Assembly: GCA_036675475.1 (NCBI GenBank)
Contig: JAKFEY010000001.1
Location: 10,442 to 74,441, forward strand
Length of the DNA stretch: 64,000 nt
Source: Vicinamibacterales bacterium
Lineage (GTDB): Bacteria; Acidobacteriota; Vicinamibacteria; Vicinamibacterales; SCN-69-37
Reading direction: 5' to 3'
Part shown: piece by piece, positions 1-64,000 of the stretch
Layout of the letters: each line of letters starts with the position of its first letter
How positions within the stretch are numbered: the first letter of the stretch is position 1
Notes under the pieces: generated by a model
Databases searched by the model: none
Seen by the model: only the letters and a program-made list of their open reading frames with translations
Told to the model about the DNA's origin: nothing
Translations under genes and position numbers: made by a program

Positions 1-986
1 GCGGCGTTGTACGGGATGGCGTCTTCCGCTTCGATCTTGTAGCCCCACCAGTCGCTGAAGGTCGAGGCGCCGGCGCCGTGCGCGGCGATTTCCTTCGCCA
101 CCTTGTAGCCTTCGAGCACGTGCTGGAACGTGGCGATCTTGAAGCCCATTTCATCGGCCAGGCGGATGAGCATCAGGATTTCGTCGGCGCGGTAGCAGTG
201 CGCGTGCACCAGCCGCTTGCCTTCGAGGATCTCGACGAGCGGATCGAGCTGGAAGTCGCGGCGGGGCGGCAGCGCGTCGCGGTTCGTCTTGCGCGCCGCC
301 TCATAGTCCTGCCAGGCCTTCTGATACGCCTTGGCGCGCGTGAACGCGTCTCGGATGACGTATTCGACGCCGCCGCGCGTGGCGGGGTAGCGGGCCGGCT
401 GGTTGGGCTGCGTGGGGTTGCCCTGGCGCTTCGGGTTTTCGCCGAGGGCGAACTTGATGCCGGGCATCGCGCCCGGGAACAGCAGTTCCTGTCCGGTCTT
501 CGCGCCCCATTTCAGCTTGATGACGGCGTTGCCGCCGCCGATCGGGTTGGCGCTGCCGTGCAGCACGTTGGCGACGGTGAGGCCGCCGGCCAGGTCGCGA
601 TAGATGTTGATGTCGGTCGGGTCGATGACGTCCTGGATGCTGACCATCGACGACACCACGGTGCCGCCCTCGTTGATCGCGTCGGCCGCGATGTGCGAGT
701 GGGCGTCGATGATGCCCGGCGACACGAACTTGCCGGTGCCGTCGATGACGTCGGCCCCGGCCGGAATCTGGACGTTGGCGCCCAGCGCGGCAATTTTGCC
801 GTCGCGGAGCACGATGGTCCCGTTCGGGATGGTGCCTTTGGTGACGGTGACGAGGGTGGCGTTGCGAATGGCCACGACGCCCGGCGTGCGGGCCTGCCCG
901 GTGACGCGGGCGGTCGACGCCGGCGCCACGATGGCCATCAGGGATGCCGCCGCAAGGGCGGCTGGTTTGAGGAGTCTGCGAATCAC
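1..986 (-). CDS. amidohydrolase-family metal-dependent hydrolase (5' part only; gene runs off the left edge)
   Basis: Absent from the ORF track because it has no stop in the window. My own minus-strand translation starts at GTG 986, with GGAGG 8-9 nt upstream. It reads [18 protein letters not shown] (signal-like), then [18 protein letters not shown] (HxH metal motif), then [38 protein letters not shown]. The + ORF 78..1010 is its Arg/Gly-rich antisense shadow. Confidence 0.8.
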
Positions 987-1093
987 GGTTGGAGCCTCCA
1001 CCTTACTTAATGGGTCGGTATACAGGGGCGAGGGGCAATGTACTCAGATACGCCGGAGAGGGCAAATTGTGACGATCCTGTATCCTGGCGCCG

Positions 1094-3009
1094 GTGCCCT
1101 CGCCCTCCGGCTATTACCGAGCGCCGATTGCCGACTTTCTCGCAGCGGCAACTGACCAGGTCCTGGGCGCTCTTGCACGTTCGCATGGACCCGCCCTGGA
1201 TCCCACACAGCGTGATGCTTGGCTGCAGGAAATCGACATTCTCAAGCAGTCACTGTCGGGGCTTCGCGGCACCATCTACCTGGAGTTCGATGTTCCTCGA
1301 CTCGGCTCGAGGATCGATGCGGTCATTGTTGTGGGTGCCGTTGTGTTTCCGGTGGAATTCACTACGCGCTCGATCTGAAGAATTTTCATCTCTCGAGTCA
1401 TGCAGTTCCGCTCCTACCGATCTTGGTGGCGACAGAGGCCCGGCGAACGGACCCAGCATGGCCTGCGCCTCACCCTGATGGTGTTTATCCTCCACGTCGC
1501 TGCGCTGCCGCTGATCTCGGCAGGGTTCTTCGAGAGGGGATCGCTCTCCACGCGGGTGACGATGTTGACGGCATGGCATGGGGAGTAGGGGCGTACCACC
1601 CTACCCCGACCATCATCGAGGCCGCGCGCACTCTCTATGCAGGCCATTCTGTCGACGAGATCACCCGGTCGGACGCTGACGCCGCGAACCTCAGCGTGAC
1701 CTCGGCCGCGGTCGAGGAGATCATCGAAAGGTCCCGCGCAAGAGGGGAAAAGAGCATCGTTTTCGTCACCGGAGTCCCTGGTGCCGGAAAAACTTTGGTC
1801 GGCCTGAACATTGCCACCCGACGAGAGGGGCTCGGCGATGCGAGGGCCGTCTATTTGTCGGGAAACGGCCCGCTTGTCAAAGTGCTCCAGACCGCTTTGA
1901 CTCGTGATGCGGCACGTCGACGTCAGCGTGGTGAGCGCCACGGCGACGCAAGGCAGGCCGTCAAAGCCTTCATCCAGAATGTGCACCACTTCCGGGATGA
2001 GGGTGTGCGCGCCGAAGCGCCTCCTGACGAGCACGCCGTGATCTTCGACGAGGCGCAACGTGCTTGGGATAAGGCCAAGACGGCCGCTTTCATGAAGCGT
2101 CGAAAGGGTCTGTCCGGGTTCCAGTATTCCGAACCAGAGTTCCTGATTTCTTACATGGACCGGCATCGCGACTGGGCCGTCATTGTCTGCTTAGTCGGCG
2201 GCGGTCAAGAGATCCACACCGGCGAAGCTGGTATCACTGCCTGGCTCGAAGCTGTTCGCGACAGGTATCAGAATTGGCGGACCTACGTCTCGCCGAACCT
2301 CATTGATGCCGAGTACGCTGCCACTTCAGTTCTTACGCTCATGCCGTCGTCTGCGGCGATTGATTATGACGAGCGCCTTCACCTGGCCTCGTCTGTCCGT
2401 TCCTTCCGATCCGAGAAAGTGTCAGCACTTGTTAAAGCCGTACTCGACCGGGACGTACCTGGCGCGAGGAAATTGATTCATGCGATCGGAACGCGGTTCC
2501 CGCTCTTCATCACGCGGGACCTTGCGAGGGCAAAGGCATGGGTACGACGACAGGCCCGCGGTACAGAGCGCTTCGGTTTGGTGGCGTCTTCACAAGCGGC
2601 CCGTCTGAAGCCGCATGCCATCGATGTGCGGGTCGAGAGTGATCCCGTGCACTACTTCCTGAGTGGCCCTGACGATACGCGATCGAGTTACTACCTCGAG
2701 GACGTCGCGACCGAGTTCCAAGTGCAGGGGCTTGAGCTTGACTGGGTCTGTGTGACTTGGGACGCGGATTTTAGATCCATCGACGACGGTTGGCAGTGTC
2801 GGTCTTTCCGTGGAAAGGCTTGGCAGGCCATTAGGAAGCTTGAGCGACAAAGATATCTGTTGAATGCGTACAGAGTCCTACTGACGCGGGCTCGACAAGG
2901 GATGGTGATTTTTGTTCCTCCCGGTGAGCCTGATGACCCTACACGCCTGCCAGAGTTCTATGACGGGACGTACACCTATCTGCGAAGTCTAGGTCTTGCT
3001 GAAATCTGA
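1094..3009 (+). pseudogene. DUF2075-family P-loop NTPase/helicase (Schlafen-helicase-like); reading frame broken near 1350-1378
   Basis: ORF 1094..1378 (frame 2) looks like a DUF2075 N-terminus (QRDAWLQEIDILKQSL ... YLEFDVPRLGSRIDAVIVVGAVVFPVEF) and stops at 1376. It continues in frame 1 (ORF 1219..3009) with YALDLKNFHLSSHAVPLLPILVATEA, Walker A VFVTGVPGAGKTLVGLN, and C-terminal NAYRVLLTRARQGMVIFVP. The junction is VEF|HYALDLKNFH. Confidence 0.6.
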
Positions 3010-3021
3010 GGGAGCGTCTAT

Positions 3022-3234
3022 CTAGGATGGTTCGACCGGGAATGCGTGGATAAGATCGAGGTCGTATCTCTCCCACCACCACCTGACGAACTCGAGTGGC
3101 GTGTCGCGGGCTTCAAAGCCCCGGCGGAGCGGCTGCTCGTCGCCGCACAGATCGTCCCAACTGCAACCGAGATGGTGTCGGCAGAGAACGTCGACATCTC
3201 TTGCCCATTCCGAGAACTTCAGCGGCGCGACCAT
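3022..3234 (-). CDS. small Trp-rich hypothetical protein (70 aa)
   Basis: Balanced, non-shadow composition (FSEWARDVDVLCRHHLGCSWDDL ... TPLEFVRWWWERYDLD). Lies 71 bp downstream of vapC on the same strand. No family assigned. Confidence 0.4.
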   Translation of the reverse strand: MVAPLKFSEWARDVDVLCRHHLGCSWDDLCGDEQPLRRGFEARDTPLEFVRWWWERYDLDLIHAFPVEPS

Positions 3235-3305
3235 AGGTCAGTGTGGTTCGTACCCCTGACAGAACAGGTCCATTCCTGCTCGGGCTCAGCCGCGGCTTCA
3301 TGTCG

Positions 3306-3746
3306 TTATGTCGCCGGGAGTAGCACCAGCGACGCCGGTGGGGTCCCTCGTACCGACGCCGTCGGTATCGTTCGATCGAACGTCGCCAATCGCCCCTTCC
3401 GATTCACAGCAAGTCCAAGCAAGTAGATGTCCGTCAGCTGCTTCGCGCCGCCCGCGCGGGAGAGATCGAAGAGATCGTCGCGCAGCGAGATCGCGTCGCG
3501 CCAGAACTGATGGCCGCCGCTCGCGCAGAAGGTGCGAAGGCGGGCCGCGGCTGTTTCCACGCGCTCGCCGAGTCCATACGCGGGATGCGAGATGACGCGG
3601 ATGAAGCCGTTCTCGGTGATCGGGCACGTCGCCCAGCCGGCATCGCGGTTCTCCGCGAACCAGTCGTGGGCGGCGTCGTGATGAATGTGATGGGGGTCGA
3701 AGAGCGCGACCAGGACGTTGATGTCGAGCAGCGCCGGCGCGGTCAC
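3306..3746 (-). CDS. vapC: PIN-domain ribonuclease toxin (VapC family)
   Basis: N-terminal LLDINVLVAL (first acidic PIN residue). C-terminal QLTDIYLLGLAVNRKGRLATFD. Its start overlaps the stop of the upstream antitoxin by 4 nt. Confidence 0.85.
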   Translation of the reverse strand: MTAPALLDINVLVALFDPHHIHHDAAHDWFAENRDAGWATCPITENGFIRVISHPAYGLGERVETAAARLRTFCASGGHQFWRDAISLRDDLFDLSRAGGAKQLTDIYLLGLAVNRKGRLATFDRTIPTASVRGTPPASLVLLPAT

Positions 3747-3973
3747 CGGTCGTCCCTCAACTCATTGACTCGCTTCATCGTGACGCGCGGTTCGGACGCC
3801 GCGCGGGGCGCCAGCAGGGGAACACCGTTGCGCACTTGGCCGGATTCGCCCTCGCGGGCCAGGCCGCGTCGCGCCAGGTCCGACAGAACCTTGCCGGCGG
3901 TCGACCCCTTCGCGGCCGCTAACTCCTTTGCCGCCTGTAAGATGTCGTCGTCTACGTCCAGCGTGGTTCGCAT
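3743..3973 (-). CDS. vapB: VapB-family antitoxin
   Basis: MRTTLDVDDDILQAAKELAAAKGSTAGKVLSDLARRGL is a typical VapB N-terminus. 76 aa. Overlaps the vapC start. Confidence 0.75.
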   Translation of the reverse strand: MRTTLDVDDDILQAAKELAAAKGSTAGKVLSDLARRGLAREGESGQVRNGVPLLAPRAASEPRVTMKRVNELRDDR

Positions 3974-4066
3974 GGCGCATCATCAAACATCACGCATCAG
4001 ATGTCAACTGACGCGAGGCCTAAAGGGCCTGGTGCCACCGCCGCCAAAGACCGCGCCTCGCCGCCG

Positions 4067-4095
4067 TTGACCTGAGACCGCAATGTGGGCACAAT
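4067..4095 (+). promoter_or_regulatory. sigma70-like promoter TTGACC-N17-CACAAT, 6 nt upstream of the phd ATG (would give a leaderless mRNA)
   Basis: ttgacc (4067-4072), a 17-nt spacer, cacaat (4090-4095), ATG at 4102. No SD fits in between. Pattern match only. Confidence 0.3.
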
Positions 4096-4101
4096 GACTA
4101 C

Positions 4102-4380
4102 ATGGCGAGAAACACCGTTGGCGCGCGTGAGCTGAAGGCGAGGCTCGGCAAGTACCTGCGGACCGTGCGGGAGGGACAGACCGTGATCGTGACCGATCGC
4201 GGCGAGCCGATCGCCGAGCTGCGTCCCATTCAGGACGAGCTCGACCGGAAACTCGCGAAGCTGCGTGCAAAGGGACTCATTGGCGGCGGCAACGGACGGC
4301 TGCGTCCGTTCGAGCCCGTTCGCATCGGTGGCGCCACCGTCGAGTCTGCGATCCTCGAGGATCGCGAAGATCGATTCTGA
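4102..4380 (+). CDS. Phd/YefM-family antitoxin
   Basis: VGARELKARLGKYLRTVREGQTVIVTDRGEPIAELRP is the canonical Phd/YefM N-terminal fold signature. Its TGA overlaps the ATG of the next PIN gene. Confidence 0.8.
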   Translation: MARNTVGARELKARLGKYLRTVREGQTVIVTDRGEPIAELRPIQDELDRKLAKLRAKGLIGGGNGRLRPFEPVRIGGATVESAILEDREDRF

Positions 4381-4796
4381 TGCGCTACTTCGACGCGAGC
4401 GCCCTGGCGAAGTGGTACATCGACGAACCGGGAACGGAAGTGGTCAAGCGTCTCCTCGATGCGCCCGCCGCAACGAGCCGCCTCTCCGGCGTCGAAGTGC
4501 CGTCGGCCATCATCAGGCGCGCCAGGGAAGCCGCCACACCAGCAGCCCGCCGGGACGGCGTGCTCCATTCGTTCAGCCTGGGTCTGGCCGACTTGCTCAT
4601 CGTGGAACTCGCCGCCGAGGTGGTGCGTGCCGCTAATGGCATCCTGAGCCGGAATCCGCTGCGCGCATCAGACGCCATTCATCTCGCGAGCTGCGTGTCG
4701 CTGTCGTACGAGCTCGGCGCCGATATTCCTTTCGTCGCGTTTGATGAGCGACTGCGAGCTGCGGCCCTCGCAGAAGGATTGACGGTCGAACCCTGA
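4380..4796 (+). CDS. vapC: PIN-domain toxin (VapC family)
   Basis: MRYFDASALAKWYIDEPG ... LRASDAIHLASC ... FVAFDERLRAAA carries the PIN acidic residues in the expected order. Coupled to the upstream antitoxin. Confidence 0.85.
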   Translation: MRYFDASALAKWYIDEPGTEVVKRLLDAPAATSRLSGVEVPSAIIRRAREAATPAARRDGVLHSFSLGLADLLIVELAAEVVRAANGILSRNPLRASDAIHLASCVSLSYELGADIPFVAFDERLRAAALAEGLTVEP

Positions 4797-4805
4797 CGGC
4801 GCCGA

Positions 4806-4961
4806 CTAGGACGCCCGCGCCTTCGATTCGCGTTCCTGCTGGCCCTTGAGGATGCTGCACCACTCTTTGTGCTGCGGGTGTTCGATTCCGCACTCCACAC
4901 AGATGCGCACGCGGGTCTTCGGTTCAGCCTTTCCGCCCAGCAGCTTCTTCAGGAAGGTCAT
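4806..4961 (-). CDS. small CxxC/His-containing hypothetical protein (51 aa; start taken at internal ATG 4961)
   Basis: MTFLKKLLGGKAEPKTRVRICVECGIEHPQHKEWCSILKGQQERESK. Third codon positions are GC-rich like real genes. Overlaps the 3' tail of the upstream gene by 38 nt. Confidence 0.35.
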   Translation of the reverse strand: MTFLKKLLGGKAEPKTRVRICVECGIEHPQHKEWCSILKGQQERESKARAS

Positions 4962-5553
4962 GGAGGCTTGGACGGGATGAACCGCGGTTTGGTTCGCTCT
5001 CCTCATACGCCTCGCGCAGCAGCGCGATGACATCCTTGTCGACGTCGGACGATGACGAGAGCGCGACTTCGACGGCCATGGTGTCGTGAACCCTGGAGCG
5101 CGAGAGGCGGCCGCCCGGCTTGCGGCCGTCGAGGCGCAGCGCGAGCTTCACGTGATCCTTTGCCGGCTGCACGCGCGCGAAGGTGCGGCGCGGCGTCACC
5201 AGCGACACGTAGGTCTTGCGCGTCTGCACGGCGACGTCGCCCAGTGACGTCGCCGCCTTGATGATTCGGTCGTAAATTTTTCGCAGGGCAGGCCGGCCCT
5301 CATACTGCGCGTCGACAAGCTCCGCCGACGTCGCCGTTGCGTAGTCCGGATAGCCGAAGCGCTCCATCACCAGCAGCATCGCGGCGTAGCCGTCAACGCC
5401 TTGCGCCTTCAGCCAGGCGCGCAGCGCGTCCTTGTCTTTCGGCCGCGCTTTCGCGACGCGCGCGTTCCAGACGGAAAGTCCTTCGCCGGTCCGCTTCTCG
5501 AGCAGCCGAATTGCCATCTGGCGATGGTGTTCCCAGTCGCGTATCTGTGCCAT
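4924..5553 (-). CDS. DUF4287/DUF5655-like protein
   Basis: LRAWLKAQGVDGYAAMLLVMERFGYPDY (DUF4287-like), then KTYVSLVTPRRTFARVQPAKDHVKLALRL (DUF5655-like). Recognised from memory, not searched. Confidence 0.65.
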   Translation of the reverse strand: MAQIRDWEHHRQMAIRLLEKRTGEGLSVWNARVAKARPKDKDALRAWLKAQGVDGYAAMLLVMERFGYPDYATATSAELVDAQYEGRPALRKIYDRIIKAATSLGDVAVQTRKTYVSLVTPRRTFARVQPAKDHVKLALRLDGRKPGGRLSRSRVHDTMAVEVALSSSSDVDKDVIALLREAYEESEPNRGSSRPSLHDLPEEAAGRKG

Positions 5554-5589
5554 GGATGCCTACCGCGGGATTGTAGTAGCCTCGGCGGC

Positions 5590-6744
5590 ATGACGCGACT
5601 GCTGCTTTGCGCGCTGCTGCTGGCGGGTGGCTTTCAGGCCGGGCAGGCACCTGCCACGCCCGCACCGTTTCACTGGCATGACGACTACACGGAGTATCAC
5701 CTGCTCGCGCCGGAGACGCATCAGTTCCACATCGTGTACTTCCTGAACCAGCGGCGCGCCGGGCTGACCTACGTGTTGAATCAAACGCGATCGGGCAGCG
5801 CCGGCTCGGACATCTCGGTGAGCGACCCGCGCACCGGCCAGCCGCTGAAACACGACTACCTGACTGGCAAGGAGCTCGCGGATGCGGGCGTGCCGGGCCG
5901 CCTGAATGCTGACGAGCACTACATCCGCGCGCACCTGCCGCGCGCCGTGCCGGCCGGCGGCGAGGGGCGCGTCCGCATCGAAAAGACGTACGCCGACGAG
6001 AAGAGCTACTTCGCCTCAGCCAACACGATCACGTTCGCCCGCTCGCTCGGCATCGGCCGCAACGCGATCATTCTTCCCGCCGGCTACGGGCTCGTGTCTT
6101 CGAACGTCGCGGCGGAGATCGCGACGCTCGCGGACGGGCGCGTGCAGCTGTCGTTCGAAAACATCAACGGGTATGCGTCGGACGTGACGATCGTCGCCTC
6201 GCGGCGCCCCGGCGCGACGCGCGCGCCGGCAGGCGGCGAGAGCACCGCATTCCGCTCGATGAAAACGTTGTACGAGATTGGCGCGGACGGCCTGGTCGCC
6301 GTGCGCCACGAGCGCATGCACTGGAGCGCCGCGCCTGACGCGACCCTCACCACCGTGTCGCTCGAGCCGTTCTCGACCCTTCGCCGCGTGCGCGTCACCG
6401 ACATCGACACCGGCGAGCCGCTGGCCGTGGTGCCGCCGCCGGCGCGCGGCCGGCACGCCTCGGCCCGCATCCCGCCCGTGAGAAGCGCGCACGTGCGCAT
6501 CGAAGGCACGCTGCAGGAGCCGGCCGACATCCGGCCCGCCGGCCTCACCTGGTCACGCGCGCTGACCGAGCCGCGCGCCACGATTGTGCTGCCGGCCGGC
6601 TTCGAGATCACGCACGTCAACGTGCCGGTCACCACCGGCACGCTGCCAGACGGCCGCATGTACGCGCAGCTCGTCAACAACCGCGCGGGCAGTGCGGTAC
6701 CGCTCGAGATGAAGGCGGCCAGGCTCCGCCCCGGAGGCGACTGA
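5590..6744 (+). CDS. secreted hypothetical protein (384 aa)
   Basis: Trimmed ORF 5401..6744 to ATG 5590. MTRLLLCALLLAGGFQAGQA is a signal peptide. Balanced composition, no family recognised. Confidence 0.6.
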   Translation: MTRLLLCALLLAGGFQAGQAPATPAPFHWHDDYTEYHLLAPETHQFHIVYFLNQRRAGLTYVLNQTRSGSAGSDISVSDPRTGQPLKHDYLTGKELADAGVPGRLNADEHYIRAHLPRAVPAGGEGRVRIEKTYADEKSYFASANTITFARSLGIGRNAIILPAGYGLVSSNVAAEIATLADGRVQLSFENINGYASDVTIVASRRPGATRAPAGGESTAFRSMKTLYEIGADGLVAVRHERMHWSAAPDATLTTVSLEPFSTLRRVRVTDIDTGEPLAVVPPPARGRHASARIPPVRSAHVRIEGTLQEPADIRPAGLTWSRALTEPRATIVLPAGFEITHVNVPVTTGTLPDGRMYAQLVNNRAGSAVPLEMKAARLRPGGD

Positions 6745-6782
6745 GCAGGAGCCGCCCGGCGATTGGGCGTATCCTGAGAGGC

Positions 6783-9092
6783 TTGCCTAATCCACGAAAG
6801 ACCTCACCCTCACCAGCCCTGAAGCGCTTCGCTGTTCTCGGCAATCATCTGCCGCGCCAGTGCGGCATCGCCACGTTCACCACCCACATCGCCGACGCGC
6901 TGGCGGCTGAGCTGCCGTCGGCCGACGGCTTCGTCCTCGCCGTCAACGACGCCGGCCGGCGCCATGCCTATCCGTCGCGCGTGCGCTTCGAAATCAAGGA
7001 AAGCGATCTGGCGTCCTACCGGCGCGCGGCCGACTATCTGAACGTCAATCGCGTGGACGTGCTGTCAGTGCAGCACGAGTACGGCATCTTCGGCGGCGAG
7101 GCAGGCGCGCACGTGCTGCCGCTGCTCGCCGGGCTGCGCATGCCGATCGTCACGACCCTGCACACGATTCTGTCGGAACCGAATGACGCGCAGCGCGCGG
7201 TGCTCGACGAGGTGATTCGCCTGTCCGAGCGCCTGATCGTCATGAGCCAGACCGGCGCGGACCTCCTCATGCGCGTGCACGGCGTCAGCGCGCGGCAGAT
7301 CGATCTGATCCCGCACGGCATCCCGCAGGTGCCGCCGGCCGGGAAGAGCAAGCAGCGGCTCGGCGTCGACGGCAAGACGGTGATTCTGACGTTCGGCCTG
7401 CTGTCGCCCGACAAGGGCATCGAGTACGTCATCGACGCGATGCCGGAGATTCTTGCCGCCCATCCCGACACGGTCTATATCGTGCTCGGCGCCACGCATC
7501 CGCATGTCGTGGAGCGCGAGGGCGAAGCCTACCGCCTCATGCTCGAGGCGCGCGCGCAGAAGCTGGGCGTCGGCGCGAGCATGATCTTTCACAACCGGTT
7601 CGTCAGCCAGGAGGAGCTCGTCGAGTTTCTCTCGGCCACCGACATCTACATCACGCCGTACCTGAATCCCGCGCAGATCACCTCGGGCACGCTGGCCTAC
7701 GCGGTGGGGGCGGGCAAGGCGGTCATCTCGACGCCCTACGTGTATGCCCGCGAGCTGCTTGCGGACGGACGCGGCGTGCTCGTGCCCTGGCGCGACGCCG
7801 GCGCGATCGCCCGCGAAGTCAACGCGCTTGCCGGCGACGAGGCGATGCGCAGCGCGATGTGCGCGCGTGCCGCCGCGCACGGCCTGCGGATGTCGTGGCC
7901 CGCCGTCGCGCGCCAGTATGTCGAGAGCTTCATGAAGGCGCGCACACAGCACGCGCGCCGCAGACGTACGGAGCTGCAGGCCCAGACGCTGGCGGCCCGG
8001 CCCGCGGAGCTGCCCGAGATCGACCTGCGGCACGTGCTGGCGATGACCGACGACACCGGCATGCTGCAGCACGCCGCGTTCAGCATTCCGCGCTACGAAG
8101 AGGGCTACTGCATCGACGACAACGCGCGGGCGCTGCTGCTCGCGTCGCTGCTTGGCGACGCGGGCACCGACGATCCCGCGACGCTGCGCCGGCTCTCGGC
8201 GCGGTATCTGGCGTTCGTGCGATATGCGTTCGATCGCCCGGCCGGCCGGTTCAGGAACTTCCTCTCGTATTCCCGCGTGTGGCTCGAGCCCGCCGGCTCC
8301 GAAGACAGCCACGGCCGCACGCTCTGGGCGCTCGGCGCGTGCGTGGGCCGCGCGAGCGATCCGGGGCAGCACAGCCTGGCCGGCGATCTGTTTCAGGCGG
8401 CGCTTCCCGCGGTCGCGTCCTTCAGCAGCCCGCGCGCGTGGGCCTACACGCTGCTCGGCATCGACGAGTACATGCGCGCCTTCCGCGGCGACAGCAGCAT
8501 CGAGGCGCTGCGCGCGGATCTCGCCGGCCGGCTGCTCGCGCTCTTCACCCAGTCAAGCGGCGTCGACTGGCCCTGGTTCGAGGATTCGGTCACCTACTGC
8601 AACGCGCGCCTGTCGCAGGCGCTGATTCTGTCGGGCGCGCGCATGCGGCGTCCCGACATGGTCGAGGCCGGCCTGCGGTCGCTCGAGTGGCTGGTCTCGG
8701 TGCAGGTGTCGGCCGACGGCGACTTTGCCGCGATCGGGTCGAATGGTTTTTACCAGCGGGGTCAAGCCCCGGCCGCGTTCGATCAGCAGCCGGTGGAGGC
8801 GTGCGCCACGGCCTCTGCCTGTCTCGAAGCCTACCGCGTGACCCGCGAGCCGCAATGGCTGGCGCGCGGCCAGCGCGCGTTTGCGTGGTTCCTCGGCCAG
8901 AACCATCTGCACCTCTGGCCGTACGACGCCTCAACGGGCGGCTGCCGCGACGGCCTGCACCGCGATCGCATGAACATGAACCAGGGCGCCGAGTCGACGC
9001 TGTCATTCCTGATGGCCCTTCACGAGATGCGCGTCAGCGAACGCGTCGCGCCACGTCCCATCCTCGCGCTCGTTCCGCAGCTCACCACATGA
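6783..9092 (+). CDS. GT4 (group 1) glycosyltransferase fused to a C-terminal (alpha/alpha)6-barrel-like domain (769 aa)
   Basis: The N-terminal half has GT-B features (VLSVQHEYGIFGG, ILTFGLLSPDKGIEY, ITPYLNPAQITSGTLAYAVGAGKAVISTPY). The C-terminal ~370 aa is Trp/Ala-rich and repeat-helical (RTLWALGAC, AWAYTLLGIDEY, NQGAESTLSFLMAL). TTG start. Confidence 0.8.
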   Translation: MPNPRKTSPSPALKRFAVLGNHLPRQCGIATFTTHIADALAAELPSADGFVLAVNDAGRRHAYPSRVRFEIKESDLASYRRAADYLNVNRVDVLSVQHEYGIFGGEAGAHVLPLLAGLRMPIVTTLHTILSEPNDAQRAVLDEVIRLSERLIVMSQTGADLLMRVHGVSARQIDLIPHGIPQVPPAGKSKQRLGVDGKTVILTFGLLSPDKGIEYVIDAMPEILAAHPDTVYIVLGATHPHVVEREGEAYRLMLEARAQKLGVGASMIFHNRFVSQEELVEFLSATDIYITPYLNPAQITSGTLAYAVGAGKAVISTPYVYARELLADGRGVLVPWRDAGAIAREVNALAGDEAMRSAMCARAAAHGLRMSWPAVARQYVESFMKARTQHARRRRTELQAQTLAARPAELPEIDLRHVLAMTDDTGMLQHAAFSIPRYEEGYCIDDNARALLLASLLGDAGTDDPATLRRLSARYLAFVRYAFDRPAGRFRNFLSYSRVWLEPAGSEDSHGRTLWALGACVGRASDPGQHSLAGDLFQAALPAVASFSSPRAWAYTLLGIDEYMRAFRGDSSIEALRADLAGRLLALFTQSSGVDWPWFEDSVTYCNARLSQALILSGARMRRPDMVEAGLRSLEWLVSVQVSADGDFAAIGSNGFYQRGQAPAAFDQQPVEACATASACLEAYRVTREPQWLARGQRAFAWFLGQNHLHLWPYDASTGGCRDGLHRDRMNMNQGAESTLSFLMALHEMRVSERVAPRPILALVPQLTT

Positions 9093-10066
9093 CATCAACC
9101 CTGACGACGTACGAGACGCTGTTTCAGCGCCACGCGAACAATCCCATCCTGACGGCGGCCGACTGGCCGTACGCCGTCCACAGCGTGTTCAACCCCGGGG
9201 CCACACGCCTTCGCGACGGCACGACGCTGCTGTTGTGCCGCGTCGAAGATCGCCGCGGCCTCTCGCATCTGTGCGCGGCGCGCTCCGTCAACGGCATCGA
9301 CGGGTGGGTGATTGACGAGGCGCCGACGTTCCCGGCCGATCCCGCCAATCATCCCGAAGAGCTGTGGGGCGTCGAGGACCCGCGCATCACGTTCGTCGAC
9401 GAGTTGGGGAAGTACGTCATCGCCTACACGGCCTTCAGCCGCGGCGGTCCGGGCGTCGCCCTCGCGCTGACAACCGATTTCCGCACGTTCGAGCGGCTCG
9501 GCCTCGTGATGCAGCCCGACGACAAGGACGCCGCGCTCATGCCGCGCCGCATCAACGGCTGCTTCGCGCTGATCCATCGTCCGGTCACGGAGTCCGGGGC
9601 GCATGTCTGGCTGTCGATGTCGCCCGACCTCACCAACTGGGGCACGCACACCCTGATGCTGCCGGCCCGGCGCGGAGGCTGGTGGGACGCCAATCGCGTG
9701 GGCCTGTCGCCGCCGCTGATCGAAACGCCGCGCGGCTGGCTGATGATCTATCACGGCGTGAAGCGCACGGGCGCCGGCTGCCTGTATCGCATGGGCGCCG
9801 CGCTGTTCGACCTCGAGACCGCGCAGACATGCCTGCTGCGCGGCGACGAGTGGATCTTCGGCCCCGAAACGCCATACGAACGCGAAGGGGACGTCGGCTA
9901 CGTCGCCTTCTCGTGCGGTTACACGATTGACGATGATGGCGACGGGCTGAATCTGTATTACGGAGCGGCCGACACGAGCATCGCGGTGGCGAAAGGCAGC
10001 ATCAGCCGGCTGCTCGCATGGCTCGACGAGCACGGCGACGACAGGCTCGACAGCTCGATGCGCTAG
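9089..10066 (+). CDS. GH130-family glycoside phosphorylase/hydrolase (beta-mannoside type)
   Basis: Trimmed ORF 7859..10066 to ATG 9089 (ATGA overlap with the GT4 stop). NNPILTAADWPYAVHSVFNPGA, WGVEDPRITF, RGWLMIYHGV, NLYYGAADT are GH130 hallmarks. Confidence 0.85.
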   Translation: MTSTLTTYETLFQRHANNPILTAADWPYAVHSVFNPGATRLRDGTTLLLCRVEDRRGLSHLCAARSVNGIDGWVIDEAPTFPADPANHPEELWGVEDPRITFVDELGKYVIAYTAFSRGGPGVALALTTDFRTFERLGLVMQPDDKDAALMPRRINGCFALIHRPVTESGAHVWLSMSPDLTNWGTHTLMLPARRGGWWDANRVGLSPPLIETPRGWLMIYHGVKRTGAGCLYRMGAALFDLETAQTCLLRGDEWIFGPETPYEREGDVGYVAFSCGYTIDDDGDGLNLYYGAADTSIAVAKGSISRLLAWLDEHGDDRLDSSMR

Positions 10067-11100
10067 AAGGTCAGCACGACCTTGCCGACGTTCTGCCGGC
10101 TCTGGATGTAGGCGTGTGCGGCGGCGACGTGCTCGAGCGGGAACGTGCGCGCCACGATCGGCGTGAGGCGGCCGGCGTCGAACTCCTGCATCAGCATCGC
10201 CACGATCGGCGCGAGCTGCTCGCGCTCGGACCACAGATGACCGACGTTCAGGCCGAACACGCCGCGATTGCGGTTGATGAGCGAGAAGGCCTTGAAGCGC
10301 GGCATCGCCCACAGCGTTTTCAGGATGGTGAGGTAATCGCGCGTGCGCGACGGCGCGATGTTCGAGACGCCGAACATCACCAGCCGGCCGAGCGGCGCGA
10401 GCAGCGCGTAGCTCGCGGCGAAGCTGTCGCCGCCGAGCGGATCGAGAATCACGTCAACGCCGCGCCCGCCGGTGAGGCGCGTCACGTCGGCGGCGACGTG
10501 CGCCGTGCGGTAGTCGATCAGGTGCTCGAAGCCGAATTGCTGCAGCGCGCCGTGCTTCGCGGCCGACGCGGTGCCGAACAGCCGCGCGCGCCGCAGCCGT
10601 GCCAGCTGCGCCGCCGCAATGCCGACGCCGCCGCCGGCGTTGTGAATCAGCACGGTTTCGCCGGCCGCCACGTTCGCCATCTTGTAGAGCGCGATTGCCG
10701 CGGTGAGATACGTGACGGCGACGCCCGCAGCCTCGGCGTCACTCAAAGAAGATGGCGTGGGGAAGACGCGCCAGGCCGGCGCCGTCACGAACTCGCTGTA
10801 GCCGTTGAACGCGGTGATGGCAATCACCCGCGCGCCTTCGCTGACGCCGGTGACCCCCGGACCCGCGCGCTCGACGATGCCGGCGACTTCGTAGCCGGGG
10901 ACGTAGGGCAGTTTCGGGGCGTCGGGATACAAGCCCAGCCGTCCAAGCACATCCGCGAAGTTCACGCCCGCGGCCCTGACGCGCACGAGCACCTCGCCCG
11001 GGCCCGGCTCCGGCACCGGCCGCTGTTCGATCCGGAACACGTCCGGGGCGCCGTTGCGAGGGATGACCGCTGCGCGCAAGGCGGCAGTATAATTCCGCAC
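10063..11100 (-). CDS. MDR-superfamily zinc-type alcohol dehydrogenase/quinone oxidoreductase
   Basis: GEVLVRVRAAGVNFADV, PYVPGYEVAGIV, VLIHNAGGGVGIAAAQLA (Rossmann fold), GKVVLTF C-terminus. Confidence 0.85.
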   Translation of the reverse strand: MRNYTAALRAAVIPRNGAPDVFRIEQRPVPEPGPGEVLVRVRAAGVNFADVLGRLGLYPDAPKLPYVPGYEVAGIVERAGPGVTGVSEGARVIAITAFNGYSEFVTAPAWRVFPTPSSLSDAEAAGVAVTYLTAAIALYKMANVAAGETVLIHNAGGGVGIAAAQLARLRRARLFGTASAAKHGALQQFGFEHLIDYRTAHVAADVTRLTGGRGVDVILDPLGGDSFAASYALLAPLGRLVMFGVSNIAPSRTRDYLTILKTLWAMPRFKAFSLINRNRGVFGLNVGHLWSEREQLAPIVAMLMQEFDAGRLTPIVARTFPLEHVAAAHAYIQSRQNVGKVVLTF

Positions 11101-11118
11101 CCATTAGGAGGGGTTTCC

Positions 11119-11466
11119 ATGCGCAGATTCGCGCCGTATTTCCTGACCCTGGCGCTTGCCGGGCTCGTCATCGCCCCCGTGGCCGCGCAGGCCACCGACG
11201 AGAAGACCATCAAGGGCGAAGTCATCGACATGAAGTGCCATCAGGGCAAGGGCCACGAGGCCTGCGCCACCAGCTGCGTCCGGCGCGGCGAGCAGGCCGC
11301 CATCAAGGTCGGCGAAGAGGTCTACGTGATCGTCGGTGACTTCACGGCCGACAAGAACGCGAAGCTGGTGGAGTTTGTCGCCAAGGACGTCGAGGCGACG
11401 GGCAAGATCGGCGAGAAGGACGGCCACAAGACGATCGCGGTCACCAAGATCGCGTTAGCGAAGTAG
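11119..11466 (+). CDS. small secreted Cys/His-containing protein (115 aa)
   Basis: Trimmed ORF 10018..11466 to ATG 11119 (AGGAGGGG upstream). MRRFAPYFLTLALAGLVIAPVAAQA is a signal peptide. Contains KCHQGKGHEACATSC. Confidence 0.6.
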   Translation: MRRFAPYFLTLALAGLVIAPVAAQATDEKTIKGEVIDMKCHQGKGHEACATSCVRRGEQAAIKVGEEVYVIVGDFTADKNAKLVEFVAKDVEATGKIGEKDGHKTIAVTKIALAK

Positions 11467-11470
11467 CGCA

Positions 11471-11530
11471 GGCCTTTAGGCCTGCGGTCGGGCCTTTAGG
11501 CCTGCGGTCGGGCCTTTAGGTCTGCGGTCC
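11471..11530. repeat. 3 tandem copies of a 20-bp unit GGCCTTTAGGCCTGCGGTCG, each able to form a GCAGGCC-TTTA-GGCCTGC-type hairpin
   Basis: Read directly from the sequence. The third unit carries 2 substitutions (ggtctgcggtcc). Sits between two + strand genes. Confidence 0.85.
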
Positions 11531-11567
11531 GCCCGAGGGGGTTGCGGCGGCTGGTACACTACTGACC

Positions 11568-12320
11568 ATGCCGCCGTTGCTCCCTCGGACCGCAGCATGC
11601 CTGGCCGTCACCCTGCTGGCCGGAGTCGCCGCGGCGCCGGCTTCCGCGCAGAGCCTGCGCGGCAGCCGCGCGTCACTCGACCGCCAGAACCGGGAAGCCC
11701 GCCAGCACGATTTCACCTTCCTCCGCCGTCCCTCGCAGCTCGAACGCTTCGAAGACGCGGGCCTGCTCGTGCCGCTCGAAGGCGGCCGGCATTACCGGCT
11801 GCACGATGTCTCGTTCAACGTCGCGCGCCCGGAAGTGAAACTCTTCGTCGAGCGCCTCTCGGGGCAGTACGCCACCGCCTGCGGCGAGCCCCTCATCGTC
11901 ACCAGCCTCACGCGGCCGACCACGCTGCAGCCCGTCAACGCTTCGCCGCGATCGGTGCACCCGACCGGGATGGCGATGGACCTGCGCGTGCCCGAGGGCA
12001 AGTGCCGGCGCTGGCTGGAAAAGACGCTGCTGTCGCTCGAGCGCTCGCGTGTGCTCGAGGCCACGCTCGAGCGGCGTCCGCTGCACTTTCATGTGGCGGT
12101 GTTTCCGGATGAGTATCTGGCGTATGTCGCGCGCACGACCGGGCGCAGCCAGGCGTCGCTGCTGGCGACGGTGACGGGAGCGGAGCAGCACACGGTGCGC
12201 CGCTCCGAGACATTGTGGGCGATCGCCCGGCGCTACGACACCACGCCGGCCGCCATCCGCAAGGCCAACGGCCTGACGTCGAACGTCATCAAGCCCGGCC
12301 AGACACTCGTGATTCGGTAA
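11568..12320 (+). CDS. exported DUF5715 (peptidase M15-like) / LysM-domain protein
   Basis: Signal peptide LLAGVAAAPASAQS. Contains SVHPTGMAMDLRVP. C-terminal LysM: HTVRRSETLWAIARRYDTTPAAIRKANGLTSNVIKPGQTLVI. Confidence 0.75.
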   Translation: MPPLLPRTAACLAVTLLAGVAAAPASAQSLRGSRASLDRQNREARQHDFTFLRRPSQLERFEDAGLLVPLEGGRHYRLHDVSFNVARPEVKLFVERLSGQYATACGEPLIVTSLTRPTTLQPVNASPRSVHPTGMAMDLRVPEGKCRRWLEKTLLSLERSRVLEATLERRPLHFHVAVFPDEYLAYVARTTGRSQASLLATVTGAEQHTVRRSETLWAIARRYDTTPAAIRKANGLTSNVIKPGQTLVIR

Positions 12321-13266
12321 CAAGCATCGCGAGCAGCGCCTTCTGCGTGTGCAGGCGGTTTTCGGCCTGATCGAACACGATTGAGCGCGCGCTGTCGATC
12401 ACGGCGTCGGTGACCTCGTCGCCGCGATGCGCGGGCAGGCAGTGCATGAACGACGCCTGCTCGCCGGCTGCGCGCATCAGCGCCTCGTTCACCTGATACG
12501 GCCGGAAGATCGCGTCGCGCACGCCGGCTTCATTCTCCTGGCCCATCGACGCCCACACGTCGGTATAGACCGCATCGGCGCCGGCGACCGCCTCAACCGG
12601 ATCGCTCGTCAGCAGGAGCTGCGCGCCGTGCGCCGCGCGCGCGCGGGCCGCCTCGGCCACATTCGCAGGCAGTTGATACCCGTTCGGCGAGCCGATGCGC
12701 ACGTTCACGCCCAGCATCAGGCCGGCCTGCGCGAGCGAGGCCGCCACGTTGTTGCCGTCGCCGACATAGGCGAGCGTCGCGCCCTCCAGCGAGCCGAGCT
12801 GCTCGCGCAGCGTGAGCATGTCGGCCAGCGCCTGGCACGGATGCTCCTCGTTGGTGAGCGCGTTGACCACGTGCATGCGCGGCGCGGCCGCCGCGAATTC
12901 CGCGAGGCGCGCCTGCTCGTACGTGCGCACCACACACGCCGACACCCAGCGCTCGAGATTGCGCGCCACGTCGGCCAGCGACTCGCGGCCGCCGAGCGCC
13001 ACGTCGGCCGGCGGTTCGATGACGTCGCCGCCCAGCTCGCGCACCGCGATCGTGAACGTCGACCGCGTGCGCAGCGACGGCTTCTCGAACAGCAGCGCCA
13101 CGTGCTGCCCCTCGAAAATCCTACCCGGTTGAATATTCCCGGTTGCCCGTGCGGCCTTCATCTCCGCGGCCAGATCGAGGCACGCCCGCAGCGCCGCCGG
13201 CGAGAGATCGAGCACCGAGAGGAAGTCTTTCGGCGTGTCCACCGCCACCGCAACAGCTCGCGTCAT
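12289..13266 (-). CDS. argF: ornithine carbamoyltransferase
   Basis: FEKPSLRTR, HPCQALAD, YVGDGNNV, DVWASMG, HCLPAHRGDEV. Start trimmed to ATG 13266 (ATGA overlap with the argJ stop). Confidence 0.9.
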   Translation of the reverse strand: MTRAVAVAVDTPKDFLSVLDLSPAALRACLDLAAEMKAARATGNIQPGRIFEGQHVALLFEKPSLRTRSTFTIAVRELGGDVIEPPADVALGGRESLADVARNLERWVSACVVRTYEQARLAEFAAAAPRMHVVNALTNEEHPCQALADMLTLREQLGSLEGATLAYVGDGNNVAASLAQAGLMLGVNVRIGSPNGYQLPANVAEAARARAAHGAQLLLTSDPVEAVAGADAVYTDVWASMGQENEAGVRDAIFRPYQVNEALMRAAGEQASFMHCLPAHRGDEVTDAVIDSARSIVFDQAENRLHTQKALLAMLVTESRVSGRA

Positions 13267-14480
13267 GTTCTGTACTCCGCATTGATGCGCACGTAGTCCG
13301 CACTGAAATCGCACGTCCACATCGTCGCGGCGTGCGAGCCCATCCCCAGGTCGATCGTGATCGCGATGTCCTTCTGTTTCAGGACCTCCGCGGCCTCATC
13401 GGCGCGTTCGTCGAATGGGCGCCCTTTCACGAACAATTCGACCGGGCCGATCGCGACGGACGTGCGCTCGAGCACGAAGGCGCTGCCGGATCGTCCGGCC
13501 GCGGCCACAAGGCGGCCCCAGTTCGGGTCGCCGCCATGGATGGCCGTCTTCACGAGCGGCGAGTTCGCGATCGTGCGCGCGGCCAGCCACGCGTCGCGTT
13601 CCGTCTCGGCGCCGCGCACCGTGATGGCCACCAGCTTCGTCGCGCCCTCGCCGCCACGCACGATCTCGCGCGCCAGGTGGCCCGCCACGTCAATCAGCGC
13701 GGCCGCGAAGTCATCGAGGTCGCGCTCGCGAATCGCCGCGCCGCCGGCCCCGCTCGCGAGCAGGAACACGCAGTCGTTGGTCGAGCACTCGCCGTCGACG
13801 GTGATCGCGTTGAACGTCACGTCCACCGCCTTCACCAGCGCCCGCTGCAGCAGCTCGGGCTCAACCTCCGCATCCGTCGTCAGAAACGCGAGCATGGTCG
13901 CCATGCGCGGCTCGATCATGCCGCTGCCTTTGGCGATGCCGCCGACACGAAACATGCGGCCGTCGGGCAGCGTGCACTCGATCGCGCGCGCCTTCGGGAA
14001 CGGATCGGTGGTCATGATGGCCAGCGACGCCTGATCGCCGGCGTCAGCCGCGCGCGCCGCCGCGGCCTGCCGGATGCCGGCGCGCACGTTGTCCATCGGC
14101 AGCGCGACGCCGATCACGCCGGTCGACGCCACGAGCACTTCCTCAGGCACGCAGCCGAGCAGCGACGCCGTGAGCGAGACCATCTCAGACGCGTCGGCCG
14201 CGCCCTTCTCGCCCGTGCACGCGTTCGCGCATCCGGCGTTGGCGACGATGGCCTGCGCGCGGCCGCCCGAGGCCTGGAGATTTGCCATCGACAACAGGAC
14301 GGGCGCCGCCTTCGCCTTGTTGATGGTGAAGACGGCCGCCGCCGCGCAGTCGGCGGCGGCCGCGATCAGCGCCACGTCGGGATTGCCGTTCTTCTTGATC
14401 CCGGCGGCCACGCCCGCGGCGGTGAAGCCGGCGGGCGCCGTCACCGCACCGGGAATCCCGGTGATGCGGATGTCGCTCAC
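13263..14480 (-). CDS. argJ: bifunctional glutamate N-acetyltransferase / amino-acid acetyltransferase
   Basis: APAGFTAAGVAAGIKKNGNPDVALI, NAGCANACTG, MATMLAFLTTDA (autoprocessing T), STNDCVFLLASG, ADYVRINAEYRT. Start placed at GTG 14480, 1 nt after the upstream stop; ATG 14528 is the alternative. Confidence 0.88.
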   Translation of the reverse strand: MSDIRITGIPGAVTAPAGFTAAGVAAGIKKNGNPDVALIAAAADCAAAAVFTINKAKAAPVLLSMANLQASGGRAQAIVANAGCANACTGEKGAADASEMVSLTASLLGCVPEEVLVASTGVIGVALPMDNVRAGIRQAAAARAADAGDQASLAIMTTDPFPKARAIECTLPDGRMFRVGGIAKGSGMIEPRMATMLAFLTTDAEVEPELLQRALVKAVDVTFNAITVDGECSTNDCVFLLASGAGGAAIRERDLDDFAAALIDVAGHLAREIVRGGEGATKLVAITVRGAETERDAWLAARTIANSPLVKTAIHGGDPNWGRLVAAAGRSGSAFVLERTSVAIGPVELFVKGRPFDERADEAAEVLKQKDIAITIDLGMGSHAATMWTCDFSADYVRINAEYRT

Positions 14481-14481
14481 G

Positions 14482-15072
14482 TCAGGCGGCGCTCGCCACG
14501 AGGCTCGCCTGGCCGTTGCGCAGCGCACCGGCCATCAGATCGAGCGGCAGCAGCATCGCGTACTGCTCGCACCGGCGAAAGAACGCGCACGACGTGCAGT
14601 CGGCCTGAATCTTCTCGGGCAGCCACGTGTGCGGCACGATCGAGAACCCCTGACGCACGAAGAACCCCGGGCTGTGCGTGAACGCGCAGATGGACAGATA
14701 GCCGGCGTCGCGCGCCGCCGTGACGAGCGCCGCCGTGAGATCCGCGGCCACGCCGCCGCCGCGATGATCCCGATCGACGACCAGCGAGCGCACCTCGGCC
14801 ACCTGCGACGACAGCTTCATCAGCTCCGCGCACGCGATGATGCACCCGTCCTCTTTCCGCGGCGGGGCCGCCTGCACCCCGCCTGGCTCGGCCGCTCGCA
14901 GGGCCCCACCGCCCCGCTCCGCGGCCTCGCAGATCACGATGAAGCGGTCGGCATGCGTCTCGAGCTCGGCGAGCGAGCGGGGCAGCAGATGCCCTTCGAG
15001 GCGATGCGCTTCAATCAGCGCGAACAGGGCCGGCGCTTCCGCGCGATCGGCGTAGCGGATGGTCTTCGTCAT
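14482..15072 (-). CDS. GNAT acetyltransferase, short N-acetylglutamate-synthase-like, with Cys-rich C-terminal tail
   Basis: VAEVRSLVVDRDHRGGGVAADL (acetyl-CoA loop), then LPEKIQADCTSCAFFRRCEQYAM. Embedded in the arg operon with overlapping stop/start on both sides. Confidence 0.7.
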   Translation of the reverse strand: MTKTIRYADRAEAPALFALIEAHRLEGHLLPRSLAELETHADRFIVICEAAERGGGALRAAEPGGVQAAPPRKEDGCIIACAELMKLSSQVAEVRSLVVDRDHRGGGVAADLTAALVTAARDAGYLSICAFTHSPGFFVRQGFSIVPHTWLPEKIQADCTSCAFFRRCEQYAMLLPLDLMAGALRNGQASLVASAA

Positions 15073-16241
15073 AGCACGTCACCAAGAATCGAAACAGCCT
15101 CGTCAATCTGCGCAGCCGTCACGATGTATGGCGGCAGCACACGCAGCACGGTGTTGGCCGTGCGGTTGATCAGCAGCCCGCGCTCGAGCGCGGCCTGCAG
15201 TACGGCGGCGGCATCGCCTTCGACGTCGATGCCGCGCATCAGTCCCACGCCGCGAACGGCGGTCACCCGCGTGTGGCGCGCCCTCAGCCCCTCGAGCGCG
15301 TCGCCCAGGTATTCACCCATCGCCCGCGCGTGATCGAGCAGGCCGCCTTCGAGCTCGTCGAGCACCGTGAGCGCGGCGCGGCACGCCAGCAGATTGCCGC
15401 CATACGTGCTGCCGTGATCGCCCGGCGCGACCGCCGATGCCACGCGCTCGCTCATCAGCGCGGCGCCAATCGGCATGCCGCCGCCAAGCGCCTTGCCGAG
15501 CGCCATCAGATCGGGCTGCAGTCCCAGCGTCGTCGAATGGAACATGCGGCCGGTGCGGCCCATGCCCGACTGCACCTCGTCGGCAATCAGCAGCGCGCCC
15601 GTGCGCGCGCAGCCGGCCGCGATCGCGGCAACCGCCTCCGGCGACAGCGGCCGCACGCCGCCTTCACCCTGGATCGGCTCGACGATGACAGCGGCGACGT
15701 CGTCCGTGATCGCGTCGGCGATAGACGCCGCGTCATGCGGATCCGCAAAGACGACGTCTTCGATCAGCGGCGCGAACGGCTCGCGATAGTGCGGCTCCCA
15801 CGTGACCGAGAGCGAGCCCATGGTGCGGCCGTGGAAGCTGTGCTTCAGCGCCACGAACTTCGTCTTGCCCGAGGCCTTGCGCGCGAACTTGAGGCACGCC
15901 TCCACGGCTTCCGTGCCGCTGTTGCAGAAGAAGGCGCGCGGCAGCGTCGAGTGCGCGGCAAGGCGCGCGGCCAGCTCGCCCTGCAGCGGGTGGAAGTACA
16001 GATTGCTCGTGTGGGCGAGCGTCGCCGCCTGCCCGGCCAAAGCCTGCGCAAGGGAGGGGTGCGCGTGGCCGAGGGCGGCGACGCCCACGCCCGACACGAA
16101 GTCGAGATAGCGGCGGCCGGCCGTGTCGAACAGATACACGCCATCGCCCCGCTCGAACACGACGTTCGGGCGGCGATAGATCTGCAGAAGGTTGGCGGCC
16201 TCGAGGGCCTGCACGTTCGTTTCGCTGCTGACTGTCGTCAT
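15069..16241 (-). CDS. argD: acetylornithine aminotransferase
   Basis: Trimmed ORF 15069..16754 to ATG 16241. FCNSGTEAVEA, HSFHGRT, DEVQSGMGRTG, STYGGN. Confidence 0.9.
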   Translation of the reverse strand: MTTVSSETNVQALEAANLLQIYRRPNVVFERGDGVYLFDTAGRRYLDFVSGVGVAALGHAHPSLAQALAGQAATLAHTSNLYFHPLQGELAARLAAHSTLPRAFFCNSGTEAVEACLKFARKASGKTKFVALKHSFHGRTMGSLSVTWEPHYREPFAPLIEDVVFADPHDAASIADAITDDVAAVIVEPIQGEGGVRPLSPEAVAAIAAGCARTGALLIADEVQSGMGRTGRMFHSTTLGLQPDLMALGKALGGGMPIGAALMSERVASAVAPGDHGSTYGGNLLACRAALTVLDELEGGLLDHARAMGEYLGDALEGLRARHTRVTAVRGVGLMRGIDVEGDAAAVLQAALERGLLINRTANTVLRVLPPYIVTAAQIDEAVSILGDVL

Positions 16242-17104
16242 TGGTTGCTGGTTGCTGGCTTGCCCCCCGGAGCTATGGCGAAGGGGGGGTGCTGGTTGCT
16301 GGTAAGAACAGTGCCAGCTTCGAAAGTCGTGTCGCGTCCGTCCACGATGCGCACATCGGCCACACCGGCTTCGCGCGCGGCCTGGCAGGCGCGCAGCTTG
16401 GCGATCATGCCGGCCGTGGCGCTGCCGTCGTTCACCATCGCCTCGAGCGCCGCGGCGTCGAGCGCATCGATCAGCTGTCCGCCGGCATCGAGCACGCCGG
16501 GCGTGCTGCCGGCCACGAGCAGCCGCGCGGCGCCGATGGACGCGGCGACGTGCGCCGCCATGACGTCGGCGTTGACGTTGAGCAGATCGCAGGCCTGAAG
16601 GCCTGCGCTCCCGCCGATGCTCGCGATCACCGGCACGTAGCCGAGGCCGCACAGGTCGGCCACAATCTGCGCGTCGCCGGCCAGCGGCCGGCCGACCAGG
16701 CCCGGATCCACGGCCGAGCCCGACACCGTTTCCATCGCGCTCACGCGCTCGCACAGGGCCAGGCCGGCGTCCACGCCTGTGAGGCCGACGGCGCGAACGC
16801 CGCGCGACGTCAGCGCCGCGACCAGCTCCGTATTCGCCGTCCCCGCAAGCACCGCCACCACCGTATCGAGCGTGGCCTGATCGGTGACGCGGATGCCGTC
16901 GCGCTTCACCGGCTCGATGCCGCGCCGCGCCAGCTCCGCGTCGATGGCCTTGCCACCGCCGTGCACGACGACGAGCGGCGTGTGCGCGGCCATCGCCGCC
17001 ACCGCGCCGGCCGTGCGCGCGCGATCCGCGGCCGATTCGATGAGCTCTCCGCCCAGCTTCAGCACCGTGACGCGCCCATGGGAAATTGGAAAAGGCGTCG
17101 TCAC
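16238..17104 (-). CDS. argB: acetylglutamate kinase
   Basis: Trimmed ORF 16238..17941 to GTG 17104 (GTGA overlap with the argC stop). VLKLGGELI, VVVHGGG, NVNADVMAAHVA. Has an unusual ~20-aa tail (TSNQHPPFAIAPGGKPATSNQ) encoded by a short tandem-repeat tract. Confidence 0.88.
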   Translation of the reverse strand: MTTPFPISHGRVTVLKLGGELIESAADRARTAGAVAAMAAHTPLVVVHGGGKAIDAELARRGIEPVKRDGIRVTDQATLDTVVAVLAGTANTELVAALTSRGVRAVGLTGVDAGLALCERVSAMETVSGSAVDPGLVGRPLAGDAQIVADLCGLGYVPVIASIGGSAGLQACDLLNVNADVMAAHVAASIGAARLLVAGSTPGVLDAGGQLIDALDAAALEAMVNDGSATAGMIAKLRACQAAREAGVADVRIVDGRDTTFEAGTVLTSNQHPPFAIAPGGKPATSNQ

Positions 17105-18108
17105 AGCAACCCCGCCCGCTCGTCGAAGCCCATCGCGACGTTGAAGTTCTGCACGGCCTGGCCCGCGGCGCCCTTGACGAGGTTGTCGATGCACGACACC
17201 AGCACGAGCCGGTGCGTGGCCTCGTCGAACTTCCAGCCGATGTCGCAGAAGTTCGTGTGCGCCACGTGCTTCACTTCGGGCAGCGCGTCGCCGGTGAGCC
17301 GCACGAACGGCGCCTCGTCGTACGCCGCGATCAGCGCGGCTTCGATCTCGAACGCCGTGACTTCCGGGCGCATGCGCACGTAAATCGTCTCGAGGATGCC
17401 GCGGTCGAGCGGCACCAGGTGCGGCACGAACGTGACGTCCGTTCCGAGCTGCTGCTCGATTTCGGCCGTGTGCCGGTGCGCGAAGATGCCGTACGCCGCC
17501 ACGCTGCCGTGCACTTCGGAAAAGTGCGTGCGATCGCTCGGCGTGCGGCCGGCGCCCGAGATGCCCGACTTGGCATCGATCACGATGCCCTGCGACAGAT
17601 TCAGCAGGCCTGCATCGGCCAGCGGGCCCAGCGCGAGCAGGGCCGCGGTCGGGTAGCAGCCCGGGCACGCGACGACGTTCGCGTCGGCGATCTCCGCCTT
17701 CGCCAGTTCCGTGAGGCCATACACGAGGCCATCGGGCTCGGAGTTGGTGGCCGGATACCACTTCTTCCGCAGATCCAGGTCGCTCAGGCGGAACGCGCCC
17801 GACAAATCGAAGATGCGCTTCACGCCGCGCGCCTGCAGGTCGGGCACGAGCGACGCCGACGCCGCCTCGGGCACGGCGAGAAACACCACATCCGCGCCGG
17901 CCAGCCGCTCGATATTCAAAGGCTCGAGCTGGCCGTCCCACACGCGATTGAGCCGGGGCAGCGGGCGCGCCGCGCTGTCGGGGCTCGAGGTCATGGCCGC
18001 GCGCAGCGACGCCGCCGGGTGCCGCGCGAGCAGGCGGAGCAGTTCCTGCCCGGCATATCCACTGCCTCCCGCCACGGCCACCGATACGGTGCTTGCATAA
18101 TTATGCAT
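17101..18108 (-). CDS. argC: N-acetyl-gamma-glutamyl-phosphate reductase
   Basis: VAVAGGSGYAGQELLRLL, ACPGCYPTAALLAL (catalytic Cys), SGAGR, DNLVKGAAGQAVQN. Confidence 0.9.
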   Translation of the reverse strand: MHNYASTVSVAVAGGSGYAGQELLRLLARHPAASLRAAMTSSPDSAARPLPRLNRVWDGQLEPLNIERLAGADVVFLAVPEAASASLVPDLQARGVKRIFDLSGAFRLSDLDLRKKWYPATNSEPDGLVYGLTELAKAEIADANVVACPGCYPTAALLALGPLADAGLLNLSQGIVIDAKSGISGAGRTPSDRTHFSEVHGSVAAYGIFAHRHTAEIEQQLGTDVTFVPHLVPLDRGILETIYVRMRPEVTAFEIEAALIAAYDEAPFVRLTGDALPEVKHVAHTNFCDIGWKFDEATHRLVLVSCIDNLVKGAAGQAVQNFNVAMGFDERAGLL

Positions 18109-18129
18109 CGTATGGTTTATTTATACACG
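18092..18129. promoter_or_regulatory. ARG-box-like operator in the 22-bp argC/argR divergent gap
   Basis: Perfect 14-bp palindrome TGCATAATTATGCA (18094-18107). It resembles the TGAATwwwwATTCA ARG-box core and overlaps the argC ATG. A degenerate second box atggtttatttatacacg follows 2-3 bp later. Confidence 0.45.
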
Positions 18130-18130
18130 A

Positions 18131-18586
18131 GTGAAGGCATTCCGGCAAGCGCAGATTCTGGAGCTCGTCGACAGCGCCGAGGTGCACTCGCAGCAGGAGC
18201 TGCTCGCGCGGCTCGGCAAGCGCGGCATCAAGACGACGCAGGCGACGCTCTCGCGCGACATTCAGGAGCTCGGCCTCGTCAAGCGCGCGGCCGACGGCGC
18301 CTACGCGCGCGCGACGGCCGCGAACGCGCCCGTCGCGGCGCCGAGCGATTCGCTGCGCCGGCAGATTGCGGTGCTGTTGCGGGGCGTCGAGCGCGTCGAC
18401 CAGATGCTGGTGCTGCGCACCGATCCGGGGCAGGCGCAGGCGCTGGGCGTGGCGATCGATCGCACGCGCCTCGAGGAAGTGGCCGGCACCGTGGCCGGCG
18501 ATGACACGATTTTCGTGCTGTGCCGCGGCAAGGCCGCGGCGGCCGAGGCAGAAGATCAGTTCGTGGACTGGATGAAAGGGAAATAG
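18131..18586 (+). CDS. argR: arginine repressor
   Basis: RQAQILELVDSAEVHSQQELLARLGKRGIKTTQATLSRDIQELGLVK (winged helix). C-terminal GTVAGDDTIFVL (arginine-binding core). GTG start. Confidence 0.85.
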   Translation: MKAFRQAQILELVDSAEVHSQQELLARLGKRGIKTTQATLSRDIQELGLVKRAADGAYARATAANAPVAAPSDSLRRQIAVLLRGVERVDQMLVLRTDPGQAQALGVAIDRTRLEEVAGTVAGDDTIFVLCRGKAAAAEAEDQFVDWMKGK

Positions 18587-18594
18587 GAGACGAG

Positions 18595-19854
18595 ATGGCA
18601 GCAGAGAAGATCATCCTTGCGTATTCAGGCGGCCTCGACACGTCGGTGGCCATTCCGTGGCTGGCCGACCGCTTCGACGCCGAGCTCATCGCCGTGACGA
18701 TGGACCTGGGCCAGGGCAAGGAGCTCGACGATGTGCGCGAGCGCGCGCTGGCCGTGGGCGCCAAGCGCGCGCACGTCATCGATCTGCGCGAGGAGTTCGC
18801 GCGCGACTACATCCTGCCGGCGCTGCAGGCGGGCGCGGTGTACGAGGGCAAGTACCCGCTGGCGACCGCGCTCGGCCGTCCGCTCATCGCGAAGCATCTC
18901 GTGGAGATCGGCCGCATCGAAGGCTCGAAGACGATCGCGCACGGCTGCACGGGGAAAGGCAACGATCAGGTGCGCATCGACGTCTCGGCGCGCGCGCTCG
19001 AGCCGCAGGTGAAGGTGATCGCGCCGGCGCGCATCTGGGGCCTCACGCGTCCCGAAGAAATTCAGTACGCGAAGGACCGCAACATCCCGGTGCCGGCCAC
19101 GGTCGACAGCCCGTACAGCACCGACACGAACCTCTGGGGCCGCTCGATCGAGTGCGGCTGCCTCGAGGATCCGTGGTGCGAGCCGCCGGACGACATCTAT
19201 CTGCTGACCAAGTCGCCCGCCGAGGCGCCCGACACGCCCGCGTACGTCGAGATCGAGTTCGAGAAGGGCGTGCCCGTGAAGATCAACGGCGTGGCCATGA
19301 GCCTCGTCGAGCTGATCACGAGCCTCGAGACGATTGCCGGCGCCCACGGCGTGGGACGCCTCGACATGGTCGAGAACCGCCTCGTCGGCATCAAGTCGCG
19401 CGAGATCTACGAAGCGCCCGCGGCCGTGGCGCTGCACACCGCGCACAAGGAGCTCGAGACGATGGTCATCCCGCGCGATCTCGAGCGGCTGAAGCGCCAG
19501 CTCGGGGCCGTGTATGCGGACCTCGTGTACAACGGCCTCTGGTTCACGCCCACGCGCGAAGCGATCGACGCTTTCGTCGCGAAGGTCCAGGAGCGCGTCA
19601 CCGGCGTCGTCCGCCTCAAGTTCTTCAAGGGCGACTGCCGCGTCGTCGGCCGCAAGTCGCCGTTCGCGCTGTACGACCACGCGCTGGCGACCTACGATGC
19701 CGGCGATGCGTTCGATCACACCGCGGCGGAAGGCTTCGTGAAGATCTGGGGCCTGCCGGTGGAGACGGCCGCGCGCAAGTCGCCTGAAAAGGTGGCGGCG
19801 GCGCTCAAGGCCGAGTCGAAGGTTCCGGTGGGCCACGCTGGAGAGAAGGCCTAG
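18595..19854 (+). CDS. argG: argininosuccinate synthase
   Basis: Trimmed ORF 18520..19854 to ATG 18595. AYSGGLDTS, HGCTGKGNDQVR, STDTNLWGRS. Confidence 0.92.
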   Translation: MAAEKIILAYSGGLDTSVAIPWLADRFDAELIAVTMDLGQGKELDDVRERALAVGAKRAHVIDLREEFARDYILPALQAGAVYEGKYPLATALGRPLIAKHLVEIGRIEGSKTIAHGCTGKGNDQVRIDVSARALEPQVKVIAPARIWGLTRPEEIQYAKDRNIPVPATVDSPYSTDTNLWGRSIECGCLEDPWCEPPDDIYLLTKSPAEAPDTPAYVEIEFEKGVPVKINGVAMSLVELITSLETIAGAHGVGRLDMVENRLVGIKSREIYEAPAAVALHTAHKELETMVIPRDLERLKRQLGAVYADLVYNGLWFTPTREAIDAFVAKVQERVTGVVRLKFFKGDCRVVGRKSPFALYDHALATYDAGDAFDHTAAEGFVKIWGLPVETAARKSPEKVAAALKAESKVPVGHAGEKA

Positions 19855-19855
19855 C

Positions 19856-21226
19856 GTGGCAGCGATGTGGAGCGGCCGTTTCGACGGCCGCCCCGATCCC
19901 GACGTCTTCGAGTTCGGCCGATCGTTTTCGTTCGATCGCCGGCTCGTCGACGACGACATTACCGGCAGCATTGCCTGGAGCGAGGCGTTGGCCTCGGCCG
20001 GCGTGCTGTCGGCGGCGGAGGCCAACGCCATCGCGACGGCTTTGGAAGAGATCCGCATCGAGATTGGCGGGTCGGCTGATTCACTTGCGACCGATGACGA
20101 GGACGTCCACTCCTTCGTCGAGCGCCTGCTGATCGAGAAGGTCGGCGACGCAGGGCGGCGCCTGCACACCGGCCGGTCGAGGAACGAGCAGGTGTCGCTC
20201 GATCTGCGGCTCTATCTGCGCCGGCGGATTCCCGTGATTCAGCAGGAGCTGCGCGCGCTCGGGATCGCGCTCGTCGAACGCGCCGAGGCGCTCGGCGATG
20301 CGGTGATGCCGTCGTACACGCACCTGCGCCGCGCGCAGCCTGTGCTGGCGGCGCATTTCCTGCTGGCGCACGTCGCGCCACTCGAGCGCGACCTCGAGCG
20401 CTTCGCGCAGGCGGCCGGCGCCGCGGATGCGATGCCGCTCGGCTCGGGCGCGATTGCCGGCACGAGCTACGACATCGACACCGAAACGCTCGCACAGCGG
20501 CTCGGCTTCACGAAGGTGGTGGCCAACAGCCTCGACGCCGCCGGCGACCGCGATTTTGCCGCGCAGTTCCTGTTCGCGGTGGCGATGTCGGCCATTCATC
20601 TGAGCCGTCTCTGCGAAGACCTGATTATTTTTTCGACCGACGAGTTCGCGTTTTTCGATCTCGACGACGCGGTGGCGACAGGCAGCAGCCTGATGCCCCA
20701 GAAGAAGAACCCGGATCCGCTGGAGCTGGTGCGCGGCAAGTCGGCGCGGGGCATCGGCCACCTGATGCAGTTCCTCACGCTGCTCAAGAGCGTGCCGGCC
20801 GGCTATTCGAAGGATCTGCAGGAAGACAAGGAATCGATCTTCGACGCCGAAGACACGATCATCGGCAGCCTGAAGTCGACGGCCGCGGTCGTGCGCTCGC
20901 TGAAGTTCAATCGCGCCGCCGCGCGCGAGGCCGCGTCGGGCCTGCTGCTCGCCACGGAAGTGGCCGATTACCTCGTCTCGAAAGGCATGCCCTTCCGCCG
21001 CGCTCACGAAGTGACCGGCGGCATCGTGCGCGACCTGGTCGCAAGGAAAACAGATTTTGCGTCGCTCTCGATAGAGCAGTGGAAAGCGTACGACGCGGCT
21101 TTCGACGCCGATGTGACGGACTGGCTCACGCCTGAAGCCGCGGTGCGCAACCGGCGCACGCCGCAATCGACGAATCCCGATGCTGTGCGGGCGCGACTTC
21201 TGGCAGCGAAGCGCCGATTGTCGTAG
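19856..21226 (+). CDS. argH: argininosuccinate lyase
   Basis: MWSGRF, TGSIAWSEAL, GSSLMPQKKNPDPLELVRGK (fumarate-lyase signature). GTG 19856; ATG 19865 is the alternative start. Confidence 0.92.
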   Translation: MAAMWSGRFDGRPDPDVFEFGRSFSFDRRLVDDDITGSIAWSEALASAGVLSAAEANAIATALEEIRIEIGGSADSLATDDEDVHSFVERLLIEKVGDAGRRLHTGRSRNEQVSLDLRLYLRRRIPVIQQELRALGIALVERAEALGDAVMPSYTHLRRAQPVLAAHFLLAHVAPLERDLERFAQAAGAADAMPLGSGAIAGTSYDIDTETLAQRLGFTKVVANSLDAAGDRDFAAQFLFAVAMSAIHLSRLCEDLIIFSTDEFAFFDLDDAVATGSSLMPQKKNPDPLELVRGKSARGIGHLMQFLTLLKSVPAGYSKDLQEDKESIFDAEDTIIGSLKSTAAVVRSLKFNRAAAREAASGLLLATEVADYLVSKGMPFRRAHEVTGGIVRDLVARKTDFASLSIEQWKAYDAAFDADVTDWLTPEAAVRNRRTPQSTNPDAVRARLLAAKRRLS

Positions 21227-21362
21227 CCGTTTTGTACGGTGACGACCTCATCTATAAGACTTAGCTTGACTACATAGGACACCAGCGTCATGCTGGTGAT
21301 CTAATTCACAAGCAATAGCCAGCACCCTAAGCCGCCCCCAGCAGCTCCTGGAGCAACTCTCG

Positions 21363-22964
21363 ATGTCTCGTTTCTCTGTTATTCGTGTGTCTGCGTGCGC
21401 CGTTGCGCTCGCCCTTGCCGCAGGTTGCGGCTCAAACGCGCCCACCGCTCCCGCGCCTGCCGTCAACGGCTCGGTCCCGGTGTCGGCGAACCCCGGCAGC
21501 GATTCGAATGGCGCCGGCGCCATCGCGACCGCCAACACCGGAGCCATCACGGTTCCCGCCGGCGGCGGCACCAACTACACGTGCAGCGATCTGGCCGCGC
21601 AGTACGCGCCGGGCGCCGAGTGGATCGAAGTCAAACTCGATCAGGCGCCGAACGGCGCGCACACCGTTGCCGACAACATGCTGTCGGCCGGCATCACCAA
21701 CGGCACGAGGCTGACGTTCGACTGGACCGCGAACCGCGGCGTCGATGCCGTCTTCGTGAAGTCGGGCAGCGCGGGCCACAGCCTGTATCTCTACTCGACC
21801 GAAAGCACGGGCGCCACCGGCCTCACGACACCGACCGGCCAGGACATCAGCCACGTCTCGTTCTGTTACGACGTGGAGCTGCTCGTGTCGAAGACGGCGG
21901 CGACGTCGTTCACGCGCGACTACGACTGGACGATCGCGAAGTCGGTCGATCAGCCGTCGATTACGCTCGCCAACGGCGCGCAGACCGCAGTGAACTACAC
22001 GGTTGCCGCGTCGAAGGATGCCGGCACCGACAGCGACTGGGCCGTGTCGGGTACGCTCATCGTGACCAACCCGCACACGTCGCTGACCGCCGCGGGAATC
22101 TCGGTGGAAAGCAGCCTCGCGAACCACGGTGCCATTGCCGTGTCGTGCCCGCTCGGCTCGCTCGCGCCGCAGGCGTCGATGACCTGCAGCTACGGGCCCG
22201 TGAGCCTCGCCAACGGAAGCGCGCGCACGAACACGGGCGCCGCAGACAGCTCGACCTACGGCATCGTGCGCGGCGAAGGCGCCGCAGCCGTGTCGTTCGT
22301 CGCGCCGACGACCGTTCGCGACAACGCCGTCAACGTGACGGACAGCTACTCGGGTGCGGCCGTGCTCGCGACGGGCCTCACGGCCTCGCGCGCGTTCACC
22401 TATCCGCGTCCCGTGCAGGCCTCGCAGCTTGCCTGCGGCGCGAACACTCTCAGCAACACCGCCTCGCTCGCGACCGACGATGGCGCGATGCGAACGGCGT
22501 CGGTGAATGTCACCGCGATGCTCGACTGCTCGACGGCCGCGGTGCCGCCGCCTCCGCCGGCCGTTCCGCCCACGGCCGGCTGCACGCTGACGCAGGGATA
22601 CTGGGGTACGCATTCGAGCAAAGGCCCCGCGAAATACGACGCGACGTGGGCGCTGGTTGGCGAGAACACGCCCTTCTATCAGAGCGGCGCCTCCTACTAC
22701 GGGGTGCTGCAGCTGCCCACGAAGGGCAACGCGTACTACCAGCTCGCGCACCAGTTCATCGCGGCGAAGCTGAACATCCTCAAGGGTGCCGCGGCGCCGG
22801 CGGGCTTCGACATGGCCGCGGCCGACGCGTTCTTCACGGCGAACACCCCGGCGCAGATCGCGGCGCTGAAGGGCAGCTCGCCGCTGCGCGCGCAGGCGCT
22901 CGCCTGGGCGGCGACGCTCGACAGCTACAACAACGGGCTGCTCAACGCGCCGCACTGCTCGTGA
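21363..22964 (+). CDS. lipoprotein of unknown function (533 aa) with Pro-rich linker and conserved-looking C-terminal domain
   Basis: Lipobox LALAAGC. Ser/Thr/Asn/Ala-rich beta-type body, AVPPPPPAVPP linker, C-terminal GCTLTQGYWGTH ... GNAYYQLAHQFIAAKLN ... PHCS. Two other long ORFs over the same DNA are Arg-rich shadows. Confidence 0.7.
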   Translation: MSRFSVIRVSACAVALALAAGCGSNAPTAPAPAVNGSVPVSANPGSDSNGAGAIATANTGAITVPAGGGTNYTCSDLAAQYAPGAEWIEVKLDQAPNGAHTVADNMLSAGITNGTRLTFDWTANRGVDAVFVKSGSAGHSLYLYSTESTGATGLTTPTGQDISHVSFCYDVELLVSKTAATSFTRDYDWTIAKSVDQPSITLANGAQTAVNYTVAASKDAGTDSDWAVSGTLIVTNPHTSLTAAGISVESSLANHGAIAVSCPLGSLAPQASMTCSYGPVSLANGSARTNTGAADSSTYGIVRGEGAAAVSFVAPTTVRDNAVNVTDSYSGAAVLATGLTASRAFTYPRPVQASQLACGANTLSNTASLATDDGAMRTASVNVTAMLDCSTAAVPPPPPAVPPTAGCTLTQGYWGTHSSKGPAKYDATWALVGENTPFYQSGASYYGVLQLPTKGNAYYQLAHQFIAAKLNILKGAAAPAGFDMAAADAFFTANTPAQIAALKGSSPLRAQALAWAATLDSYNNGLLNAPHCS

Positions 22965-22981
22965 GCGAGTCTTAAATACGA

Positions 22982-23018
22982 ACGGCCGGTCCCTCAACGG
23001 GGCCGGCCGTTTTCATTT
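22982..23018. terminator. bidirectional rho-independent terminator between convergent genes
   Basis: 12-bp stem acggccggtccc / ggggccggccgt (one G-U pair), loop tcaac, then tttcattt. The opposite strand also ends in a U-rich stretch. Confidence 0.6.
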
Positions 23019-23028
23019 AAAGACGCGA

Positions 23029-23622
23029 TCAGAACCGGAACGAGACGCCGACCGTGCCTCTCCAGAAGCGGAAGGCGCCGAGGTCGAAGTCGACCTCGTC
23101 ATCATCATCGCTCTCGGACATCTGACGGAAATAGCGCAGATCGCCGCGGATGCCGACGCGATCGGTGAAGTACCCCATCACGCCGCCGCCCACGTTGAAC
23201 CCGAGCGCGTTGCGATCGACTTCGAAGATGTCGTCGACGTCGTCGATGCTGGTGTTGATCAGGCCGACACCGCCCGTGGCGTACGGGCGGAATGCGCCGC
23301 GCGGCGTGCTGAGGACGACATTCGCCATCAGGGATGAGTAGTTGCTGCTGTCGATGAAATCGACATCGTCGTCGTCGCCCTCGAAGAACTCGGGCGAGTA
23401 GCCGAAGTCCACCTCGAAGCCGAACACGCCGGCGCCAAGCCAGGTCAGCGTGCCGCCGTAGGTCATTTTCGAGCCGTCGATCAGGGTGTCGAATTCGTCG
23501 TCATCGACGTCGGTGCCGGCTGCGAAGCTGGCGCCGATGAAGGGTGTAAAAATCCACTCGGCCGAAGCCGTGGCAGGCGCGAGGCAGAGGGCCATCGCGG
23601 TAATAACAATCAGTCGCTTCAT
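23029..23622 (-). CDS. outer-membrane beta-barrel protein (OmpW/porin-like), acidic loops
   Basis: Trimmed to ATG 23622. MKRLIVITAMALCLAPATASA is a signal peptide. Alternating amphipathic strands. Terminal GTVGVSFRF (C-terminal Phe). Confidence 0.7.
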   Translation of the reverse strand: MKRLIVITAMALCLAPATASAEWIFTPFIGASFAAGTDVDDDEFDTLIDGSKMTYGGTLTWLGAGVFGFEVDFGYSPEFFEGDDDDVDFIDSSNYSSLMANVVLSTPRGAFRPYATGGVGLINTSIDDVDDIFEVDRNALGFNVGGGVMGYFTDRVGIRGDLRYFRQMSESDDDDEVDFDLGAFRFWRGTVGVSFRF

Positions 23623-23677
23623 GGTAACGGTATGCTCCCGCCACCATGCCAGCAAGGGCCGTGCCTCGCCGGACGCG

Positions 23678-24241
23678 CTACCTCTTGCGTTTGGCGATTT
23701 CCGCGAGCGCCCAGTCGCGAAGGCTGGGGCTCGAAAGGCCGATTGCTCGAGCTTCTGTCTCGGCCCGTGCCGTGTCCCACCCATCGACGGTGACGCGCTT
23801 GATCATCCAGAGCCCGGCCGCGCGGTTCGCGGATCCGCAGTGCACGAACACCGGCTGATTTGCGGAATCGGTCACTTCCGCGATGAAACGGTCGACCAGC
23901 AGATCGTCGGGGTTTGAGACATCGAAGGGCAGATGTATGTAACGAATACCCGCCGTCGCGGCGGCTTCCTTCGCGTCGTCGATGTGCGCGTCGCGCTCGT
24001 TCGCGAGACGCAGGTTGATCATGGCCTTATAGCCGCGCTTCGCAATTTCGGGAATGGCCGCGGCATCGGTGGCGCCCGCGCACGCGATGGTCGGCTCGAC
24101 CTGCGTCATGTTGCGAACGCCAGGAATATCCTGCCGCGTCATCTGCGAAACGCCGCTGGCGCCGAGCGCGATCATGGTCGCCCACAACACAATGCCCGCG
24201 CTCGCGATGGCGAATGCCGCCTTGTTCCTGTCCATGCTCAA
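23678..24241 (-). CDS. membrane-anchored DUF442 / DSP-type phosphatase-like protein
   Basis: N-terminal TM segment AFAIASAGIVLWATMIALGA. P-loop-like VFVHCGSANRAAG. YKAMINLR and IRYIHLPF as in DUF442 proteins. Confidence 0.55.
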   Translation of the reverse strand: MSMDRNKAAFAIASAGIVLWATMIALGASGVSQMTRQDIPGVRNMTQVEPTIACAGATDAAAIPEIAKRGYKAMINLRLANERDAHIDDAKEAAATAGIRYIHLPFDVSNPDDLLVDRFIAEVTDSANQPVFVHCGSANRAAGLWMIKRVTVDGWDTARAETEARAIGLSSPSLRDWALAEIAKRKR

Positions 24242-25218
24242 TTCCTTTCGATCGTCACACTCACCGGCGCATCGAGGCGCACCGACAGTGGAGATCCGGA
24301 GGTCAGGACCGCAACGGAGCGATCGCCCGCGGCAACCGCCGCGCTGCCCGCGCCGGCGCCGGCCACGCCGCCGAGAATCGCGCCCTTCCTGCCGCCCATG
24401 ATGCCGCCGATGATGGCCCCGCCGACGGCACCACCTCCGATCTTAGCCGCAGACTCGCGCGCGGGTGAATCGCCTTCGCGAACGATGGCGTCGACGCGAA
24501 CGGTTTCGCGCGCGCCGTCGGCCAGGACGAGCGTGTGGAAGCGCACGCCGAGCCGCGCCCGCTCCTTGAACTTGCCGCCGCGCGTGACTTCGTTGACCGA
24601 GCCCAGCACCTTCGTGCCCGCTGGAATCGCCACGCGGCCGTCGGCGATGACGTCGCGCGTGACGGTGGCTTCAACGCGATCTTCGAGTTCCGCGGTCTCG
24701 GACGACACGGCCGTGATCAGGCGCACGCCCAGGACGGTGCCGGCAGGGACGTGCAGTTCGCGGAACCGCGGGGCGGCTGGTTCCACTGGTTCCACACGTT
24801 CCACGGGTTCCACAGGTTCGGTTCTCGGTTCCTCGGTTCCTGGTTCCGGGGTTCTTGGTTCCTCGGTTCTCGGTTCTGGCGCCGCGACGGGCGTGCGCGT
24901 GGTGTTCGCGGCGCGCTCGGCGCGGCGGGGCGCAGCGACAGGGTTCGCAGGTTCCGTGTAGACCGGCGCGGGCGCCGCGTAAACCGGCGCGGGCGTGAGA
25001 AGCGGCGTGATGTGCGCGAGCTCCGACCCGGCTGCCGGCGCGGGCAGCGCGGTCTCGGTTTCGGCAACGCCGGGACGCGCGTCCGCCGTGATGGCGCTCT
25101 GGGCCTCATGCGCGTCGCGCTCGAAGTCGTTGGCCGCAAGCGACAGCCAGCTCGCCATGCCGATGGTTCCGGCGATGGCGACAGCGGCGGCGGCAATGTA
25201 GGAGTTTCGCTTGGTCAT
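24238..25218 (-). CDS. membrane-anchored protein with Pro/Glu-rich repeats, beta-rich domain and C-terminal glycine zipper
   Basis: TM segment YIAAAAVAIAGTIGMASWL. EPRTEEPRTPEPGTEEPRTEPVEPVERVEPVEP. VPAGTVLGVRL ... IPAGTKVLGSV (TrbI/VirB10-like pattern, weak). GGGAVGGAIIGGIMGGRKGAILGGVAGAGAG. Start ATG 25218 (AGGAC upstream); 25242 is the alternative. Confidence 0.6.
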   Translation of the reverse strand: MTKRNSYIAAAAVAIAGTIGMASWLSLAANDFERDAHEAQSAITADARPGVAETETALPAPAAGSELAHITPLLTPAPVYAAPAPVYTEPANPVAAPRRAERAANTTRTPVAAPEPRTEEPRTPEPGTEEPRTEPVEPVERVEPVEPAAPRFRELHVPAGTVLGVRLITAVSSETAELEDRVEATVTRDVIADGRVAIPAGTKVLGSVNEVTRGGKFKERARLGVRFHTLVLADGARETVRVDAIVREGDSPARESAAKIGGGAVGGAIIGGIMGGRKGAILGGVAGAGAGSAAVAAGDRSVAVLTSGSPLSVRLDAPVSVTIERN

Positions 25219-25416
25219 GGTCGTGTCCTGGTTGCCTCCCATACCGCAAGCGACGTACCCACCAGATCATCGAAAACAGGCCTGAATCAGCCTAGTCACG
25301 GCCACGCTCGACCCTGGAACAGGACAGCTCGTGTCCTCGAAATGGCCCTCGGAAAGACGCCTCGCGCGACGCTCAGAGGGAAGCCGCCTGGTAGGCCGTT
25401 TGCACCTCGGCCCTTC

Positions 25417-25983
25417 ATGCGGCGATTTCTTCTGGTTTTCGTGCTCCTTTGTGGACCGGTCGCGCGCGCCGAAGCGGTCACGTTGCGCGATCTGATCGAC
25501 CTGTCAAAGCAGGGTCTGAGCGACGAGCTGCTGATCGCGCTCGTCGAAGCCGACAAGTCCGTCTTCCATCTCAACGCCGCCGACGTCCGGCTTCTGAAGC
25601 ATCAGGGTCTCAGCGATCGCCTGCTGATTCACCTGCTGAAAACACCGTCTTTGCGCCAGGAGATTCAGCCGGTGCTCGTCGCGGCCGACGCCCGCCCCGC
25701 GCCCGCTGTCCAACCCGCACCCGAGCGCATCATCGTCATCGAGCGCGTCGAGACGGTGCCGGTGCCTGTCTATGTGCCGGTCATCACGCCCTCGCGGCGT
25801 CACGATCGCGACGACGACCGCGATCACGACGGGCGGGCCGGCGACGACGAGCGAAGGCGCCACCGGCCCGAGCCGGTTTACTGGGGCTACGGCGGAAAAC
25901 TGCGGCCAGACGCCTGGACGCCGCAAGGGCACAGGGAACAGGGGAAAGGGCAAAGGGACGGCAAGGGGAAAGGGGACAGGTAG
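25417..25983 (+). CDS. secreted hypothetical protein with charged Arg/Asp/Gly-rich tail
   Basis: Trimmed ORF 24535..25983 to ATG 25417. MRRFLLVFVLLCGPVARAEA is a signal peptide. Repeated LSDELLIALV / LSDRLLIHLL motif. Confidence 0.55.
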   Translation: MRRFLLVFVLLCGPVARAEAVTLRDLIDLSKQGLSDELLIALVEADKSVFHLNAADVRLLKHQGLSDRLLIHLLKTPSLRQEIQPVLVAADARPAPAVQPAPERIIVIERVETVPVPVYVPVITPSRRHDRDDDRDHDGRAGDDERRRHRPEPVYWGYGGKLRPDAWTPQGHREQGKGQRDGKGKGDR

Positions 25984-26050
25984 CAGGTAAAGGTCAAAGG
26001 GGGGCCCGACGTAATGTGCTATAACCCGGCACGTCAGGAGTCCCCCTTTT

Positions 26051-28969
26051 ATGTCTCACATTCCGTCGCTCAGGCAGGCCCGTCCGGCCGCAGCCCTCAT
26101 TCTTTTTGCCGCAGTTCTCGCTTCGTCAGCCGCGCCGTCGGCGCGGCAGGCGCGCGGCGCGCAGCGCATCGACGAGGAATACACGAAGCTGATTCGCGAG
26201 CATTCCACCGAGAAGCGCGTGATGACCGAGCTGGTCGATCACCTGCCGGCATCCGACACGGTGCCGACGCCGCTGAAGGTGCTCGGCTACGTTCCCGGCA
26301 CACCCGGGAAGATGACGTATCACTCCGAAATCGTCCGGTACCTGCAGGCGCTCGACAAGGCGTCGGACCGGGTGACGATGACGGTGATCGGCAAGAGCGA
26401 CGAGGGCCGCGACATGGTCAGCGTCACGATTGCGGATGAAGCGACGATTCGCAGCCTCGACAAGTACAAGCAGATCACGGCGCAGCTGACCGACCCGCGC
26501 AAGATCTCGGACGAGCAGGCGCGGCAGCTCGTCGCCACCGGCAAGCCGATCTACTACGCGATGGGCAGCATCCATTCGACGGAGTACGGCAGCCCCGAGA
26601 TGCTGATGGAGCTCGCGTATCGGCTTGCGGTGGGCGAGTCGCCGTTCATCCAGCAGATTCGCAACAACATCATCTTCGTGCTGACGCCGGCCACCGAAGT
26701 GGACGGCCGCGAGCGCGCGGTCGACAACTTCCGCTTCCAGCAGGCGAACCCGGGCGAGCCGGCGCCCGGCATGGTGTATTGGGGCAAGTACGTCGCGCAC
26801 GACAACAACCGCGACGCGATGGCGCAGGGCCTGCGGCTCACGCAGGTGATGATGAAGACGTTCCTCGACTGGCATCCCACCGTGTGGCACGACCTGCACG
26901 AGTCGGTGACGCTGCTCTACACCTCCACCGGCACCGGCCCCTACAACCCCATCGTCGACGCCATCCAGGTGGACGAGTGGTGGCTGCTGGCCAAGACCGA
27001 GATCATGGAGATGACCAAGCGCGGCGTGCCGGGCATCTGGACCTACAACTTCTATGACGGCTGGGTGCCGAACTATCTGTTCTGGATCGCCAACACGCAC
27101 AACTCGATCGGCCGGTTCTACGAGACGCAGAGCTACCGCGGCACGAACTACGCGCTGGGCGCGGCGCAGAGCCGCGAATGGTACCGGCCGAATCCGACGC
27201 CGGCCAACGTGCAGTGGGGGCCGCGCAGCAACATCAACATGCAGCAGTCGGCGCTGCTGCTCGCGCTGAACCACGTCGCGAAGAACAAAGAGACGTATCT
27301 CGACAACTACTACGTGAAGGCCAAGCGCGCGATCGCGCGCGGCAAGGACGGCACGGACGTGCCGAACGCGTATGTGATTCCCGCGGCGCAGCACACCGCG
27401 GCGCATGCCGCCGATCTCGTGAACATGGTGCGCATCCAGGGCGGCGAAGTGCACCGCGCGACGTCGGCGTTCAAGGCGGGCGGGGTTGACGTGGCGGCGG
27501 GCGACTACATCCTGCGGATGGATCAGCCGTACGGCCCGCTCGTCGAGACGATCATGGGCGTGCAGTGGTATCCGGCCGACAACCCGCGGCCGTACGACGA
27601 CCTGGGCTGGACGTTCCCGTACCTGCGCAACGTCAAGCACCACGTCATTCGCGACAAGGCCATCCTCACGCAGCCGATGACGCTGATGACGGCCGACGCG
27701 AAGCTGACCGGCGGCGCGTCGGGCACCGGCCGCACGCTCGTCATCAATCACACCACCGACAACAACCTCGCGACGTTCCGCTTCATGCACCCGAAGGTGA
27801 AGATGCTCGCGGCCGAGAAGGAGTTCGAGGCTGGCGGGAAGAAGTTCGTGGCCGGCTCGTTCATCATTCCGGACGCGGATCGCGCGACGCTCGACACGTC
27901 GCTGACCTCGCTCGGCATTGCGGCGGTGGCGGTGGATGCGATGCCCTCGGTGGCGACGCACGACCTCGACGTGCCGCGCGTCGGCTACATCCACACGTGG
28001 ACCAACACGCAGGATGAAGGCTGGGTGCGCCTGGCGTTCGATCACTACAAGATTCCGTACACGTATTTCGCCGACAACACCATTCGCGCCGGCGCGAACC
28101 TGAAGGCGAAGTACGACGTGATCATCTTTCCGCACACGAGCGGCAGCGCCGCGTCGATCCTGACGGGGCGGACCGGGCCGACGCCGGTGGAGTACAAGAA
28201 GAGCAGCGTCACGCCGAACATGGGCGGCGTCGACGAAACCAGCGACATGCGCGGCGGCCTCACGCGCGACGGCCTGCGCGAGCTCGAGAAGTTCGTCGCC
28301 GAAGGCGGCGTGCTCATCACCGAAGGCGTCACGTCGACGCTGTTCCCCGAGTACCGCCTCACCGAGGGCGTGACCATTGAACAGGCCGAGGGCTTGTGGG
28401 CGCCCGGCTCGGTGCTGAAGGCGAACTTCGCCGACAAATCGAGCCCGCTCGCGTACGGCTATAACCAGAACGCCATCGGCGTCTACTTCGACTCGTCGCC
28501 GGTGATGCGCGTCGGCAACGCCGGCTTCGGCGGCGGGCGCGGCCGCGCGGGCGGTCCGGATCTCGGCCAGCCGAATCAGCAGCCGAACGCCGCGGCGCCG
28601 CGGCTCACCACGCTCGAGGGCGGAACGGCGCCGACGCCGGCTGGTGCCGCGCGCGCGGGTGGCGGCGGTGCTGGTCGCGGCGGTGGTGGCGGACGCGGCG
28701 GCGGCGGCGGACAGTTCGCCGCTGCATCGGCGCCCGGCCAGCCGCGCGTGATCCTGCAGTTCCCGAACGAGGCCGACGACCTGCTGCTGTCAGGCGGCCT
28801 GGTCGGCGGCGAGGCGCTGACCGGACGCGCCGTGCTCGTCGACGCGCCGCTCGGCAAAGGCCACGTCGTGATGTTCGCCACGCGCCCCTACTGGCGCTGG
28901 CAGACGCACGGCCTGTTCTTCCTCGGCTTCAACGCGATGCTGCACTGGAACGATCTGGACGCGAAGTAG
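26051..28969 (+). CDS. large exported M14-family metallocarboxypeptidase-like protein (972 aa)
   Basis: Signal peptide. YHSEIVRYLQAL, GSIHSTEYGSPE (HxxE zinc motif), NPGEPAPG ... HDNNRD. Gly/Arg-rich low-complexity tract near the C-terminus. Confidence 0.8.
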   Translation: MSHIPSLRQARPAAALILFAAVLASSAAPSARQARGAQRIDEEYTKLIREHSTEKRVMTELVDHLPASDTVPTPLKVLGYVPGTPGKMTYHSEIVRYLQALDKASDRVTMTVIGKSDEGRDMVSVTIADEATIRSLDKYKQITAQLTDPRKISDEQARQLVATGKPIYYAMGSIHSTEYGSPEMLMELAYRLAVGESPFIQQIRNNIIFVLTPATEVDGRERAVDNFRFQQANPGEPAPGMVYWGKYVAHDNNRDAMAQGLRLTQVMMKTFLDWHPTVWHDLHESVTLLYTSTGTGPYNPIVDAIQVDEWWLLAKTEIMEMTKRGVPGIWTYNFYDGWVPNYLFWIANTHNSIGRFYETQSYRGTNYALGAAQSREWYRPNPTPANVQWGPRSNINMQQSALLLALNHVAKNKETYLDNYYVKAKRAIARGKDGTDVPNAYVIPAAQHTAAHAADLVNMVRIQGGEVHRATSAFKAGGVDVAAGDYILRMDQPYGPLVETIMGVQWYPADNPRPYDDLGWTFPYLRNVKHHVIRDKAILTQPMTLMTADAKLTGGASGTGRTLVINHTTDNNLATFRFMHPKVKMLAAEKEFEAGGKKFVAGSFIIPDADRATLDTSLTSLGIAAVAVDAMPSVATHDLDVPRVGYIHTWTNTQDEGWVRLAFDHYKIPYTYFADNTIRAGANLKAKYDVIIFPHTSGSAASILTGRTGPTPVEYKKSSVTPNMGGVDETSDMRGGLTRDGLRELEKFVAEGGVLITEGVTSTLFPEYRLTEGVTIEQAEGLWAPGSVLKANFADKSSPLAYGYNQNAIGVYFDSSPVMRVGNAGFGGGRGRAGGPDLGQPNQQPNAAAPRLTTLEGGTAPTPAGAARAGGGGAGRGGGGGRGGGGGQFAAASAPGQPRVILQFPNEADDLLLSGGLVGGEALTGRAVLVDAPLGKGHVVMFATRPYWRWQTHGLFFLGFNAMLHWNDLDAK

Positions 28970-28970
28970 G

Positions 28971-29010
28971 CAGGCTCCAGGCTCCAGGCTCCAGGCTTCA
29001 GACTCCAGAC
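28971..29010. repeat. heptanucleotide tandem array (CAGGCTC)3 plus 2.7 degenerate units
   Basis: caggctc caggctc caggctc caggctt cagactc cagac, starting 2 nt after the stop codon. Confidence 0.8.
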
Positions 29011-29014
29011 ATGA

Positions 29015-29050
29015 CCCCGGGCGGACAACGCCGCCCGGGGTTTTTCTTTT
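29015..29050 (+). terminator. rho-independent terminator
   Basis: Perfect 10-bp GC stem ccccgggcgg / ccgcccgggg, 6-nt loop, then tttttctttt. Confidence 0.8.
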
Positions 29051-29052
29051 AA

Positions 29053-29087
29053 GCCTCTGGTCTCGGGCCTCTGGCCTCTGGCCTATA
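29053..29087. repeat. heptanucleotide tandem array (GCCTCTG-type, 5 units) abutting the thiO ATG
   Basis: gcctctg gtctcgg gcctctg gcctctg gcctata. The last unit runs into ATG 29087. Confidence 0.8.
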
Positions 29088-30169
29088 TGATCGTCCATGT
29101 GAACATCGCCATCGTCGGCGCCGGGATCGTCGGGTGCGCCATCGCGCACGAGGTCGCGGCGCGCGGGGCGAAGGTCACGGTGTTCGAGCGGCGCGGGGTG
29201 GCGCGCGGGGCGAGCTGGGCGTCGGCGGGCGTGCTTGCGCCGTGGATCGAAGCGCAGGAGCAGGGACCGCTGCACGAGATGTGCGCGCGCAGCCTCGGGA
29301 TGTACGACGACTTCGTCGAGCGCGTGCGGCGCGACGGCGGCGCGGCGTTCGAGTACGCGCGGCCAGGCACACTCGAAGTCGCCTATACAGAGGAACAGGC
29401 CGAGGCGCTGCAACAAACCGCGCGCACGCTGGCCGCGTCCGCTGCGCGCGCGGAATGGCTCGATCGCGATGCGGCGCGCGCCCTCGAGCCGGCCGTCAAC
29501 GAGTTCATCCTCGGCGGCCTCCGCATCGATGAACATGGCTTCGCGGAGATGCCCGGCATGGTCGACGCAATCGCCTCGGCGGCGCGCATGCGCGGTGCGG
29601 CCTTTCATGCGCCGGTCGACGTCGCGAAAATCGAACCTGCGCCGGGCGGCCTCGTCCGCGTGCAGGCCAACGGCACCCCGCAAACCTTCGATCGCGTCGT
29701 CATCGCCGGCGGCAGCTGGACCAACCGGCTGAAGGCCGGGGGCCCGAGAATCAGTCCTGTCAAGGGACAGCTCGTGCGGCTGCGCTTTGATGCCGCTCCG
29801 GCCACGCGTGTGCTATGGTCCGACGCCTGCTATATGGTTCCCTGGCAGGACGGGACGCTGCTGGTTGGCGCGACAATGGAAGACGCCGGCTTCGACGAGC
29901 GCCCGACATCGGCGGCGGTGGCGTCGCTGCTGGCCGCGGCGGCGCTGCTGGTGCCGGCCACGCGCGACGCGACCTTTGTGGACGTGCGCGCCGGGCTGCG
30001 GCCCGCGCCCTCGGACGAGGAGGGCGTGCCGTTTATCGGGCCGTCGCCGTCGATCGCCAACGTGACGATTGCGGCGGGACATTTCAGGAACGGCGTCCTG
30101 CTGGCGCCGCTCACGGCGAAGCTGGCCGCGGATCAGGTGCTGGGAGACTCGAATGCCGAAGCTGACTGA
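29087..30169 (+). CDS. thiO: FAD-dependent glycine oxidase-like oxidoreductase (DAO family)
   Basis: IAIVGAGIVGCAIAHEVAARG (dinucleotide fold). C-terminal AAGHFRNGVLLAPLTA typical of ThiO. Substrate is not provable from sequence. Confidence 0.7.
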   Translation: MIVHVNIAIVGAGIVGCAIAHEVAARGAKVTVFERRGVARGASWASAGVLAPWIEAQEQGPLHEMCARSLGMYDDFVERVRRDGGAAFEYARPGTLEVAYTEEQAEALQQTARTLAASAARAEWLDRDAARALEPAVNEFILGGLRIDEHGFAEMPGMVDAIASAARMRGAAFHAPVDVAKIEPAPGGLVRVQANGTPQTFDRVVIAGGSWTNRLKAGGPRISPVKGQLVRLRFDAAPATRVLWSDACYMVPWQDGTLLVGATMEDAGFDERPTSAAVASLLAAAALLVPATRDATFVDVRAGLRPAPSDEEGVPFIGPSPSIANVTIAAGHFRNGVLLAPLTAKLAADQVLGDSNAEAD

Positions 30170-30464
30170 CGATCAAATCAACGCGCGGCTGCCAAAACTG
30201 CAGGGATGGTCGCGGCAGGGCGACGCGCTCACGCGCACGTTCGCCTTCCGCTCCTACGCCGATGCCGTGGCGTTCGTCGTCCGCGTCGCGTTCGAGGCCG
30301 AGGCCAACGATCATCATCCCGATGTCGCGTGGAGCTTCCGCAAGGTGACGCTGAACTGGTCGACGCACAGCGACGGCGGCATCACCGACAAGGACTTCGA
30401 CGGCGCCGCCGCCGCCGATCGCATCGCCTCGTCCACGCCGCAGTCGACCGCCCAGAAGTCCTGA
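30153..30464 (+). CDS. pterin-4-alpha-carbinolamine dehydratase (PCD/DCoH)
   Basis: Trimmed to ATG 30153. LQGWSRQGDALTRTFAFRSYADAVAFVVRVAFEAEANDHHPDVAWSFRKVTLNWSTH (HHP catalytic motif). Confidence 0.85.
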   Translation: MPKLTDDQINARLPKLQGWSRQGDALTRTFAFRSYADAVAFVVRVAFEAEANDHHPDVAWSFRKVTLNWSTHSDGGITDKDFDGAAAADRIASSTPQSTAQKS

Positions 30465-30468
30465 CCGC

Positions 30469-30948
30469 ATGCAGCTGAAGGGCAGCTACAGCGCGCGTGA
30501 AGTGGCCGCCTTCACCGGGCTGTCGGCCCGCCAGCTGCAGTGGTGGGACACGCACGGCGTCTTCCCGCCCGCCGTCGCGCCGAAACGCACCGCCGCCGGC
30601 GGCTTCACCGAGCGCCGCTATTCGCCCATCGACACGCTGGATCTGCTCGTGCTCGCCGAGCTCCGCCGCCGCAAATATTCGGTCGACGACATCCGCCGCA
30701 TCATCGAGGTGCTGCGCACGCGCTTCGGCGCGCGCCCGCACGAAACGCTCGAGAACGCCGGCCGCATGACGCTGCTCACCGACGGCACGGAGATCTTCGT
30801 GCGGATCGGCGACCGCTATTTCAATTTGCTGCGGGATCCCGAGCAGCCGCTCCTCGTGGGCGAGGAGCGGCTGAAGGGCGTCAAGGTGAGACGAAAGGCT
30901 AGTCGATCGGGAAAACGTCTTCCACGCCCTCGCCGGGCCGCGGAATGA
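30469..30948 (+). CDS. MerR-family HTH regulator
   Basis: [25 protein letters not shown] ... [20 protein letters not shown]. The 3' 50 nt overlap the convergent BMC-H gene. Confidence 0.7.
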
Positions 30949-31189
30949 CATGCACGCCGACGAGCTGACCGACTTTGCGCGCGGCGGCGGCGCCGGCGTC
31001 GGTGGCCGCTTTCACCGACGCGGTGTCGCCGCGGACGATGGCGGTGACCATGCCGGCGTCGACTTTCTGCCAGCCGACGAAGTCGACGTTCGCGGCTTTC
31101 ACCATCGCGTCCGCCGCTTCGATCATCCCGACCAGGCCGATCGTTTCGACCATGCCGAGCGCGTCGCCGTCATGTTTCTTCTGCGCCAC
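30899..31189 (-). CDS. bacterial microcompartment shell protein, single-domain BMC-H (PduA/EutM/CcmK type)
   Basis: Trimmed ORF 30899..31780 to GTG 31189. [77 protein letters not shown] aligns along its full length with the Pfam00936 consensus. Confidence 0.9.
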
Positions 31190-31191
31190 GT

Positions 31192-31887
31192 TTACTTCTT
31201 TCCGAAGCCGGTGACGACCACGTCGAGGTTGTGGCTCGCGCGCAGGCCGTAGATGCCGTCGGTCGACGCGAGCTTGTCGGCGCCGATGAGCGCGGCCTTG
31301 TCGAACGACGCCACGACCTGGCCATTGATCGCGCACGAGGCCGTGCCGTCCTTCACCGTCCAGGCGATCGTCTGGGTGACGCCGTCGGCGCCGGCCTTGT
31401 TGACGGCGGCGTGCGCCGCGGGCCGCACGCGGCCGCCTTCGCCGGGCGCCGGCGCGAAGTTCACGACCTTGCCGCCACTGAAGCCACGCACGAGGTAGGT
31501 GCCGTTGCTGTACGCGAGGCAATACACCAGGTTCGGCGCGTCGGTGTCGAGATCCTTGCCGCCGATGAAGATGCCGTACGGATGCGGATGGCCCGCATCG
31601 GGCTTGGCTTCCTTGAACGTCGCGCTGACGGTGTAGTTGCCCGACGCCTTGTTGGCGTCGTTCCAGTAGAACGCGGCCGGACCGATGGTCAGGTGCAGGT
31701 CGTCGCCCGCCTTCGCGAACTTCGAGTCGTTGATGGTCAGGCCCTTTTTCACGGCCCCGGCGTCGATCTTGCCCTTCCATCCGTCGACGGCAATGCCGCC
31801 GCCGGTCACCTTGCGGTCGGCGTCCTGGGCCAGGGCAAGGCCCGGCACCGCGAGAGCGAGCGCGAATACGAGAGAGATCCTCTTCAT
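31192..31887 (-). CDS. secreted protein, possible concanavalin/LamG-like jelly-roll (DUF1080-like)
   Basis: Trimmed to ATG 31887. [22 protein letters not shown] is a Sec signal. Beta-rich. C-terminal [18 protein letters not shown]. The fold call is tentative. Confidence 0.55.
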
Positions 31888-31897
31888 AGAGCGAATC

Positions 31898-33022
31898 CTA
31901 CAGGATCCGGCCCCGGGCGGCCACAGGAACGCTTTCGGCCACCATCTCGCCGTCGAGCAGGTGCACGATATCGACCATATTCGAGACGACGCAGGAGTGA
32001 TTCGGGATGATGCGCACGCGATCGCCAATCGCGAGGGCAGGCGCATCCGGCGCGACTTTCACCGTGGCGTGCTCTTCGGACAGGCGCTCGATCGTGAAGC
32101 CGTCGTGCGGCCGCAGCGCCGCATCCGGCGAGGGGGAGAGGGCGCCGTACCCGGCAAGCGGCGAAAACCCGCGCGCGCCGTCGTTGGTGAGGGTCTTGCT
32201 GCCCGCGTCCAGGATGATTCGGCCGGGATGCTTCGCGACCACCGTTGAAAGCACCGTCAGCGCGCAGTCGTCCACCGTCGCCGCGCCGAGGCCGACCTGC
32301 GTGCGGTCGAAGTACACGTAGTTCCCAGGCCGCAGTTCGGTGGGGCCCGGATGGGTCACCGAGAAGCGCGCGGTTGGCGTGGAGCCGATGCTGATCTCGT
32401 CAATCGCCACGCCCTTCTTCCGCATGTGCGCGGCCAGCCGCGTCATCGCGTTCACTTCTTCTTCCGCAATCAGCCGCAGCGCCGCTTCGGAGGACGCGTG
32501 GTAGCCGTGGCCCGCGTGGCTCAGGATGCCGCGCAGCTTCAGCCCGGGCAGCGTCGCGACCAGCGAAATCAGATGCGGCGCTTCAGGCGACACCGGGTCG
32601 ACCCCGCAACGATGAAAGCCGACGTCGATCTTCACGAGCACGTCGAGCGTCCTGCCCGCCCTCTTCATCACATTCGCCCACGCCGTCGCCACTTCCGCAT
32701 CATCAACAATGATCGACAGGCGGGTGCGATCCATGAGCGGCAGGATCAGGTCCTGCTTCGACGGATGAACGGGATAGGGAATGCGGATGTCGGGGATGCC
32801 GGCGTCGGCAAACACCGCCGCCTCCGACGGCTTCGCGCAGCAGATGCCGGTGGCGCCGCGCGCGAGCTGCTGCCGCGCGATGGCGGGCACCTTGTGTGTC
32901 TTGGCGTGCGGGCGCAGCAGCAGGCCGGCCGCGTCGGCCGCGCGCTGCATGGTGTCGATGTTGCGGGTCACCCGGGCGGTGTCGATGACGACCGCGGGTG
33001 TCGGGAGGTCCGTGATCTGCAC
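31898..33022 (-). CDS. D-threonine aldolase / D-serine dehydratase-like PLP enzyme (alanine-racemase-N fold)
   Basis: LPTPAVVIDTARVTRNI, RPHAKTHK (PLP lysine), GILSHAGH, PGNYVYFD, IIPNHSC. Confidence 0.8.
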   Translation of the reverse strand: MQITDLPTPAVVIDTARVTRNIDTMQRAADAAGLLLRPHAKTHKVPAIARQQLARGATGICCAKPSEAAVFADAGIPDIRIPYPVHPSKQDLILPLMDRTRLSIIVDDAEVATAWANVMKRAGRTLDVLVKIDVGFHRCGVDPVSPEAPHLISLVATLPGLKLRGILSHAGHGYHASSEAALRLIAEEEVNAMTRLAAHMRKKGVAIDEISIGSTPTARFSVTHPGPTELRPGNYVYFDRTQVGLGAATVDDCALTVLSTVVAKHPGRIILDAGSKTLTNDGARGFSPLAGYGALSPSPDAALRPHDGFTIERLSEEHATVKVAPDAPALAIGDRVRIIPNHSCVVSNMVDIVHLLDGEMVAESVPVAARGRIL

Positions 33023-33032
33023 GGATGCAACG

Positions 33033-34268
33033 TTAACTCATGAAGCCCGCAAAACGCTTCTCGTCGATCTTGTAGCCTGGAAAGACGTTCGAGGCATCGC
33101 GCAGCTCGAGGTGACGCGTCACGACTTCGGCAAAGACGTCGCGGAAGTCCGTGGTGATCGCGAGATCGCGTCCCTGCCAGCGCTGCTCGACCTCGAGGCC
33201 GGGCCAGCGGCCGTAGACCTTGCGTCCTTTCACGCCCGCGCCGAGCGCGATCATGGCGTTGCCGTGGCCGTGGTCAGTGCCGCGGTTGCCGTTCTCGGCC
33301 ACCGTGCGGCCGAACTCAGACATCGTGAGGATCACGACGTCGCGCATGCCCTCGCCGAGGTCGGTCGCCAGCGCCGCGATGCCGCGCGCGAAGTCGTCAA
33401 GACGGTTGGCGATCTGTCCGGTGGCCGCGCCTTCGTTGGCGTGATGGTCCCACTGGCCCGATTCCGCGAACGCGATCTCGAGCCCGACGTCGGCCTTGAC
33501 CAGCTGCGCGATCTGCCGCAGCGACTCGCCGTACGGCGACCGCGGATATTGCGCGCCGTTGGCGGGCGTATAGCGCGCGGGGTCGACGTCTTTCAGCGCG
33601 CGCACGGCGTCGAAGGCGTCCTTGCCGGTGCGGCCGAGGACCTGGTCTGCGGCCGCGGCGTACTCCGCTTCGAAGGACGCCTGCACGTTCGCGGTGGCCT
33701 GGCCCGCGCGGATGCCGAACTGATCGAGCCGCGCAATCGCCAGCGCGGGCGCCGTGCCCTGCAGTGTGCGCGGCAGCTGCGGCGCCAGCGCCACGGCGCG
33801 GAACGGCGTCGCCTTCTGATGTTCCTTCGCGTGCAGATACCGATTGAGCCAGCCGTCGCGCGTGCTCTTCACGCCCGGCGTGCCGCTCTCCATGTAGTCC
33901 TGCGCGTCGAAGTGCGAGCGCGTGTCGTCGTGCGATCCGGTGGCGTGAACGATGGCCAGCTCGCCGCGATCCCAGAAGGGTTTCAACGGCGACATGCGCG
34001 GATTGAGCCCGAAGAAGCCGTCGAGATCGATCGCGCCGTCGGGCCGTCCAGGCTGTCCCACCGCGATGCTCGGCCGCGCGCGGTAATAGCCCGCGTCGCC
34101 GAACGGCACGATCATGTTGAGGCCGTCGACTGCGCCGCGCTGGAAGATGGTGATGAGCACCTTGTGGCGCTCAGCTGCCCACGCCGTCCGCGCCAGAAAG
34201 GTGGGCGCGAAGCCCAGGCTCACGAGCGCCATGCCGCCGTTCTTGAGGAAGATGCGCCTGTCGATCAT
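33033..34268 (-). CDS. DUF1501 (sulfatase-fold) protein with Tat signal
   Basis: MIDRRIFLKNGGMALVSLGFAP (twin-Arg). FQRGAVDGLN, TGSHDDTRSHFDAQDYME, TMSEFGRT, GTDHGHGN. Start trimmed to ATG 34268. Confidence 0.85.
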   Translation of the reverse strand: MIDRRIFLKNGGMALVSLGFAPTFLARTAWAAERHKVLITIFQRGAVDGLNMIVPFGDAGYYRARPSIAVGQPGRPDGAIDLDGFFGLNPRMSPLKPFWDRGELAIVHATGSHDDTRSHFDAQDYMESGTPGVKSTRDGWLNRYLHAKEHQKATPFRAVALAPQLPRTLQGTAPALAIARLDQFGIRAGQATANVQASFEAEYAAAADQVLGRTGKDAFDAVRALKDVDPARYTPANGAQYPRSPYGESLRQIAQLVKADVGLEIAFAESGQWDHHANEGAATGQIANRLDDFARGIAALATDLGEGMRDVVILTMSEFGRTVAENGNRGTDHGHGNAMIALGAGVKGRKVYGRWPGLEVEQRWQGRDLAITTDFRDVFAEVVTRHLELRDASNVFPGYKIDEKRFAGFMS

Positions 34269-34376
34269 TGCTGCGCCTTTCAACGCGTTGGCCTTCCGCA
34301 AGCTTTCTTCGCGCTCGCGATTAGACGCTCGCGCTCAGAAACTTGCTCACGGCCACCGCTCTACAATCGATTCCGT

Positions 34377-35969
34377 TTACTTCCGCTGAAACTCCGGCGA
34401 CCCGAGCAGCAGTGCGAGCTGGCCGGGTTTGTCGGCGGCTTTTGCCACGGTGCCGCGCGTCGCGGGCGACAGCGCGCCGGGGGCAACGATCGTTCCTGGC
34501 TCGACGCGGTTGGCGGCGACACGCGTGCCGGGCAGCCGGTTCGAGACCAGCGCCACCGCGAAGTTCATGCGGTTGATGAGCGCGCCGCTGTTGACCCACG
34601 ACGCGGCCGTGTCGTCATAACCCGTCGGCGGCTGCGCGCCGTAGAGCGGCATGCCGAGCGTGCGCAGCTGCTGCACGAGCGGCCCGGCGTTGCGCACCTC
34701 GGCGCCCGTCGCGCGCAACGCGCTCACGACGAACTCGAACGGCGTCTTGACCTTCGCGCCGCGGGCGGCCTCGGCCATGAACTCCGGCGACGTGATGATC
34801 GCGCGCGTGACCTTCTTCAGATCGCCGCCGCTGTCGAGAAACACCTTCGCGGCGCGATCGACCAGCGCCTGCGGCGGCGTGTCCGACACGAACCGGCGCG
34901 CGAGCTTGCGCGCGATGTGCTTCGCGGTGGACGGATGCGCGGCGACGATGTCGAGCACGCGCTCGCCGTCGCGCTGGCCGCCGCCGGCGGGCAGGGTGTG
35001 GCCGAGCACGACCTTCGCGCCGTTGTCGTGAATGCGCTCGTTGAACTGGAAGTCGCCGCCGCCGCGCCGCGGCGCCTCGATCGTCCAGCCGGTGAACGCG
35101 CGCGCGACTTCGATGACGTCTTTCTGCGTGTAGCCGCCGTCGACGCCGAGCGTGTGGAGCTCGAGCAGCTCGCGCCCGTAGTTCTCGTTGAGCCCGCGCG
35201 CGGGCCGCGCCGGCTGCTGCGGTTGCTGCGGCATCGGATTGCCGCGCCCCGCCATGCCCGGCCGGCGGCTGCGGCCACGCCGCGCCTGCGGGGCCTGCGG
35301 CGCTTCCGGCGCCGCGCTCATCCAGTTGTCCAGATACCAGAGCATCGCCGGGCTCTTCGCCGTCTCGCCGAGCATGTCGCGGAAGTTGCCCAGCACGTGC
35401 GGACGGATGGCCTCGCGCTCGTACTCGGTGAGATAAAACCGCGCGAACTGGCCCTTGCCCGCAAACACGTTGAAGTGGTTGAACCAGAAATCGACGAGCA
35501 CTTCCTCGAGCTGCCGGTCGCTGTAGACCGCGCGCAGCAGCTTCTGCTGCGACAGTTCGAGCAGCGGCAGGTTCGCCTGCGTGCGCTGCCGTTGCGCCCC
35601 GGCGGGAGGCGCCATCTGGCCGGGCTCGCCCGGCGGAGGCGTCATCTGCGGAGGCGCGGCGGCCTGGTTCCGCTGCTGCGGGGGCGTGTAAAACCGGCGC
35701 GCCATCTCCGAGCTGCTGAGGCCAAGCGTCTCGAATGACGCGAGGCGGGCCTCGACTGCCTGCGCGTCGATTTTCGCTGGCTCGAGCTGGAGCTCGATGT
35801 ATTTCTCGAGCCCCATGGCCCGCACCCGCTCGATATCTCCCGCGCGGGCACCGTAGCCCAGCCGTCCCAGGACGTGCCCAATCGTGTCGTCCTGGGCCGC
35901 GGATCGCGCCGACAGGGTGGCAGTGGCTGCCACCAGGACCGAGATGGTGATCGCCTTCAGAAACTTCAT
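34377..35969 (-). CDS. DUF1800-domain exported protein
   Basis: Signal peptide. HVLGRLGYGARAGD, LVDFWFNHFNV, ELHTLGVDGGYTQKDV. Usual partner of DUF1501. Confidence 0.85.
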   Translation of the reverse strand: MKFLKAITISVLVAATATLSARSAAQDDTIGHVLGRLGYGARAGDIERVRAMGLEKYIELQLEPAKIDAQAVEARLASFETLGLSSSEMARRFYTPPQQRNQAAAPPQMTPPPGEPGQMAPPAGAQRQRTQANLPLLELSQQKLLRAVYSDRQLEEVLVDFWFNHFNVFAGKGQFARFYLTEYEREAIRPHVLGNFRDMLGETAKSPAMLWYLDNWMSAAPEAPQAPQARRGRSRRPGMAGRGNPMPQQPQQPARPARGLNENYGRELLELHTLGVDGGYTQKDVIEVARAFTGWTIEAPRRGGGDFQFNERIHDNGAKVVLGHTLPAGGGQRDGERVLDIVAAHPSTAKHIARKLARRFVSDTPPQALVDRAAKVFLDSGGDLKKVTRAIITSPEFMAEAARGAKVKTPFEFVVSALRATGAEVRNAGPLVQQLRTLGMPLYGAQPPTGYDDTAASWVNSGALINRMNFAVALVSNRLPGTRVAANRVEPGTIVAPGALSPATRGTVAKAADKPGQLALLLGSPEFQRK

Positions 35970-35984
35970 ACAGCAGAATTAGAC

Positions 35985-36953
35985 ATGTCCCGCCCGGCGC
36001 TCGTTACAGCCACAGACGACATTCTCAGCCAAATCTACGATCAGACGTGGGCAATCTGGAGTGACGGCCTCGACCGGGGCAGTTACGAGCGCTACAACCG
36101 GGCCCAGATGGCGACGACCTGGGGAAAAACGCACCTGGACCGCCTCGCGCTGGTCGAAGGGGACACTGTGCTGGCCAGCGCCAAGCGGTATCGCCTCACC
36201 CTGCAGGTGGACGGCGAAGACATGCCGTGTCTCGGGATTGGCGCGGTGTTCACCCCGCCGGACCGGCGCGGGCAGGGCCACGCCGCGTCGCTCATCGAGC
36301 GCATGATCGAACAGGCCGCCGGCGAGGGCGCCGGCATGGCGCTGCTGTTCTCCGAAATCGATCCCGCTTTTTACGCGCGCCTCGGATTCGAGCCCATCCC
36401 CATCGGTGAGGCCACGCTCGCGCTGCGCCCGCAGTCCCGCGAAGGCGCGCCCGCCGTGCTCATGCGCGGCGGCGACGACCGCGACATCGACAACATCGCA
36501 TCGATGCATGCCGCGCGTGCCGCGCGCTACGGCCTCTCGCTGGCGCGCGCGCCCGAATACATCCGCCACGCCATCTCGAAGCGGCGGCTGCTCGCCGCGT
36601 TTGGCGCGCCGGGCCTTCGGCACGTCGAGTACTTCATTACCGAAGAGGGCGGCAACGCCGTCGCCTATATCGTGGTGACGCGCGGGCCCGAGGGGCACGT
36701 GCTCGAGGAATGGGGCGATCGTGATCCCACCGGCGCGCGCGTGGGCGCGATGCTGCAGGTGCTGGCGGCGCGCACGCCGACGGAAGCGGCCGTGAAGCTG
36801 CGGACGTGGCTGCCGCCGGACTTCGCGCCGCCGCAGCTCGAGCGCATCGACGAGAAGCCGGCCGCCGAAGTCGGCATGCTTCGCGGCATCGGGCGCGGCA
36901 CGCCGCGCGTGCCCGCGTCCGGCGTGTTCTATCTCAAGGCTGACGCGTTCTGA
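35985..36953 (+). CDS. GNAT acetyltransferase (Eis-like, with C-terminal extension)
   Basis: Trimmed to ATG 35985. IGAVFTPPDRRGQGHAASLIERMI ... FYARLGFEPI. Confidence 0.7.
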   Translation: MSRPALVTATDDILSQIYDQTWAIWSDGLDRGSYERYNRAQMATTWGKTHLDRLALVEGDTVLASAKRYRLTLQVDGEDMPCLGIGAVFTPPDRRGQGHAASLIERMIEQAAGEGAGMALLFSEIDPAFYARLGFEPIPIGEATLALRPQSREGAPAVLMRGGDDRDIDNIASMHAARAARYGLSLARAPEYIRHAISKRRLLAAFGAPGLRHVEYFITEEGGNAVAYIVVTRGPEGHVLEEWGDRDPTGARVGAMLQVLAARTPTEAAVKLRTWLPPDFAPPQLERIDEKPAAEVGMLRGIGRGTPRVPASGVFYLKADAF

Positions 36954-38853
36954 TCACGAACGGCCGCAGCACGCGGCCGGCTTCCTTGCCGTCCGACTTC
37001 ACGATGGCGCGCGCGAGAAATTCGCCTTCGCCAAGCAGCGCCACGTCGACGCGCGCCTCGCCCGTCCGGCGCCCGGGCTGTGGCGCGGCGCTGAATGTCA
37101 CCGGCACCTTCGTCAGCGCCAGTCCGTCCTCGCGGCGCGAGATCTCAATGTCGACGCTCGTGCCGTCGAGCAGCGCCGGCACGTCCGAGTACAGCTCGAT
37201 GTAGGTCTGCAGCACCGTGCCGGCCGGCCCGTCAGTCAGCAGCGCGAGCTTCTGCGTGGCGGGATGCTGCTCCGACAGCAGCAGATCGGACCAATGCAGC
37301 TGCCCGGCGCCGTGCAGGCGCGCCTCGAACGTGTGGCCGACGCTGCCGTCGCGGCCCGACGCGTCCGCAACCGCATACCGAAGCGAATAGATGCCGGGAT
37401 CGACGACGAGCGCCGAGGCGAAATGCTCGACGCGGCCGTTGTGCGGCCCGAGCGACGGCTCGACGTCGCTGCCCGCCAGCCGCCCGTCGCGATCGACGAG
37501 CGTGAATCCCATGGCCGCATCCACCGACGGGTTCAGCGTGCGATCGACCTCCGACGCGATGATCACCTTCACCTTGCCGCTTTCATCACGCACGATATAC
37601 GGCGACACCTTGATGCCGACCGACGTCAGATCGATGGGCGATCGCAGCGCTTCGCCCAGGCGCGGGCCCAGCGACGCCGCGTCGAGCGCCGCGTCCATCG
37701 CAAACTCGCGGCGCGCGCGCACCGTCAGGCCGCGACGTCCCACACCAATCTTGATCTTGTGCGTGCGGCCGTCGCGTTCGCCCGGCTGCGGCTCGAACGA
37801 GAGCAGGTAATACCCCGACACCTCGGTGCTGACGCGGCTGAAGCCAAGCCACGGATTCGACGGCGACAGTGGCACCACTGCGCCGCCGGCCAGGCCCGCC
37901 AGCAGCTCGAGTCCTTCTTTCTCGAGGGCGCGATCGGCCGATCGCGACCGCGACATCGTGGCCGCCCCGGCTTCGAACGGCGAAGACTCCATCTGCAGCA
38001 CGTACAGCGAGACTTGCGACTCGGCGGCGGTGGGCGCAACCCATCCCAGATCCTGCACGCCCTGATCGAGCACCAGCCCCTCCGACAGCAGCACCATTGT
38101 CTTGCGCGTCCGCCCGGCGCGAAGACGCCGCATCGTCTCGCGCAGACCGACCAGCGACTCTGCCGTGCGGCTGCGAATCTCACCGCTGACGATGCGCGCG
38201 TCGCTGATGACCATCCGCTGGCAGAGCGCCATCTCGTCGGTGCTCATGTTGCCCGCGCATTCGCGCTCGAGCACATCGCGCAGCACATCCTGCTGCCCGC
38301 GCACGATGGCCTTGGCCTCGTACACGCCCACGCGCGTGCCATGCTGCATCGACGGGCCGCGGCCCGCGACGCGCTTCAGCGTTTCGGCCACCAGCGCGTG
38401 GTTCGACGTGAAGTCGAGCACCGGGCCCGCGCCCGGCAAAAGCTGCAGGCCGACGCGATCGTTCGAATTCAGCGTGCCGAGAAACTTCGCGGCCGCGTCG
38501 AACACCACGCGCCCCGTACCCGCCTTGATGTTGTTCTGATCGATGACGAGCATGATCAGCCGCCCGCCGCGGCTGTCCAGATTGCTCGAGTAATAGGCGG
38601 GTGGCGGCCCGGGATCGACCAGCCGCCGCAGTGACACGAACTCCGCCGACGCGATCTCGCGCCGCTTGCCGTCGACCTCGAGCGTGAAGTCCGCCGGCGT
38701 CAGATCCGCAACCGGCCGCCCATCGTCATCGACGACGACCACATCGACGGCGACGCGGTCGACACCCGATCGGAACGTCGTCTGCGGCTGCTGCGCAGGC
38801 GCCGCCTGCTGCGCGCCCAGAAGCACCGCGCCAGCCAGCCAGAAGATCAGCAT
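36934..38853 (-). CDS. VWA-domain exported protein (VWFA-related acidobacterial type, TIGR03436-like)
   Basis: QTTFRSGVDRVAVDVVVVDDDGRPVADLTPADFTLEVDGKRREI is the family-typical N-terminus. Then LIMLVIDQNNI and NDRVGLQ (VWA fold). Confidence 0.8.
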   Translation of the reverse strand: MLIFWLAGAVLLGAQQAAPAQQPQTTFRSGVDRVAVDVVVVDDDGRPVADLTPADFTLEVDGKRREIASAEFVSLRRLVDPGPPPAYYSSNLDSRGGRLIMLVIDQNNIKAGTGRVVFDAAAKFLGTLNSNDRVGLQLLPGAGPVLDFTSNHALVAETLKRVAGRGPSMQHGTRVGVYEAKAIVRGQQDVLRDVLERECAGNMSTDEMALCQRMVISDARIVSGEIRSRTAESLVGLRETMRRLRAGRTRKTMVLLSEGLVLDQGVQDLGWVAPTAAESQVSLYVLQMESSPFEAGAATMSRSRSADRALEKEGLELLAGLAGGAVVPLSPSNPWLGFSRVSTEVSGYYLLSFEPQPGERDGRTHKIKIGVGRRGLTVRARREFAMDAALDAASLGPRLGEALRSPIDLTSVGIKVSPYIVRDESGKVKVIIASEVDRTLNPSVDAAMGFTLVDRDGRLAGSDVEPSLGPHNGRVEHFASALVVDPGIYSLRYAVADASGRDGSVGHTFEARLHGAGQLHWSDLLLSEQHPATQKLALLTDGPAGTVLQTYIELYSDVPALLDGTSVDIEISRREDGLALTKVPVTFSAAPQPGRRTGEARVDVALLGEGEFLARAIVKSDGKEAGRVLRPFVIRTRQP

Positions 38854-38913
38854 GCCCCCATTCTAGTGCCCGCGCTCGTCGTCGGCTCCGTGCTCCGCCG
38901 CTTGCTGCGACGA

Positions 38914-39163
38914 GGCCGCGCGAAAGGGCGCTCGGGTCAGTCTGTCGCTGCGCCGCGTAGCTCGGGCGATCTCAGCTCGCATGCACAACCACGGCGCCGC
39001 GACAGACCGACCACTCGCGCTCAGCGCGGCCATGCGCAGGGGCGGTGTCCGGTGTTCCTCAGCGACGCCGTTAAAAAGACATCGGAGAGACCCGGCGCAC
39101 GATCACGCGCCTGGCTCGACTCGCCTCGGCGGCGCTGAGGAATACTGGACGCCGCCCCGAGCA
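38914..39163 (+). repeat. intergenic structured repeat, copy A (module 1: 38914-39031; module 2: 39032-39163)
   Basis: Module 1 matches the reverse complement of 43801-43918 at 116/118 positions by my hand alignment. Module 2 is homologous to the reverse complement of 54306-54439. Both modules are long imperfect hairpins. Confidence 0.8.
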
Positions 39164-39186
39164 AGGGCTCGGTGCCCGAGCGCGGC

Positions 39187-40740
39187 TTATCGCCGCTTGA
39201 GGTCGGAGGTGATGTGTTGGGCGGCGAGGAGGCCGGGGAGGCCTGTGATACCGCCGCCGGGGTGCGAGCCGGCCGAGCCGAGGTAGAGGCCGCGCACGGG
39301 GGAGTCGTAGCCGTGCATGCCGAGCAGCGGCCGCGCGACGAGCATCTGATCGAGCGCGTGCTCGCCGTGATGGATGTGGCCGCCGTCCATGCCGTAGATG
39401 ACTTCGAGATCCTCCGGCGTGATGACTTCCGCGTTCACGACGATGCGGGTGATGCCGGGGGCGACGGTTTCGAGCGTGCGCATGACGCGTTCGAGCAGTG
39501 TGTCTCGCGCGGCCGTCCATGTCGTGCCGCGAAGCGTGCGCGGCGCGTACTGCGCATAGATCGACATCACGTGTTTGCCGGCCGGCGCGAGCGAGCCGTC
39601 GTGCGTGGACGGCACGGCAATCTCGAGCCACGGGTCCGTCGACATCTCACCGTACTTGCTCGCGTCGAAGGCGCGCTCGAGATAGTCGACGTCGGGCCCC
39701 ACGTGAATGCGCCCGCGCAGCGCGGATGGATGTGCGGCGAGCGCCGGAAACACCGGCAGCGTGTCGAGCGAGAGATTGACCTTCGCCGTGATGCCGTGCG
39801 CGCGGATGTTGCGCGTGCGCGTGACGGTGTCGGGCGCGATGATGCCGGGCTCGACGAGGTGCAGCAGCGTCTGCTTCGGTCCCACGGCCGACAGCACCGC
39901 GCGACACGCGATGGTCTCGCCCGAATCGAGCGACACGCCCGTCACCGCATCCCCCTCAATCAGCATCTGGCGCACGCCGCAGGAAACGCGGATGGTGGCG
40001 CCGGCCGACGTCGCGGCCTTGGCGATCGCGTCCGAAAACGCGCTGATGCCGCCCGTGACCGTGAGCCCGCTGCCCACCGGGTGTGGATCGAAAGCGAGCT
40101 GATAGAGATATGAGAGCGTGCCGCCGGCCGATCGCGGCCCGAGTTTCGAGCCGAGCAGGCCGCGCGCGGCGATGGCGGCGCGCAGCAGATCGTCGCCGAA
40201 CCATTCCTGCACGAAATCGGCGATGGGCATCGGGCCCCAGCGCAGCAGGCCGTACGCGGTGCGTCTGTCGAGCGCGCGAAACTTTCGCGCGGCGCCGCCG
40301 AGCGTGAGCACGTCGCGGAACGACGGCGCGTCCATGTCGGGCGCCGGCTTTTCGAGCACGGACGCGACGACGCGGACCGCGTCGTTGACCTGCTGCACGA
40401 ACGACCCGTAGCGCGCGGCATCACTGCCGGACGTCACCGACAGCGCTTCAACCGTCTTGCCGTGATCGCGATAAAACGGAATCGCCTTGCCGGCCGCATT
40501 CACCGCCGTCAGCGGAATGTCGGGCGTCATCCACTCGACACCGTTGAGTGTCAGCGCGCGCGCCAGCGCCGGATGTACGGGCGGCATCGTGTGGGCCAGC
40601 GCGTTCGACGCGGCGCCGCCGACGGTGGACCGCCGTTCGAGCACGAGCGTCGACAGGCCCGCGCGCGCGAGCCGCTCCGCCGCCACCAGGCCGTTGTGGC
40701 CCGCGCCGATGACGATGATGTCGACCGAAGCCGGGGTCAT
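39187..40740 (-). CDS. FAD/NAD(P)-dependent oxidoreductase, phytoene-desaturase (CrtI/COG1233) family
   Basis: DIIVIGAGHNGLVAAERLARAG, LERRSTVGGAA. C-terminal GLYLGSAGSHPGGGITG. Confidence 0.85.
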   Translation of the reverse strand: MTPASVDIIVIGAGHNGLVAAERLARAGLSTLVLERRSTVGGAASNALAHTMPPVHPALARALTLNGVEWMTPDIPLTAVNAAGKAIPFYRDHGKTVEALSVTSGSDAARYGSFVQQVNDAVRVVASVLEKPAPDMDAPSFRDVLTLGGAARKFRALDRRTAYGLLRWGPMPIADFVQEWFGDDLLRAAIAARGLLGSKLGPRSAGGTLSYLYQLAFDPHPVGSGLTVTGGISAFSDAIAKAATSAGATIRVSCGVRQMLIEGDAVTGVSLDSGETIACRAVLSAVGPKQTLLHLVEPGIIAPDTVTRTRNIRAHGITAKVNLSLDTLPVFPALAAHPSALRGRIHVGPDVDYLERAFDASKYGEMSTDPWLEIAVPSTHDGSLAPAGKHVMSIYAQYAPRTLRGTTWTAARDTLLERVMRTLETVAPGITRIVVNAEVITPEDLEVIYGMDGGHIHHGEHALDQMLVARPLLGMHGYDSPVRGLYLGSAGSHPGGGITGLPGLLAAQHITSDLKRR

Positions 40741-42365
40741 ACCGGCAGCGTCCAGGGATCACGCGCGGCGCCCCGCGGGCCGGCTGCGTTGGCGCGGCCG
40801 AGAATGGCGAACGCCGCGTTGCGCCCGGGTGCCGCCATGATGCCGCCGCCGGGGTGCGTGGCGGAGCCGCACATATAAAGGTTGCGGATGGGTGTGCGAT
40901 ACGACGCCCATCCCGGGGCCGGGCGCAGGAAGAACAGCTGCTCGAGCGTGAGCTCACCCTGGAAGATGTTGCCCTCGGAGAGTCCCCACTCGCGCTCGAG
41001 ATCCAGCGGCGTCACCACCTGCCGGTGCAGGATGATGTCGCGGATGTTCGGCGCGTGCTCGGCAATCGTGTTGATGACGGTGTCTCCGAACGCGTCCTTC
41101 TGATCGTCCCAGTTGCCCTCGGCCAGGTGATACGGCGCGTACTGCACGAAGCACGACATCACGTGCTTGCCGGGCGGCGCGACGCTCGGATCCGTCAGGC
41201 TCGGAATGACGATGTCCATGTACGGACGCCGCGAAAACCGCCCGTACTTCGCATCGTCGTACGCGCGCTCCATGTAGTCCACGCTCGGAGAAATGGAGAT
41301 GGCGCCGCGCAGGTGCGGGCCGTTGCCGGGCATGGCCGTGAAGTTGGGCAGCGCGTCGAGCGCGAGGTTCACCTTGCCAGACGAGCCGCGGTACTTGTAG
41401 CGGCGGATGTCTTCGACGAAGTCGTCAGGCAGGTGCTCGACGCCGGTCATCCGCTCGAATGTCAGGCGCGGATCGACGCTCGACGCGATCACGTCGGCAA
41501 GGATGTAATCGCCGTTCTCGAGAATCACGCCCGTGGCGGATCCGTTCGAGACGATGATCTTGGCCACGCCGGCCTCGGTGCGGATTTCGACGCCGGCGGC
41601 GCGCGCCGCGCCGGCAATGGCATTCGACACCGCGCCCGTGCCGCCGCGCGAGAAGCCCCACGAGCGGTAGGCGCCGTCGATTTCGCCCATGTAGTGGTGC
41701 AGCAGCACGTAGGCGGTGCCCGGCGATCGCACGCCGAGGAACGTGCCGATGATGCCAGACGCCGACATCGTGGCCTTGAGTACGTCGGTCTCGAACCACT
41801 GATCGAGAAAATCGACCGCGCTCATCGTCATCAGCTGCAGCTGGTTGTAGCGATCGCGCAGCGGAAGATTGCGGAAGCGGTTGGCCAGGCCCGCAAGCTC
41901 CCGCAGTCCGCCGAAGCCGGGGCGCGTGGGATCGGGCGGCGTCATCGCCATGATCGGCTTGACGAAGCGGCCCATCTCGACCATCGCCTGCGAGTACTCG
42001 TCGTACGCCTCGGCGTCGATGCGTGAGTGGCGCGCGATTTCGCGGCGCGTCTGGCCGTGATCGTTGGTGCGCCACAGGTAATCGCCGCTCGGCATCGGCG
42101 TAAAGGTGCCGTCGAGCGGAAGAATCTCGAGGCCGTGCCGCGCGAGGTCGAGCTCGCGGATGATTTCGGGCCGCAGCAGCGACACGACATACGAGCACAC
42201 CGAGAACTTGAAGCCGGGAAACACCTCCTCGGTGACTGCCGCGCCGCCCAGTACGTGGCGCCGCTCGAGCACGAGCACCTTTCGGCCCGCGCGCGCGAGA
42301 TACGCCGCCGTCGTGAGCCCGTTGTGTCCCCCGCCGATAATGACGGCGTCGTACTTCGTGGCCAT
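40737..42365 (-). CDS. FAD/NAD(P)-dependent oxidoreductase, phytoene-desaturase (CrtI/COG1233) family, paralogue
   Basis: Trimmed ORF 40737..42788 to ATG 42365. YDAVIIGGGHNGLTTAAYLARAG, LERRHVLGGAA, NLYMCGSATHPGGGIMA. ATGA overlap with the downstream paralogue. Confidence 0.85.
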   Translation of the reverse strand: MATKYDAVIIGGGHNGLTTAAYLARAGRKVLVLERRHVLGGAAVTEEVFPGFKFSVCSYVVSLLRPEIIRELDLARHGLEILPLDGTFTPMPSGDYLWRTNDHGQTRREIARHSRIDAEAYDEYSQAMVEMGRFVKPIMAMTPPDPTRPGFGGLRELAGLANRFRNLPLRDRYNQLQLMTMSAVDFLDQWFETDVLKATMSASGIIGTFLGVRSPGTAYVLLHHYMGEIDGAYRSWGFSRGGTGAVSNAIAGAARAAGVEIRTEAGVAKIIVSNGSATGVILENGDYILADVIASSVDPRLTFERMTGVEHLPDDFVEDIRRYKYRGSSGKVNLALDALPNFTAMPGNGPHLRGAISISPSVDYMERAYDDAKYGRFSRRPYMDIVIPSLTDPSVAPPGKHVMSCFVQYAPYHLAEGNWDDQKDAFGDTVINTIAEHAPNIRDIILHRQVVTPLDLEREWGLSEGNIFQGELTLEQLFFLRPAPGWASYRTPIRNLYMCGSATHPGGGIMAAPGRNAAFAILGRANAAGPRGAARDPWTLPV

Positions 42366-42416
42366 CTGCACCGCAAAGAATACAGGAGACCGGACGGCGT
42401 TGTATCCTGTGCCGTC

Positions 42417-43631
42417 ATGCCGATCGGCACCCCGCTGCACGAGCGCACCTTTCCGCTGTGCACCAGCCTGAACTATCGCGACTGGGCCGGGTACTACGCT
42501 GTCAGCGCGTACGAAACGCACCACGAGCACGAATACAACGCCATCCGCAACGGCGCGGCGCTCATCGACATCTCGCCGCTGTTCAAATACATCCTCACCG
42601 GGCCCGGCGCCACCGCCCTCGTCGACCGCATCATCACGCGCAGCGCCGCGAAAATGAAGCCGGGGCAGGTGTACTACACGCCCTGGTGCGACGAGCGCGG
42701 CAAGGTGCTCGACGACGGCACCGTGACGCGGCTCGAGGAAAACAAGTATCGCTGGACGGCGGCCGAGCCGAACATGCGCTGGCTGCACGAGAACGCGCGC
42801 GGGCTCGACGTGCAGATCGAGGACGCGTCGGAGCGCATCGCGGCCATGGCGCTGCAGGGGCCCACATCCGGCGCGCTGCTGATGCGCGCGGCGGAGGCCG
42901 ATGTCGCATCGCTGAAATATTTCCGGATGACGACCGGCACGATTCAGGGCATCCCGGCGGAAATTTCGCGCACCGGCTATACCGGCGACCTTGGCTTCGA
43001 GATCTGGGTCGATGCCGACAAAGCCGCAGCGGTGTGGGATGTGCTCATGACCGAAGGCCGCGCCTTTGCCGTCAAGCCCACCGGCATGCTGGCGCTCGAT
43101 GTCTCACGCATCGAAGCGGGCCTGCTGCTGATCGATGTCGACTTCTTCAGCGCGCGCAAAGCCCAGATCGCGTCGCAGCTCTATTCGCCGTTCGAGATGA
43201 GCCTGGATCGGCTTGTCGATCTTTCGAAAGAGCGGTTCATCGGCCGGCAGGCGCTCGCGGCGGAAGCCAGACAAGGCCCGCCTCGCCGCATCGTCGGTCT
43301 CGAGTTCGACTGGCCGGAAGTGGAGCGCATCTACGAGCGCGCCGGCCTGCCGCCCATGACGGTCGCGACGGCGTCGCGCGTCGCCGTGCCCGTGTACGCG
43401 CCCGGCCGCGGCCAGATCGGCCGCGCCACGTCGACGACCTGGTCGCCGATCCTGAAGCGCATGATCGCGCTTGCCACGCTCGACGCCTCCATGTCCGCGC
43501 CCGGCACGCGCCTCGAGGTCGAACACACCGTCGACGCCGTCCGCCACCGCGTCGCCGCCAACGTCACCCCGACCCCGTTCTACAACCCGCCGCAGAAGAC
43601 CGCGCCGATTGGACAGCTGAACCCGGCATAG
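42417..43631 (+). CDS. aminomethyltransferase-family (GcvT-like) folate-dependent enzyme
   Basis: Trimmed ORF 42027..43631 to ATG 42417. EHEYNAIRNGAALIDISPLFKY, MALQGPTS, ISRTGYTGDLGFEIW. Confidence 0.85.
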   Translation: MPIGTPLHERTFPLCTSLNYRDWAGYYAVSAYETHHEHEYNAIRNGAALIDISPLFKYILTGPGATALVDRIITRSAAKMKPGQVYYTPWCDERGKVLDDGTVTRLEENKYRWTAAEPNMRWLHENARGLDVQIEDASERIAAMALQGPTSGALLMRAAEADVASLKYFRMTTGTIQGIPAEISRTGYTGDLGFEIWVDADKAAAVWDVLMTEGRAFAVKPTGMLALDVSRIEAGLLLIDVDFFSARKAQIASQLYSPFEMSLDRLVDLSKERFIGRQALAAEARQGPPRRIVGLEFDWPEVERIYERAGLPPMTVATASRVAVPVYAPGRGQIGRATSTTWSPILKRMIALATLDASMSAPGTRLEVEHTVDAVRHRVAANVTPTPFYNPPQKTAPIGQLNPA

Positions 43632-43659
43632 CAGACTTGGCTCAATGACGCCGCTCGTC

Positions 43660-43918
43660 TGCGTGCCCGATGTCGCGCAGCGGTGCCGAGGTGAGGGCGC
43701 GCCAAAGAGCGGTCGCGCCTGCGATCTTTTAACGGCCCCGCTGCACGACATCGAGCACGCAACCAACGGCGAGCGCGGACGCATGGCTGCGCGTGATCCG
43801 GGCCGCGCTGAGCGCGAGCGGTCGGTCTGTCGCGGCGCCGTGGTTGTACATGCGAGCTGAGATCGCCCGAGCTACGCGGCGCAGCGACAGACTGACCCGA
43901 GCGCCCTTTCGCGCGGCC
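43660..43918 (-). repeat. intergenic structured repeat, copy C, inverted relative to copy A (module 1: 43801-43918; diverged module 2: ~43660-43800)
   Basis: Module 1 is identical to copy A except for 2 substitutions. The module 2 region keeps the ggatcacgcgcag and gccgttaaaag landmarks but is otherwise diverged, so its left boundary is approximate. Confidence 0.75.
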
Positions 43919-43924
43919 CCAGCG

Positions 43925-45100
43925 TCAGGCCTGGCTGGGATCCTCGCCGAGGACGACTGTGATGAAGCGGTCGAAGGCGTAGAGGAGGTCTTCGCGGTTC
44001 GAGTAGGGGCCCGGGACGTAGGCGGGCGAGGAGATGCCCTGCTGCGACAGTTCGCAGACGTGCCAGTCCTGCCGGTTGGTGAGGTCCCAGAAGTCGAGCA
44101 CGTCTTTCGCGTCGAAGCCGGGCTTCGCGAGTTCTTCGGGCGCGAACAGCCATTCGCACGTCAGCCGCGTGCGGTCGGGCGCGAGCGGCTCGGTGCGATG
44201 CACCATCACGTAGTCGGGGTGCAGGCTCAGGAAGAGATTCGGGAAGATGGCGTAGTAGTAGACGCACCGCCGGTCCTCTTCCGAGAGGCCCGGCAGCAGG
44301 TCGCGCGGGCACGAGCCGTCCATCGACATGGTGATGATGCCGGGGCGCAGGTCCATGCGGCCGCCCATGTAGGTGCGGCGCAGCGGCTCGTTTTCGCCGC
44401 TCATGTAGTGCGAGAGCTTGTTGAGCGCCGGATGAAGATTCGGGCAGTGCAGGCACTCGTTGAAGTTCTGGATGATCAGCTTCCAGTTCGCGCCGATCTC
44501 ATAGACTTCGCGGCCGCCGCGGCGCAGGCGCTCCATCTGCCAGGGCGCGAACTTCTCGGGCAGGGCCGCAAGGTGATCGGCGAGCGGATCGCCGCCGTTC
44601 TCGGCGAGATTGACGAACACAAAGCCGGCCCAGACCTCGGTGGCCACCGAGTGCAGCGGGAAGCGCGCCTTGTCGAAGCCGGGCGTGCCCTCCATGTGCG
44701 GCGCGCCGACCAGGCGGCCGGTGAGGTCGTACGTCCACGAGTGGTACGGGCACTGAATCGCGCCGGCAAAATGGCCATGCGATTCCACGCACAGCCGCGT
44801 GCCGCGGTGGCGGCAGACGTTGTGATGCGCGCGAATCGACGCGTCATCGTCGCCGGTGCGCGTGATGATGATGCTCTGGCCGGCGATGTCGCGGAGCATG
44901 TAATCGCCCTTGCGCGGCACTTCTTCGGCGCGCCCGGCCTGCACCCAGTTGGAGCGGAAGAAGAGATCCAGCTCGCGCTCGAAGAGGCGCGGGCTGGTGT
45001 AGAAGCGCGCGGGAAGGGTGGTGGCGCCTTCGGGCAGCGGATCGCGCGGCTTGATGTGCGAAGCCGGAACGTCGTGCGTGAGGTCGCTCACGTGAGGCAT
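43925..45100 (-). CDS. Rieske [2Fe-2S] non-haem-iron oxygenase alpha subunit (GbcA / ring-hydroxylating type)
   Basis: CRHRGTRL ... CPYHSWTY (Rieske motif). NFNECLHCPNLHP (mononuclear-iron region). Confidence 0.85.
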   Translation of the reverse strand: MPHVSDLTHDVPASHIKPRDPLPEGATTLPARFYTSPRLFERELDLFFRSNWVQAGRAEEVPRKGDYMLRDIAGQSIIITRTGDDDASIRAHHNVCRHRGTRLCVESHGHFAGAIQCPYHSWTYDLTGRLVGAPHMEGTPGFDKARFPLHSVATEVWAGFVFVNLAENGGDPLADHLAALPEKFAPWQMERLRRGGREVYEIGANWKLIIQNFNECLHCPNLHPALNKLSHYMSGENEPLRRTYMGGRMDLRPGIITMSMDGSCPRDLLPGLSEEDRRCVYYYAIFPNLFLSLHPDYVMVHRTEPLAPDRTRLTCEWLFAPEELAKPGFDAKDVLDFWDLTNRQDWHVCELSQQGISSPAYVPGPYSNREDLLYAFDRFITVVLGEDPSQA

Positions 45101-45111
45101 GATAGCGCACC

Positions 45112-46383
45112 GTGAATCATCCAGCCCTGAAGCGCGCGCTCGGCCCGTGGGACCTGACGGCCCTCGGCGTCAATCAGGTGATTGGCACCGGCGTGTTCCT
45201 GATGCCGGCGCTCGTGGCCGGGCAGGTGGGATCGTGGAGCACGGTCGCCGTGCTGGCGGTCGGCGGCCTGTCGATGTTCATCGCGCTTTGTTTCGCCGAA
45301 GCGTCCAGCCGGGTGGCGACGACCGGCGGCGCCTACATCTACACGCGGCAGGCGTTCGGCCGCTTCATCGGCTTCGAAGTGGGCTGGATGACGTGGTTCA
45401 CGCGCGTGGCGAGCTGGGCCGGCGTCGCATATGGATTGACGATGTATCTGGCGCGGTACTGGCCGGCGCTCGACGACGGCACCGCGCGTGGGCTCTTCCT
45501 GACGGGCGTGTTCGGCGTGCTGACGGCCATCAACATCCGCGGCATCCGCCAGAGTGCGTGGGTCGTGAACTCGCTGACCATCGGCAAGCTGGTGCCGCTC
45601 GCCGTGTTCGTGGCCGGCGGCCTGGCGTTCGTGGAATGGTCGCGGGTGATGCCCGTCAAGCCGTGGCCGCCGTTCGATCAGACGTCGGCGGCGCTTCTGT
45701 ATCTGATCTTCGCGTTCGGCGGCTACGAGGTGGTGCCGGTGCCGGCGGGCGAGGCGCGGCGCCCGGAGCGCGACGTGCCGTTCGCGATGGTGATGACGAT
45801 TGCGATCGTGACGCTGCTCACCATCCTCGTGCAGGTGGTGGCGCAGGGTGTGCTGGCAAATGTGGAGATCTCGAAGGCGCCGCTTGCCGACGCGGCCGTG
45901 ATCTTTCTGGGCGCGGGGGGCGCGCTGCTGCTCACGATTGGCGCCGTGATTTCCACGACCGGCAACAACATGGGGCAGTCGCTGTCGGGATCGCGCAGCC
46001 TGTTTGCGCTCGCCGAGCAGCGCGACTTGCCGCAGGCGATGGCCTGGGTGCATCCGCGGTGGCGCACGCCGGTGGTGGCGATCGTGATCACGTCCGCGGT
46101 GGCGCTGGCGCTTGCCGTGACGGGTTCATTCTCGACGCTCGCGCTCGCGAGTGCCGTCAGCCGGTTGCTGGTCTACGCGGGCACCGCGGCCGCCGTGCTG
46201 GCGCTGCGGCGCGAAGGGCGCGCGCCGTTCACGATTCCCGGCGGCCCCGTGGTTCCCGTCGCCGCGCTGCTGGTGTGCCTGGCGCTGGTGGCCGCCGCGA
46301 CGTCGGAGCAATTCCGCATCGGCGGCCTCGCGCTAATCGTCGGCGCCGCACTGTTCGCGGTAGCCCGCTGGTCCGACCCTTAA
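45112..46383 (+). CDS. APC-superfamily amino-acid permease
   Basis: LGPWDLTALGVNQVIGTGVFLMP, about 12 hydrophobic segments. GTG start only 11 bp from the divergent Rieske ATG. Confidence 0.85.
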   Translation: MNHPALKRALGPWDLTALGVNQVIGTGVFLMPALVAGQVGSWSTVAVLAVGGLSMFIALCFAEASSRVATTGGAYIYTRQAFGRFIGFEVGWMTWFTRVASWAGVAYGLTMYLARYWPALDDGTARGLFLTGVFGVLTAINIRGIRQSAWVVNSLTIGKLVPLAVFVAGGLAFVEWSRVMPVKPWPPFDQTSAALLYLIFAFGGYEVVPVPAGEARRPERDVPFAMVMTIAIVTLLTILVQVVAQGVLANVEISKAPLADAAVIFLGAGGALLLTIGAVISTTGNNMGQSLSGSRSLFALAEQRDLPQAMAWVHPRWRTPVVAIVITSAVALALAVTGSFSTLALASAVSRLLVYAGTAAAVLALRREGRAPFTIPGGPVVPVAALLVCLALVAAATSEQFRIGGLALIVGAALFAVARWSDP

Positions 46384-47138
46384 CTGCTGACGTAGTCCTG
46401 GCTGTGCCGTTCGAGCAGCCGGTACTTCACGGCCGCCATGAAGAAGAACAGCGGCAGCAGCAGTTCGGCCGCGGTCGCGAGTAGATTCGCGGTCCAGAGC
46501 AGATAGCGGCTTTCCACGCCAAAGACCGTGGCGAACATCAGGCCGAGCAGCACGTCCACCACCATGCCCGCGATCATGCCGGCGAGCACGCCGAAGACCG
46601 GCGCGCGATAGGTGCGGCGCTCGTCGGCCGTCATTTCGCGATAGCTGCGATAGATGGCGATGCAGGCGGCAATCGAGGCGGCAAACACCAGCATGCCGAG
46701 CGCGATCATCGTGCCGTCGAGCGCGGCGCGCGCCGCGCGATAGGCGGACGTGCCGATGGCGGCGGCGATGATGGGCGCAACGGCGACCAGGGCGGCGGCG
46801 ACGTAGAGCGCCTTGATGTTGCCGCCGCGCAGCCACGGCCGGCGATGCGGAAAGGCCAGGCCGAAGTGCAGGAACACGGTGGCCGACAACAGGCCGGCGC
46901 CGAGCACCAGGCCGTCGATGGCGGCGATCCCGAGCCGGCTTTCAGGCAGCCGGATGGCGGCAATCAGAAGGGGAAGTCCGAACGCCAGCTCCGACGCGGC
47001 CAGCGCGAGGAACAGCCGCGCGCGGCGATCGGCGCGATGCCGCCGCCACACGACGATGGCCACGATCAGCGCGAGCAGCGCCGGCGCGCTTTGCAGCGGG
47101 TCGATGCCCCACCCGTACATCATGTCTGCGCTGCCCAT
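46380..47138 (-). CDS. stand-alone polytopic (about 7-TM) membrane protein resembling a sensor-kinase N-terminal membrane module
   Basis: Seven hydrophobic stretches, no soluble domain. Resemblance judged by pattern only. Confidence 0.55.
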   Translation of the reverse strand: MGSADMMYGWGIDPLQSAPALLALIVAIVVWRRHRADRRARLFLALAASELAFGLPLLIAAIRLPESRLGIAAIDGLVLGAGLLSATVFLHFGLAFPHRRPWLRGGNIKALYVAAALVAVAPIIAAAIGTSAYRAARAALDGTMIALGMLVFAASIAACIAIYRSYREMTADERRTYRAPVFGVLAGMIAGMVVDVLLGLMFATVFGVESRYLLWTANLLATAAELLLPLFFFMAAVKYRLLERHSQDYVSS

Positions 47139-47203
47139 CCGTCCTGAATTCTAACTGCCTCCTGCGGGCCAAAACCGCGCGCGGCAAGTAAAATGTTGCG
47201 GCC

Positions 47204-48580
47204 ATGACATTTCGACGCGCCGCCGGCGCTCTCGTCTGCGCCGTCGCGCTGTCCGCGTGCGCCATGCGCACCGCCTCGACGGCCGGCATCGACCCCTCGT
47301 ACACGGGCCGCCTCGCGGCGATCTGGGACGCCGAACATGTCTCATCGCCCATTTCGGCACTCGTCGACCATGCCGAGGTCGAGCGGCGGATCAACTCGCT
47401 GCCGGCCGGCCTCTTCACGGTGCGTCAGGCCGGCGCCTCGGTTGAAGGCCGCGCCATTTATCACGTGAAGGCGGGCACCGGCCCGATGCCCGTGCTGCTC
47501 TGGTCGCAGATGCACGGCGACGAGCCGACGGCCACCTCCGCGCTCTTCGACATCTTCGCGTATCTCGACACGCATCGCGCGGAGCCCATGGCCGCGCGCA
47601 TTCTCGAACGCCTCACGCTGCATGCCGTGCCGATGCTCAACCCCGACGGCGCCGAGCGGTTTCAGCGCCGCAACGCGCAGGGCATCGACATCAATCGCGA
47701 CGCGCTCAATCTCGTGACGCCCGAAGCGCGGCTGCTCAAGCAGCTGCGCGACGAGCTGAACCCCGCGATTGGTTTCAACCTGCACAACCAGAGCTGGCGC
47801 ACCGCCATTGGCAAGCCCGCGCGCCCTGCCACGATCTCGCTGCTGTCGGTGGCCTACAACGAGGCGCGTACGGTCAATGCCGGGCGCATGCTCACCAGGA
47901 AGCTTGCAGCGACGGTACGGAACGCCATCGAGCCCATTGCCGGCGATCGGATCGGCAAGTACGACGACAGCTTCGAAGTGCGCGCCTTCGGCGACAACAT
48001 CACACTGTGGGGCACGCCCGTGCTGTTGATCGAAACGGGGCCGTGGCCCGCCGAACCAATGGACCCGCCGCTCGTGCGGCTCAATTTCGTGGCGATTCTC
48101 GCGGCGCTCGACGCGCTGGCCACCGGGCGCGTGCATGACGCGGATCCGGCGCGATACGACTCGCTGCCCATGAACGACTCGGGTCTCTCGTACACGATCG
48201 TGCGCGGCGGCAGCGTGCTGCGCGGCGACGGCCTGCCGGCCTTTCGCGCCGATGTCGGGCTGACGGGCCAGCGCCGGGTTCGCATGCACAACGGACGGCG
48301 CGAGGCCTGGATCTCGACGAGCATTGACGACCTCGGCGACCTGCGCACCAGCACGGCGCTGTTCGACGTCGATGCCACCGGCCTCACCATCGCGCCCGCC
48401 ATCGACGGTGTCGCCGCGGGGGCGGAGATCAAGCTGCCTGACTGGACGCGCGACAACCCCGCGTCCGTGCTCGTGCAGACCGGCTCGCCAGGAAGCCTGA
48501 TGCTGCTGCGCCCGCTCGCCGACGGCCGCTACAAAGTCGAACGTGTGCTGCCCGGCGCATGGCGGATGGATCAGCCGTGA
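47204..48580 (+). CDS. M14-family zinc carboxypeptidase lipoprotein
   Basis: Lipobox AVALSAC. WSQMHGDEPTAT (HxxE), LNPDGAERFQRRNAQGIDINRD, GFNLHNQ. Confidence 0.8.
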   Translation: MTFRRAAGALVCAVALSACAMRTASTAGIDPSYTGRLAAIWDAEHVSSPISALVDHAEVERRINSLPAGLFTVRQAGASVEGRAIYHVKAGTGPMPVLLWSQMHGDEPTATSALFDIFAYLDTHRAEPMAARILERLTLHAVPMLNPDGAERFQRRNAQGIDINRDALNLVTPEARLLKQLRDELNPAIGFNLHNQSWRTAIGKPARPATISLLSVAYNEARTVNAGRMLTRKLAATVRNAIEPIAGDRIGKYDDSFEVRAFGDNITLWGTPVLLIETGPWPAEPMDPPLVRLNFVAILAALDALATGRVHDADPARYDSLPMNDSGLSYTIVRGGSVLRGDGLPAFRADVGLTGQRRVRMHNGRREAWISTSIDDLGDLRTSTALFDVDATGLTIAPAIDGVAAGAEIKLPDWTRDNPASVLVQTGSPGSLMLLRPLADGRYKVERVLPGAWRMDQP

Positions 48581-49512
48581 GGGTCGCCATTCTCGGATCG
48601 GGCGCCGTGGGCGGCTTCTATGGCGCCCTGCTCGCGCGGCAGGGACACGACGTCGCGTTCATTGCGCGCGGCGCGCATCTCGACGCCATCCGCAATCAGG
48701 GCCTGCGCATCCGCGGCTCGGTGGGCGACTTTGCCGCGCGCGGACGCGCCGAAAGCGACACCTCCCGCGTCGGCATCGTCGATCTCGTCATCTACGCCGT
48801 CAAGACGTACGACAACGACACCGCGCTGCCGATGCTGGCGCCCATGGTTGGCCCGAACACGGCGGTGCTCACGCTGCAGAACGGCGTGGACAGCGTCGAC
48901 GAGGTCGCCGCCGCGGTTGGCAGCGACCACGTGCTCGGCGGCTCCACGTATGTGGCCACCGCGATCGCCGAACCGGGCCTCATCGAGCAGACCGGCACGC
49001 ACCGGCGCGTCGTGTTCGGGGAAGTGACCGGCCAGCCGTCGGCCCCGAGCGCGCGCGTGAACGAGATCGCGCAGGTCATGCAGCAGGCCGACATTCAGGC
49101 CGAAGCCGTCGCCGACGCGCGTCCGTCGCTCTGGGAGAAGTTCGTCTATCTCGCGCCGTTCGCCGGCTTCACCGGAGCGGCGCGCCTGCCCATCGGGCCG
49201 CTGCGCGATCAGCCGGGCTTCTTCGCGCTCGCGCTTCGCGCCTGCGGAGAGGTGGCCTCCGTCGCGCGCGCCGAGGGCGTTGCGCTGCCCGCCGATCTCG
49301 AAAATCGCCTGCGCGTCTACATCGAGGCGCTGCCGGCCACCACGCGCTCCTCGCTGCTGATTGACCTCCAGAGCGGCAAACGCATCGAAGTCGAAAGCCT
49401 GCAAGGCTCGGTGGTGCGCCGCGCGGCCGCGGCCGGCATCGACGTGCCCATCATGCAGACCCTGTATGCCGCGCTGAAGCCCTGGGCGAACCCGCGCCCG
49501 GCGCAGCCATGA
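48577..49512 (+). CDS. panE: 2-dehydropantoate 2-reductase (ApbA/PanE family)
   Basis: VRVAILGSGAVGGFYGALLARQGHDV (Rossmann fold). SSLLIDLQSGKRIEVESLQG. Start at GTG 48577 (GTGA overlap with the upstream stop); ATG 48559 is the alternative. Confidence 0.8.
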   Translation: MRVAILGSGAVGGFYGALLARQGHDVAFIARGAHLDAIRNQGLRIRGSVGDFAARGRAESDTSRVGIVDLVIYAVKTYDNDTALPMLAPMVGPNTAVLTLQNGVDSVDEVAAAVGSDHVLGGSTYVATAIAEPGLIEQTGTHRRVVFGEVTGQPSAPSARVNEIAQVMQQADIQAEAVADARPSLWEKFVYLAPFAGFTGAARLPIGPLRDQPGFFALALRACGEVASVARAEGVALPADLENRLRVYIEALPATTRSSLLIDLQSGKRIEVESLQGSVVRRAAAAGIDVPIMQTLYAALKPWANPRPAQP

Positions 49513-50339
49513 CGCTGGTCGTTCTCGGCACGATTGCCGCCGGCGCCGTCGCGGGCTGCCTCGGCGCCATGCTCGGCCTCGGCGGCGGCATCTTCATCGT
49601 CCCCTTCCTCAACCTTGTCGTCGGCCTGCCGTTCGCGTCGGCGTCGGCCGTCAGCCTCGTGACCATCATTGCGACGTCGAGCGTGTCGGCGACCAACACC
49701 GAGCAGCGCAAGGTCACGAACCTGAAGCTCGGCATGCTGCTCGAAGCCTTCAGCGCGCCAACGGCGCTTGCCGCCGCGTACTGGGCGGGATCGATTTCCG
49801 AGCCGACGCTGCGCCGCATCTTTGCGATCTCGGCCCTCGGCATCGCCGTCGTGATGTTCACGCGGCTCAACAAGCGGAACGTCGTGCGCGATCCGGATTT
49901 CGACACCGGCATGCTCGGGGGGCGCTATTACGAGGCCGAAAGCGGCGATACGGTGGCGTACGCCGTCAGGCGCCTGCCGGTTGCCTGCGGCACCTCCATG
50001 CTCGCCGGCGTCCTCTCGGGCCTCATCGGCATCGGCGGCGGCATCGTCAAGGTGCCGGTGCTCAACGCGTGGTGCGGCGTGCCGATGCGCGCCGCCGCGG
50101 CGACGAGCGCGTTCATGATCGGCATCACCGTCGTGGCCAGCGCCATTCCCTATTACCTGCGCGGCGACGTGGTGCCGCAGTTCGCCGCCGCCACCGTGCT
50201 CGGCGTGCTGGCCGGCGGGCGCCTCGGCATCTGGCTGATGCCGCGCGTCCGCGCGCGCGAGCTCAAGCTGATGATGATTGCCATGCTCGTGCTGATGGCG
50301 ATCGTTTATCTCGTGAAGAGCGGAAAGGCAGGGGCCTGA
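49509..50339 (+). CDS. TauE/SafE-family anion exporter
   Basis: GAMLGLGGGIFIVPFL and GLIGIGGGIVKVPVL, the duplicated family motif. Polytopic. Confidence 0.85.
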   Translation: MTLVVLGTIAAGAVAGCLGAMLGLGGGIFIVPFLNLVVGLPFASASAVSLVTIIATSSVSATNTEQRKVTNLKLGMLLEAFSAPTALAAAYWAGSISEPTLRRIFAISALGIAVVMFTRLNKRNVVRDPDFDTGMLGGRYYEAESGDTVAYAVRRLPVACGTSMLAGVLSGLIGIGGGIVKVPVLNAWCGVPMRAAAATSAFMIGITVVASAIPYYLRGDVVPQFAAATVLGVLAGGRLGIWLMPRVRARELKLMMIAMLVLMAIVYLVKSGKAGA

Positions 50340-50605
50340 TGGAACGCGCGCTGCGCATCGCGACGTGGGTGTCCGCGGGACTGCTGGCGGCGGGACTGCT
50401 GCTGTGGCTGGCGGGCGCGCCGCAGGCGACGAGGATGCTGCACGCGGGGCTGTGGCTCCTGATTGCCACGCCCATCGTGCGCGTGCTGATGGCGTTGACC
50501 GGTTACGTGAAGGATCGCGACTGGGTCTTTGCGTTGCTGACGCTGGTCGTCCTCGGCTGCCTGGTCGTGCCGATTACCGTGTTCCTCGCGTCGTTTCCTC
50601 GCTGA
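50339..50605 (+). CDS. small membrane protein (DUF1634-like partner of TauE)
   Basis: Trimmed to ATG 50339 (overlaps the TauE TGA). Three hydrophobic segments. Confidence 0.55.
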   Translation: MERALRIATWVSAGLLAAGLLLWLAGAPQATRMLHAGLWLLIATPIVRVLMALTGYVKDRDWVFALLTLVVLGCLVVPITVFLASFPR

Positions 50606-51641
50606 ACGCCTCGGGACTCGACGGAATTCCCCCCTGCACCTGCTCGGCCACCTCGCGCAGCCGGTCCTGCGCGGCGGTGCGCATGTTCTCGAGCAGATCC
50701 TGAATGCGCTGCGCCTGCCTCGTGATCACCGCGACGTCGCGCTGCAGCGCCGCATCGGGATAGCCTCGCTCCAGCAGATCGCAATGGCCGATGATCGTCT
50801 GCAGCGCGCTTTGAATCTCGCTCGCGATCGACAGCGTCAACTCCGCCATCGCCTCCATCGTGCGGAACCGCGCCACCGCCTGCTGCAGCTGCTGCGCGAC
50901 GTACGCCATCGCCAGAATTTCCGCGATGGGTTCGAGCGCGTCGACGTGCTCCTGCGTGAACGCGCTTTTCGCGCGCGACACGACGTTGAGCGTGCCGACC
51001 GCCTTGTTCTTGGACACGAGCGGCAGCACCATGCCCGACTGGAAGCCGGTTTGATGCAGCACGTTGGCGTCGAGGAAATCGGGCGCCTGCTCGCTGAAGC
51101 TGTCGACAATCAGCGGCTTGCACGTGCGCACGACGTGGCCGATGTGCGTGCGATCGAGATTGAACTCGAGATCCACGCGAGGCCGCGTGCGGCGCTCAGG
51201 CTCCGCCACGCGCGCCGTGTACGTCTGGAATTCCTGCCCGCCCTCCTTCAGCAGCGCCAGGCCCACCCGGTCGCAGGGCACGATGCGCGCGACGCGGCGG
51301 GCGAGCGCCTGAAAAGCGAGCGTGACGTCGGTGGAGCGGGCGAGCGCCTGCAGCATCTCGTTGTGGGCTTCGAGCTGCTCCACCTGATCGAGCGTGGCGC
51401 GGTGCTCGCTCTCGCGGGTGTGAATCGTGTTGCGCAGATAGGAGAAGCGGCTGGCGCCGAGCAGCCCGAGCGCCAGGATGGTGGCCCACGAGAGGGCGAT
51501 GAGGCCGGGCGCGAGCAGGCGCTCCGGCACAATGCCGCGGCCGGCAAGCAGCCACAGGGCGAGCTGCAGGACGGCGCCACCGGCAATCAGGGCCAGCATC
51601 AGGCCCTGCGCCTCGGAGCGACGGGGAGCCGGGGAGCTCAT
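50574..51641 (-). CDS. membrane-anchored GAF-domain protein with HisKA-like (DHp) helix but no ATPase domain
   Basis: 2 TM segments, a GAF-like core (IVPCDRVGLALL ... SGMVLPLVSKNKAVGTLNV), then LTLSIASEIQSALQTIIGHCDLL (H-box-like). The protein ends ~60 aa later. ATGA overlap with the molybdoenzyme stop. Confidence 0.7.
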   Translation of the reverse strand: MSSPAPRRSEAQGLMLALIAGGAVLQLALWLLAGRGIVPERLLAPGLIALSWATILALGLLGASRFSYLRNTIHTRESEHRATLDQVEQLEAHNEMLQALARSTDVTLAFQALARRVARIVPCDRVGLALLKEGGQEFQTYTARVAEPERRTRPRVDLEFNLDRTHIGHVVRTCKPLIVDSFSEQAPDFLDANVLHQTGFQSGMVLPLVSKNKAVGTLNVVSRAKSAFTQEHVDALEPIAEILAMAYVAQQLQQAVARFRTMEAMAELTLSIASEIQSALQTIIGHCDLLERGYPDAALQRDVAVITRQAQRIQDLLENMRTAAQDRLREVAEQVQGGIPSSPEAFSEETTRGTR

Positions 51642-54301
51642 GGCTCCGTAATGTTATACGCGTCTCGCACCGGCCGCAGCGGCCGATCGAACCAGAGGGG
51701 GCGGCGCAGGCCCCCGGGCCCCGGGGCGGGCCGGGTCTGCTCGAGCCACTCGCGATAGAGCTGGTGGGACCGCTCGGTGTCGACCTCGATGTCGCCATAG
51801 GCATCGTCCGGGCCGGCCTTTTCGACCGTGACCTTCTGGTGCCAGCAGTGCATCCCGCTCACCGGGTCGGGTTGCACCGGGAAGGTGACGTTCTGGTGCA
51901 CGCCGATCTCGCTCCACCAGATGCGGCCGCTGTCGGGGTCCTTGCTCTCGAAGGGTTGCGCGCCGTGCACCTGCTTCATCGAATAGCGGCCGCGGCCCGA
52001 GCGCTCGATTTTGACCAGCGCCGACGCGTTGCGCGAGCCGCCCTCGTCTTCATGCAGCCGCCAGCGGCCCAGATGGTGCGACATCGCCACCACGCCGGGG
52101 CGAAGGCCCTCGGTGACCCAGGCGCGCGTCACGAAATAGCCGATGGCCGTCTTCACCTTGACGAGGTCGCCGCTTTCGACGCCGAGTTTGCGCGCGTCCG
52201 GCGTCGCGAGCCACAGCGGATTCGAGTGTGAGATCTCGTACGCCCATTTCACGGCGCTGCGCGTGTGCACGAGCGTCGGCAGCCGGAAATTGGGAAGCAG
52301 ATCGAATTCGTTCTCGTCGCGCTTCAGTTCTTTCCAGTGCACGTGGCCAGGCACGTAGCGCGGAATGGCATGTTCGGCCCAGCCCCATTCGGCCAGGGTC
52401 TTCGAGTAGAACTCGAGCTTCTTCGACGGCGTGTTGAAGCCGTCAGTTTCGTGGGCGCGGCTGTACGCGGCCTCATCGACCTTGAACACGCCGTACTTGC
52501 GCATGTACTCGAGCGGCTTGAGATTCTCGCGCGCGGCCGCTTCGGGCAGGCCCGGCACCGAGTTCTCGAACATCCAGCCGTAGTACTCGTCCATCGTGAT
52601 GCGCTCGCCCGGACGATACGGCGACTCCCAGAACTTGCGCATGCCGAGCGAGCCGTCGTGATCGATGCGCCACGTGAGCTCCGCCCAGAACTCGCTTTCC
52701 TCCCACACCTCGCCGGGGTTCGCGTCCTTCGTGTCGGCGGCGGGGTTGCCCGCCTTCTCGCGCGCGACACGCACGACGGGCTGCCGGAACCCGAGCCAGC
52801 GGCCCGCGTGCGTCTCCTGGCTCATCGTGTCGTGACGCTCGGTGCCAAGGCCCATGGGCAGCACGTAGTCGGCAAACCACGCCGTCTCGCTCCACGTGGG
52901 CGTGAGCGCGATGTGCATGCCGATCTTCGACTCGTCCTCGAGCACTTCCATCCACGAGAAGCCGTCGGGATTGGTCCACAGCGGGTTGTAGACGCGCGTG
53001 AAATACACGTCGAGCTTGCCGCGCCCCTCCTTGAGGAAGTGCGGCAGCAGGAAGCTCATTTCGTGAAACGAGAGCGGGAACTCGCGCGGAAACAGCAGCT
53101 CGTTCCAGTAGCCGGGCGGCGGCGGCGGATTGGGATGCTTCGGCACGAACTTGTTCGTGGAGTTGAGATTGACGCCGCCCTTCTCGCCGATCGCGCCCGT
53201 GAGCACCACGAGCAGATAGAGGCACCGCGTGATCTGCCAGCCCCACAGGTTCCCCGCGGCCGCGGCGCGCCAGCTGTGCGTCGAGAAGGCCGTGCCGGCC
53301 TCGGCAATCGCGCGCGCGGCCTGCTCGAGGCGCGCGGCGGGTACGCCTGACTCGGCTTCGGCATATTCGAACGTGAACGGCGCGTACTCTTCCTCCATCG
53401 CAGCGATGAAGGAGTCGAACGTGGCCGGCGCGCCCGGCTTCTCGGCCGCCAGGTACTCTTCCCAGTTGACCCATTTCTCGACGAACGCGCGGTTGTAGCG
53501 CTTTTCGGCGAGCAGGTATCGCGCGAACGACAGCAGAATCGCGCCTTCCGTGCCGGAGTACGCGGGCAGCCACAGGTTGGATTTCGCCGACGTGTTCGAC
53601 AGCCGCGGATCGATCACGATCAGCGTCGCGCCGGCGGCCTGTCCTTCGATGATGCGCTGCGCGTGCGGGTTGAAGTAGTGCCCCGACTCCAGGTGCGAGG
53701 ACAGCAGCAGAATGGTTTTCGCGTGCGCGTAGTCGGGCGACGGCCGGTCGGCGCCGCACCACAGAAAGTGTCCAAGCCGCGCAGACGATGAGCAGACGTT
53801 CGTGTGGCTGTTGTGCCCGTCGACGCCCCACGTTTGAATCGTGCGGTTCGCGAAGCCGTCTTCGCCGGGCCGGCCGACGTGATACATCAGCTCGTGCTTC
53901 CGGCCCTCCTGCACCGCGCGCCGGATGCGGCCCGCGATGTCGTCGAGCGCCGCATCCCAGCTCACGCGCTCCCAGCGCCCCTCGCCGCGCTTGCCGGCGC
54001 GCTTGAGCGGATACAGGATGCGATCCGGATCCTCGAGCTGGTTCGGCGAAACGACGCCCTTCGCGCACGTGCGCCCGCGGCTGCCCGGATGCACCGGGTT
54101 GCCTTCGATTTTGCGGACGTCGAACGTTTCCTTGTCGACGTACGCCAGCACGCCGCACGCCGACTCGCAGTTGAAGCAGATCGACGGAATGATCCAGTAG
54201 CGCCGCCGATCCTTCTTCGGCCACGACGTCGACTCGTAGTCGACGTAGTTGTCCCACTCGGAAGGATCGGGATGCGTGCGGAAACCCTTATCTGGCTTCA
54301 T
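51638..54301 (-). CDS. molybdopterin (bis-MGD) oxidoreductase catalytic subunit, no Tat signal (887 aa)
   Basis: Trimmed ORF 51638..54364 to ATG 54301; the extension lies in repeat DNA. CFNCESACGVLAYVD ... GRTCAKG (FS0 cluster motif). MopB-type body. Confidence 0.85.
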   Translation of the reverse strand: MKPDKGFRTHPDPSEWDNYVDYESTSWPKKDRRRYWIIPSICFNCESACGVLAYVDKETFDVRKIEGNPVHPGSRGRTCAKGVVSPNQLEDPDRILYPLKRAGKRGEGRWERVSWDAALDDIAGRIRRAVQEGRKHELMYHVGRPGEDGFANRTIQTWGVDGHNSHTNVCSSSARLGHFLWCGADRPSPDYAHAKTILLLSSHLESGHYFNPHAQRIIEGQAAGATLIVIDPRLSNTSAKSNLWLPAYSGTEGAILLSFARYLLAEKRYNRAFVEKWVNWEEYLAAEKPGAPATFDSFIAAMEEEYAPFTFEYAEAESGVPAARLEQAARAIAEAGTAFSTHSWRAAAAGNLWGWQITRCLYLLVVLTGAIGEKGGVNLNSTNKFVPKHPNPPPPPGYWNELLFPREFPLSFHEMSFLLPHFLKEGRGKLDVYFTRVYNPLWTNPDGFSWMEVLEDESKIGMHIALTPTWSETAWFADYVLPMGLGTERHDTMSQETHAGRWLGFRQPVVRVAREKAGNPAADTKDANPGEVWEESEFWAELTWRIDHDGSLGMRKFWESPYRPGERITMDEYYGWMFENSVPGLPEAAARENLKPLEYMRKYGVFKVDEAAYSRAHETDGFNTPSKKLEFYSKTLAEWGWAEHAIPRYVPGHVHWKELKRDENEFDLLPNFRLPTLVHTRSAVKWAYEISHSNPLWLATPDARKLGVESGDLVKVKTAIGYFVTRAWVTEGLRPGVVAMSHHLGRWRLHEDEGGSRNASALVKIERSGRGRYSMKQVHGAQPFESKDPDSGRIWWSEIGVHQNVTFPVQPDPVSGMHCWHQKVTVEKAGPDDAYGDIEVDTERSHQLYREWLEQTRPAPGPGGLRRPLWFDRPLRPVRDAYNITEP

Positions 54302-54305
54302 TTCT

Positions 54306-54439
54306 GATGCTCGGGGCCTGGTCCGGTATTCCTCAGCGCCGGCGAGGCGAGTCGAGCCCGGCACGGAGCAGCCGGTCTCTCCGAAGTCCTTTTAACGCCG
54401 GCGCTGATGAACACCGGACGCCGCCCCTGCGCGTGATCC
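54306..54439 (-). repeat. intergenic structured repeat, copy B (module 2 only), inverted relative to copy A
   Basis: The reverse complement, ggatcacgcgcaggggcggcgtccggtgttcatcagcgccggcgttaaaaggac ... ctcgactcgcctcgccggcgctgaggaataccggac, aligns with 39032-39163. Confidence 0.75.
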
Positions 54440-54459
54440 ATACCAACAACCAGCAACCA

Positions 54460-55983
54460 TTACGAAATCGGCACGCACTGGCCCGCGTCGACCCACACGT
54501 ACTCCCAGGCGAACGCGCCCGCCAGTGACAGCAGCGACGCGGCGATCAGGAGCGGCGCCGACAGGGGCGCGGCGATGCCGAACGCGAGCAGCGCCAGCGG
54601 CAGCAGGCCGCCGAAGCCGAGCGAGACGCCCCAGAACAGCCGCGAGTATGCGCCGCGACGGATGGCCGTGAGCGCCAGCTCGTGATGGCGCGTCGGACTC
54701 GGCGTGAGCAGGTTCTCGAAGACCAGGAACACGAGGTGCGCGGCAAGCGCCGCGAACACCGCCAGCGTCAGCAGGCGCGTGGCCCCGGGCGCGTCATTCA
54801 TGAGCGACGCCGCAATCAGCAGCACCGCGCCGGCTTCGACGATGGCCTGCGCGATGAGGTCGATGGCGGCATACGGCCCCTGCCAGAGATCGCGCGCGAG
54901 GCCCTGCGCGAAGAGGAATCCCGTGTAGGACGTCGCCGCGAGCGCGACGAGCAGCGTGGGCACCGCGATCAGCGTGAGGATGCCCGGCGCGCCGAACCAG
55001 GCGGCCGCAAGCCACAGCGTCGACAGCGCGCCGTGCGCCGTCAGGAAGTACGCGCCCCACGCCATCCACGACCGCCAGTTGGGGCGGATGAGGATGTAGT
55101 AGAAACGCTCGGGCCGCTCGAGATCGACGATGAGGACCACGGCGGTGATGATGGAAAAAACCAGCGACACGATGGGCGCCGCAAAGAGCGCGACCGATCC
55201 GCGCTCGCCCGCGAACCAGAGCACGGCCGCCAGCAGCATGGCGCCGGTCGCGATGCCCTTGGTCAGCAGATAGAGCGCCATGTCCATGCCCCACGCCTGC
55301 TTGTGCGGCACGTCGTAGTCCACGCGCGGCGCGCCGGGCTGCGCCGGATTCTCTTCAACGGCGCCAAGCGGCCGCAGCAGCACCTGGCCTTCCTTGTACA
55401 TGAACGGCCGTGCGGCCACTTCCGGCTGAATCGCGGCTTCTTCCGCGCCGATGTAGAAAATCTTCGGCTTCGTGCCCTTGTCGGGTCGCCGCACCGTCAC
55501 CGCCTCGCGCGCCACGATCTGCGCCACTTCACTCGTGGGGTCGTCGAGGTCGCCAAAGATGCGGCACTCGGTCGGACACACGCTCACGCACGCCGGCTGC
55601 AGCTTGTTCTCGACGCGGTTCGCGCAGAAGTTGCACTTCTCCGCCGTGTGCGTGTTGGGATCGATGAAGAGCTGATCATACGGACACGCCGCCATGCACG
55701 CGCGGCAGCCGATGCACGAGTCGCTGTTGAAGTCGACGATCCCGTCGCGACGCTTGAAGAGGGTGTTGGTCGGACAGATGCTCACGCACGGCGCATCGTC
55801 ACACTGGTTGCAGAGGACGGGAAAGAAGAAGCGCTTGGTGTCGGGGAAGGAGCCCTTTTCGACCGTCTTGACCCAGCAGCGGTTGACGCCGACGGGAATC
55901 TCGTGCTCCGACTTGCAGGCAATCGTGCAGGCATGACAGCCGATGCACTTCCGCAGGTCGATCGCAAAGCCGTAGTTCGCCAC
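54460..55983 (-). CDS. fusion of a four-cluster 4Fe-4S ferredoxin subunit (PsrB/DmsB-like) with an NrfD/PsrC-like membrane quinone-interacting subunit
   Basis: CIGCHACTIACK, CNQCDDAPCVSICP, CIGCRACMAACP, CNFCANR ... CVSVCP, then about 8 TM segments (MDMALYLLTKGIATG ...). GTG start. Confidence 0.85.
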   Translation of the reverse strand: MANYGFAIDLRKCIGCHACTIACKSEHEIPVGVNRCWVKTVEKGSFPDTKRFFFPVLCNQCDDAPCVSICPTNTLFKRRDGIVDFNSDSCIGCRACMAACPYDQLFIDPNTHTAEKCNFCANRVENKLQPACVSVCPTECRIFGDLDDPTSEVAQIVAREAVTVRRPDKGTKPKIFYIGAEEAAIQPEVAARPFMYKEGQVLLRPLGAVEENPAQPGAPRVDYDVPHKQAWGMDMALYLLTKGIATGAMLLAAVLWFAGERGSVALFAAPIVSLVFSIITAVVLIVDLERPERFYYILIRPNWRSWMAWGAYFLTAHGALSTLWLAAAWFGAPGILTLIAVPTLLVALAATSYTGFLFAQGLARDLWQGPYAAIDLIAQAIVEAGAVLLIAASLMNDAPGATRLLTLAVFAALAAHLVFLVFENLLTPSPTRHHELALTAIRRGAYSRLFWGVSLGFGGLLPLALLAFGIAAPLSAPLLIAASLLSLAGAFAWEYVWVDAGQCVPIS

Positions 55984-55993
55984 GCCTGACGGA

Positions 55994-58900
55994 CTATATC
56001 GCAGCCCGCTCGTCTTCAGTCAGGCCGTAGAGCCGGGCGATGACGCGGCCCGCGCTGCCCGCGTCAAGGCCTGAGAGCTCAGCCACCGACGCCTCCATGT
56101 CTGGCACCGGCAGCCATTCGATGAGCGACGTGGTGACGTGCGAGCCGACGAACAGGCGGACGAGGAAATTCGCGACGTCGCTGTTGAGAATCAGCGCGAG
56201 TGCGCGCTGCGTTCGGAGGTCCCACGCGTTTCGCAGGCAGAACAGGCTGTGCGAGGTCACCGCGCCGGCGGGGACGATGGCGGCGATGAGCGTCTGGGTG
56301 TTGGTGGGGGCCGTGACGTCGCGATAGGCCAGACGCGCGCGGTCGAAGGGCAGATCGGGCAGCAGCCGCGACGCGGCTGCCCGCGAGATGCGATGGCGCG
56401 CGCTCGCCACGTCGACGTGGTGCGGGTGCAGATGCTTGCCTTCGAGCACGGGCAGGCTTCCTCTTGCCGAGAAGGCGCCGCGGTCGTCGGTGAGGTTGAG
56501 TTCGCGGCCGAACGACGCGCCCCAGCCGCGCGGGTCGCCGAGCGCTTGGTGGCGGCCGCAGAGTTTCATTGCGAGTGCGAGGTGCGCCGCCGACGCCGCG
56601 TCTGGCACACGGCGGCTGCTGCCGCCAATCGCCTGCAGCGCTTCGCGCGTGATGAGCGGGCCGGAGCGCGGCGCACCGGCATCGGGCAGGTCGTCGAGGG
56701 CGGCGGCGTGCGCGATTCGCGTCAGCTCGAACGCCTGAGACATTTCGCCGGTCGTCGCCGTGACCGCCGCAAACCGGAGGCTGCGATGCGCCTGGAAGAT
56801 GCCGTCGCGATTGTCGAAGCGCGCGAGGGTGTCGATGCGCGTGCCGTCGAGCAGCGTCTGCCGCAGCCCCGCCGACCCATCGTCGGTCATCAAGCCCCAG
56901 GGCAGCACCAGGCCGATGCGCCCGCCGGGCCGCGTGAGCTGCAGCGAGCGTTCGAGGAAGAGTTGATACAGATTGACGTGGCCTCGCGCAGAGCGGGGAT
57001 AGAGGCCAGACCCGCGCGCGAAGGTGTTCATCGCGTGCCGCGAGTCGGAGCCGGCGCCTGCGCGCAGCATTTCCCAGGGCGGATTGCCGACGACGGCGTC
57101 GAAGCCGGGCGCGTCGCCGCCGAAGACGTCCGGGAATTCGAGCGGCCAGTGAAAGAAGCGCAGTGAACCCGCATGCGCGGCGGCTTCGCGGAGCCGGCGT
57201 CCGGCCGCGCGTGCCCCGATGACGCGGGAGCGCAGCACCAGACGATCCGCCAGCGCGCGATATTCGCGCGCGTCGGCGCGTGACGCAGCCGGCACGAACC
57301 ACCACGCGCACCAGATGTCGCAGAGCACGCGCCATCGCGACAACCCGGCCGTGTCCGCGCGAAGGGCGGCGAACAGCCGCTGCTTGCGCCGCACGTCTTC
57401 GAGGTTTTCCTCGCGCATGCGCGCCAGATCGCACGCGCGTGCGGCCCCGGCACGCACCGCCTCGTCGGATGCGTGCGCGTCGAACAGGGGAAGCGCCGGC
57501 CCTCGTCCGGCCACGCGAGGCGCGTGACGCGCGGCCGCCGGGTCGATGCCGATCAGGCTGTTGCCGCACCTGAGGCGATGGTCGAGAAAGCTGAGCGGCC
57601 TGCCGGCCGAGAGCGTAGCCAGCCAGAGTGAGAGCTGCGCGAGCAGCGCCGCAGTGGGATTGGCGTCGACGCCGTACAGGCACTGCTGCGCCACCTGCCG
57701 GCGCAGCTGCTGGCGATCGGCGTCGGTGACGTCGTGTTCAGGCAGTTGTCCTTCTTCGACCAGGGCGCGCTCGAGCGCGCCCGTGAGAAACCTCAGCGCC
57801 GCCACCAGGAACGCGCCGCTGCCCATGGCGGGATCGAGGACGCGCAGCGAAAGGATGCGGCCCGACGAGGCGCCGGCGACGAGCGGCGACAGCGCGCGGC
57901 GGACGATGAAGGCCGTGAGCGATCGCGGCGTGTAGAACGAGCCCGACTCCTTGCGCGCGCGGCCGGCGGCATCAGGGTCGAGATCGAGCACGCGCTCGTA
58001 GATCGAGCCGAGCTCCTCGACATCGAGCTCCGCGTAGCTGACACGGCGCGCACCGCCCCGCGCGGGCCGATATTCGGTGAGCGAGGCAAGCGCTTCCGAC
58101 GCGGGCCGATCCAGTTTCGAATCGAGCAGCGGCGACGCGGCCCACTTGCGCCGGGGTCCGGGCGCAAACAGCCGGCCATTGAACCCCGCGACCTGCAACG
58201 TGCCCGCGCGGCATCCCTCGCCAAGCAGGCGGCGGCCCGCTTCGAGCGAGGCCCACGCGCCGCGCGGATCCCTGGGCGGCCATCGCGTCGCTACGCTCGT
58301 CAGCGAATAGTGATCGCGATACACGCGATGCCACACGGGAACGAGCGCGCGCGCTTCCGCGAAGAGGACGAACAACAGACGGAAGACGACACCGAGGCTG
58401 GCATCGAACGGCAGCTCGCGCGCAAGCGCGTGAATGGACGTCTGCACGCCTTCGCGAAGGTGCTGTTGGACTTCAATCGCCGAACGGTCTGACGAGGCAA
58501 TTGCGTCCGCCAGCGCGCCGCGTGCCCATGCCTCCGACGCAAGAATGGCCGCCGCAAAGCCCGCCGTGTCGGCGTGCGCGGCAAGATCGTCGAGCGCGAT
58601 GCACGCGGTGCGTCGCGGCGATCCCGGGCGCGCGTCCATGACGGCGAGGCACACGCCGTTGAAGCCGGCCGCCCACGGCGCGCCGGCCTCGAGCGCCGCG
58701 CGCAGTACGCGGCGCGTGTCGAGCGCGAGCGGGCGGCCCCACGGGAAGGCCACGAGCAGCGCCGCCTCGCCCGAGGGCGACAGCGCCACGGCATGCTCGC
58801 CCGCGCCGCGGCACGCGAAGCCGAGCGGTTGCTCGAACACATCCTGCAGCGCTTCGAGCAGCCGTCGGCACGACGCCGACGGTCCGAGCGTCGTCGACGT

Positions 58901-59050
58901 GCGAGCTGCCCACGCGGCAATGCCGTCCGCGCCGCTCGTGCCGTTCGCCGCGGCGCGCGTGTGGCGGCCCTCGCCGGACGCGAGCCAGTCTCTCGCGGCG
59001 CGAGGCGACAGCAGCGTGCCCGACAGGCCGGGAATGACGACGCCGGTCAT
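55994..59050 (-). CDS. gamma-class N6-adenine DNA methyltransferase, PglX / Eco57I (type IIG/L-like) architecture, 1018 aa
   Basis: Trimmed ORF 55994..59533 to ATG 59050. GSFYTPRSL, VLDPAMGSGAFL (SAM motif I), YGVDANPTA, RCGNSLIG, FHWPLEFPDVF, FDAVVGNPPW (motif IV). Long unassigned N- and C-terminal regions. Confidence 0.85.
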   Translation of the reverse strand: MTGVVIPGLSGTLLSPRAARDWLASGEGRHTRAAANGTSGADGIAAWAARTSTTLGPSASCRRLLEALQDVFEQPLGFACRGAGEHAVALSPSGEAALLVAFPWGRPLALDTRRVLRAALEAGAPWAAGFNGVCLAVMDARPGSPRRTACIALDDLAAHADTAGFAAAILASEAWARGALADAIASSDRSAIEVQQHLREGVQTSIHALARELPFDASLGVVFRLLFVLFAEARALVPVWHRVYRDHYSLTSVATRWPPRDPRGAWASLEAGRRLLGEGCRAGTLQVAGFNGRLFAPGPRRKWAASPLLDSKLDRPASEALASLTEYRPARGGARRVSYAELDVEELGSIYERVLDLDPDAAGRARKESGSFYTPRSLTAFIVRRALSPLVAGASSGRILSLRVLDPAMGSGAFLVAALRFLTGALERALVEEGQLPEHDVTDADRQQLRRQVAQQCLYGVDANPTAALLAQLSLWLATLSAGRPLSFLDHRLRCGNSLIGIDPAAARHAPRVAGRGPALPLFDAHASDEAVRAGAARACDLARMREENLEDVRRKQRLFAALRADTAGLSRWRVLCDIWCAWWFVPAASRADAREYRALADRLVLRSRVIGARAAGRRLREAAAHAGSLRFFHWPLEFPDVFGGDAPGFDAVVGNPPWEMLRAGAGSDSRHAMNTFARGSGLYPRSARGHVNLYQLFLERSLQLTRPGGRIGLVLPWGLMTDDGSAGLRQTLLDGTRIDTLARFDNRDGIFQAHRSLRFAAVTATTGEMSQAFELTRIAHAAALDDLPDAGAPRSGPLITREALQAIGGSSRRVPDAASAAHLALAMKLCGRHQALGDPRGWGASFGRELNLTDDRGAFSARGSLPVLEGKHLHPHHVDVASARHRISRAAASRLLPDLPFDRARLAYRDVTAPTNTQTLIAAIVPAGAVTSHSLFCLRNAWDLRTQRALALILNSDVANFLVRLFVGSHVTTSLIEWLPVPDMEASVAELSGLDAGSAGRVIARLYGLTEDERAAI

Positions 59051-61203
59051 GAGCGGAACGTGGCGATGGCTCGCGCGCGCGCGGCGGTGATGCGCGCGTC
59101 GGCGGCGTGGCGCGCGATGGCGTCGCGCGTTGCCGAGGCAACGGCCTCGCGCGCGCCGGCGTCGGCGGCGCGCTGTCGATCCGCGCGGCGCTCGAAGAGG
59201 CCGTCCTGCCGCAGCGGTGCGCCGACAGACGCGAGCGCCGCGTCGCGTACATCGAGCTCGCGCGCGGTGCGGCGTGCCGCCCTGGCCGCGAGCGCGCGCG
59301 CCAGACGCGGCATCCGCGACGCGGCCCACGACCGGCCCCACGTCACGGCGGCCTCCACGCCCGCACGCAGTGCGAATACGCGCCGATCGAGCGCCGCGCC
59401 CCCTTCGACAACGGTTTCGATCTCGACGGCCGTGATCTCGCCTGCAGGAAGGGAGACGGGCTGCGTCTGATGCGGGTGATCCTGGCGCCGCGCGTGCAGC
59501 CGTCGCGCTTCGGCCGCGGCCAGCGTGTCCCACCGCCGCCCCGTGATGCGCTCATCGTCCTGCATGCGCGCGGCGAAGGCCGCGAGCCGCGCGCGCATCG
59601 CGTGCGGCAGCGTGCTCGCGCTTTCGAGCAGCGTGGCGTGCACGCGCCGCGTCTGGCCGAGACGATCCACGCGCCCGACGCGCTGGCGGATCGTCGGGGG
59701 CCGCCAGGGCAGGTCGTAGTGTATGACCCACCGGCAGCGCGCGTGGAGGTTGAGACCCTGCGACGCCACGTCCGTGGCCGCGAGCACCGTCACGCGGCCG
59801 CTGGTGAACGCGCCGAGCGCGCCGTGCAGCGCGGCGGGCGGAAGCGCGCCGTGGATGATCGCGGTCCGCGCATCCGCGCGCAGCCGGGCGGCGATCGTGT
59901 CGGCGGTATCGCGGAAGCAGGAGAAGATCACCACCGGCTCGCGCGCGCGCCGCACCAGGCGCGCCAGCGCGTCGAGACGCCGATCGGCGCGCGACGCGCG
60001 CAAGGCCAGCTCAATCAGCGCATCGAGCCGGCGCCGCTCGCGATCGAGCGGCAGTCCCGTTGCGGCGCCGATGACGGCCGCATCCTCATCGCTTTCAAGC
60101 AACGCCAGTTGTGCCTCGCCCGGTGCCGTCTCAAGCGCGGCGCGGCGCCGCAGCAGCGACAGGTGCAGCGCGTGCGGCGACGACACGGCGCGTTTGATGA
60201 GCACGCTGCACAGCAGCGGTACGGCGGCGTCCTGCCGAGACGCGCCGGCGAGCCAGCGAACGTAGCGCGCGAGCGCGTCGTGCAGCGCCTGCTCTTCCGG
60301 AGATGGCGCAACGCGAAGCACGCGCTCGGCGCGCACGCGCCCGGCCGCCACATGACGCAGGCAGATGAGACGCGCCTCGCGCGTTCCCGCCCCGAGCGCG
60401 CACAGCGCGCGCAGACGCTCTCCGCCCCCGTCCGACGGCGTTGCCGTGAGCAGCAGCACGCGGCGCGCGCGCGCGGCCACCAGCGAAACGGCGGCGTGCC
60501 GCTCGCTCAGGCCGCACGCGAGGTGCGCCTCGTCGACGACCACGAGATCCCAGAGCGCGGCGCGAAGCGACCGCAGGATGTGCGGCTGCTTGAAGAAATC
60601 GAGCGACGCCAGCAGGCATCCGGGCAGCGCCCACACGTCGATGCCGGCCGGCACCTCGTCCTGCAGCCGCCGAAGCGCCGCGGCGTCGATCGCGGTCGCG
60701 TCGATCGCGAGCCGATCCTGAAGCTCGGCGCGCCATTGCGACAGCAGGTGGCCCGGCGCCAGCACGAGGCAGCGCCGGTCGGGCAGCGCATCGAGGCAGG
60801 CGCCAATCGCAATCGCGGCCGCGACGGTCTTGCCCATGCCGGCCTCGTCGGCCACCAGCACGCGCGGCCATCCCCGCTCGAACGCCAGCGCCGCGCACAA
60901 CTGCCACGCGTGAATGTCGCCACGCAGCCGTTCCGCGGTGTGAAGGGCAAACGCCGTGCGCGAGGCGCGGGCCGCCGCCGACACGATCGCCGCGGCCTGC
61001 CGCGCCGGCATCGGCGTGAGCCGGCTGCCGGCCGCCACCGCGGCCACCGGCTCGTGCGGACGCACCGCAACCAGCCGATCGGCCGCGCTCGCGGTCTCTC
61101 GCGACAGGTACACGAGGTGCGTGCGTCCGCAACCCTGGCGCACGGTCTGTTCGACACGCCACCGCCAGCCGCGCGCGCCCGCCATCATCGGCAGGTTCTG
61201 CAT
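59047..61203 (-). CDS. SNF2/SF2-family helicase-like ATPase (718 aa)
   Basis: LVADEAGMGKT (motif I), VVVDEAH (II), LLLTATP (III), DLPWRPPTIRQRVGRVDRLGQ (VI). Unassigned ~115-aa N-terminus and ~200-aa Arg/Ala-rich C-terminus. Stop overlaps the MTase ATG (ATGA). Confidence 0.85.
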   Translation of the reverse strand: MQNLPMMAGARGWRWRVEQTVRQGCGRTHLVYLSRETASAADRLVAVRPHEPVAAVAAGSRLTPMPARQAAAIVSAAARASRTAFALHTAERLRGDIHAWQLCAALAFERGWPRVLVADEAGMGKTVAAAIAIGACLDALPDRRCLVLAPGHLLSQWRAELQDRLAIDATAIDAAALRRLQDEVPAGIDVWALPGCLLASLDFFKQPHILRSLRAALWDLVVVDEAHLACGLSERHAAVSLVAARARRVLLLTATPSDGGGERLRALCALGAGTREARLICLRHVAAGRVRAERVLRVAPSPEEQALHDALARYVRWLAGASRQDAAVPLLCSVLIKRAVSSPHALHLSLLRRRAALETAPGEAQLALLESDEDAAVIGAATGLPLDRERRRLDALIELALRASRADRRLDALARLVRRAREPVVIFSCFRDTADTIAARLRADARTAIIHGALPPAALHGALGAFTSGRVTVLAATDVASQGLNLHARCRWVIHYDLPWRPPTIRQRVGRVDRLGQTRRVHATLLESASTLPHAMRARLAAFAARMQDDERITGRRWDTLAAAEARRLHARRQDHPHQTQPVSLPAGEITAVEIETVVEGGAALDRRVFALRAGVEAAVTWGRSWAASRMPRLARALAARAARRTARELDVRDAALASVGAPLRQDGLFERRADRQRAADAGAREAVASATRDAIARHAADARITAARARAIATFRS

Positions 61204-61236
61204 CGCGCACTCCCCTCCGGAAGTGCAGTAACGGCG

Positions 61237-61265
61237 TAGAACTGAGAACTGGAACTAGAACTGGA
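61237..61265. repeat. short tandem array of GAACTG(A) units (4.5 units)
   Basis: gaactga gaactg gaacta gaactg gacc, lying between the helicase start and the queF stop. Confidence 0.6.
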
Positions 61266-61270
61266 CCGTG

Positions 61271-61711
61271 TCAGGCAATCCGCGGGCCGGGATGCTGCGC
61301 GACCACGGTGGTGGTGATGCCGCCGCGGGCGGAGAAGGCGCCGGTGACGGTCATGCGGCGGGGGGCACAGGCCGCCACCAGGTCATCGAGGATCTGGTTG
61401 GTCACGGCTTCGTAAAAAATTCCGCGATTCCGGAAGTCGAGCAGGTAATACTTCAGGGCCTTGAGCTCGAGGCACCGCTCAGCCGGCACGTACTGAATGC
61501 GGATTTCGCCGAAATCAGGGAGTCCCGTCTTGGGGCAGACCGACGTAAACTCGGGACATCGGATGTCGATCTCGAAATCGCGCTCGGGGCGCGGGTTGGG
61601 GAAGGTCTCGATTTCGCTGGCCACATCGACGATTGTATATCCGGCGTTTAATTCGGTAGGATACGCGGCGCGCGGATCGTAAATTGTAAATCGACCCGAT
61701 AGCGCTGACAC
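61271..61711 (-). CDS. queF: NADPH-dependent 7-cyano-7-deazaguanine (preQ0) reductase
   Basis: [51 protein letters not shown] (catalytic Cys and QueF motif). Confidence 0.9.
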
Positions 61712-61777
61712 GTCCGCATGCGCGCGCGGCCGTGTTCCCCGACAGTGTGAACGCGCGCAATGAGTCAGGAGTCACCG

Positions 61778-62077
61778 ATGGCCGATGCCCGACGAATGGG
61801 CAAGTCGGAGCTGTTCGCGCACTTTGCGGAGCGGTTCGACATGAAGCGCACGCAGGTCCGCGACCTGTTCGACGAGCTCACGGCGCTCGCCGAGAAGGAG
61901 CTCAAGCGCTCCGGCGAGTTTCAGCTTCCCGGACTCGTGAAGCTGGTGCTGCAGAAGCGCAAGGCCCGGCTCGGCCGCAATCCGGCCACGGGGGAAGAGA
62001 TCAAGATTCCCGCCAAGACCGTGGTCAAGGCCCGCATCGTCAAGCAGATGAAGGACGCGGTACTGCCGAAGGCCTAG
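61778..62077 (+). CDS. HU/IHF-family nucleoid-associated DNA-binding protein
   Basis: KSELFAHFAERF ... GLVKLVLQKRKARLGRNPATGEEIKIPAKTVVKARI (beta-arm RNPxTG). Start chosen at ATG 61778 (AGGAG 6 nt upstream); ATG 61760 and 61796 are alternatives. Confidence 0.85.
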   Translation: MADARRMGKSELFAHFAERFDMKRTQVRDLFDELTALAEKELKRSGEFQLPGLVKLVLQKRKARLGRNPATGEEIKIPAKTVVKARIVKQMKDAVLPKA

Positions 62078-62355
62078 GCCGCGACCGTCGCGGTCTTCGC
62101 CGCCAGCATCCGGCTCCACAGCACGGCGGGCACCAGCCGGTCGACTTTCGACTCGAGCCCCGTCATCGAGTCGTCATCGATGATGATGCGGTCGGTCGCG
62201 TCGAGCAGCATCTCCGAGGTGTAGCGGCGGCCGCCGCTCGTCGTGCGCTGCTCGAAATAGCGGATATCTATGACGGCTCCGTTGCCCTCGCCTGGGCAGA
62301 ACCGTCCTTCCAGTTCGATCCGGGTCGTCTTCACCAGCTTGCGCAGCATGGTCAT
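62074..62355 (-). CDS. hypothetical 93-aa protein co-transcribed with the sensor kinase
   Basis: Starts 4 nt after the kinase stop. Balanced composition (LVKTTRIELEGRF ... AVIDIRYFEQ ... RIIIDDDSMTGLESKV). No family recognised. Confidence 0.5.
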   Translation of the reverse strand: MTMLRKLVKTTRIELEGRFCPGEGNGAVIDIRYFEQRTTSGGRRYTSEMLLDATDRIIIDDDSMTGLESKVDRLVPAVLWSRMLAAKTATVAA

Positions 62356-62359
62356 CCTT

Positions 62360-64000
62360 TCAGCCGGCGGCTTCCATGGCCGCCGGTCGTGCGTGTGTTG
62401 CGGGGAATTCGAGGGTGAACGTCGTGCCGCGGCCCACGTCGCTGGCCACGGCGATGGTGCCGCCGAGCTGCTCGACGATCTTCCGGCTGATCGCCAGGCC
62501 GAGGCCGAGGCCGCGGCGCTTGGTCGTGACGAAGTCGTCGAAGATCTTCGGCAGGCGATCGGCGGGAATGCCGCAGCCGGTGTCGGCCACGGCCACGCGC
62601 GCGCGTCCGGCGGTTTCCGCGGTCGTCACCGTCACGCTGCCGCCCGGCGCGGTGGCCTGCAGCGCGTTGAGAATCAGATTGCGATAGACGCGGCCCAGCG
62701 CGAAGACGTCGCCCTCGATGAACGGCGCCGACGGCGTGAGCACGGCCTCGAGCGCGACGCCCGCCGTTTCGGCCACCGGCCGCATCGTTTCCATCACTTC
62801 GCCAATCGTGCGGTTCAGATCGACGGGGAAGTGCTCGAGCGGAATCGGGCGCGCGACGTTGCGCAGGTCCTCGAGCACGCGCTTGACCGCCGCGAGCTCG
62901 CGATCCACCGTGCGCCGGAACAGATCGCGGTACTCGAGGTCGTCGTGCATCTTCAGAATCAGCTTGCAGCTGTTGCCGATGTTCTGAATCGGGTGCGAGA
63001 TGTCGTGCACGAGGCCGGCGGCGATGCGGCCGAACATGGCCTGCCGTTCCTGCTTTCGCACGTTGTCGGTGAGCTCGACGAGCCGGTCGGCCATCGAGTT
63101 GAAGGCCGTGCCGAGCTCGGAGACCTCGTCCTGGCCGTCGACGTGAACACGTTCCTCGAGGCGGCCGTCGGCGATGGCCTGCGTGCCTTTCTTGACCGCG
63201 AGGATGCGGCCGATGAACTGGCGGCCCCAGCGGAAGCCGATGCCGACGCTGGCCACCAGCGCGAGCAGGGCGGCGCTCACGAGCACCCAGCGCGTGCGCG
63301 TCGCAATCGCGTACGCCTCGTGCGTGGGCTGCTCGACGACGACCCACCACCCGGGGCCGGAGACGGGCGCGACGACGCCGAGCATGGTGATGCCGGCGGC
63401 GTTGCGATATTCCTTTGAGACCTGCGCGCCCGAGCGCGCATCATCGATGAGCGACGCAGCGGCGTAGTCGCCGGCGCCGCTGGCGACGCGGCGCTTTTCA
63501 TCCGGGTTGCCGTGCGCGATCAGGCGGCCTTCCTGCGTCGCGAGCACGGCGAAGCCTTCGGTGCCGACCTTGATGCGGTCGACCAGCCGCCAGAGTTCCT
63601 CGAGCGAGAGTTCGCCAACCAGCCAGCCGCTGCGCGCGGGATCTGCTGACCCGAGACGCACCGACACGCGCGTCGTCGGCAGCAGGTCGTCGTCGACAGT
63701 GACCGGAGAGATCCACGTGTCGCGACTGCCCGCGAGCGCTTCGGAGGGTGGCTCGAGGCGCGTCTGTCGGAGGCTGCTCGTTGCGACCGATGCGCCCGAT
63801 TCGTCGAAGAGCGTGATCTCGCGCAACTCCGGGAAATCGAGCGCGTAATTCTTGAGGATACGATCCTGCTGCCACGCTTCCTGGCGCGTGTCGCGCAGAT
63901 CTGCCGCAAGCGCGCGGAGGATCTTGATGTTGTTATCGAGGTACTGATCGACCTGCTCCGCTGCCCGTTCAGCGACATTGAAGTTGCCGTTGCGCACCGA
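62360..64000 (-). CDS. sensor histidine kinase (Cache-like periplasmic domain, TM, HAMP, HisKA, HATPase_c); N-terminus beyond the right edge
   Basis: HAMP (GTQAIADGRLEERVHVDGQDEVSELGTAFNSM). H-box FGRIAAGLVHDISHP. N-box YRNLILNALQA. G-boxes DTGCGIP and GLGLGLAISRKIV. The frame is still open at 64000 (the codon at 63997 is GTG). Confidence 0.85.
   Translation of the reverse strand, partial: SVRNGNFNVAERAAEQVDQYLDNNIKILRALAADLRDTRQEAWQQDRILKNYALDFPELREITLFDESGASVATSSLRQTRLEPPSEALAGSRDTWISPVTVDDDLLPTTRVSVRLGSADPARSGWLVGELSLEELWRLVDRIKVGTEGFAVLATQEGRLIAHGNPDEKRRVASGAGDYAAASLIDDARSGAQVSKEYRNAAGITMLGVVAPVSGPGWWVVVEQPTHEAYAIATRTRWVLVSAALLALVASVGIGFRWGRQFIGRILAVKKGTQAIADGRLEERVHVDGQDEVSELGTAFNSMADRLVELTDNVRKQERQAMFGRIAAGLVHDISHPIQNIGNSCKLILKMHDDLEYRDLFRRTVDRELAAVKRVLEDLRNVARPIPLEHFPVDLNRTIGEVMETMRPVAETAGVALEAVLTPSAPFIEGDVFALGRVYRNLILNALQATAPGGSVTVTTAETAGRARVAVADTGCGIPADRLPKIFDDFVTTKRRGLGLGLAISRKIVEQLGGTIAVASDVGRGTTFTLEFPATHARPAAMEAAG

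Follow-up and report, generated by a model that had tools for sequence, protein, structure and literature searches.

The ACI type is among the large types of bacterial microcompartment with an unknown substrate; it is exclusive to Acidobacteria and occurs mainly in subdivisions 4 and 6 (PMC8217296). In the main ACI locus, a BMC-P triplet is accompanied by an aldolase whose encapsulation peptide (EP) is C-terminal and by a short Cys protein whose EP is N-terminal (PMC8217296), and the authors of the catalogue suspect metal binding to be important for such loci (Sutter et al. 2021). An additional BMC-H of the ACI type that is "found by itself" has already been recorded (PMC8217296; Sutter et al. 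2021, Nat Commun 12:3809, Supplementary Data 2) and was assigned to the class H_marine (Sutter et al. 2021). A comparable arrangement is described for CcmK3 and CcmK4, BMC-H paralogs with genes that invariably lie outside the main operon and are separately regulated; they are proposed to tune permeability (PMC8217296). We found nothing relevant on ACI or Vicinamibacterales compartments in the literature after 2021.

Here, we analyzed a lone BMC-H gene in a stretch of 64,000 nucleotides (the window) from Vicinamibacterales, which are abundant soil bacteria. Its nearest loci and proteins place the host in subdivision 4 or 6 of the Acidobacteria, where the ACI type mainly occurs; close homologues of the BMC-H were labelled Vicinamibacterales (Acidobacteria subdivision 6) or Acidobacteriota, with that of L018 being 98% identical. 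The gene (30899..31189, minus strand) encodes a protein of 96 aa, within the range of about 90-100 aa typical of BMC-H, and carries a single PF00936 domain (residues 10-85, E=5.1e-27) that scored 94.1 bits against a Pfam gathering cutoff of 24.5. Its GTG start is supported because the L010 and L019 orthologues have ATG at the equivalent codon. Moreover, alignments to residues 11-97 of PduA (3NGK) and residues 2-89 of the Haliangium ochraceum (HO) BMC-H (Hoch_5815, HO-5815) were gap-free and collinear, revealing the same unpermuted domain order as in these two basal facet hexamers and an identity of 60-65% across the whole domain. The sequence-only reading, which had called this open reading frame a single-domain BMC-H, was therefore correct on this point.

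The alignment further showed that the window protein keeps K26, N29 and R79 (PduA numbering), which we take to be the tiling residues of PduA and which are common to both reference hexamers. In contrast, the pore loop reads K-V-D-A-G-M where PduA has K-I-G-S-G-L, as had been noticed earlier, and where the HO BMC-H has K-T-G-G-G-Y, placing an Asp at a pore position that is Gly in PduA, EutM, CcmK and HO BMC-H. Among the interface motifs, for which we used the definitions of PMC8217296, KAAN is present and PRPG stands in place of PRPH; the His of the latter motif is found in PduA and HO BMC-H but gives way to Gly, Ala or Val in the clade of the window gene, designated the S clade. The ACI satellite BMC-H of the catalogue is described as having "mostly standard" interface motifs.

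Pfam searches covering about 50 called genes detected no PF03319, PF00171, PF06130, PF00596, RuBisCO or glycyl-radical enzyme in the window, and tblastn with BMC-P seeds or with the aldolase, BMC-P and Cys protein of the ACI type as queries gave no match in the 64 kb, whereas the same queries matched every main locus fetched from related genomes. The BMC-H is the sole shell gene in the window, with no BMC-P, AldDh, PTAC or class II aldolase beside it, upholding the earlier statement that BMC-P, BMC-T and signature enzymes are missing. Within the 64 kb, the gene is thus distal from any BMC-P, as the catalogue defines a satellite. The same isolation is compatible with two other explanations. First, the protein might form sheets, tubes or a scaffold rather than a classical compartment, making up a functional unit with a neighboring PLP aldolase whose aldehyde product it would hold or channel. 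Second, the gene might have no present function, being left over and decaying after the loss of a compartment locus or having been inserted recently by chance, a view to which the overlap of its 3′ end by a MerR open reading frame also lends itself.

Comparison of the best 80 loci of a genome scan revealed two BMC-H paralogs in Vicinamibacterales. The S type, to which the window gene belongs, has the pore K-V-D-A-G-[L/M] and the motifs K[A/T]AN and PRP[A/G/V], and was always located between housekeeping genes among the matches listed. The M type has the pore K-I-G-A-G-Y with KAAK and PRPH, and resides within a main operon encoding a class II aldolase with an encapsulation-peptide-like tail, BMC-H, three BMC-P and a small Cys protein. 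Fixed substitutions, among them G44D in the pore, separate the two types at nine positions, and the median identity is 88% between S proteins and 74% between S and M. K[A/T]AN occurred in 118/120 S-type matches and KAAK in 118/119 M-type matches; furthermore, among 383 database proteins, a pore Asp was paired with loss of the PRPH His in 161 and not so paired in six. Main loci with the ACI build were identified, among the matches listed, at L076, L079, L081, L083, L084, L086, L088, L089, L092-L094, L096 and L097.

S and M types were found together in at least three related genomes, namely BC2.43 (L053 and L076), AMX-MBFR-57 (L041 and L096) and MFD01275.bin.2.72, in which both lie on one 5,974,930-bp contig, at 3.31 Mb and 3.85 Mb, about 0.54 Mb apart. 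In the closest species genomes, L018 and L019, the S locus alone was found among the matches listed, which counts against the satellite reading. We consider it likely that the window gene encodes a distal ("satellite") paralog among the hexamers of the ACI microcompartment, which is specific to Acidobacteria and whose main locus is known from related genomes. This was one of the two alternatives put forward in the sequence-only reading, and it is strengthened by the agreement of the aldolase, BMC-H and triple BMC-P locus with the published ACI type, for which a lone extra BMC-H is on record (PMC8217296). In subdivision 4, an Asp-pore BMC-H located 3 kb from the AldDh/BMC-P satellite locus also favors it. 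The window gene shares with that catalogued protein the phylum, the subdivision and a lone position outside any main locus (Sutter et al. 2021). The other alternative, a role outside a compartment, loses ground for the same reasons: the published catalogue files lone BMC-H of these phyla under the ACI type, and a full main locus, the very finding that its proposer had named as contrary to it, is present in at least three S-carrying genomes. For a lone BMC-H in an acidobacterial window, the default reading should accordingly be a satellite gene and not an orphan organelle.

The lone ACI BMC-H is thus already catalogued, where it is called "occasional" without detail; what is added here is a fixed site, a pore-Asp/lost-His signature and a promoter-like element of its own. 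The S gene was intact at the same syntenic site in at least 59 species genomes, and median dN/dS was 0.07 over 400 pairs of S genes, indicating strong purifying selection. BMC-H was also the most conserved protein of the neighborhood, with 73-86% identity among related loci compared to 55-61% for the PLP enzyme and 50-60% for the DUF1800 protein, and its GC3 of 0.87 equalled that of its neighbors. Recent horizontal transfer of the gene was rejected in view of this shared composition. A functionless remnant or chance insertion, the latter raised in the earlier reading as a way in which its proposal could fail, is already contradicted by the conservation data, and we regard it as having a negligible chance of being correct.

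The BMC-H closes a same-strand string whose Pfam matches agree with the composition originally proposed. On the minus strand, it is preceded by a DUF1800 protein with a signal-like N-terminus (34377..35969; PF08811, E=3e-140), a DUF1501 protein with the twin-arginine motif DRRIFLK (33033..34301; PF07394, E=4e-34), both being context genes and not BMC components, a PLP enzyme and an exported protein. On the plus strand, a conserved syntenic block of housekeeping genes encodes ThiO glycine oxidase (29087-30169; TIGR02352, 283.8 bits against a cutoff of 250.8) and pterin-4a-carbinolamine dehydratase (30153-30464; NF002017), followed by the MerR-family regulator (30469..30948; PF13411), which is convergent with BMC-H and overlaps its 3′ end by 50 nt. 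The usual order in related genomes is GNAT, DUF1800-DUF1501-PLP, BMC-H and MerR-pterin dehydratase-ThiO. Among the matches listed, MerR lay downstream of the S-type BMC-H in 45/59 species genomes and is one of its two commonest conserved neighbors.

The PLP enzyme (31898..33022, minus strand; 374 aa) belongs to fold-type III and the D-threonine aldolase / D-serine dehydratase family, with Ala_racemase_N (PF01168) and D-ser_dehydrat (PF14031) domains. It lay directly upstream of the S gene in 33/59 species genomes among the matches listed, and in 37/59 when wider gaps and insertion of the exported-protein gene are included, a frequency that would suit a functional unit of the two proteins. However, 21/59 of these genomes lack it upstream, and in 12 of the 21 that place is taken by a divergent GNAT gene alone; BMC-H persists beside MerR/ThiO with no DUF1800, DUF1501 or PLP gene nearby in 12/59, again among the matches listed. 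Moreover, residues 6-371 of 374 align to residues 24-376 of 379 of the D-threonine aldolase 4V15. Because this alignment to a free-living enzyme extends from end to end, there is no room for an encapsulation peptide, and a search for a terminal amphipathic-helix extension beyond this non-BMC homologue, one of the checks suggested with the sequence-only reading, found none. The PLP aldolase, which had been singled out as the only cargo-like neighbor, was consequently rejected as BMC cargo, given the missing extension and its dispensability in those 12/59 genomes.

The gene between PLP and BMC-H (31192..31887, minus strand; ATG at 31887, not 31888) encodes a 231-aa protein with a signal-like N-terminal sequence and no match to a Pfam family. 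Its TAA stop (31194-31192) precedes the GTG of BMC-H by 2 nt, as initially described. Such close coupling to the gene of an exported protein is odd for a cytoplasmic shell protein and counts against the satellite reading. The AlphaFold model (pLDDT 89.7) is a concanavalin-like beta-sandwich with CBM66, DUF1080-type and galectin-like proteins as the closest folds, so the original label "jelly-roll-like" was apt. Among the matches listed, this gene stood between PLP and BMC-H in a narrow lineage only: homologues adjoining BMC-H were confined to those at least 74% identical, plus one at 50% (L011), while those at 62-63% identity occurred in unrelated contexts. It represents an insertion specific to one lineage, and the unrelated contexts led us to reject the beta-sandwich protein as a functional partner. 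The adjacency of BMC-H to the PLP enzyme and to exported proteins is probably inherited gene order with no shared pathway.

A scan of 30300-36200 for canonical sigma-70 promoters and terminators returned nothing above chance. A −10-like element was present in 39/70 unique related loci among the matches listed, compared to 1.7% of background windows; most of the 39 elements end 6-12 nt before the BMC-H start, and those of most S genes lie at or after the PLP stop codon. An equivalent arrangement was seen in 6/46 window genes. The S genes therefore mostly appear, by motif, to have a leaderless-type −10 element of their own. In the window, the −10-like hexamer TAGGAT (31895..31900, minus strand) takes its first three bases from the TAG that terminates the PLP gene and ends 7 nt ahead of the exported-protein ATG, making it, by motif match, a candidate leaderless-type promoter of a two-gene unit comprising the exported protein and BMC-H. 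Expression apart from PLP, as the position of these elements suggests, together with an exported protein intervening in one narrow lineage, runs counter to a PLP-linked scaffold. Loss of the PRPH His might change how S hexamers tile and could in this respect favor such a use, yet overall we regard a role outside a classical compartment as quite improbable.

Under the satellite interpretation, the S protein would be made independently of the main operon, and S hexamers could co-assemble with M hexamers into shell facets, as suggested by the retention of K26, N29 and R79. Normal tiling is an assumption here because the conserved (P/A)RPH edge motif has lost its His in the S type. Based on the alignment to PduA, the S hexamer may alter the permeability of the shell: passage would change because S puts Asp for Gly beside the pore-lining residue, which would surround the pore with six carboxylates, and has Leu or Met instead of the bulky Tyr following the loop. 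The S gene is thus probably an ordinary satellite shell gene that would tune permeability, and its product may act as CcmK3/K4 are thought to act in beta-carboxysomes. In both cases, a BMC-H paralog is encoded away from the main operon, but a single gene serving a catabolic metabolosome of unknown substrate is concerned here and a gene pair serving a carboxysome there.

CcmK3 and CcmK4 are also known to form mixed hexamers. By analogy, S might form no hexamers of its own and join mixed hexamers with M, changing pores sub-stoichiometrically. With 74% identity, the two types both depart from the basal motifs, but at different edge positions (S in PRP[A/G/V] while retaining K[A/T]AN, M in KAAK while retaining PRPH), and the −10-like motif points to separate expression, all of which would accommodate this idea. 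Nevertheless, S keeps every residue expected of a self-sufficient hexamer and is conserved as well as M, and we judge obligate mixing to be unlikely.

If the satellite assignment is right, the ACI shell would pair an operon-encoded hexamer with a neutral pore and a hexamer with an acidic pore from a distal, separately expressed gene. Two fixed hexamer types would offer a concrete starting point for models of pore selectivity and for the design of synthetic ACI shells. There is also a small chance that the Asp-ring S hexamer is a dedicated conduit for ACI substrate or cofactor traffic, for example a cation or metal gate, or that it has a compartment-independent role from a constitutive housekeeping position in Vicinamibacterales lineages with no retrieved main locus.

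The BMC-H gene (30899-31189, minus strand; GTG start, 96 aa) matched PF00936 with 94 bits (E=5e-27), and its single-domain product was collinear with PduA, EutM and the Haliangium ochraceum BMC-H without a single gap. The alignment thus upheld both the BMC-H call of the sequence-only reading and its description of the pore loop, K-V-D-A-G-M against K-I-G-S-G-L in PduA; at the C-terminal edge, PRPG stands in place of PRPH. Identical copies were found on soil metagenome contigs within the same gene string, and the named relatives belonged to Vicinamibacterales or Acidobacteriota. Because the GC3 of the gene equals that of its neighbours, we saw no sign of recent transfer.

Gene calls and Pfam likewise confirmed that BMC-H is the last of five same-strand, head-to-tail genes (DUF1800, DUF1501, a D-threonine-aldolase-like PLP enzyme, an exported protein and BMC-H), with gaps of 10, 10 and 2 nt from DUF1501 onward. 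On this minus strand, DUF1501 carries the twin-arginine motif DRRIFLK and the PLP enzyme is of fold-type III. The exported protein (31192-31887, minus strand; 231 aa, with its ATG at 31887 rather than 31888) matched no Pfam family, and its predicted model was a concanavalin-like beta-sandwich (pLDDT 89.7), in agreement with the jelly-roll-like fold first proposed for it. Its homologues form a large hypothetical family (3267 matches), in whose alignment H100-P-H102, C123, C185, W37 and W75, among others, were invariant, a pattern pointing to a disulfide and a conserved site. On the 3′ side, a MerR-family gene, a pterin-4a-carbinolamine dehydratase gene and a ThiO glycine oxidase gene are convergent with BMC-H. 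The MerR ORF (30469-30948, plus strand) covers the end of BMC-H by 50 nt (30899-30948); since the two genes lie 20-130 nt apart in most related genomes, its C-terminal extension looks lineage-specific.

Screened against Pfam, the roughly 50 genes called in the window included no BMC-P, PF00171-type aldehyde dehydrogenase, phosphotransacylase, class II aldolase, RuBisCO or glycyl-radical enzyme. Furthermore, tblastn of the window with BMC-P, ACI aldolase and ACI Cys-protein queries (ACI being the Acidobacteria-specific microcompartment type) gave zero matches, and the same queries matched every main locus fetched from related genomes; the initial impression that the 64 kb hold no other compartment component was therefore correct. 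The sweep instead recovered an arginine biosynthesis cluster, peptidases, oxidoreductases and a restriction-modification/helicase pair. The arginine cluster (12289-21226, both strands) comprises OTCase, ArgJ, a GNAT, a class III aminotransferase, an ArgC-like semialdehyde dehydrogenase, ArgR, argininosuccinate synthase and argininosuccinate lyase. The pair (55994-61203, minus strand), a 1179-aa Eco57I/MmeI-type methylase-containing ORF and a 718-aa SNF2/DEAD helicase ORF overlapping by ~490 nt as called, could represent a defence island, or else a fusion broken by a frameshift.

Among the best 80 loci listed from a scan of species-representative genomes, BMC-H genes fell into two classes. Class S, the lone-gene type that includes the window gene, was present in at least 59 species genomes with 73-99% identity to the window protein, invariably with the pore K-V-D-A-G-[L/M], in the order GNAT(-) / DUF1800, DUF1501, PLP enzyme / BMC-H / MerR(-), pterin dehydratase(-), ThiO(-). 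Class M (70-77% identity; pore K-I-G-A-G-Y) lies in an operon of class II aldolase and BMC-H, followed directly by three EutN/CcmL genes. Nine positions separate S from M without overlap, including G44D in the pore and Y47[L/M], and among 383 retrieved proteins the pore Asp went together with loss of the PRPH His in 161 and did not in 6. The basal inter-hexamer motifs have been defined as KAAN and (P/A)RPH (PMC8217296), from which the two classes depart reciprocally: S loci have K[A/T]AN with PRP[A/G/V], or ARPA, retaining the Asn and losing the His, and M loci (L076, L081, L084 and others) have KAAK with PRPH, retaining the His and losing the Asn. These changes might create complementary heterotypic edges within a facet. 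Several loci were irregular. In L091 (10001-10595), a Cys-protein homologue directly follows an M-type BMC-H and no BMC-P triplet was detected; this is a variant of the locus or else a misassembly of this long-read MAG. Vicinamibacterales S or M loci with unchanged synteny occurred in MAGs labelled Acidimicrobiia (L041, L042, L096) or Bifidobacteriaceae (L062, L064), labels that are probably wrong. Two double-length BMC proteins, P0001 (161 aa) and P0121 (162 aa), scored highest with S and M queries alike and could be either tandem fusions or ORF-calling errors on short contigs.

The ACI type is restricted to Acidobacteria, chiefly subdivisions 4 and 6; its main locus encodes an aldolase with a C-terminal encapsulation peptide, a BMC-P triplet and a short protein that has three cysteines and bears its encapsulation peptide at the N-terminus, and its aldehyde dehydrogenase lies on a satellite locus (Sutter et al. 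2021, PMC8217296). Class M loci resemble it in their class II aldolase, three EutN/CcmL genes and small Cys protein. The aldolase upstream of the M gene in L076 (318 aa, domain at residues 24-200) has a tail ending LTYAELQTLVDEVVRQLV, and the small protein after the triplet has an amphipathic N-terminus and the C-terminal CVIEPSVPCDHCGYC. On gene content, we identify the class M locus as the ACI locus. Two BMC-H paralogs, encoded apart and both strongly constrained, occur together in at least three genomes among the loci listed: BC2.43 (L053, S; L076, M), AMX-MBFR-57 (L041, S; L096, M) and MFD01275.bin.2.72, with S (L066) at 3.31 Mb and M (P0212) at 3.85 Mb of a single 5,974,930-bp contig. This pairing with a complete ACI-type locus supports the earlier satellite alternative, and the window gene is most likely a satellite BMC-H of the ACI compartment whose main locus is seen in related genomes. 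Lone satellite BMC-H genes of this compartment are already known as a kind, and satellite shell genes in general have been proposed to alter shell permeability in a CcmK3/K4-like manner (PMC8217296); the incremental additions here are a constant syntenic position, an Asp pore coupled to loss of the His and a predicted leaderless-type promoter of its own.

The neighbourhood itself is a product of inherited gene order, with one lineage-specific insertion, and does not make up a pathway, because the upstream genes vary, the PLP enzyme has no encapsulation-peptide-like extension and relatives of the exported protein are scattered. Among the 59 listed species genomes with S genes, the PLP gene lies directly upstream in 33 and with a wider gap in 2; the exported protein intervenes between the PLP gene and BMC-H in 2, DUF1501 without the PLP gene precedes in 3, only the divergent GNAT gene in 12 and other content in 6, and in one (L037) the locus is incomplete upstream and the PLP gene lies downstream on the opposite strand. 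Downstream, MerR is found in 45/59 and ThiO in 47/59. Exported-protein relatives at least 74% identical, plus one at 50%, precede BMC-H; those at 62-63% occur in unrelated contexts, and we rejected this protein as a pathway partner. Residues 6-371 of the 374-residue PLP enzyme align to a solved D-threonine aldolase, leaving no terminal extension; with the 12 GNAT-only loci, this speaks against the PLP aldolase as cargo. A BMC-H working outside a classical microcompartment, as a scaffold for this enzyme, is unlikely given the inherited order and the co-occurrence of S with M.

A conserved ALGM motif follows the S start codon, and within 60 nt 5′ of that motif 39 of 70 unique S loci contained a TAGAAT-, TAGACT-, TAGAGT- or TAAGAT-like hexamer, against 1.7% of random 60-nt windows. 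The stop codon of the PLP gene, TAG, frequently opens the hexamer, whose 3′ end in most of the 39 loci lies 6-12 nt ahead of the start codon; between the two, no Shine-Dalgarno is evident. This predicted layout matches that of leaderless genes. The same layout was seen in 6/46 window genes (hexamer end 6-9 nt before the start codon, again with no Shine-Dalgarno evident between them); TAGAAT-like hexamers precede 36934-38853(-), 46380-47138(-), 47204-48580(+), 54460-55983(-) and 10063-11100(-). The recurrence points to leaderless transcription as a common mode for operon-leading genes of this organism. Because a candidate -10-like element, TAGGAT (31900-31895, minus strand), lies 7 nt before the exported-protein ATG, the exported-protein gene seems to be an insertion that separates the candidate promoter from BMC-H, yielding a two-gene unit. 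Elsewhere, short tandem repeats fill the PLP-to-BMC-H spacer, ~100 nt upstream of BMC-H, in L023, L027, L040, L048, L053 and L054, with units such as GGAAGCC, CGTTCCCGT, GAACTGA/GAACCC and CCAATC.

In PduA, K26, N29 and R79 mediate tiling, and residue 40 with flanking backbone amides lines the pore. The S protein retains K26, N29 and R79 (PduA numbering). No other protein of the neighbourhood is as conserved, and the median dN/dS among S genes is 0.07; this conservation excludes a dead remnant. We propose that S would be expressed on its own, independently of the M operon, and would tile together with M into the ACI shell, where a ring of six Asp beside the pore-lining residue could alter metabolite or ion passage. 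Alternatively, S and M may possibly share mixed hexamers.

Subdivision 4 Pyrinomonadaceae (L073:10001-10258, L078, L085, L087, L090) carry an Asp-pore BMC-H of their own, with K-I-D-A-G-L, P[R/Q]PH and a conserved C-terminal tail, PVLxTGETTRKKISGSV, that the subdivision 6 S type does not have; in L073 this paralog lies 3 kb from an aldehyde dehydrogenase/BMC-P satellite locus.

Follow-up and report, generated by a model that had tools for sequence, protein, structure and literature searches.

Two families of palindromic intergenic repeats beside an ancestral three-gene block in a Vicinamibacterales bacterium

The window, that is, the whole 64-kb stretch of DNA analysed, contains three metabolic genes (two for paralogous FAD-dependent oxidoreductases and a divergent one for a GcvT-like protein) between the arms of a 118-nt inverted repeat, each arm having a further palindromic module on its inner side (Table 1). 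The 118-nt unit is designated M1 and the inner module M2, the geometry being [M1>M2>] three genes [<M2<M1]. The start of the 543-aa oxidoreductase was set at 42368 and not at the end of the longest ORF (42788); the proteins of relatives are 541-551 aa long. An exact match to the 404-aa GcvT-like protein was present on Logan contigs, and the nearest named homologues were from Vicinamibacterales and Acidobacteriota MAGs. These homologues, together with the acidobacterial VWA domain (TIGR03436) of the flanking gene, led to rejection of a Burkholderia origin, which the GC content had suggested. The content of the ORFs at about 31.2-36 kb was read from the Pfam labels of syntenic genes in relatives. 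A conserved TAGAAT box lies just upstream of the ATG of the VWA-domain gene, a motif common to the relative L045. The tRNA scan of the window found none. As the earlier note had stated, no transposase or recombinase lay between or beside the repeats, and the Pfam scan of about 45 window ORFs returned no transposase, integrase or RAYT (including PF01797-type).

Table 1. Repeat units and genes in and around the bracketed block, in window coordinates.
Feature	Coordinates	Strand	Basis
Secreted acidobacterial VWA-domain protein (left flank, outside the bracket)	36934..38853	-	NCBIfam TIGR03436, 126 bits vs cut-off 81
M1 left copy, 118-nt palindromic unit, canonical orientation	38914..39031	+	Hairpin -73.4 kcal/mol, z -6.0; aligned with five other copies
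M2, subtype A, about 135 nt; arms 39039-39070 and 39127-39158; 2 nt past M1	39032..39168	+	Fold -89 kcal/mol, z -9.0; nhmmer E 3e-34
FAD-dependent amine-oxidase / CrtI-like oxidoreductase, 517 aa	39187..40740	-	Pfam PF01593, PF01266; NCBIfam matches below cut-offs; orthologues in conserved synteny
Paralogous FAD-dependent oxidoreductase, 543 aa	40737..42368	-	Pfam; paralogue repeat spacing 1628 nt
GcvT-family aminomethyltransferase-like, 404 aa, divergent from both oxidoreductase genes	42417..43631	+	Pfam PF01571, PF08669; NCBIfam matches below cut-offs
M2, subtype B; arms 43660-43688 and 43733-43761; ggatcacgcgcag end adjoins M1	43645..43800	-	Fold -84 kcal/mol, z -4.6; nhmmer E 8e-26
M1 right copy, inverted vs left copy	43801..43918	-	Repeat search, fold, alignment
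Rieske ring-hydroxylating oxygenase alpha subunit, GbcA-like (right flank, outside the bracket)	43925..45100	-	Pfam PF00355, PF00848; NCBIfam match below cut-off
M2, third copy, subtype A, without adjacent M1	54303..54439	-	Repeat search, fold, nhmmer

The repeat search of the window gave M1 arms that were 98% complementary and 4769 nt apart. Alignment reproduced exactly the two differences in 118 positions previously claimed, C/T in catgNacaacc and A/G in gaccNctcgc (116/118; 98.3% identity), and the outer flanks were unrelated, also as claimed. Each M1 copy folded into a long hairpin (-73 to -80 kcal/mol, z about -6), and none of 200 shuffles was as stable. The 8-bp terminal and 6-bp inner stems were as the earlier note described them, but its 13-bp stem was complementary at 12 of 13 positions, with one A.C mismatch on the plus strand of the left copy. 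The termini were GGCCGCGC...GCGCGGCC, and the sole GTAG of M1 lay in the central loop. M1 was small (below about 300 bp), non-coding and bounded by terminal inverted repeats, which are MITE-type features. Paired positions that varied among the aligned M1 copies were not compensated, so that only its distribution points to mobility of M1.

M2 is a hairpin repeat family separate from M1, about 90-135 nt long, ending in GGATCACGCGCAG, and with two subtypes (A and B). The inner module that had been proposed was thus real, and gccgttaaaa was colinear in both copies; its other supposed landmark, ggatcacgcgcag, stood at the M1-proximal end in the right and third copies only, the left copy having atgcgcag at that position and the string gatcacgcgc elsewhere, in the loop. 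Subtypes B and A differed by compensatory stem changes, 7 of 35 pairs being changed on both sides with pairing kept. All three window copies started about 20-25 nt past the stop codon of the upstream gene. The third lay in the gap that separates an NrfD/4Fe-4S gene from a molybdopterin oxidoreductase gene, and ended 5 nt before the ATG of the latter (54302). An attC-like reading of M2 (GTTAAAA) was dropped: the motif occupies the loop, not the ends of the palindrome, and the genes, being syntenic, are no cassettes. The suggested Rfam check for a structured RNA matched no family at gathering or permissive thresholds at the repeats; with Rfam 15 the whole window gave 0 matches at gathering score, and the permissive search of 38800-39250 gave only far sub-threshold matches to miRNA-precursor hairpins.

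When 185,579 species genomes and 241 million metagenome records were scanned with the stem 21-mer, M1 turned up on three contigs only, two from the Vicinamibacterales MAG SMAG_U14480 (L020 and L022) and one from a JGI soil metagenome (L038). On L020, a full M1 was accompanied by an M2 and by the left arm of an inverted M1; L022 carried an M2 left arm, an M1 and an M2; L038 carried two direct M1 copies and one M2. All these M1 copies lay between genes, with 89-95% identity to those of the window. Other 21-mer matches in the genome, metagenome and viral scans were single chance matches in coding DNA, and the M2 26-mer had no match among viral contigs. In the plasmid collection, the distant search with M1 was empty and the near search with the 11-kb region returned a 53-nt chance match only. 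A protein database search with three joined M1 ORFs, for spurious ORFs over other copies, returned nothing. Profiles run with nhmmer against the window and 47 loci found no further M1 or M2 copies in the window, whose density was 2 M1 and 3 M2 in 64 kb, all intergenic; the totals across all data searched were six full M1, one M1 fragment and about seven M2. The recurrence of M1 at unrelated intergenic sites in other data from Vicinamibacterales supported the earlier proposal of a MITE/REP-like palindromic family, M2 being a second one.

Of the six full M1 copies, five were accompanied by an M2, always at the same end and with relative orientation and order unchanged (linkers of 2, 6, 7, 8 and 36 nt). 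Both M2 subtypes occurred beside near-identical M1 copies, and the partial units in L020 and L022 lay within M1/M2 mosaic clusters.

The favoured explanation, with a probability of about two in three (0.68), is that M1 and M2 are two non-coding families of hairpin-forming intergenic repeats, REP/REPIN- or MITE-like, of a narrow lineage of Vicinamibacterales (Acidobacteriota). Their clustering is best read as BIME-like, that is, mosaic with variable linkers. M2 copies would have come first in both spacers (A on one side, B on the other), with M1 probably arriving later and independently at the same end of each window M2; the mirror-image layout would then result from the fixed M1-then-M2 order and opposite insertion orientations. 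By analogy with Y1/RAYT and IS200/IS605 transposases, a transposase encoded elsewhere in the genome would move the elements in trans by recognising hairpin DNA, which would account both for missing target-site duplications and for landing beside another hairpin. No consistent direct repeat was found around the six M1 copies, shifted borders included, and the sole long flanking direct repeat (9 bp, second M1 copy of L038) was the GCGCGCGCA string common to the M2 border. No parent IS or RAYT, and no full-length IS with M1/M2 termini, was found in the window or in the other loci retrieved.

The near identity of the window M1 pair may reflect descent from a recent common source or gene conversion between the neighbouring copies, and is no proof that the pair terminates a single mobile unit. 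For these copies, recent duplication or gene conversion is plausible. That their likeness stems from a local event, either gene conversion between the two inverted copies across the 4.8 kb that separates them or inverted copying of one into the other, is possible though doubtful: every other M1 pair was 89-94% identical, with 92.4% for L020/L022 (one MAG) and 89.8% for the two L038 copies (one contig), and identity in the window pair ended exactly at the M1 borders, the neighbouring M2 copies differing in subtype. However, the copies compared were from other assemblies, with a young and uniformly similar M1 population in this genome as the alternative, and pairs from MAG or metagenome data may mix strains or older copies. 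The greater likeness of the window pair may leave room for a locus-specific event.

Three relatives (L023, L024 and L025; 78-84% protein identity to the window, spacers of 0-150 nt) had the genes for a permease, the Rieske oxygenase, the GcvT-like protein, the two FAD oxidoreductases and a GNAT acetyltransferase in the order and orientation of the window; among these three loci the VWA-domain gene followed the FAD oxidoreductases in L023 and L024 only. The Rieske oxygenase gene was next to the GcvT-like gene in every relative compared. No M1 or M2 was found with the nhmmer profiles in L023-L025. At the same two junctions, relatives without M1/M2 had unrelated long hairpins (-65 to -83 kcal/mol, z -7 to -12), which included inverted heptamer or decamer arrays. 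In L043/L044 (a relative of 93% identity), the same spacer held a degraded M1 arm and an M2 of subtype B in the other orientation; from these sequences, turnover of M1/M2 between close relatives appears to be fast.

Selection for a hairpin at these junctions could account for part of the pattern. Hairpins might be kept for a host role at the RNA or DNA level at gene ends (factor-independent or bidirectional termination, mRNA 3' protection, operon insulation), repeat spread only supplying them, a reading that is compatible with the two repeat families and is in itself unlikely. The position of the three window M2 copies just past stop codons, the compensatory changes that keep the M2 stem, and the unrelated but highly stable hairpins at both junctions of relatives without M1/M2 are all consistent with it. 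Conversely, the promoter and terminator scan of 38700-44100 returned nothing, with no U-tract or terminator-like site; both M1 (3 vs 2) and M2 occurred in either orientation relative to transcription; one M2 sits 5 nt ahead of a start codon within an apparent operon; and L045 had no large hairpin in the corresponding spacer.

Because relatives without M1/M2 share the order and orientation of the three genes, these were neither delivered nor inverted by the repeats. The earlier note had regarded them as a candidate cassette for inversion or mobilisation through the repeats, which was not borne out: gene order and orientation with respect to both flanks were identical in the three repeat-free relatives, and the synteny comparison that it proposed showed the same block with neither absence nor inversion. 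The three-gene block is ancestral, and the repeats, which landed in its flanking spacers, mark no mobile or invertible cassette. That the M1/M2 composites are terminal inverted repeats of a mobile or invertible segment carrying the three metabolic genes is consequently very improbable, although the mirrored geometry with outer arms 98% identical would suit such a segment and 118 bp of homology is long enough for RecA-dependent inversion. Apart from the repeat-free relatives, the bracket leaves the Rieske oxygenase and permease outside and thereby splits an apparent conserved neighbourhood (permease, Rieske oxygenase, GcvT-like gene, two FAD oxidoreductases); because the inner M2 copies are diverged subtypes, the composite ends do not represent one duplicated unit; and neither a recombinase or transposase in the scanned ORFs nor a target-site duplication was found. 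M1 pairs elsewhere were direct (L038) or partial (L020), so that the inverted layout is not characteristic of the M1 family, and the estimated chance that two M1 copies would land no more than three genes apart, given about 45 junctions, was about 0.14.

Logan assemblies from several SRA runs reproduced positions 39116-41116, 41782-43693 and 43890-46378 of the window base for base, and because of these exact independent matches the gene-to-repeat junctions are no assembly artefact. In several samples, the ends of Logan contigs fell within M2 arms and some 30 nt into M1, as is expected of short-read contigs in repeated sequence. An inverted repeat created by assembly (a chimeric join or a collapsed repeat) would suit these breaks but has a negligible probability, given that contigs from independent runs equal the window over gene-M2 and gene-M1 junctions and that M1 and the M1-M2 arrangement recur in independent public assemblies.

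Beyond the two repeat families as such, M1 might be a hairpin seeker that integrates specifically at the base of M2 hairpins, always on one side and in one orientation and with no target-site duplication, moved by a putative Acidobacteriota single-strand-DNA transposase; more broadly, each Vicinamibacterales lineage might populate the same gene-end junctions with long, fast-evolving hairpins of its own, through a lineage-wide requirement or a generating mechanism. This extension is speculative and rather unlikely to hold. The association of M1 with an adjacent M2 and the unrelated hairpins that relatives have at these junctions are the sole parts perhaps worth pursuing; no new mobile cassette or new mechanism is revealed. 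What the locus adds is a pair of intergenic palindromic repeat families not described before. Their host order, Vicinamibacterales, is abundant in soil and has few cultured members, and no description of REP- or MITE-type repeats was found for it. M1 and M2 break short-read assemblies of the lineage, can yield false signals of cassettes bounded by inverted repeats, and are substrates for inversion and gene conversion.

Bacterial MITEs such as ERIC/IRU, Correia, RUP and RU-1/2/3 are imperfect palindromes of 100-130 bp, intergenic, non-coding and found in either orientation (PMC2759123 and general knowledge). M1 and M2 are like them in size, palindromy, intergenic site, occurrence in either orientation and lack of coding capacity, but have no sequence similarity to them, no Rfam match, no TA or other consistent target-site duplication, and no parent IS with matching terminal inverted repeats among the sequences searched. 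Genomes with RAYT-associated REP sequences typically carry one cognate RAYT (Y1 transposase) gene bordered by the repeats, along with tens to hundreds of extragenic elements. REPINs are inverted REP doublets mobilised by RAYT transposases, and compensatory changes have been reported in their hairpins (Bertels & Rainey 2011, PMC3116915). M1 and M2 share with REPINs an extragenic unit of about 100 nt folding as one long hairpin, no target-site duplication, within-genome populations, a tendency to cluster and, in M2, a hairpin preserved by compensatory changes. Unlike those of REPINs, their arms are not recognisable short self-palindromic REP units, though each element folds as a single long hairpin, no RAYT was found in the 64 kb, and the host is acidobacterial rather than proteobacterial. 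REP and REPIN sequences are recognised by a conserved GTAG- or CGTC-type tag at one palindrome end (PMC3733652); no such tag was evident by eye at the ends of M1 or M2. Some IS elements target REP sequences (Tobes & Pareja 2006, PMC1525189), and M1 beside M2 is likewise one repeat landing next to another palindromic repeat, although M1 is non-coding and its targeting is deduced from five adjacencies. In E. coli BIMEs, variable linkers join REP units that belong to different types (PMC3479197 and general knowledge). Although three to five times as long as REP units and without sequence relationship to them, M1 and M2 resemble BIMEs in comprising two palindromic unit types with a preferred relative order, variable linkers and partial units (L020, L022, L038).

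M1, a 118-nt hairpin repeat unit, and M2, the module on its inner side, most likely belong to the REP/REPIN/MITE type of non-autonomous repeats accumulating in BIME-like mosaics. The two M1 copies formed the longest inverted repeat of the 64-kb window (98% complementary, 4769 nt between the arms), and their alignment (98.3% identity) gave exactly the two mismatches listed in the earlier note, which was also correct in that the sequences outside the pair do not align. Each M1 unit alone formed, as had been described, a long imperfect hairpin, with a fold energy of -73 to -80 kcal/mol (shuffled mean -52 to -56, z about -6, 0/200 as stable) and one A.C mismatch in the proposed 13-bp stem. Positions 39116-41116, 41782-43693 and 43890-46378 were matched exactly by Logan assemblies of several independent SRA runs, and therefore the gene-to-repeat junctions are not artefacts of the window assembly; short-read assemblies ended about 30 nt inside the elements.

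Repeats, genes and other features by position
Feature	Position	Strand	Remarks
VWA-domain protein, secreted, acidobacterial	window 36934-38853		outside bracket
CACTAGAATGG motif	window 38854-38880; L045:2040-2060		
M1 left copy	window 38914-39031		
M2 left copy	window 39032-39168		subtype A
FAD-dependent amine-oxidase/CrtI-like oxidoreductase	window 39187-40740	minus	inside bracket
Paralogous FAD-dependent amine-oxidase/CrtI-like oxidoreductase	window 40737-42368	minus	inside bracket
GcvT-family aminomethyltransferase-like gene	window 42417-43631	plus	inside bracket, divergent from oxidoreductases
M2 right copy	window 43645-43800	reverse	diverged subtype B
M1 right copy	window 43801-43918		
GbcA-like Rieske oxygenase	window 43925-45100		outside bracket, then amino-acid permease
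M2 third copy	window 54303-54439		subtype A, no adjoining M1
Junction hairpins, relatives	L024:6488-6642; L024:11530-11660; L023:11540-11645		
PF05635 gene	L024:7856-8374		
Further heptamer arrays	L024:19564-19591; L024:20410-20449		
Small palindrome tgtggaaacctccctcaaggaaggtttccaca	L038:290-350		between two M1 copies
Methyltransferase and helicase ORFs	window 55994-61203		
Lower-GC region	window 1219-5553		

M2, the inner module, is a repeat family of its own and also folded into a long hairpin (-81 to -89 kcal/mol; z -4.6 to -9). The arms of subtypes A and B differed at about a third of positions with the stem kept; 7 of 35 predicted pairs were changed on both sides with pairing preserved, and variation in the loop consisted of deletions. 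Of the two landmarks said to be shared by the inner modules, gccgttaaaa was colinear between copies, but ggatcacgcgcag, which in the right and third copies forms the M1-proximal end of M2, was shortened to atgcgcag in the left one. The third copy (-80.6 kcal/mol) lay between NrfD/4Fe-4S and molybdopterin oxidoreductase genes of the same strand, and stopped 5 nt before the ATG of the latter with no obvious ribosome-binding site left.

A scan with a 21-mer of the M1 stem (GGTCRGTCTGTCGCNGCGCCG) returned, chance single matches aside, two contigs of the Vicinamibacterales MAG SMAG_U14480 (L020 and L022) and a JGI soil metagenome contig (L038). The order was full M1, 36 nt, M2 and the reverse complement of the M1 left arm in L020, and M2 left arm, M1, 6 nt and M2 in L022; L038 carried two direct M1 copies with 440 nt between them and M2 abutting one. 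Every M1 or M2 copy was intergenic, and this recurrence in other gene contexts supports the MITE/REP-like palindromic family proposed in the earlier note. M1 occurred in both orientations relative to neighbouring genes (3 against 2). All six full-length M1 copies had common ends (GCCGCGC...GCGCGGC), were 89-95% identical outside the window pair, and had no consistent target-site duplication around them. In five of the six, M2 lay to one constant side of M1 with the relative orientation unchanged (subtype A, n = 4; subtype B, n = 1), with linkers of 2, 6, 7, 8 and 36 nt. In a relative with a 93% identical oxidoreductase (L043/L044), the spacer corresponding to that of the window held an oppositely oriented M2-B joined to a degraded M1 left arm, and therefore the content of this spacer changes on a short evolutionary scale. 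At least three types of hairpin made up the mosaic in the 580-nt spacer of L038.

Neither M1 nor M2 matched any Rfam family, a search suggested earlier for a structured RNA, and the three open frames of M1 retrieved nothing from protein databases. As had been stated for the repeats and the DNA beside them, no transposase or integrase, nor any Y1/RAYT protein, was present among roughly 45 window ORFs scanned with Pfam outside about 31.2-36 kb; by the Pfam labels on the relatives' syntenic genes, that interval would contain a microcompartment-shell BMC protein, a D-serine dehydratase-like protein, DUF1501 and DUF1800. The closest named homologues came from Vicinamibacterales and Acidobacteriota MAGs.

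Contigs of relatives fetched via the orthologue of the first oxidoreductase (L023, L024 and L025; protein identity 83, 79 and 78%, respectively) contained neither M1 nor M2 (blastn, nhmmer), and the two corresponding spacers were 0-150 nt long, versus about 290-330 nt in the window. Hairpins at gene junctions may have a host-function component, as unrelated, very stable hairpins occupied the same two junctions in relatives without M1 and M2, and the window M2 copies started about 20-25 nt past a stop codon (3/3); however, no U-tract terminator signature was found, M1/M2 orientation was not conserved, and the spacer of the close relative L045 was without a large hairpin. The hairpins of the relatives (-65 to -83 kcal/mol, z -7 to -12) were inverted arrays of short tandem units, for example (AGAACGTAGAACAC)x5 opposite (TTCTGTG)x4, or units of GCTTACCC- or CAGGTAAGCG-type, and some in L023 and L024 extended into flanking ORF ends. 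Only in L024, a 141-aa PF05635 gene (23S rRNA intervening-sequence protein/bAvd-like) sat between the GcvT-like and oxidoreductase genes, flanked by (AGAAGAC)x8 and inverse (TCTTCTG)x5; similar heptamer arrays occurred elsewhere on that contig.

The stored sequences of L023, L024 and L025 run opposite to the window. Their plus strand carried permease (-), Rieske (+), GcvT-like (-), two FAD oxidoreductases (both +), VWA protein (+; L023 and L024 only), GNAT (-), DUF1800, DUF1501 and further genes, which once reversed is exactly the window order and orientation. The synteny comparison proposed earlier thus found the three-gene block without repeats, and because repeat-free relatives have the identical arrangement, the three genes are older than the repeats and in ancestral orientation; the same agreement leaves the invertible or mobilisable cassette of the earlier note unsupported. 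The Rieske oxygenase and permease, which always accompany the three genes, are cut off by the bracket.

With M1 and M2 as accumulating intergenic repeats, the mirror-image layout follows from the usual side of M1 plus chance opposite orientations: two M1-M2 pairs, each with M1 on its usual side, would have come to lie oppositely in spacers three genes apart. By the analysts' own estimate, the chance that random placement puts two copies no more than three junctions apart (about 45 in the window) is about 0.14, and they are as likely to be inverted as not. Since near-identical M1 copies adjoin different M2 subtypes, the two repeats did not come in together; M1 is likelier to have landed beside M2 hairpins already in place. 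The window pair, at 98.3%, was the most similar of all M1 pairs (against 92.4% for the one-MAG pair and 89.8% for the one-contig pair). A source shared recently by both copies, or gene conversion between the two inverted neighbours, is consistent with this, as had been suggested.

Among other features, the CACTAGAATGG motif (TAGAAT, -10-like) lay about 7 nt upstream of the VWA-domain gene ATG and was conserved in the repeat-free L045, which suggests that a transcript with no or almost no leader starts just outside M1. An Eco57I/MmeI-type N6-methyltransferase fusion (1179-aa ORF) followed by an SNF2/DEAD helicase ORF (overlapping calls, provisional starts) resembles a module for restriction or defence. 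The lower-GC region (61-64% vs about 69%) encoded a Schlafen-group-3-like helicase, two PIN-domain proteins and a DUF5655 protein, and may be an islet of toxin-antitoxin or defence genes.

By analogy, a putative mobilising single-strand-DNA Y1 transposase of RAYT or IS200/IS605 type would fit both the affinity of the elements for hairpins and the lack of a target-site duplication. M1 and M2 are like REP/REPIN/MITE-type repeats in being long intergenic palindromes found in either orientation within a narrow lineage and in turning over rapidly, and like BIMEs in clustering with partial units and linkers of variable length. Hairpins kept by compensatory change are a feature reported for REPINs (PMC3116915), and M2 also retains its hairpin in this way. 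M1 and M2 represent new intergenic palindromes of REP/MITE-like kind from a phylum that has received little study.
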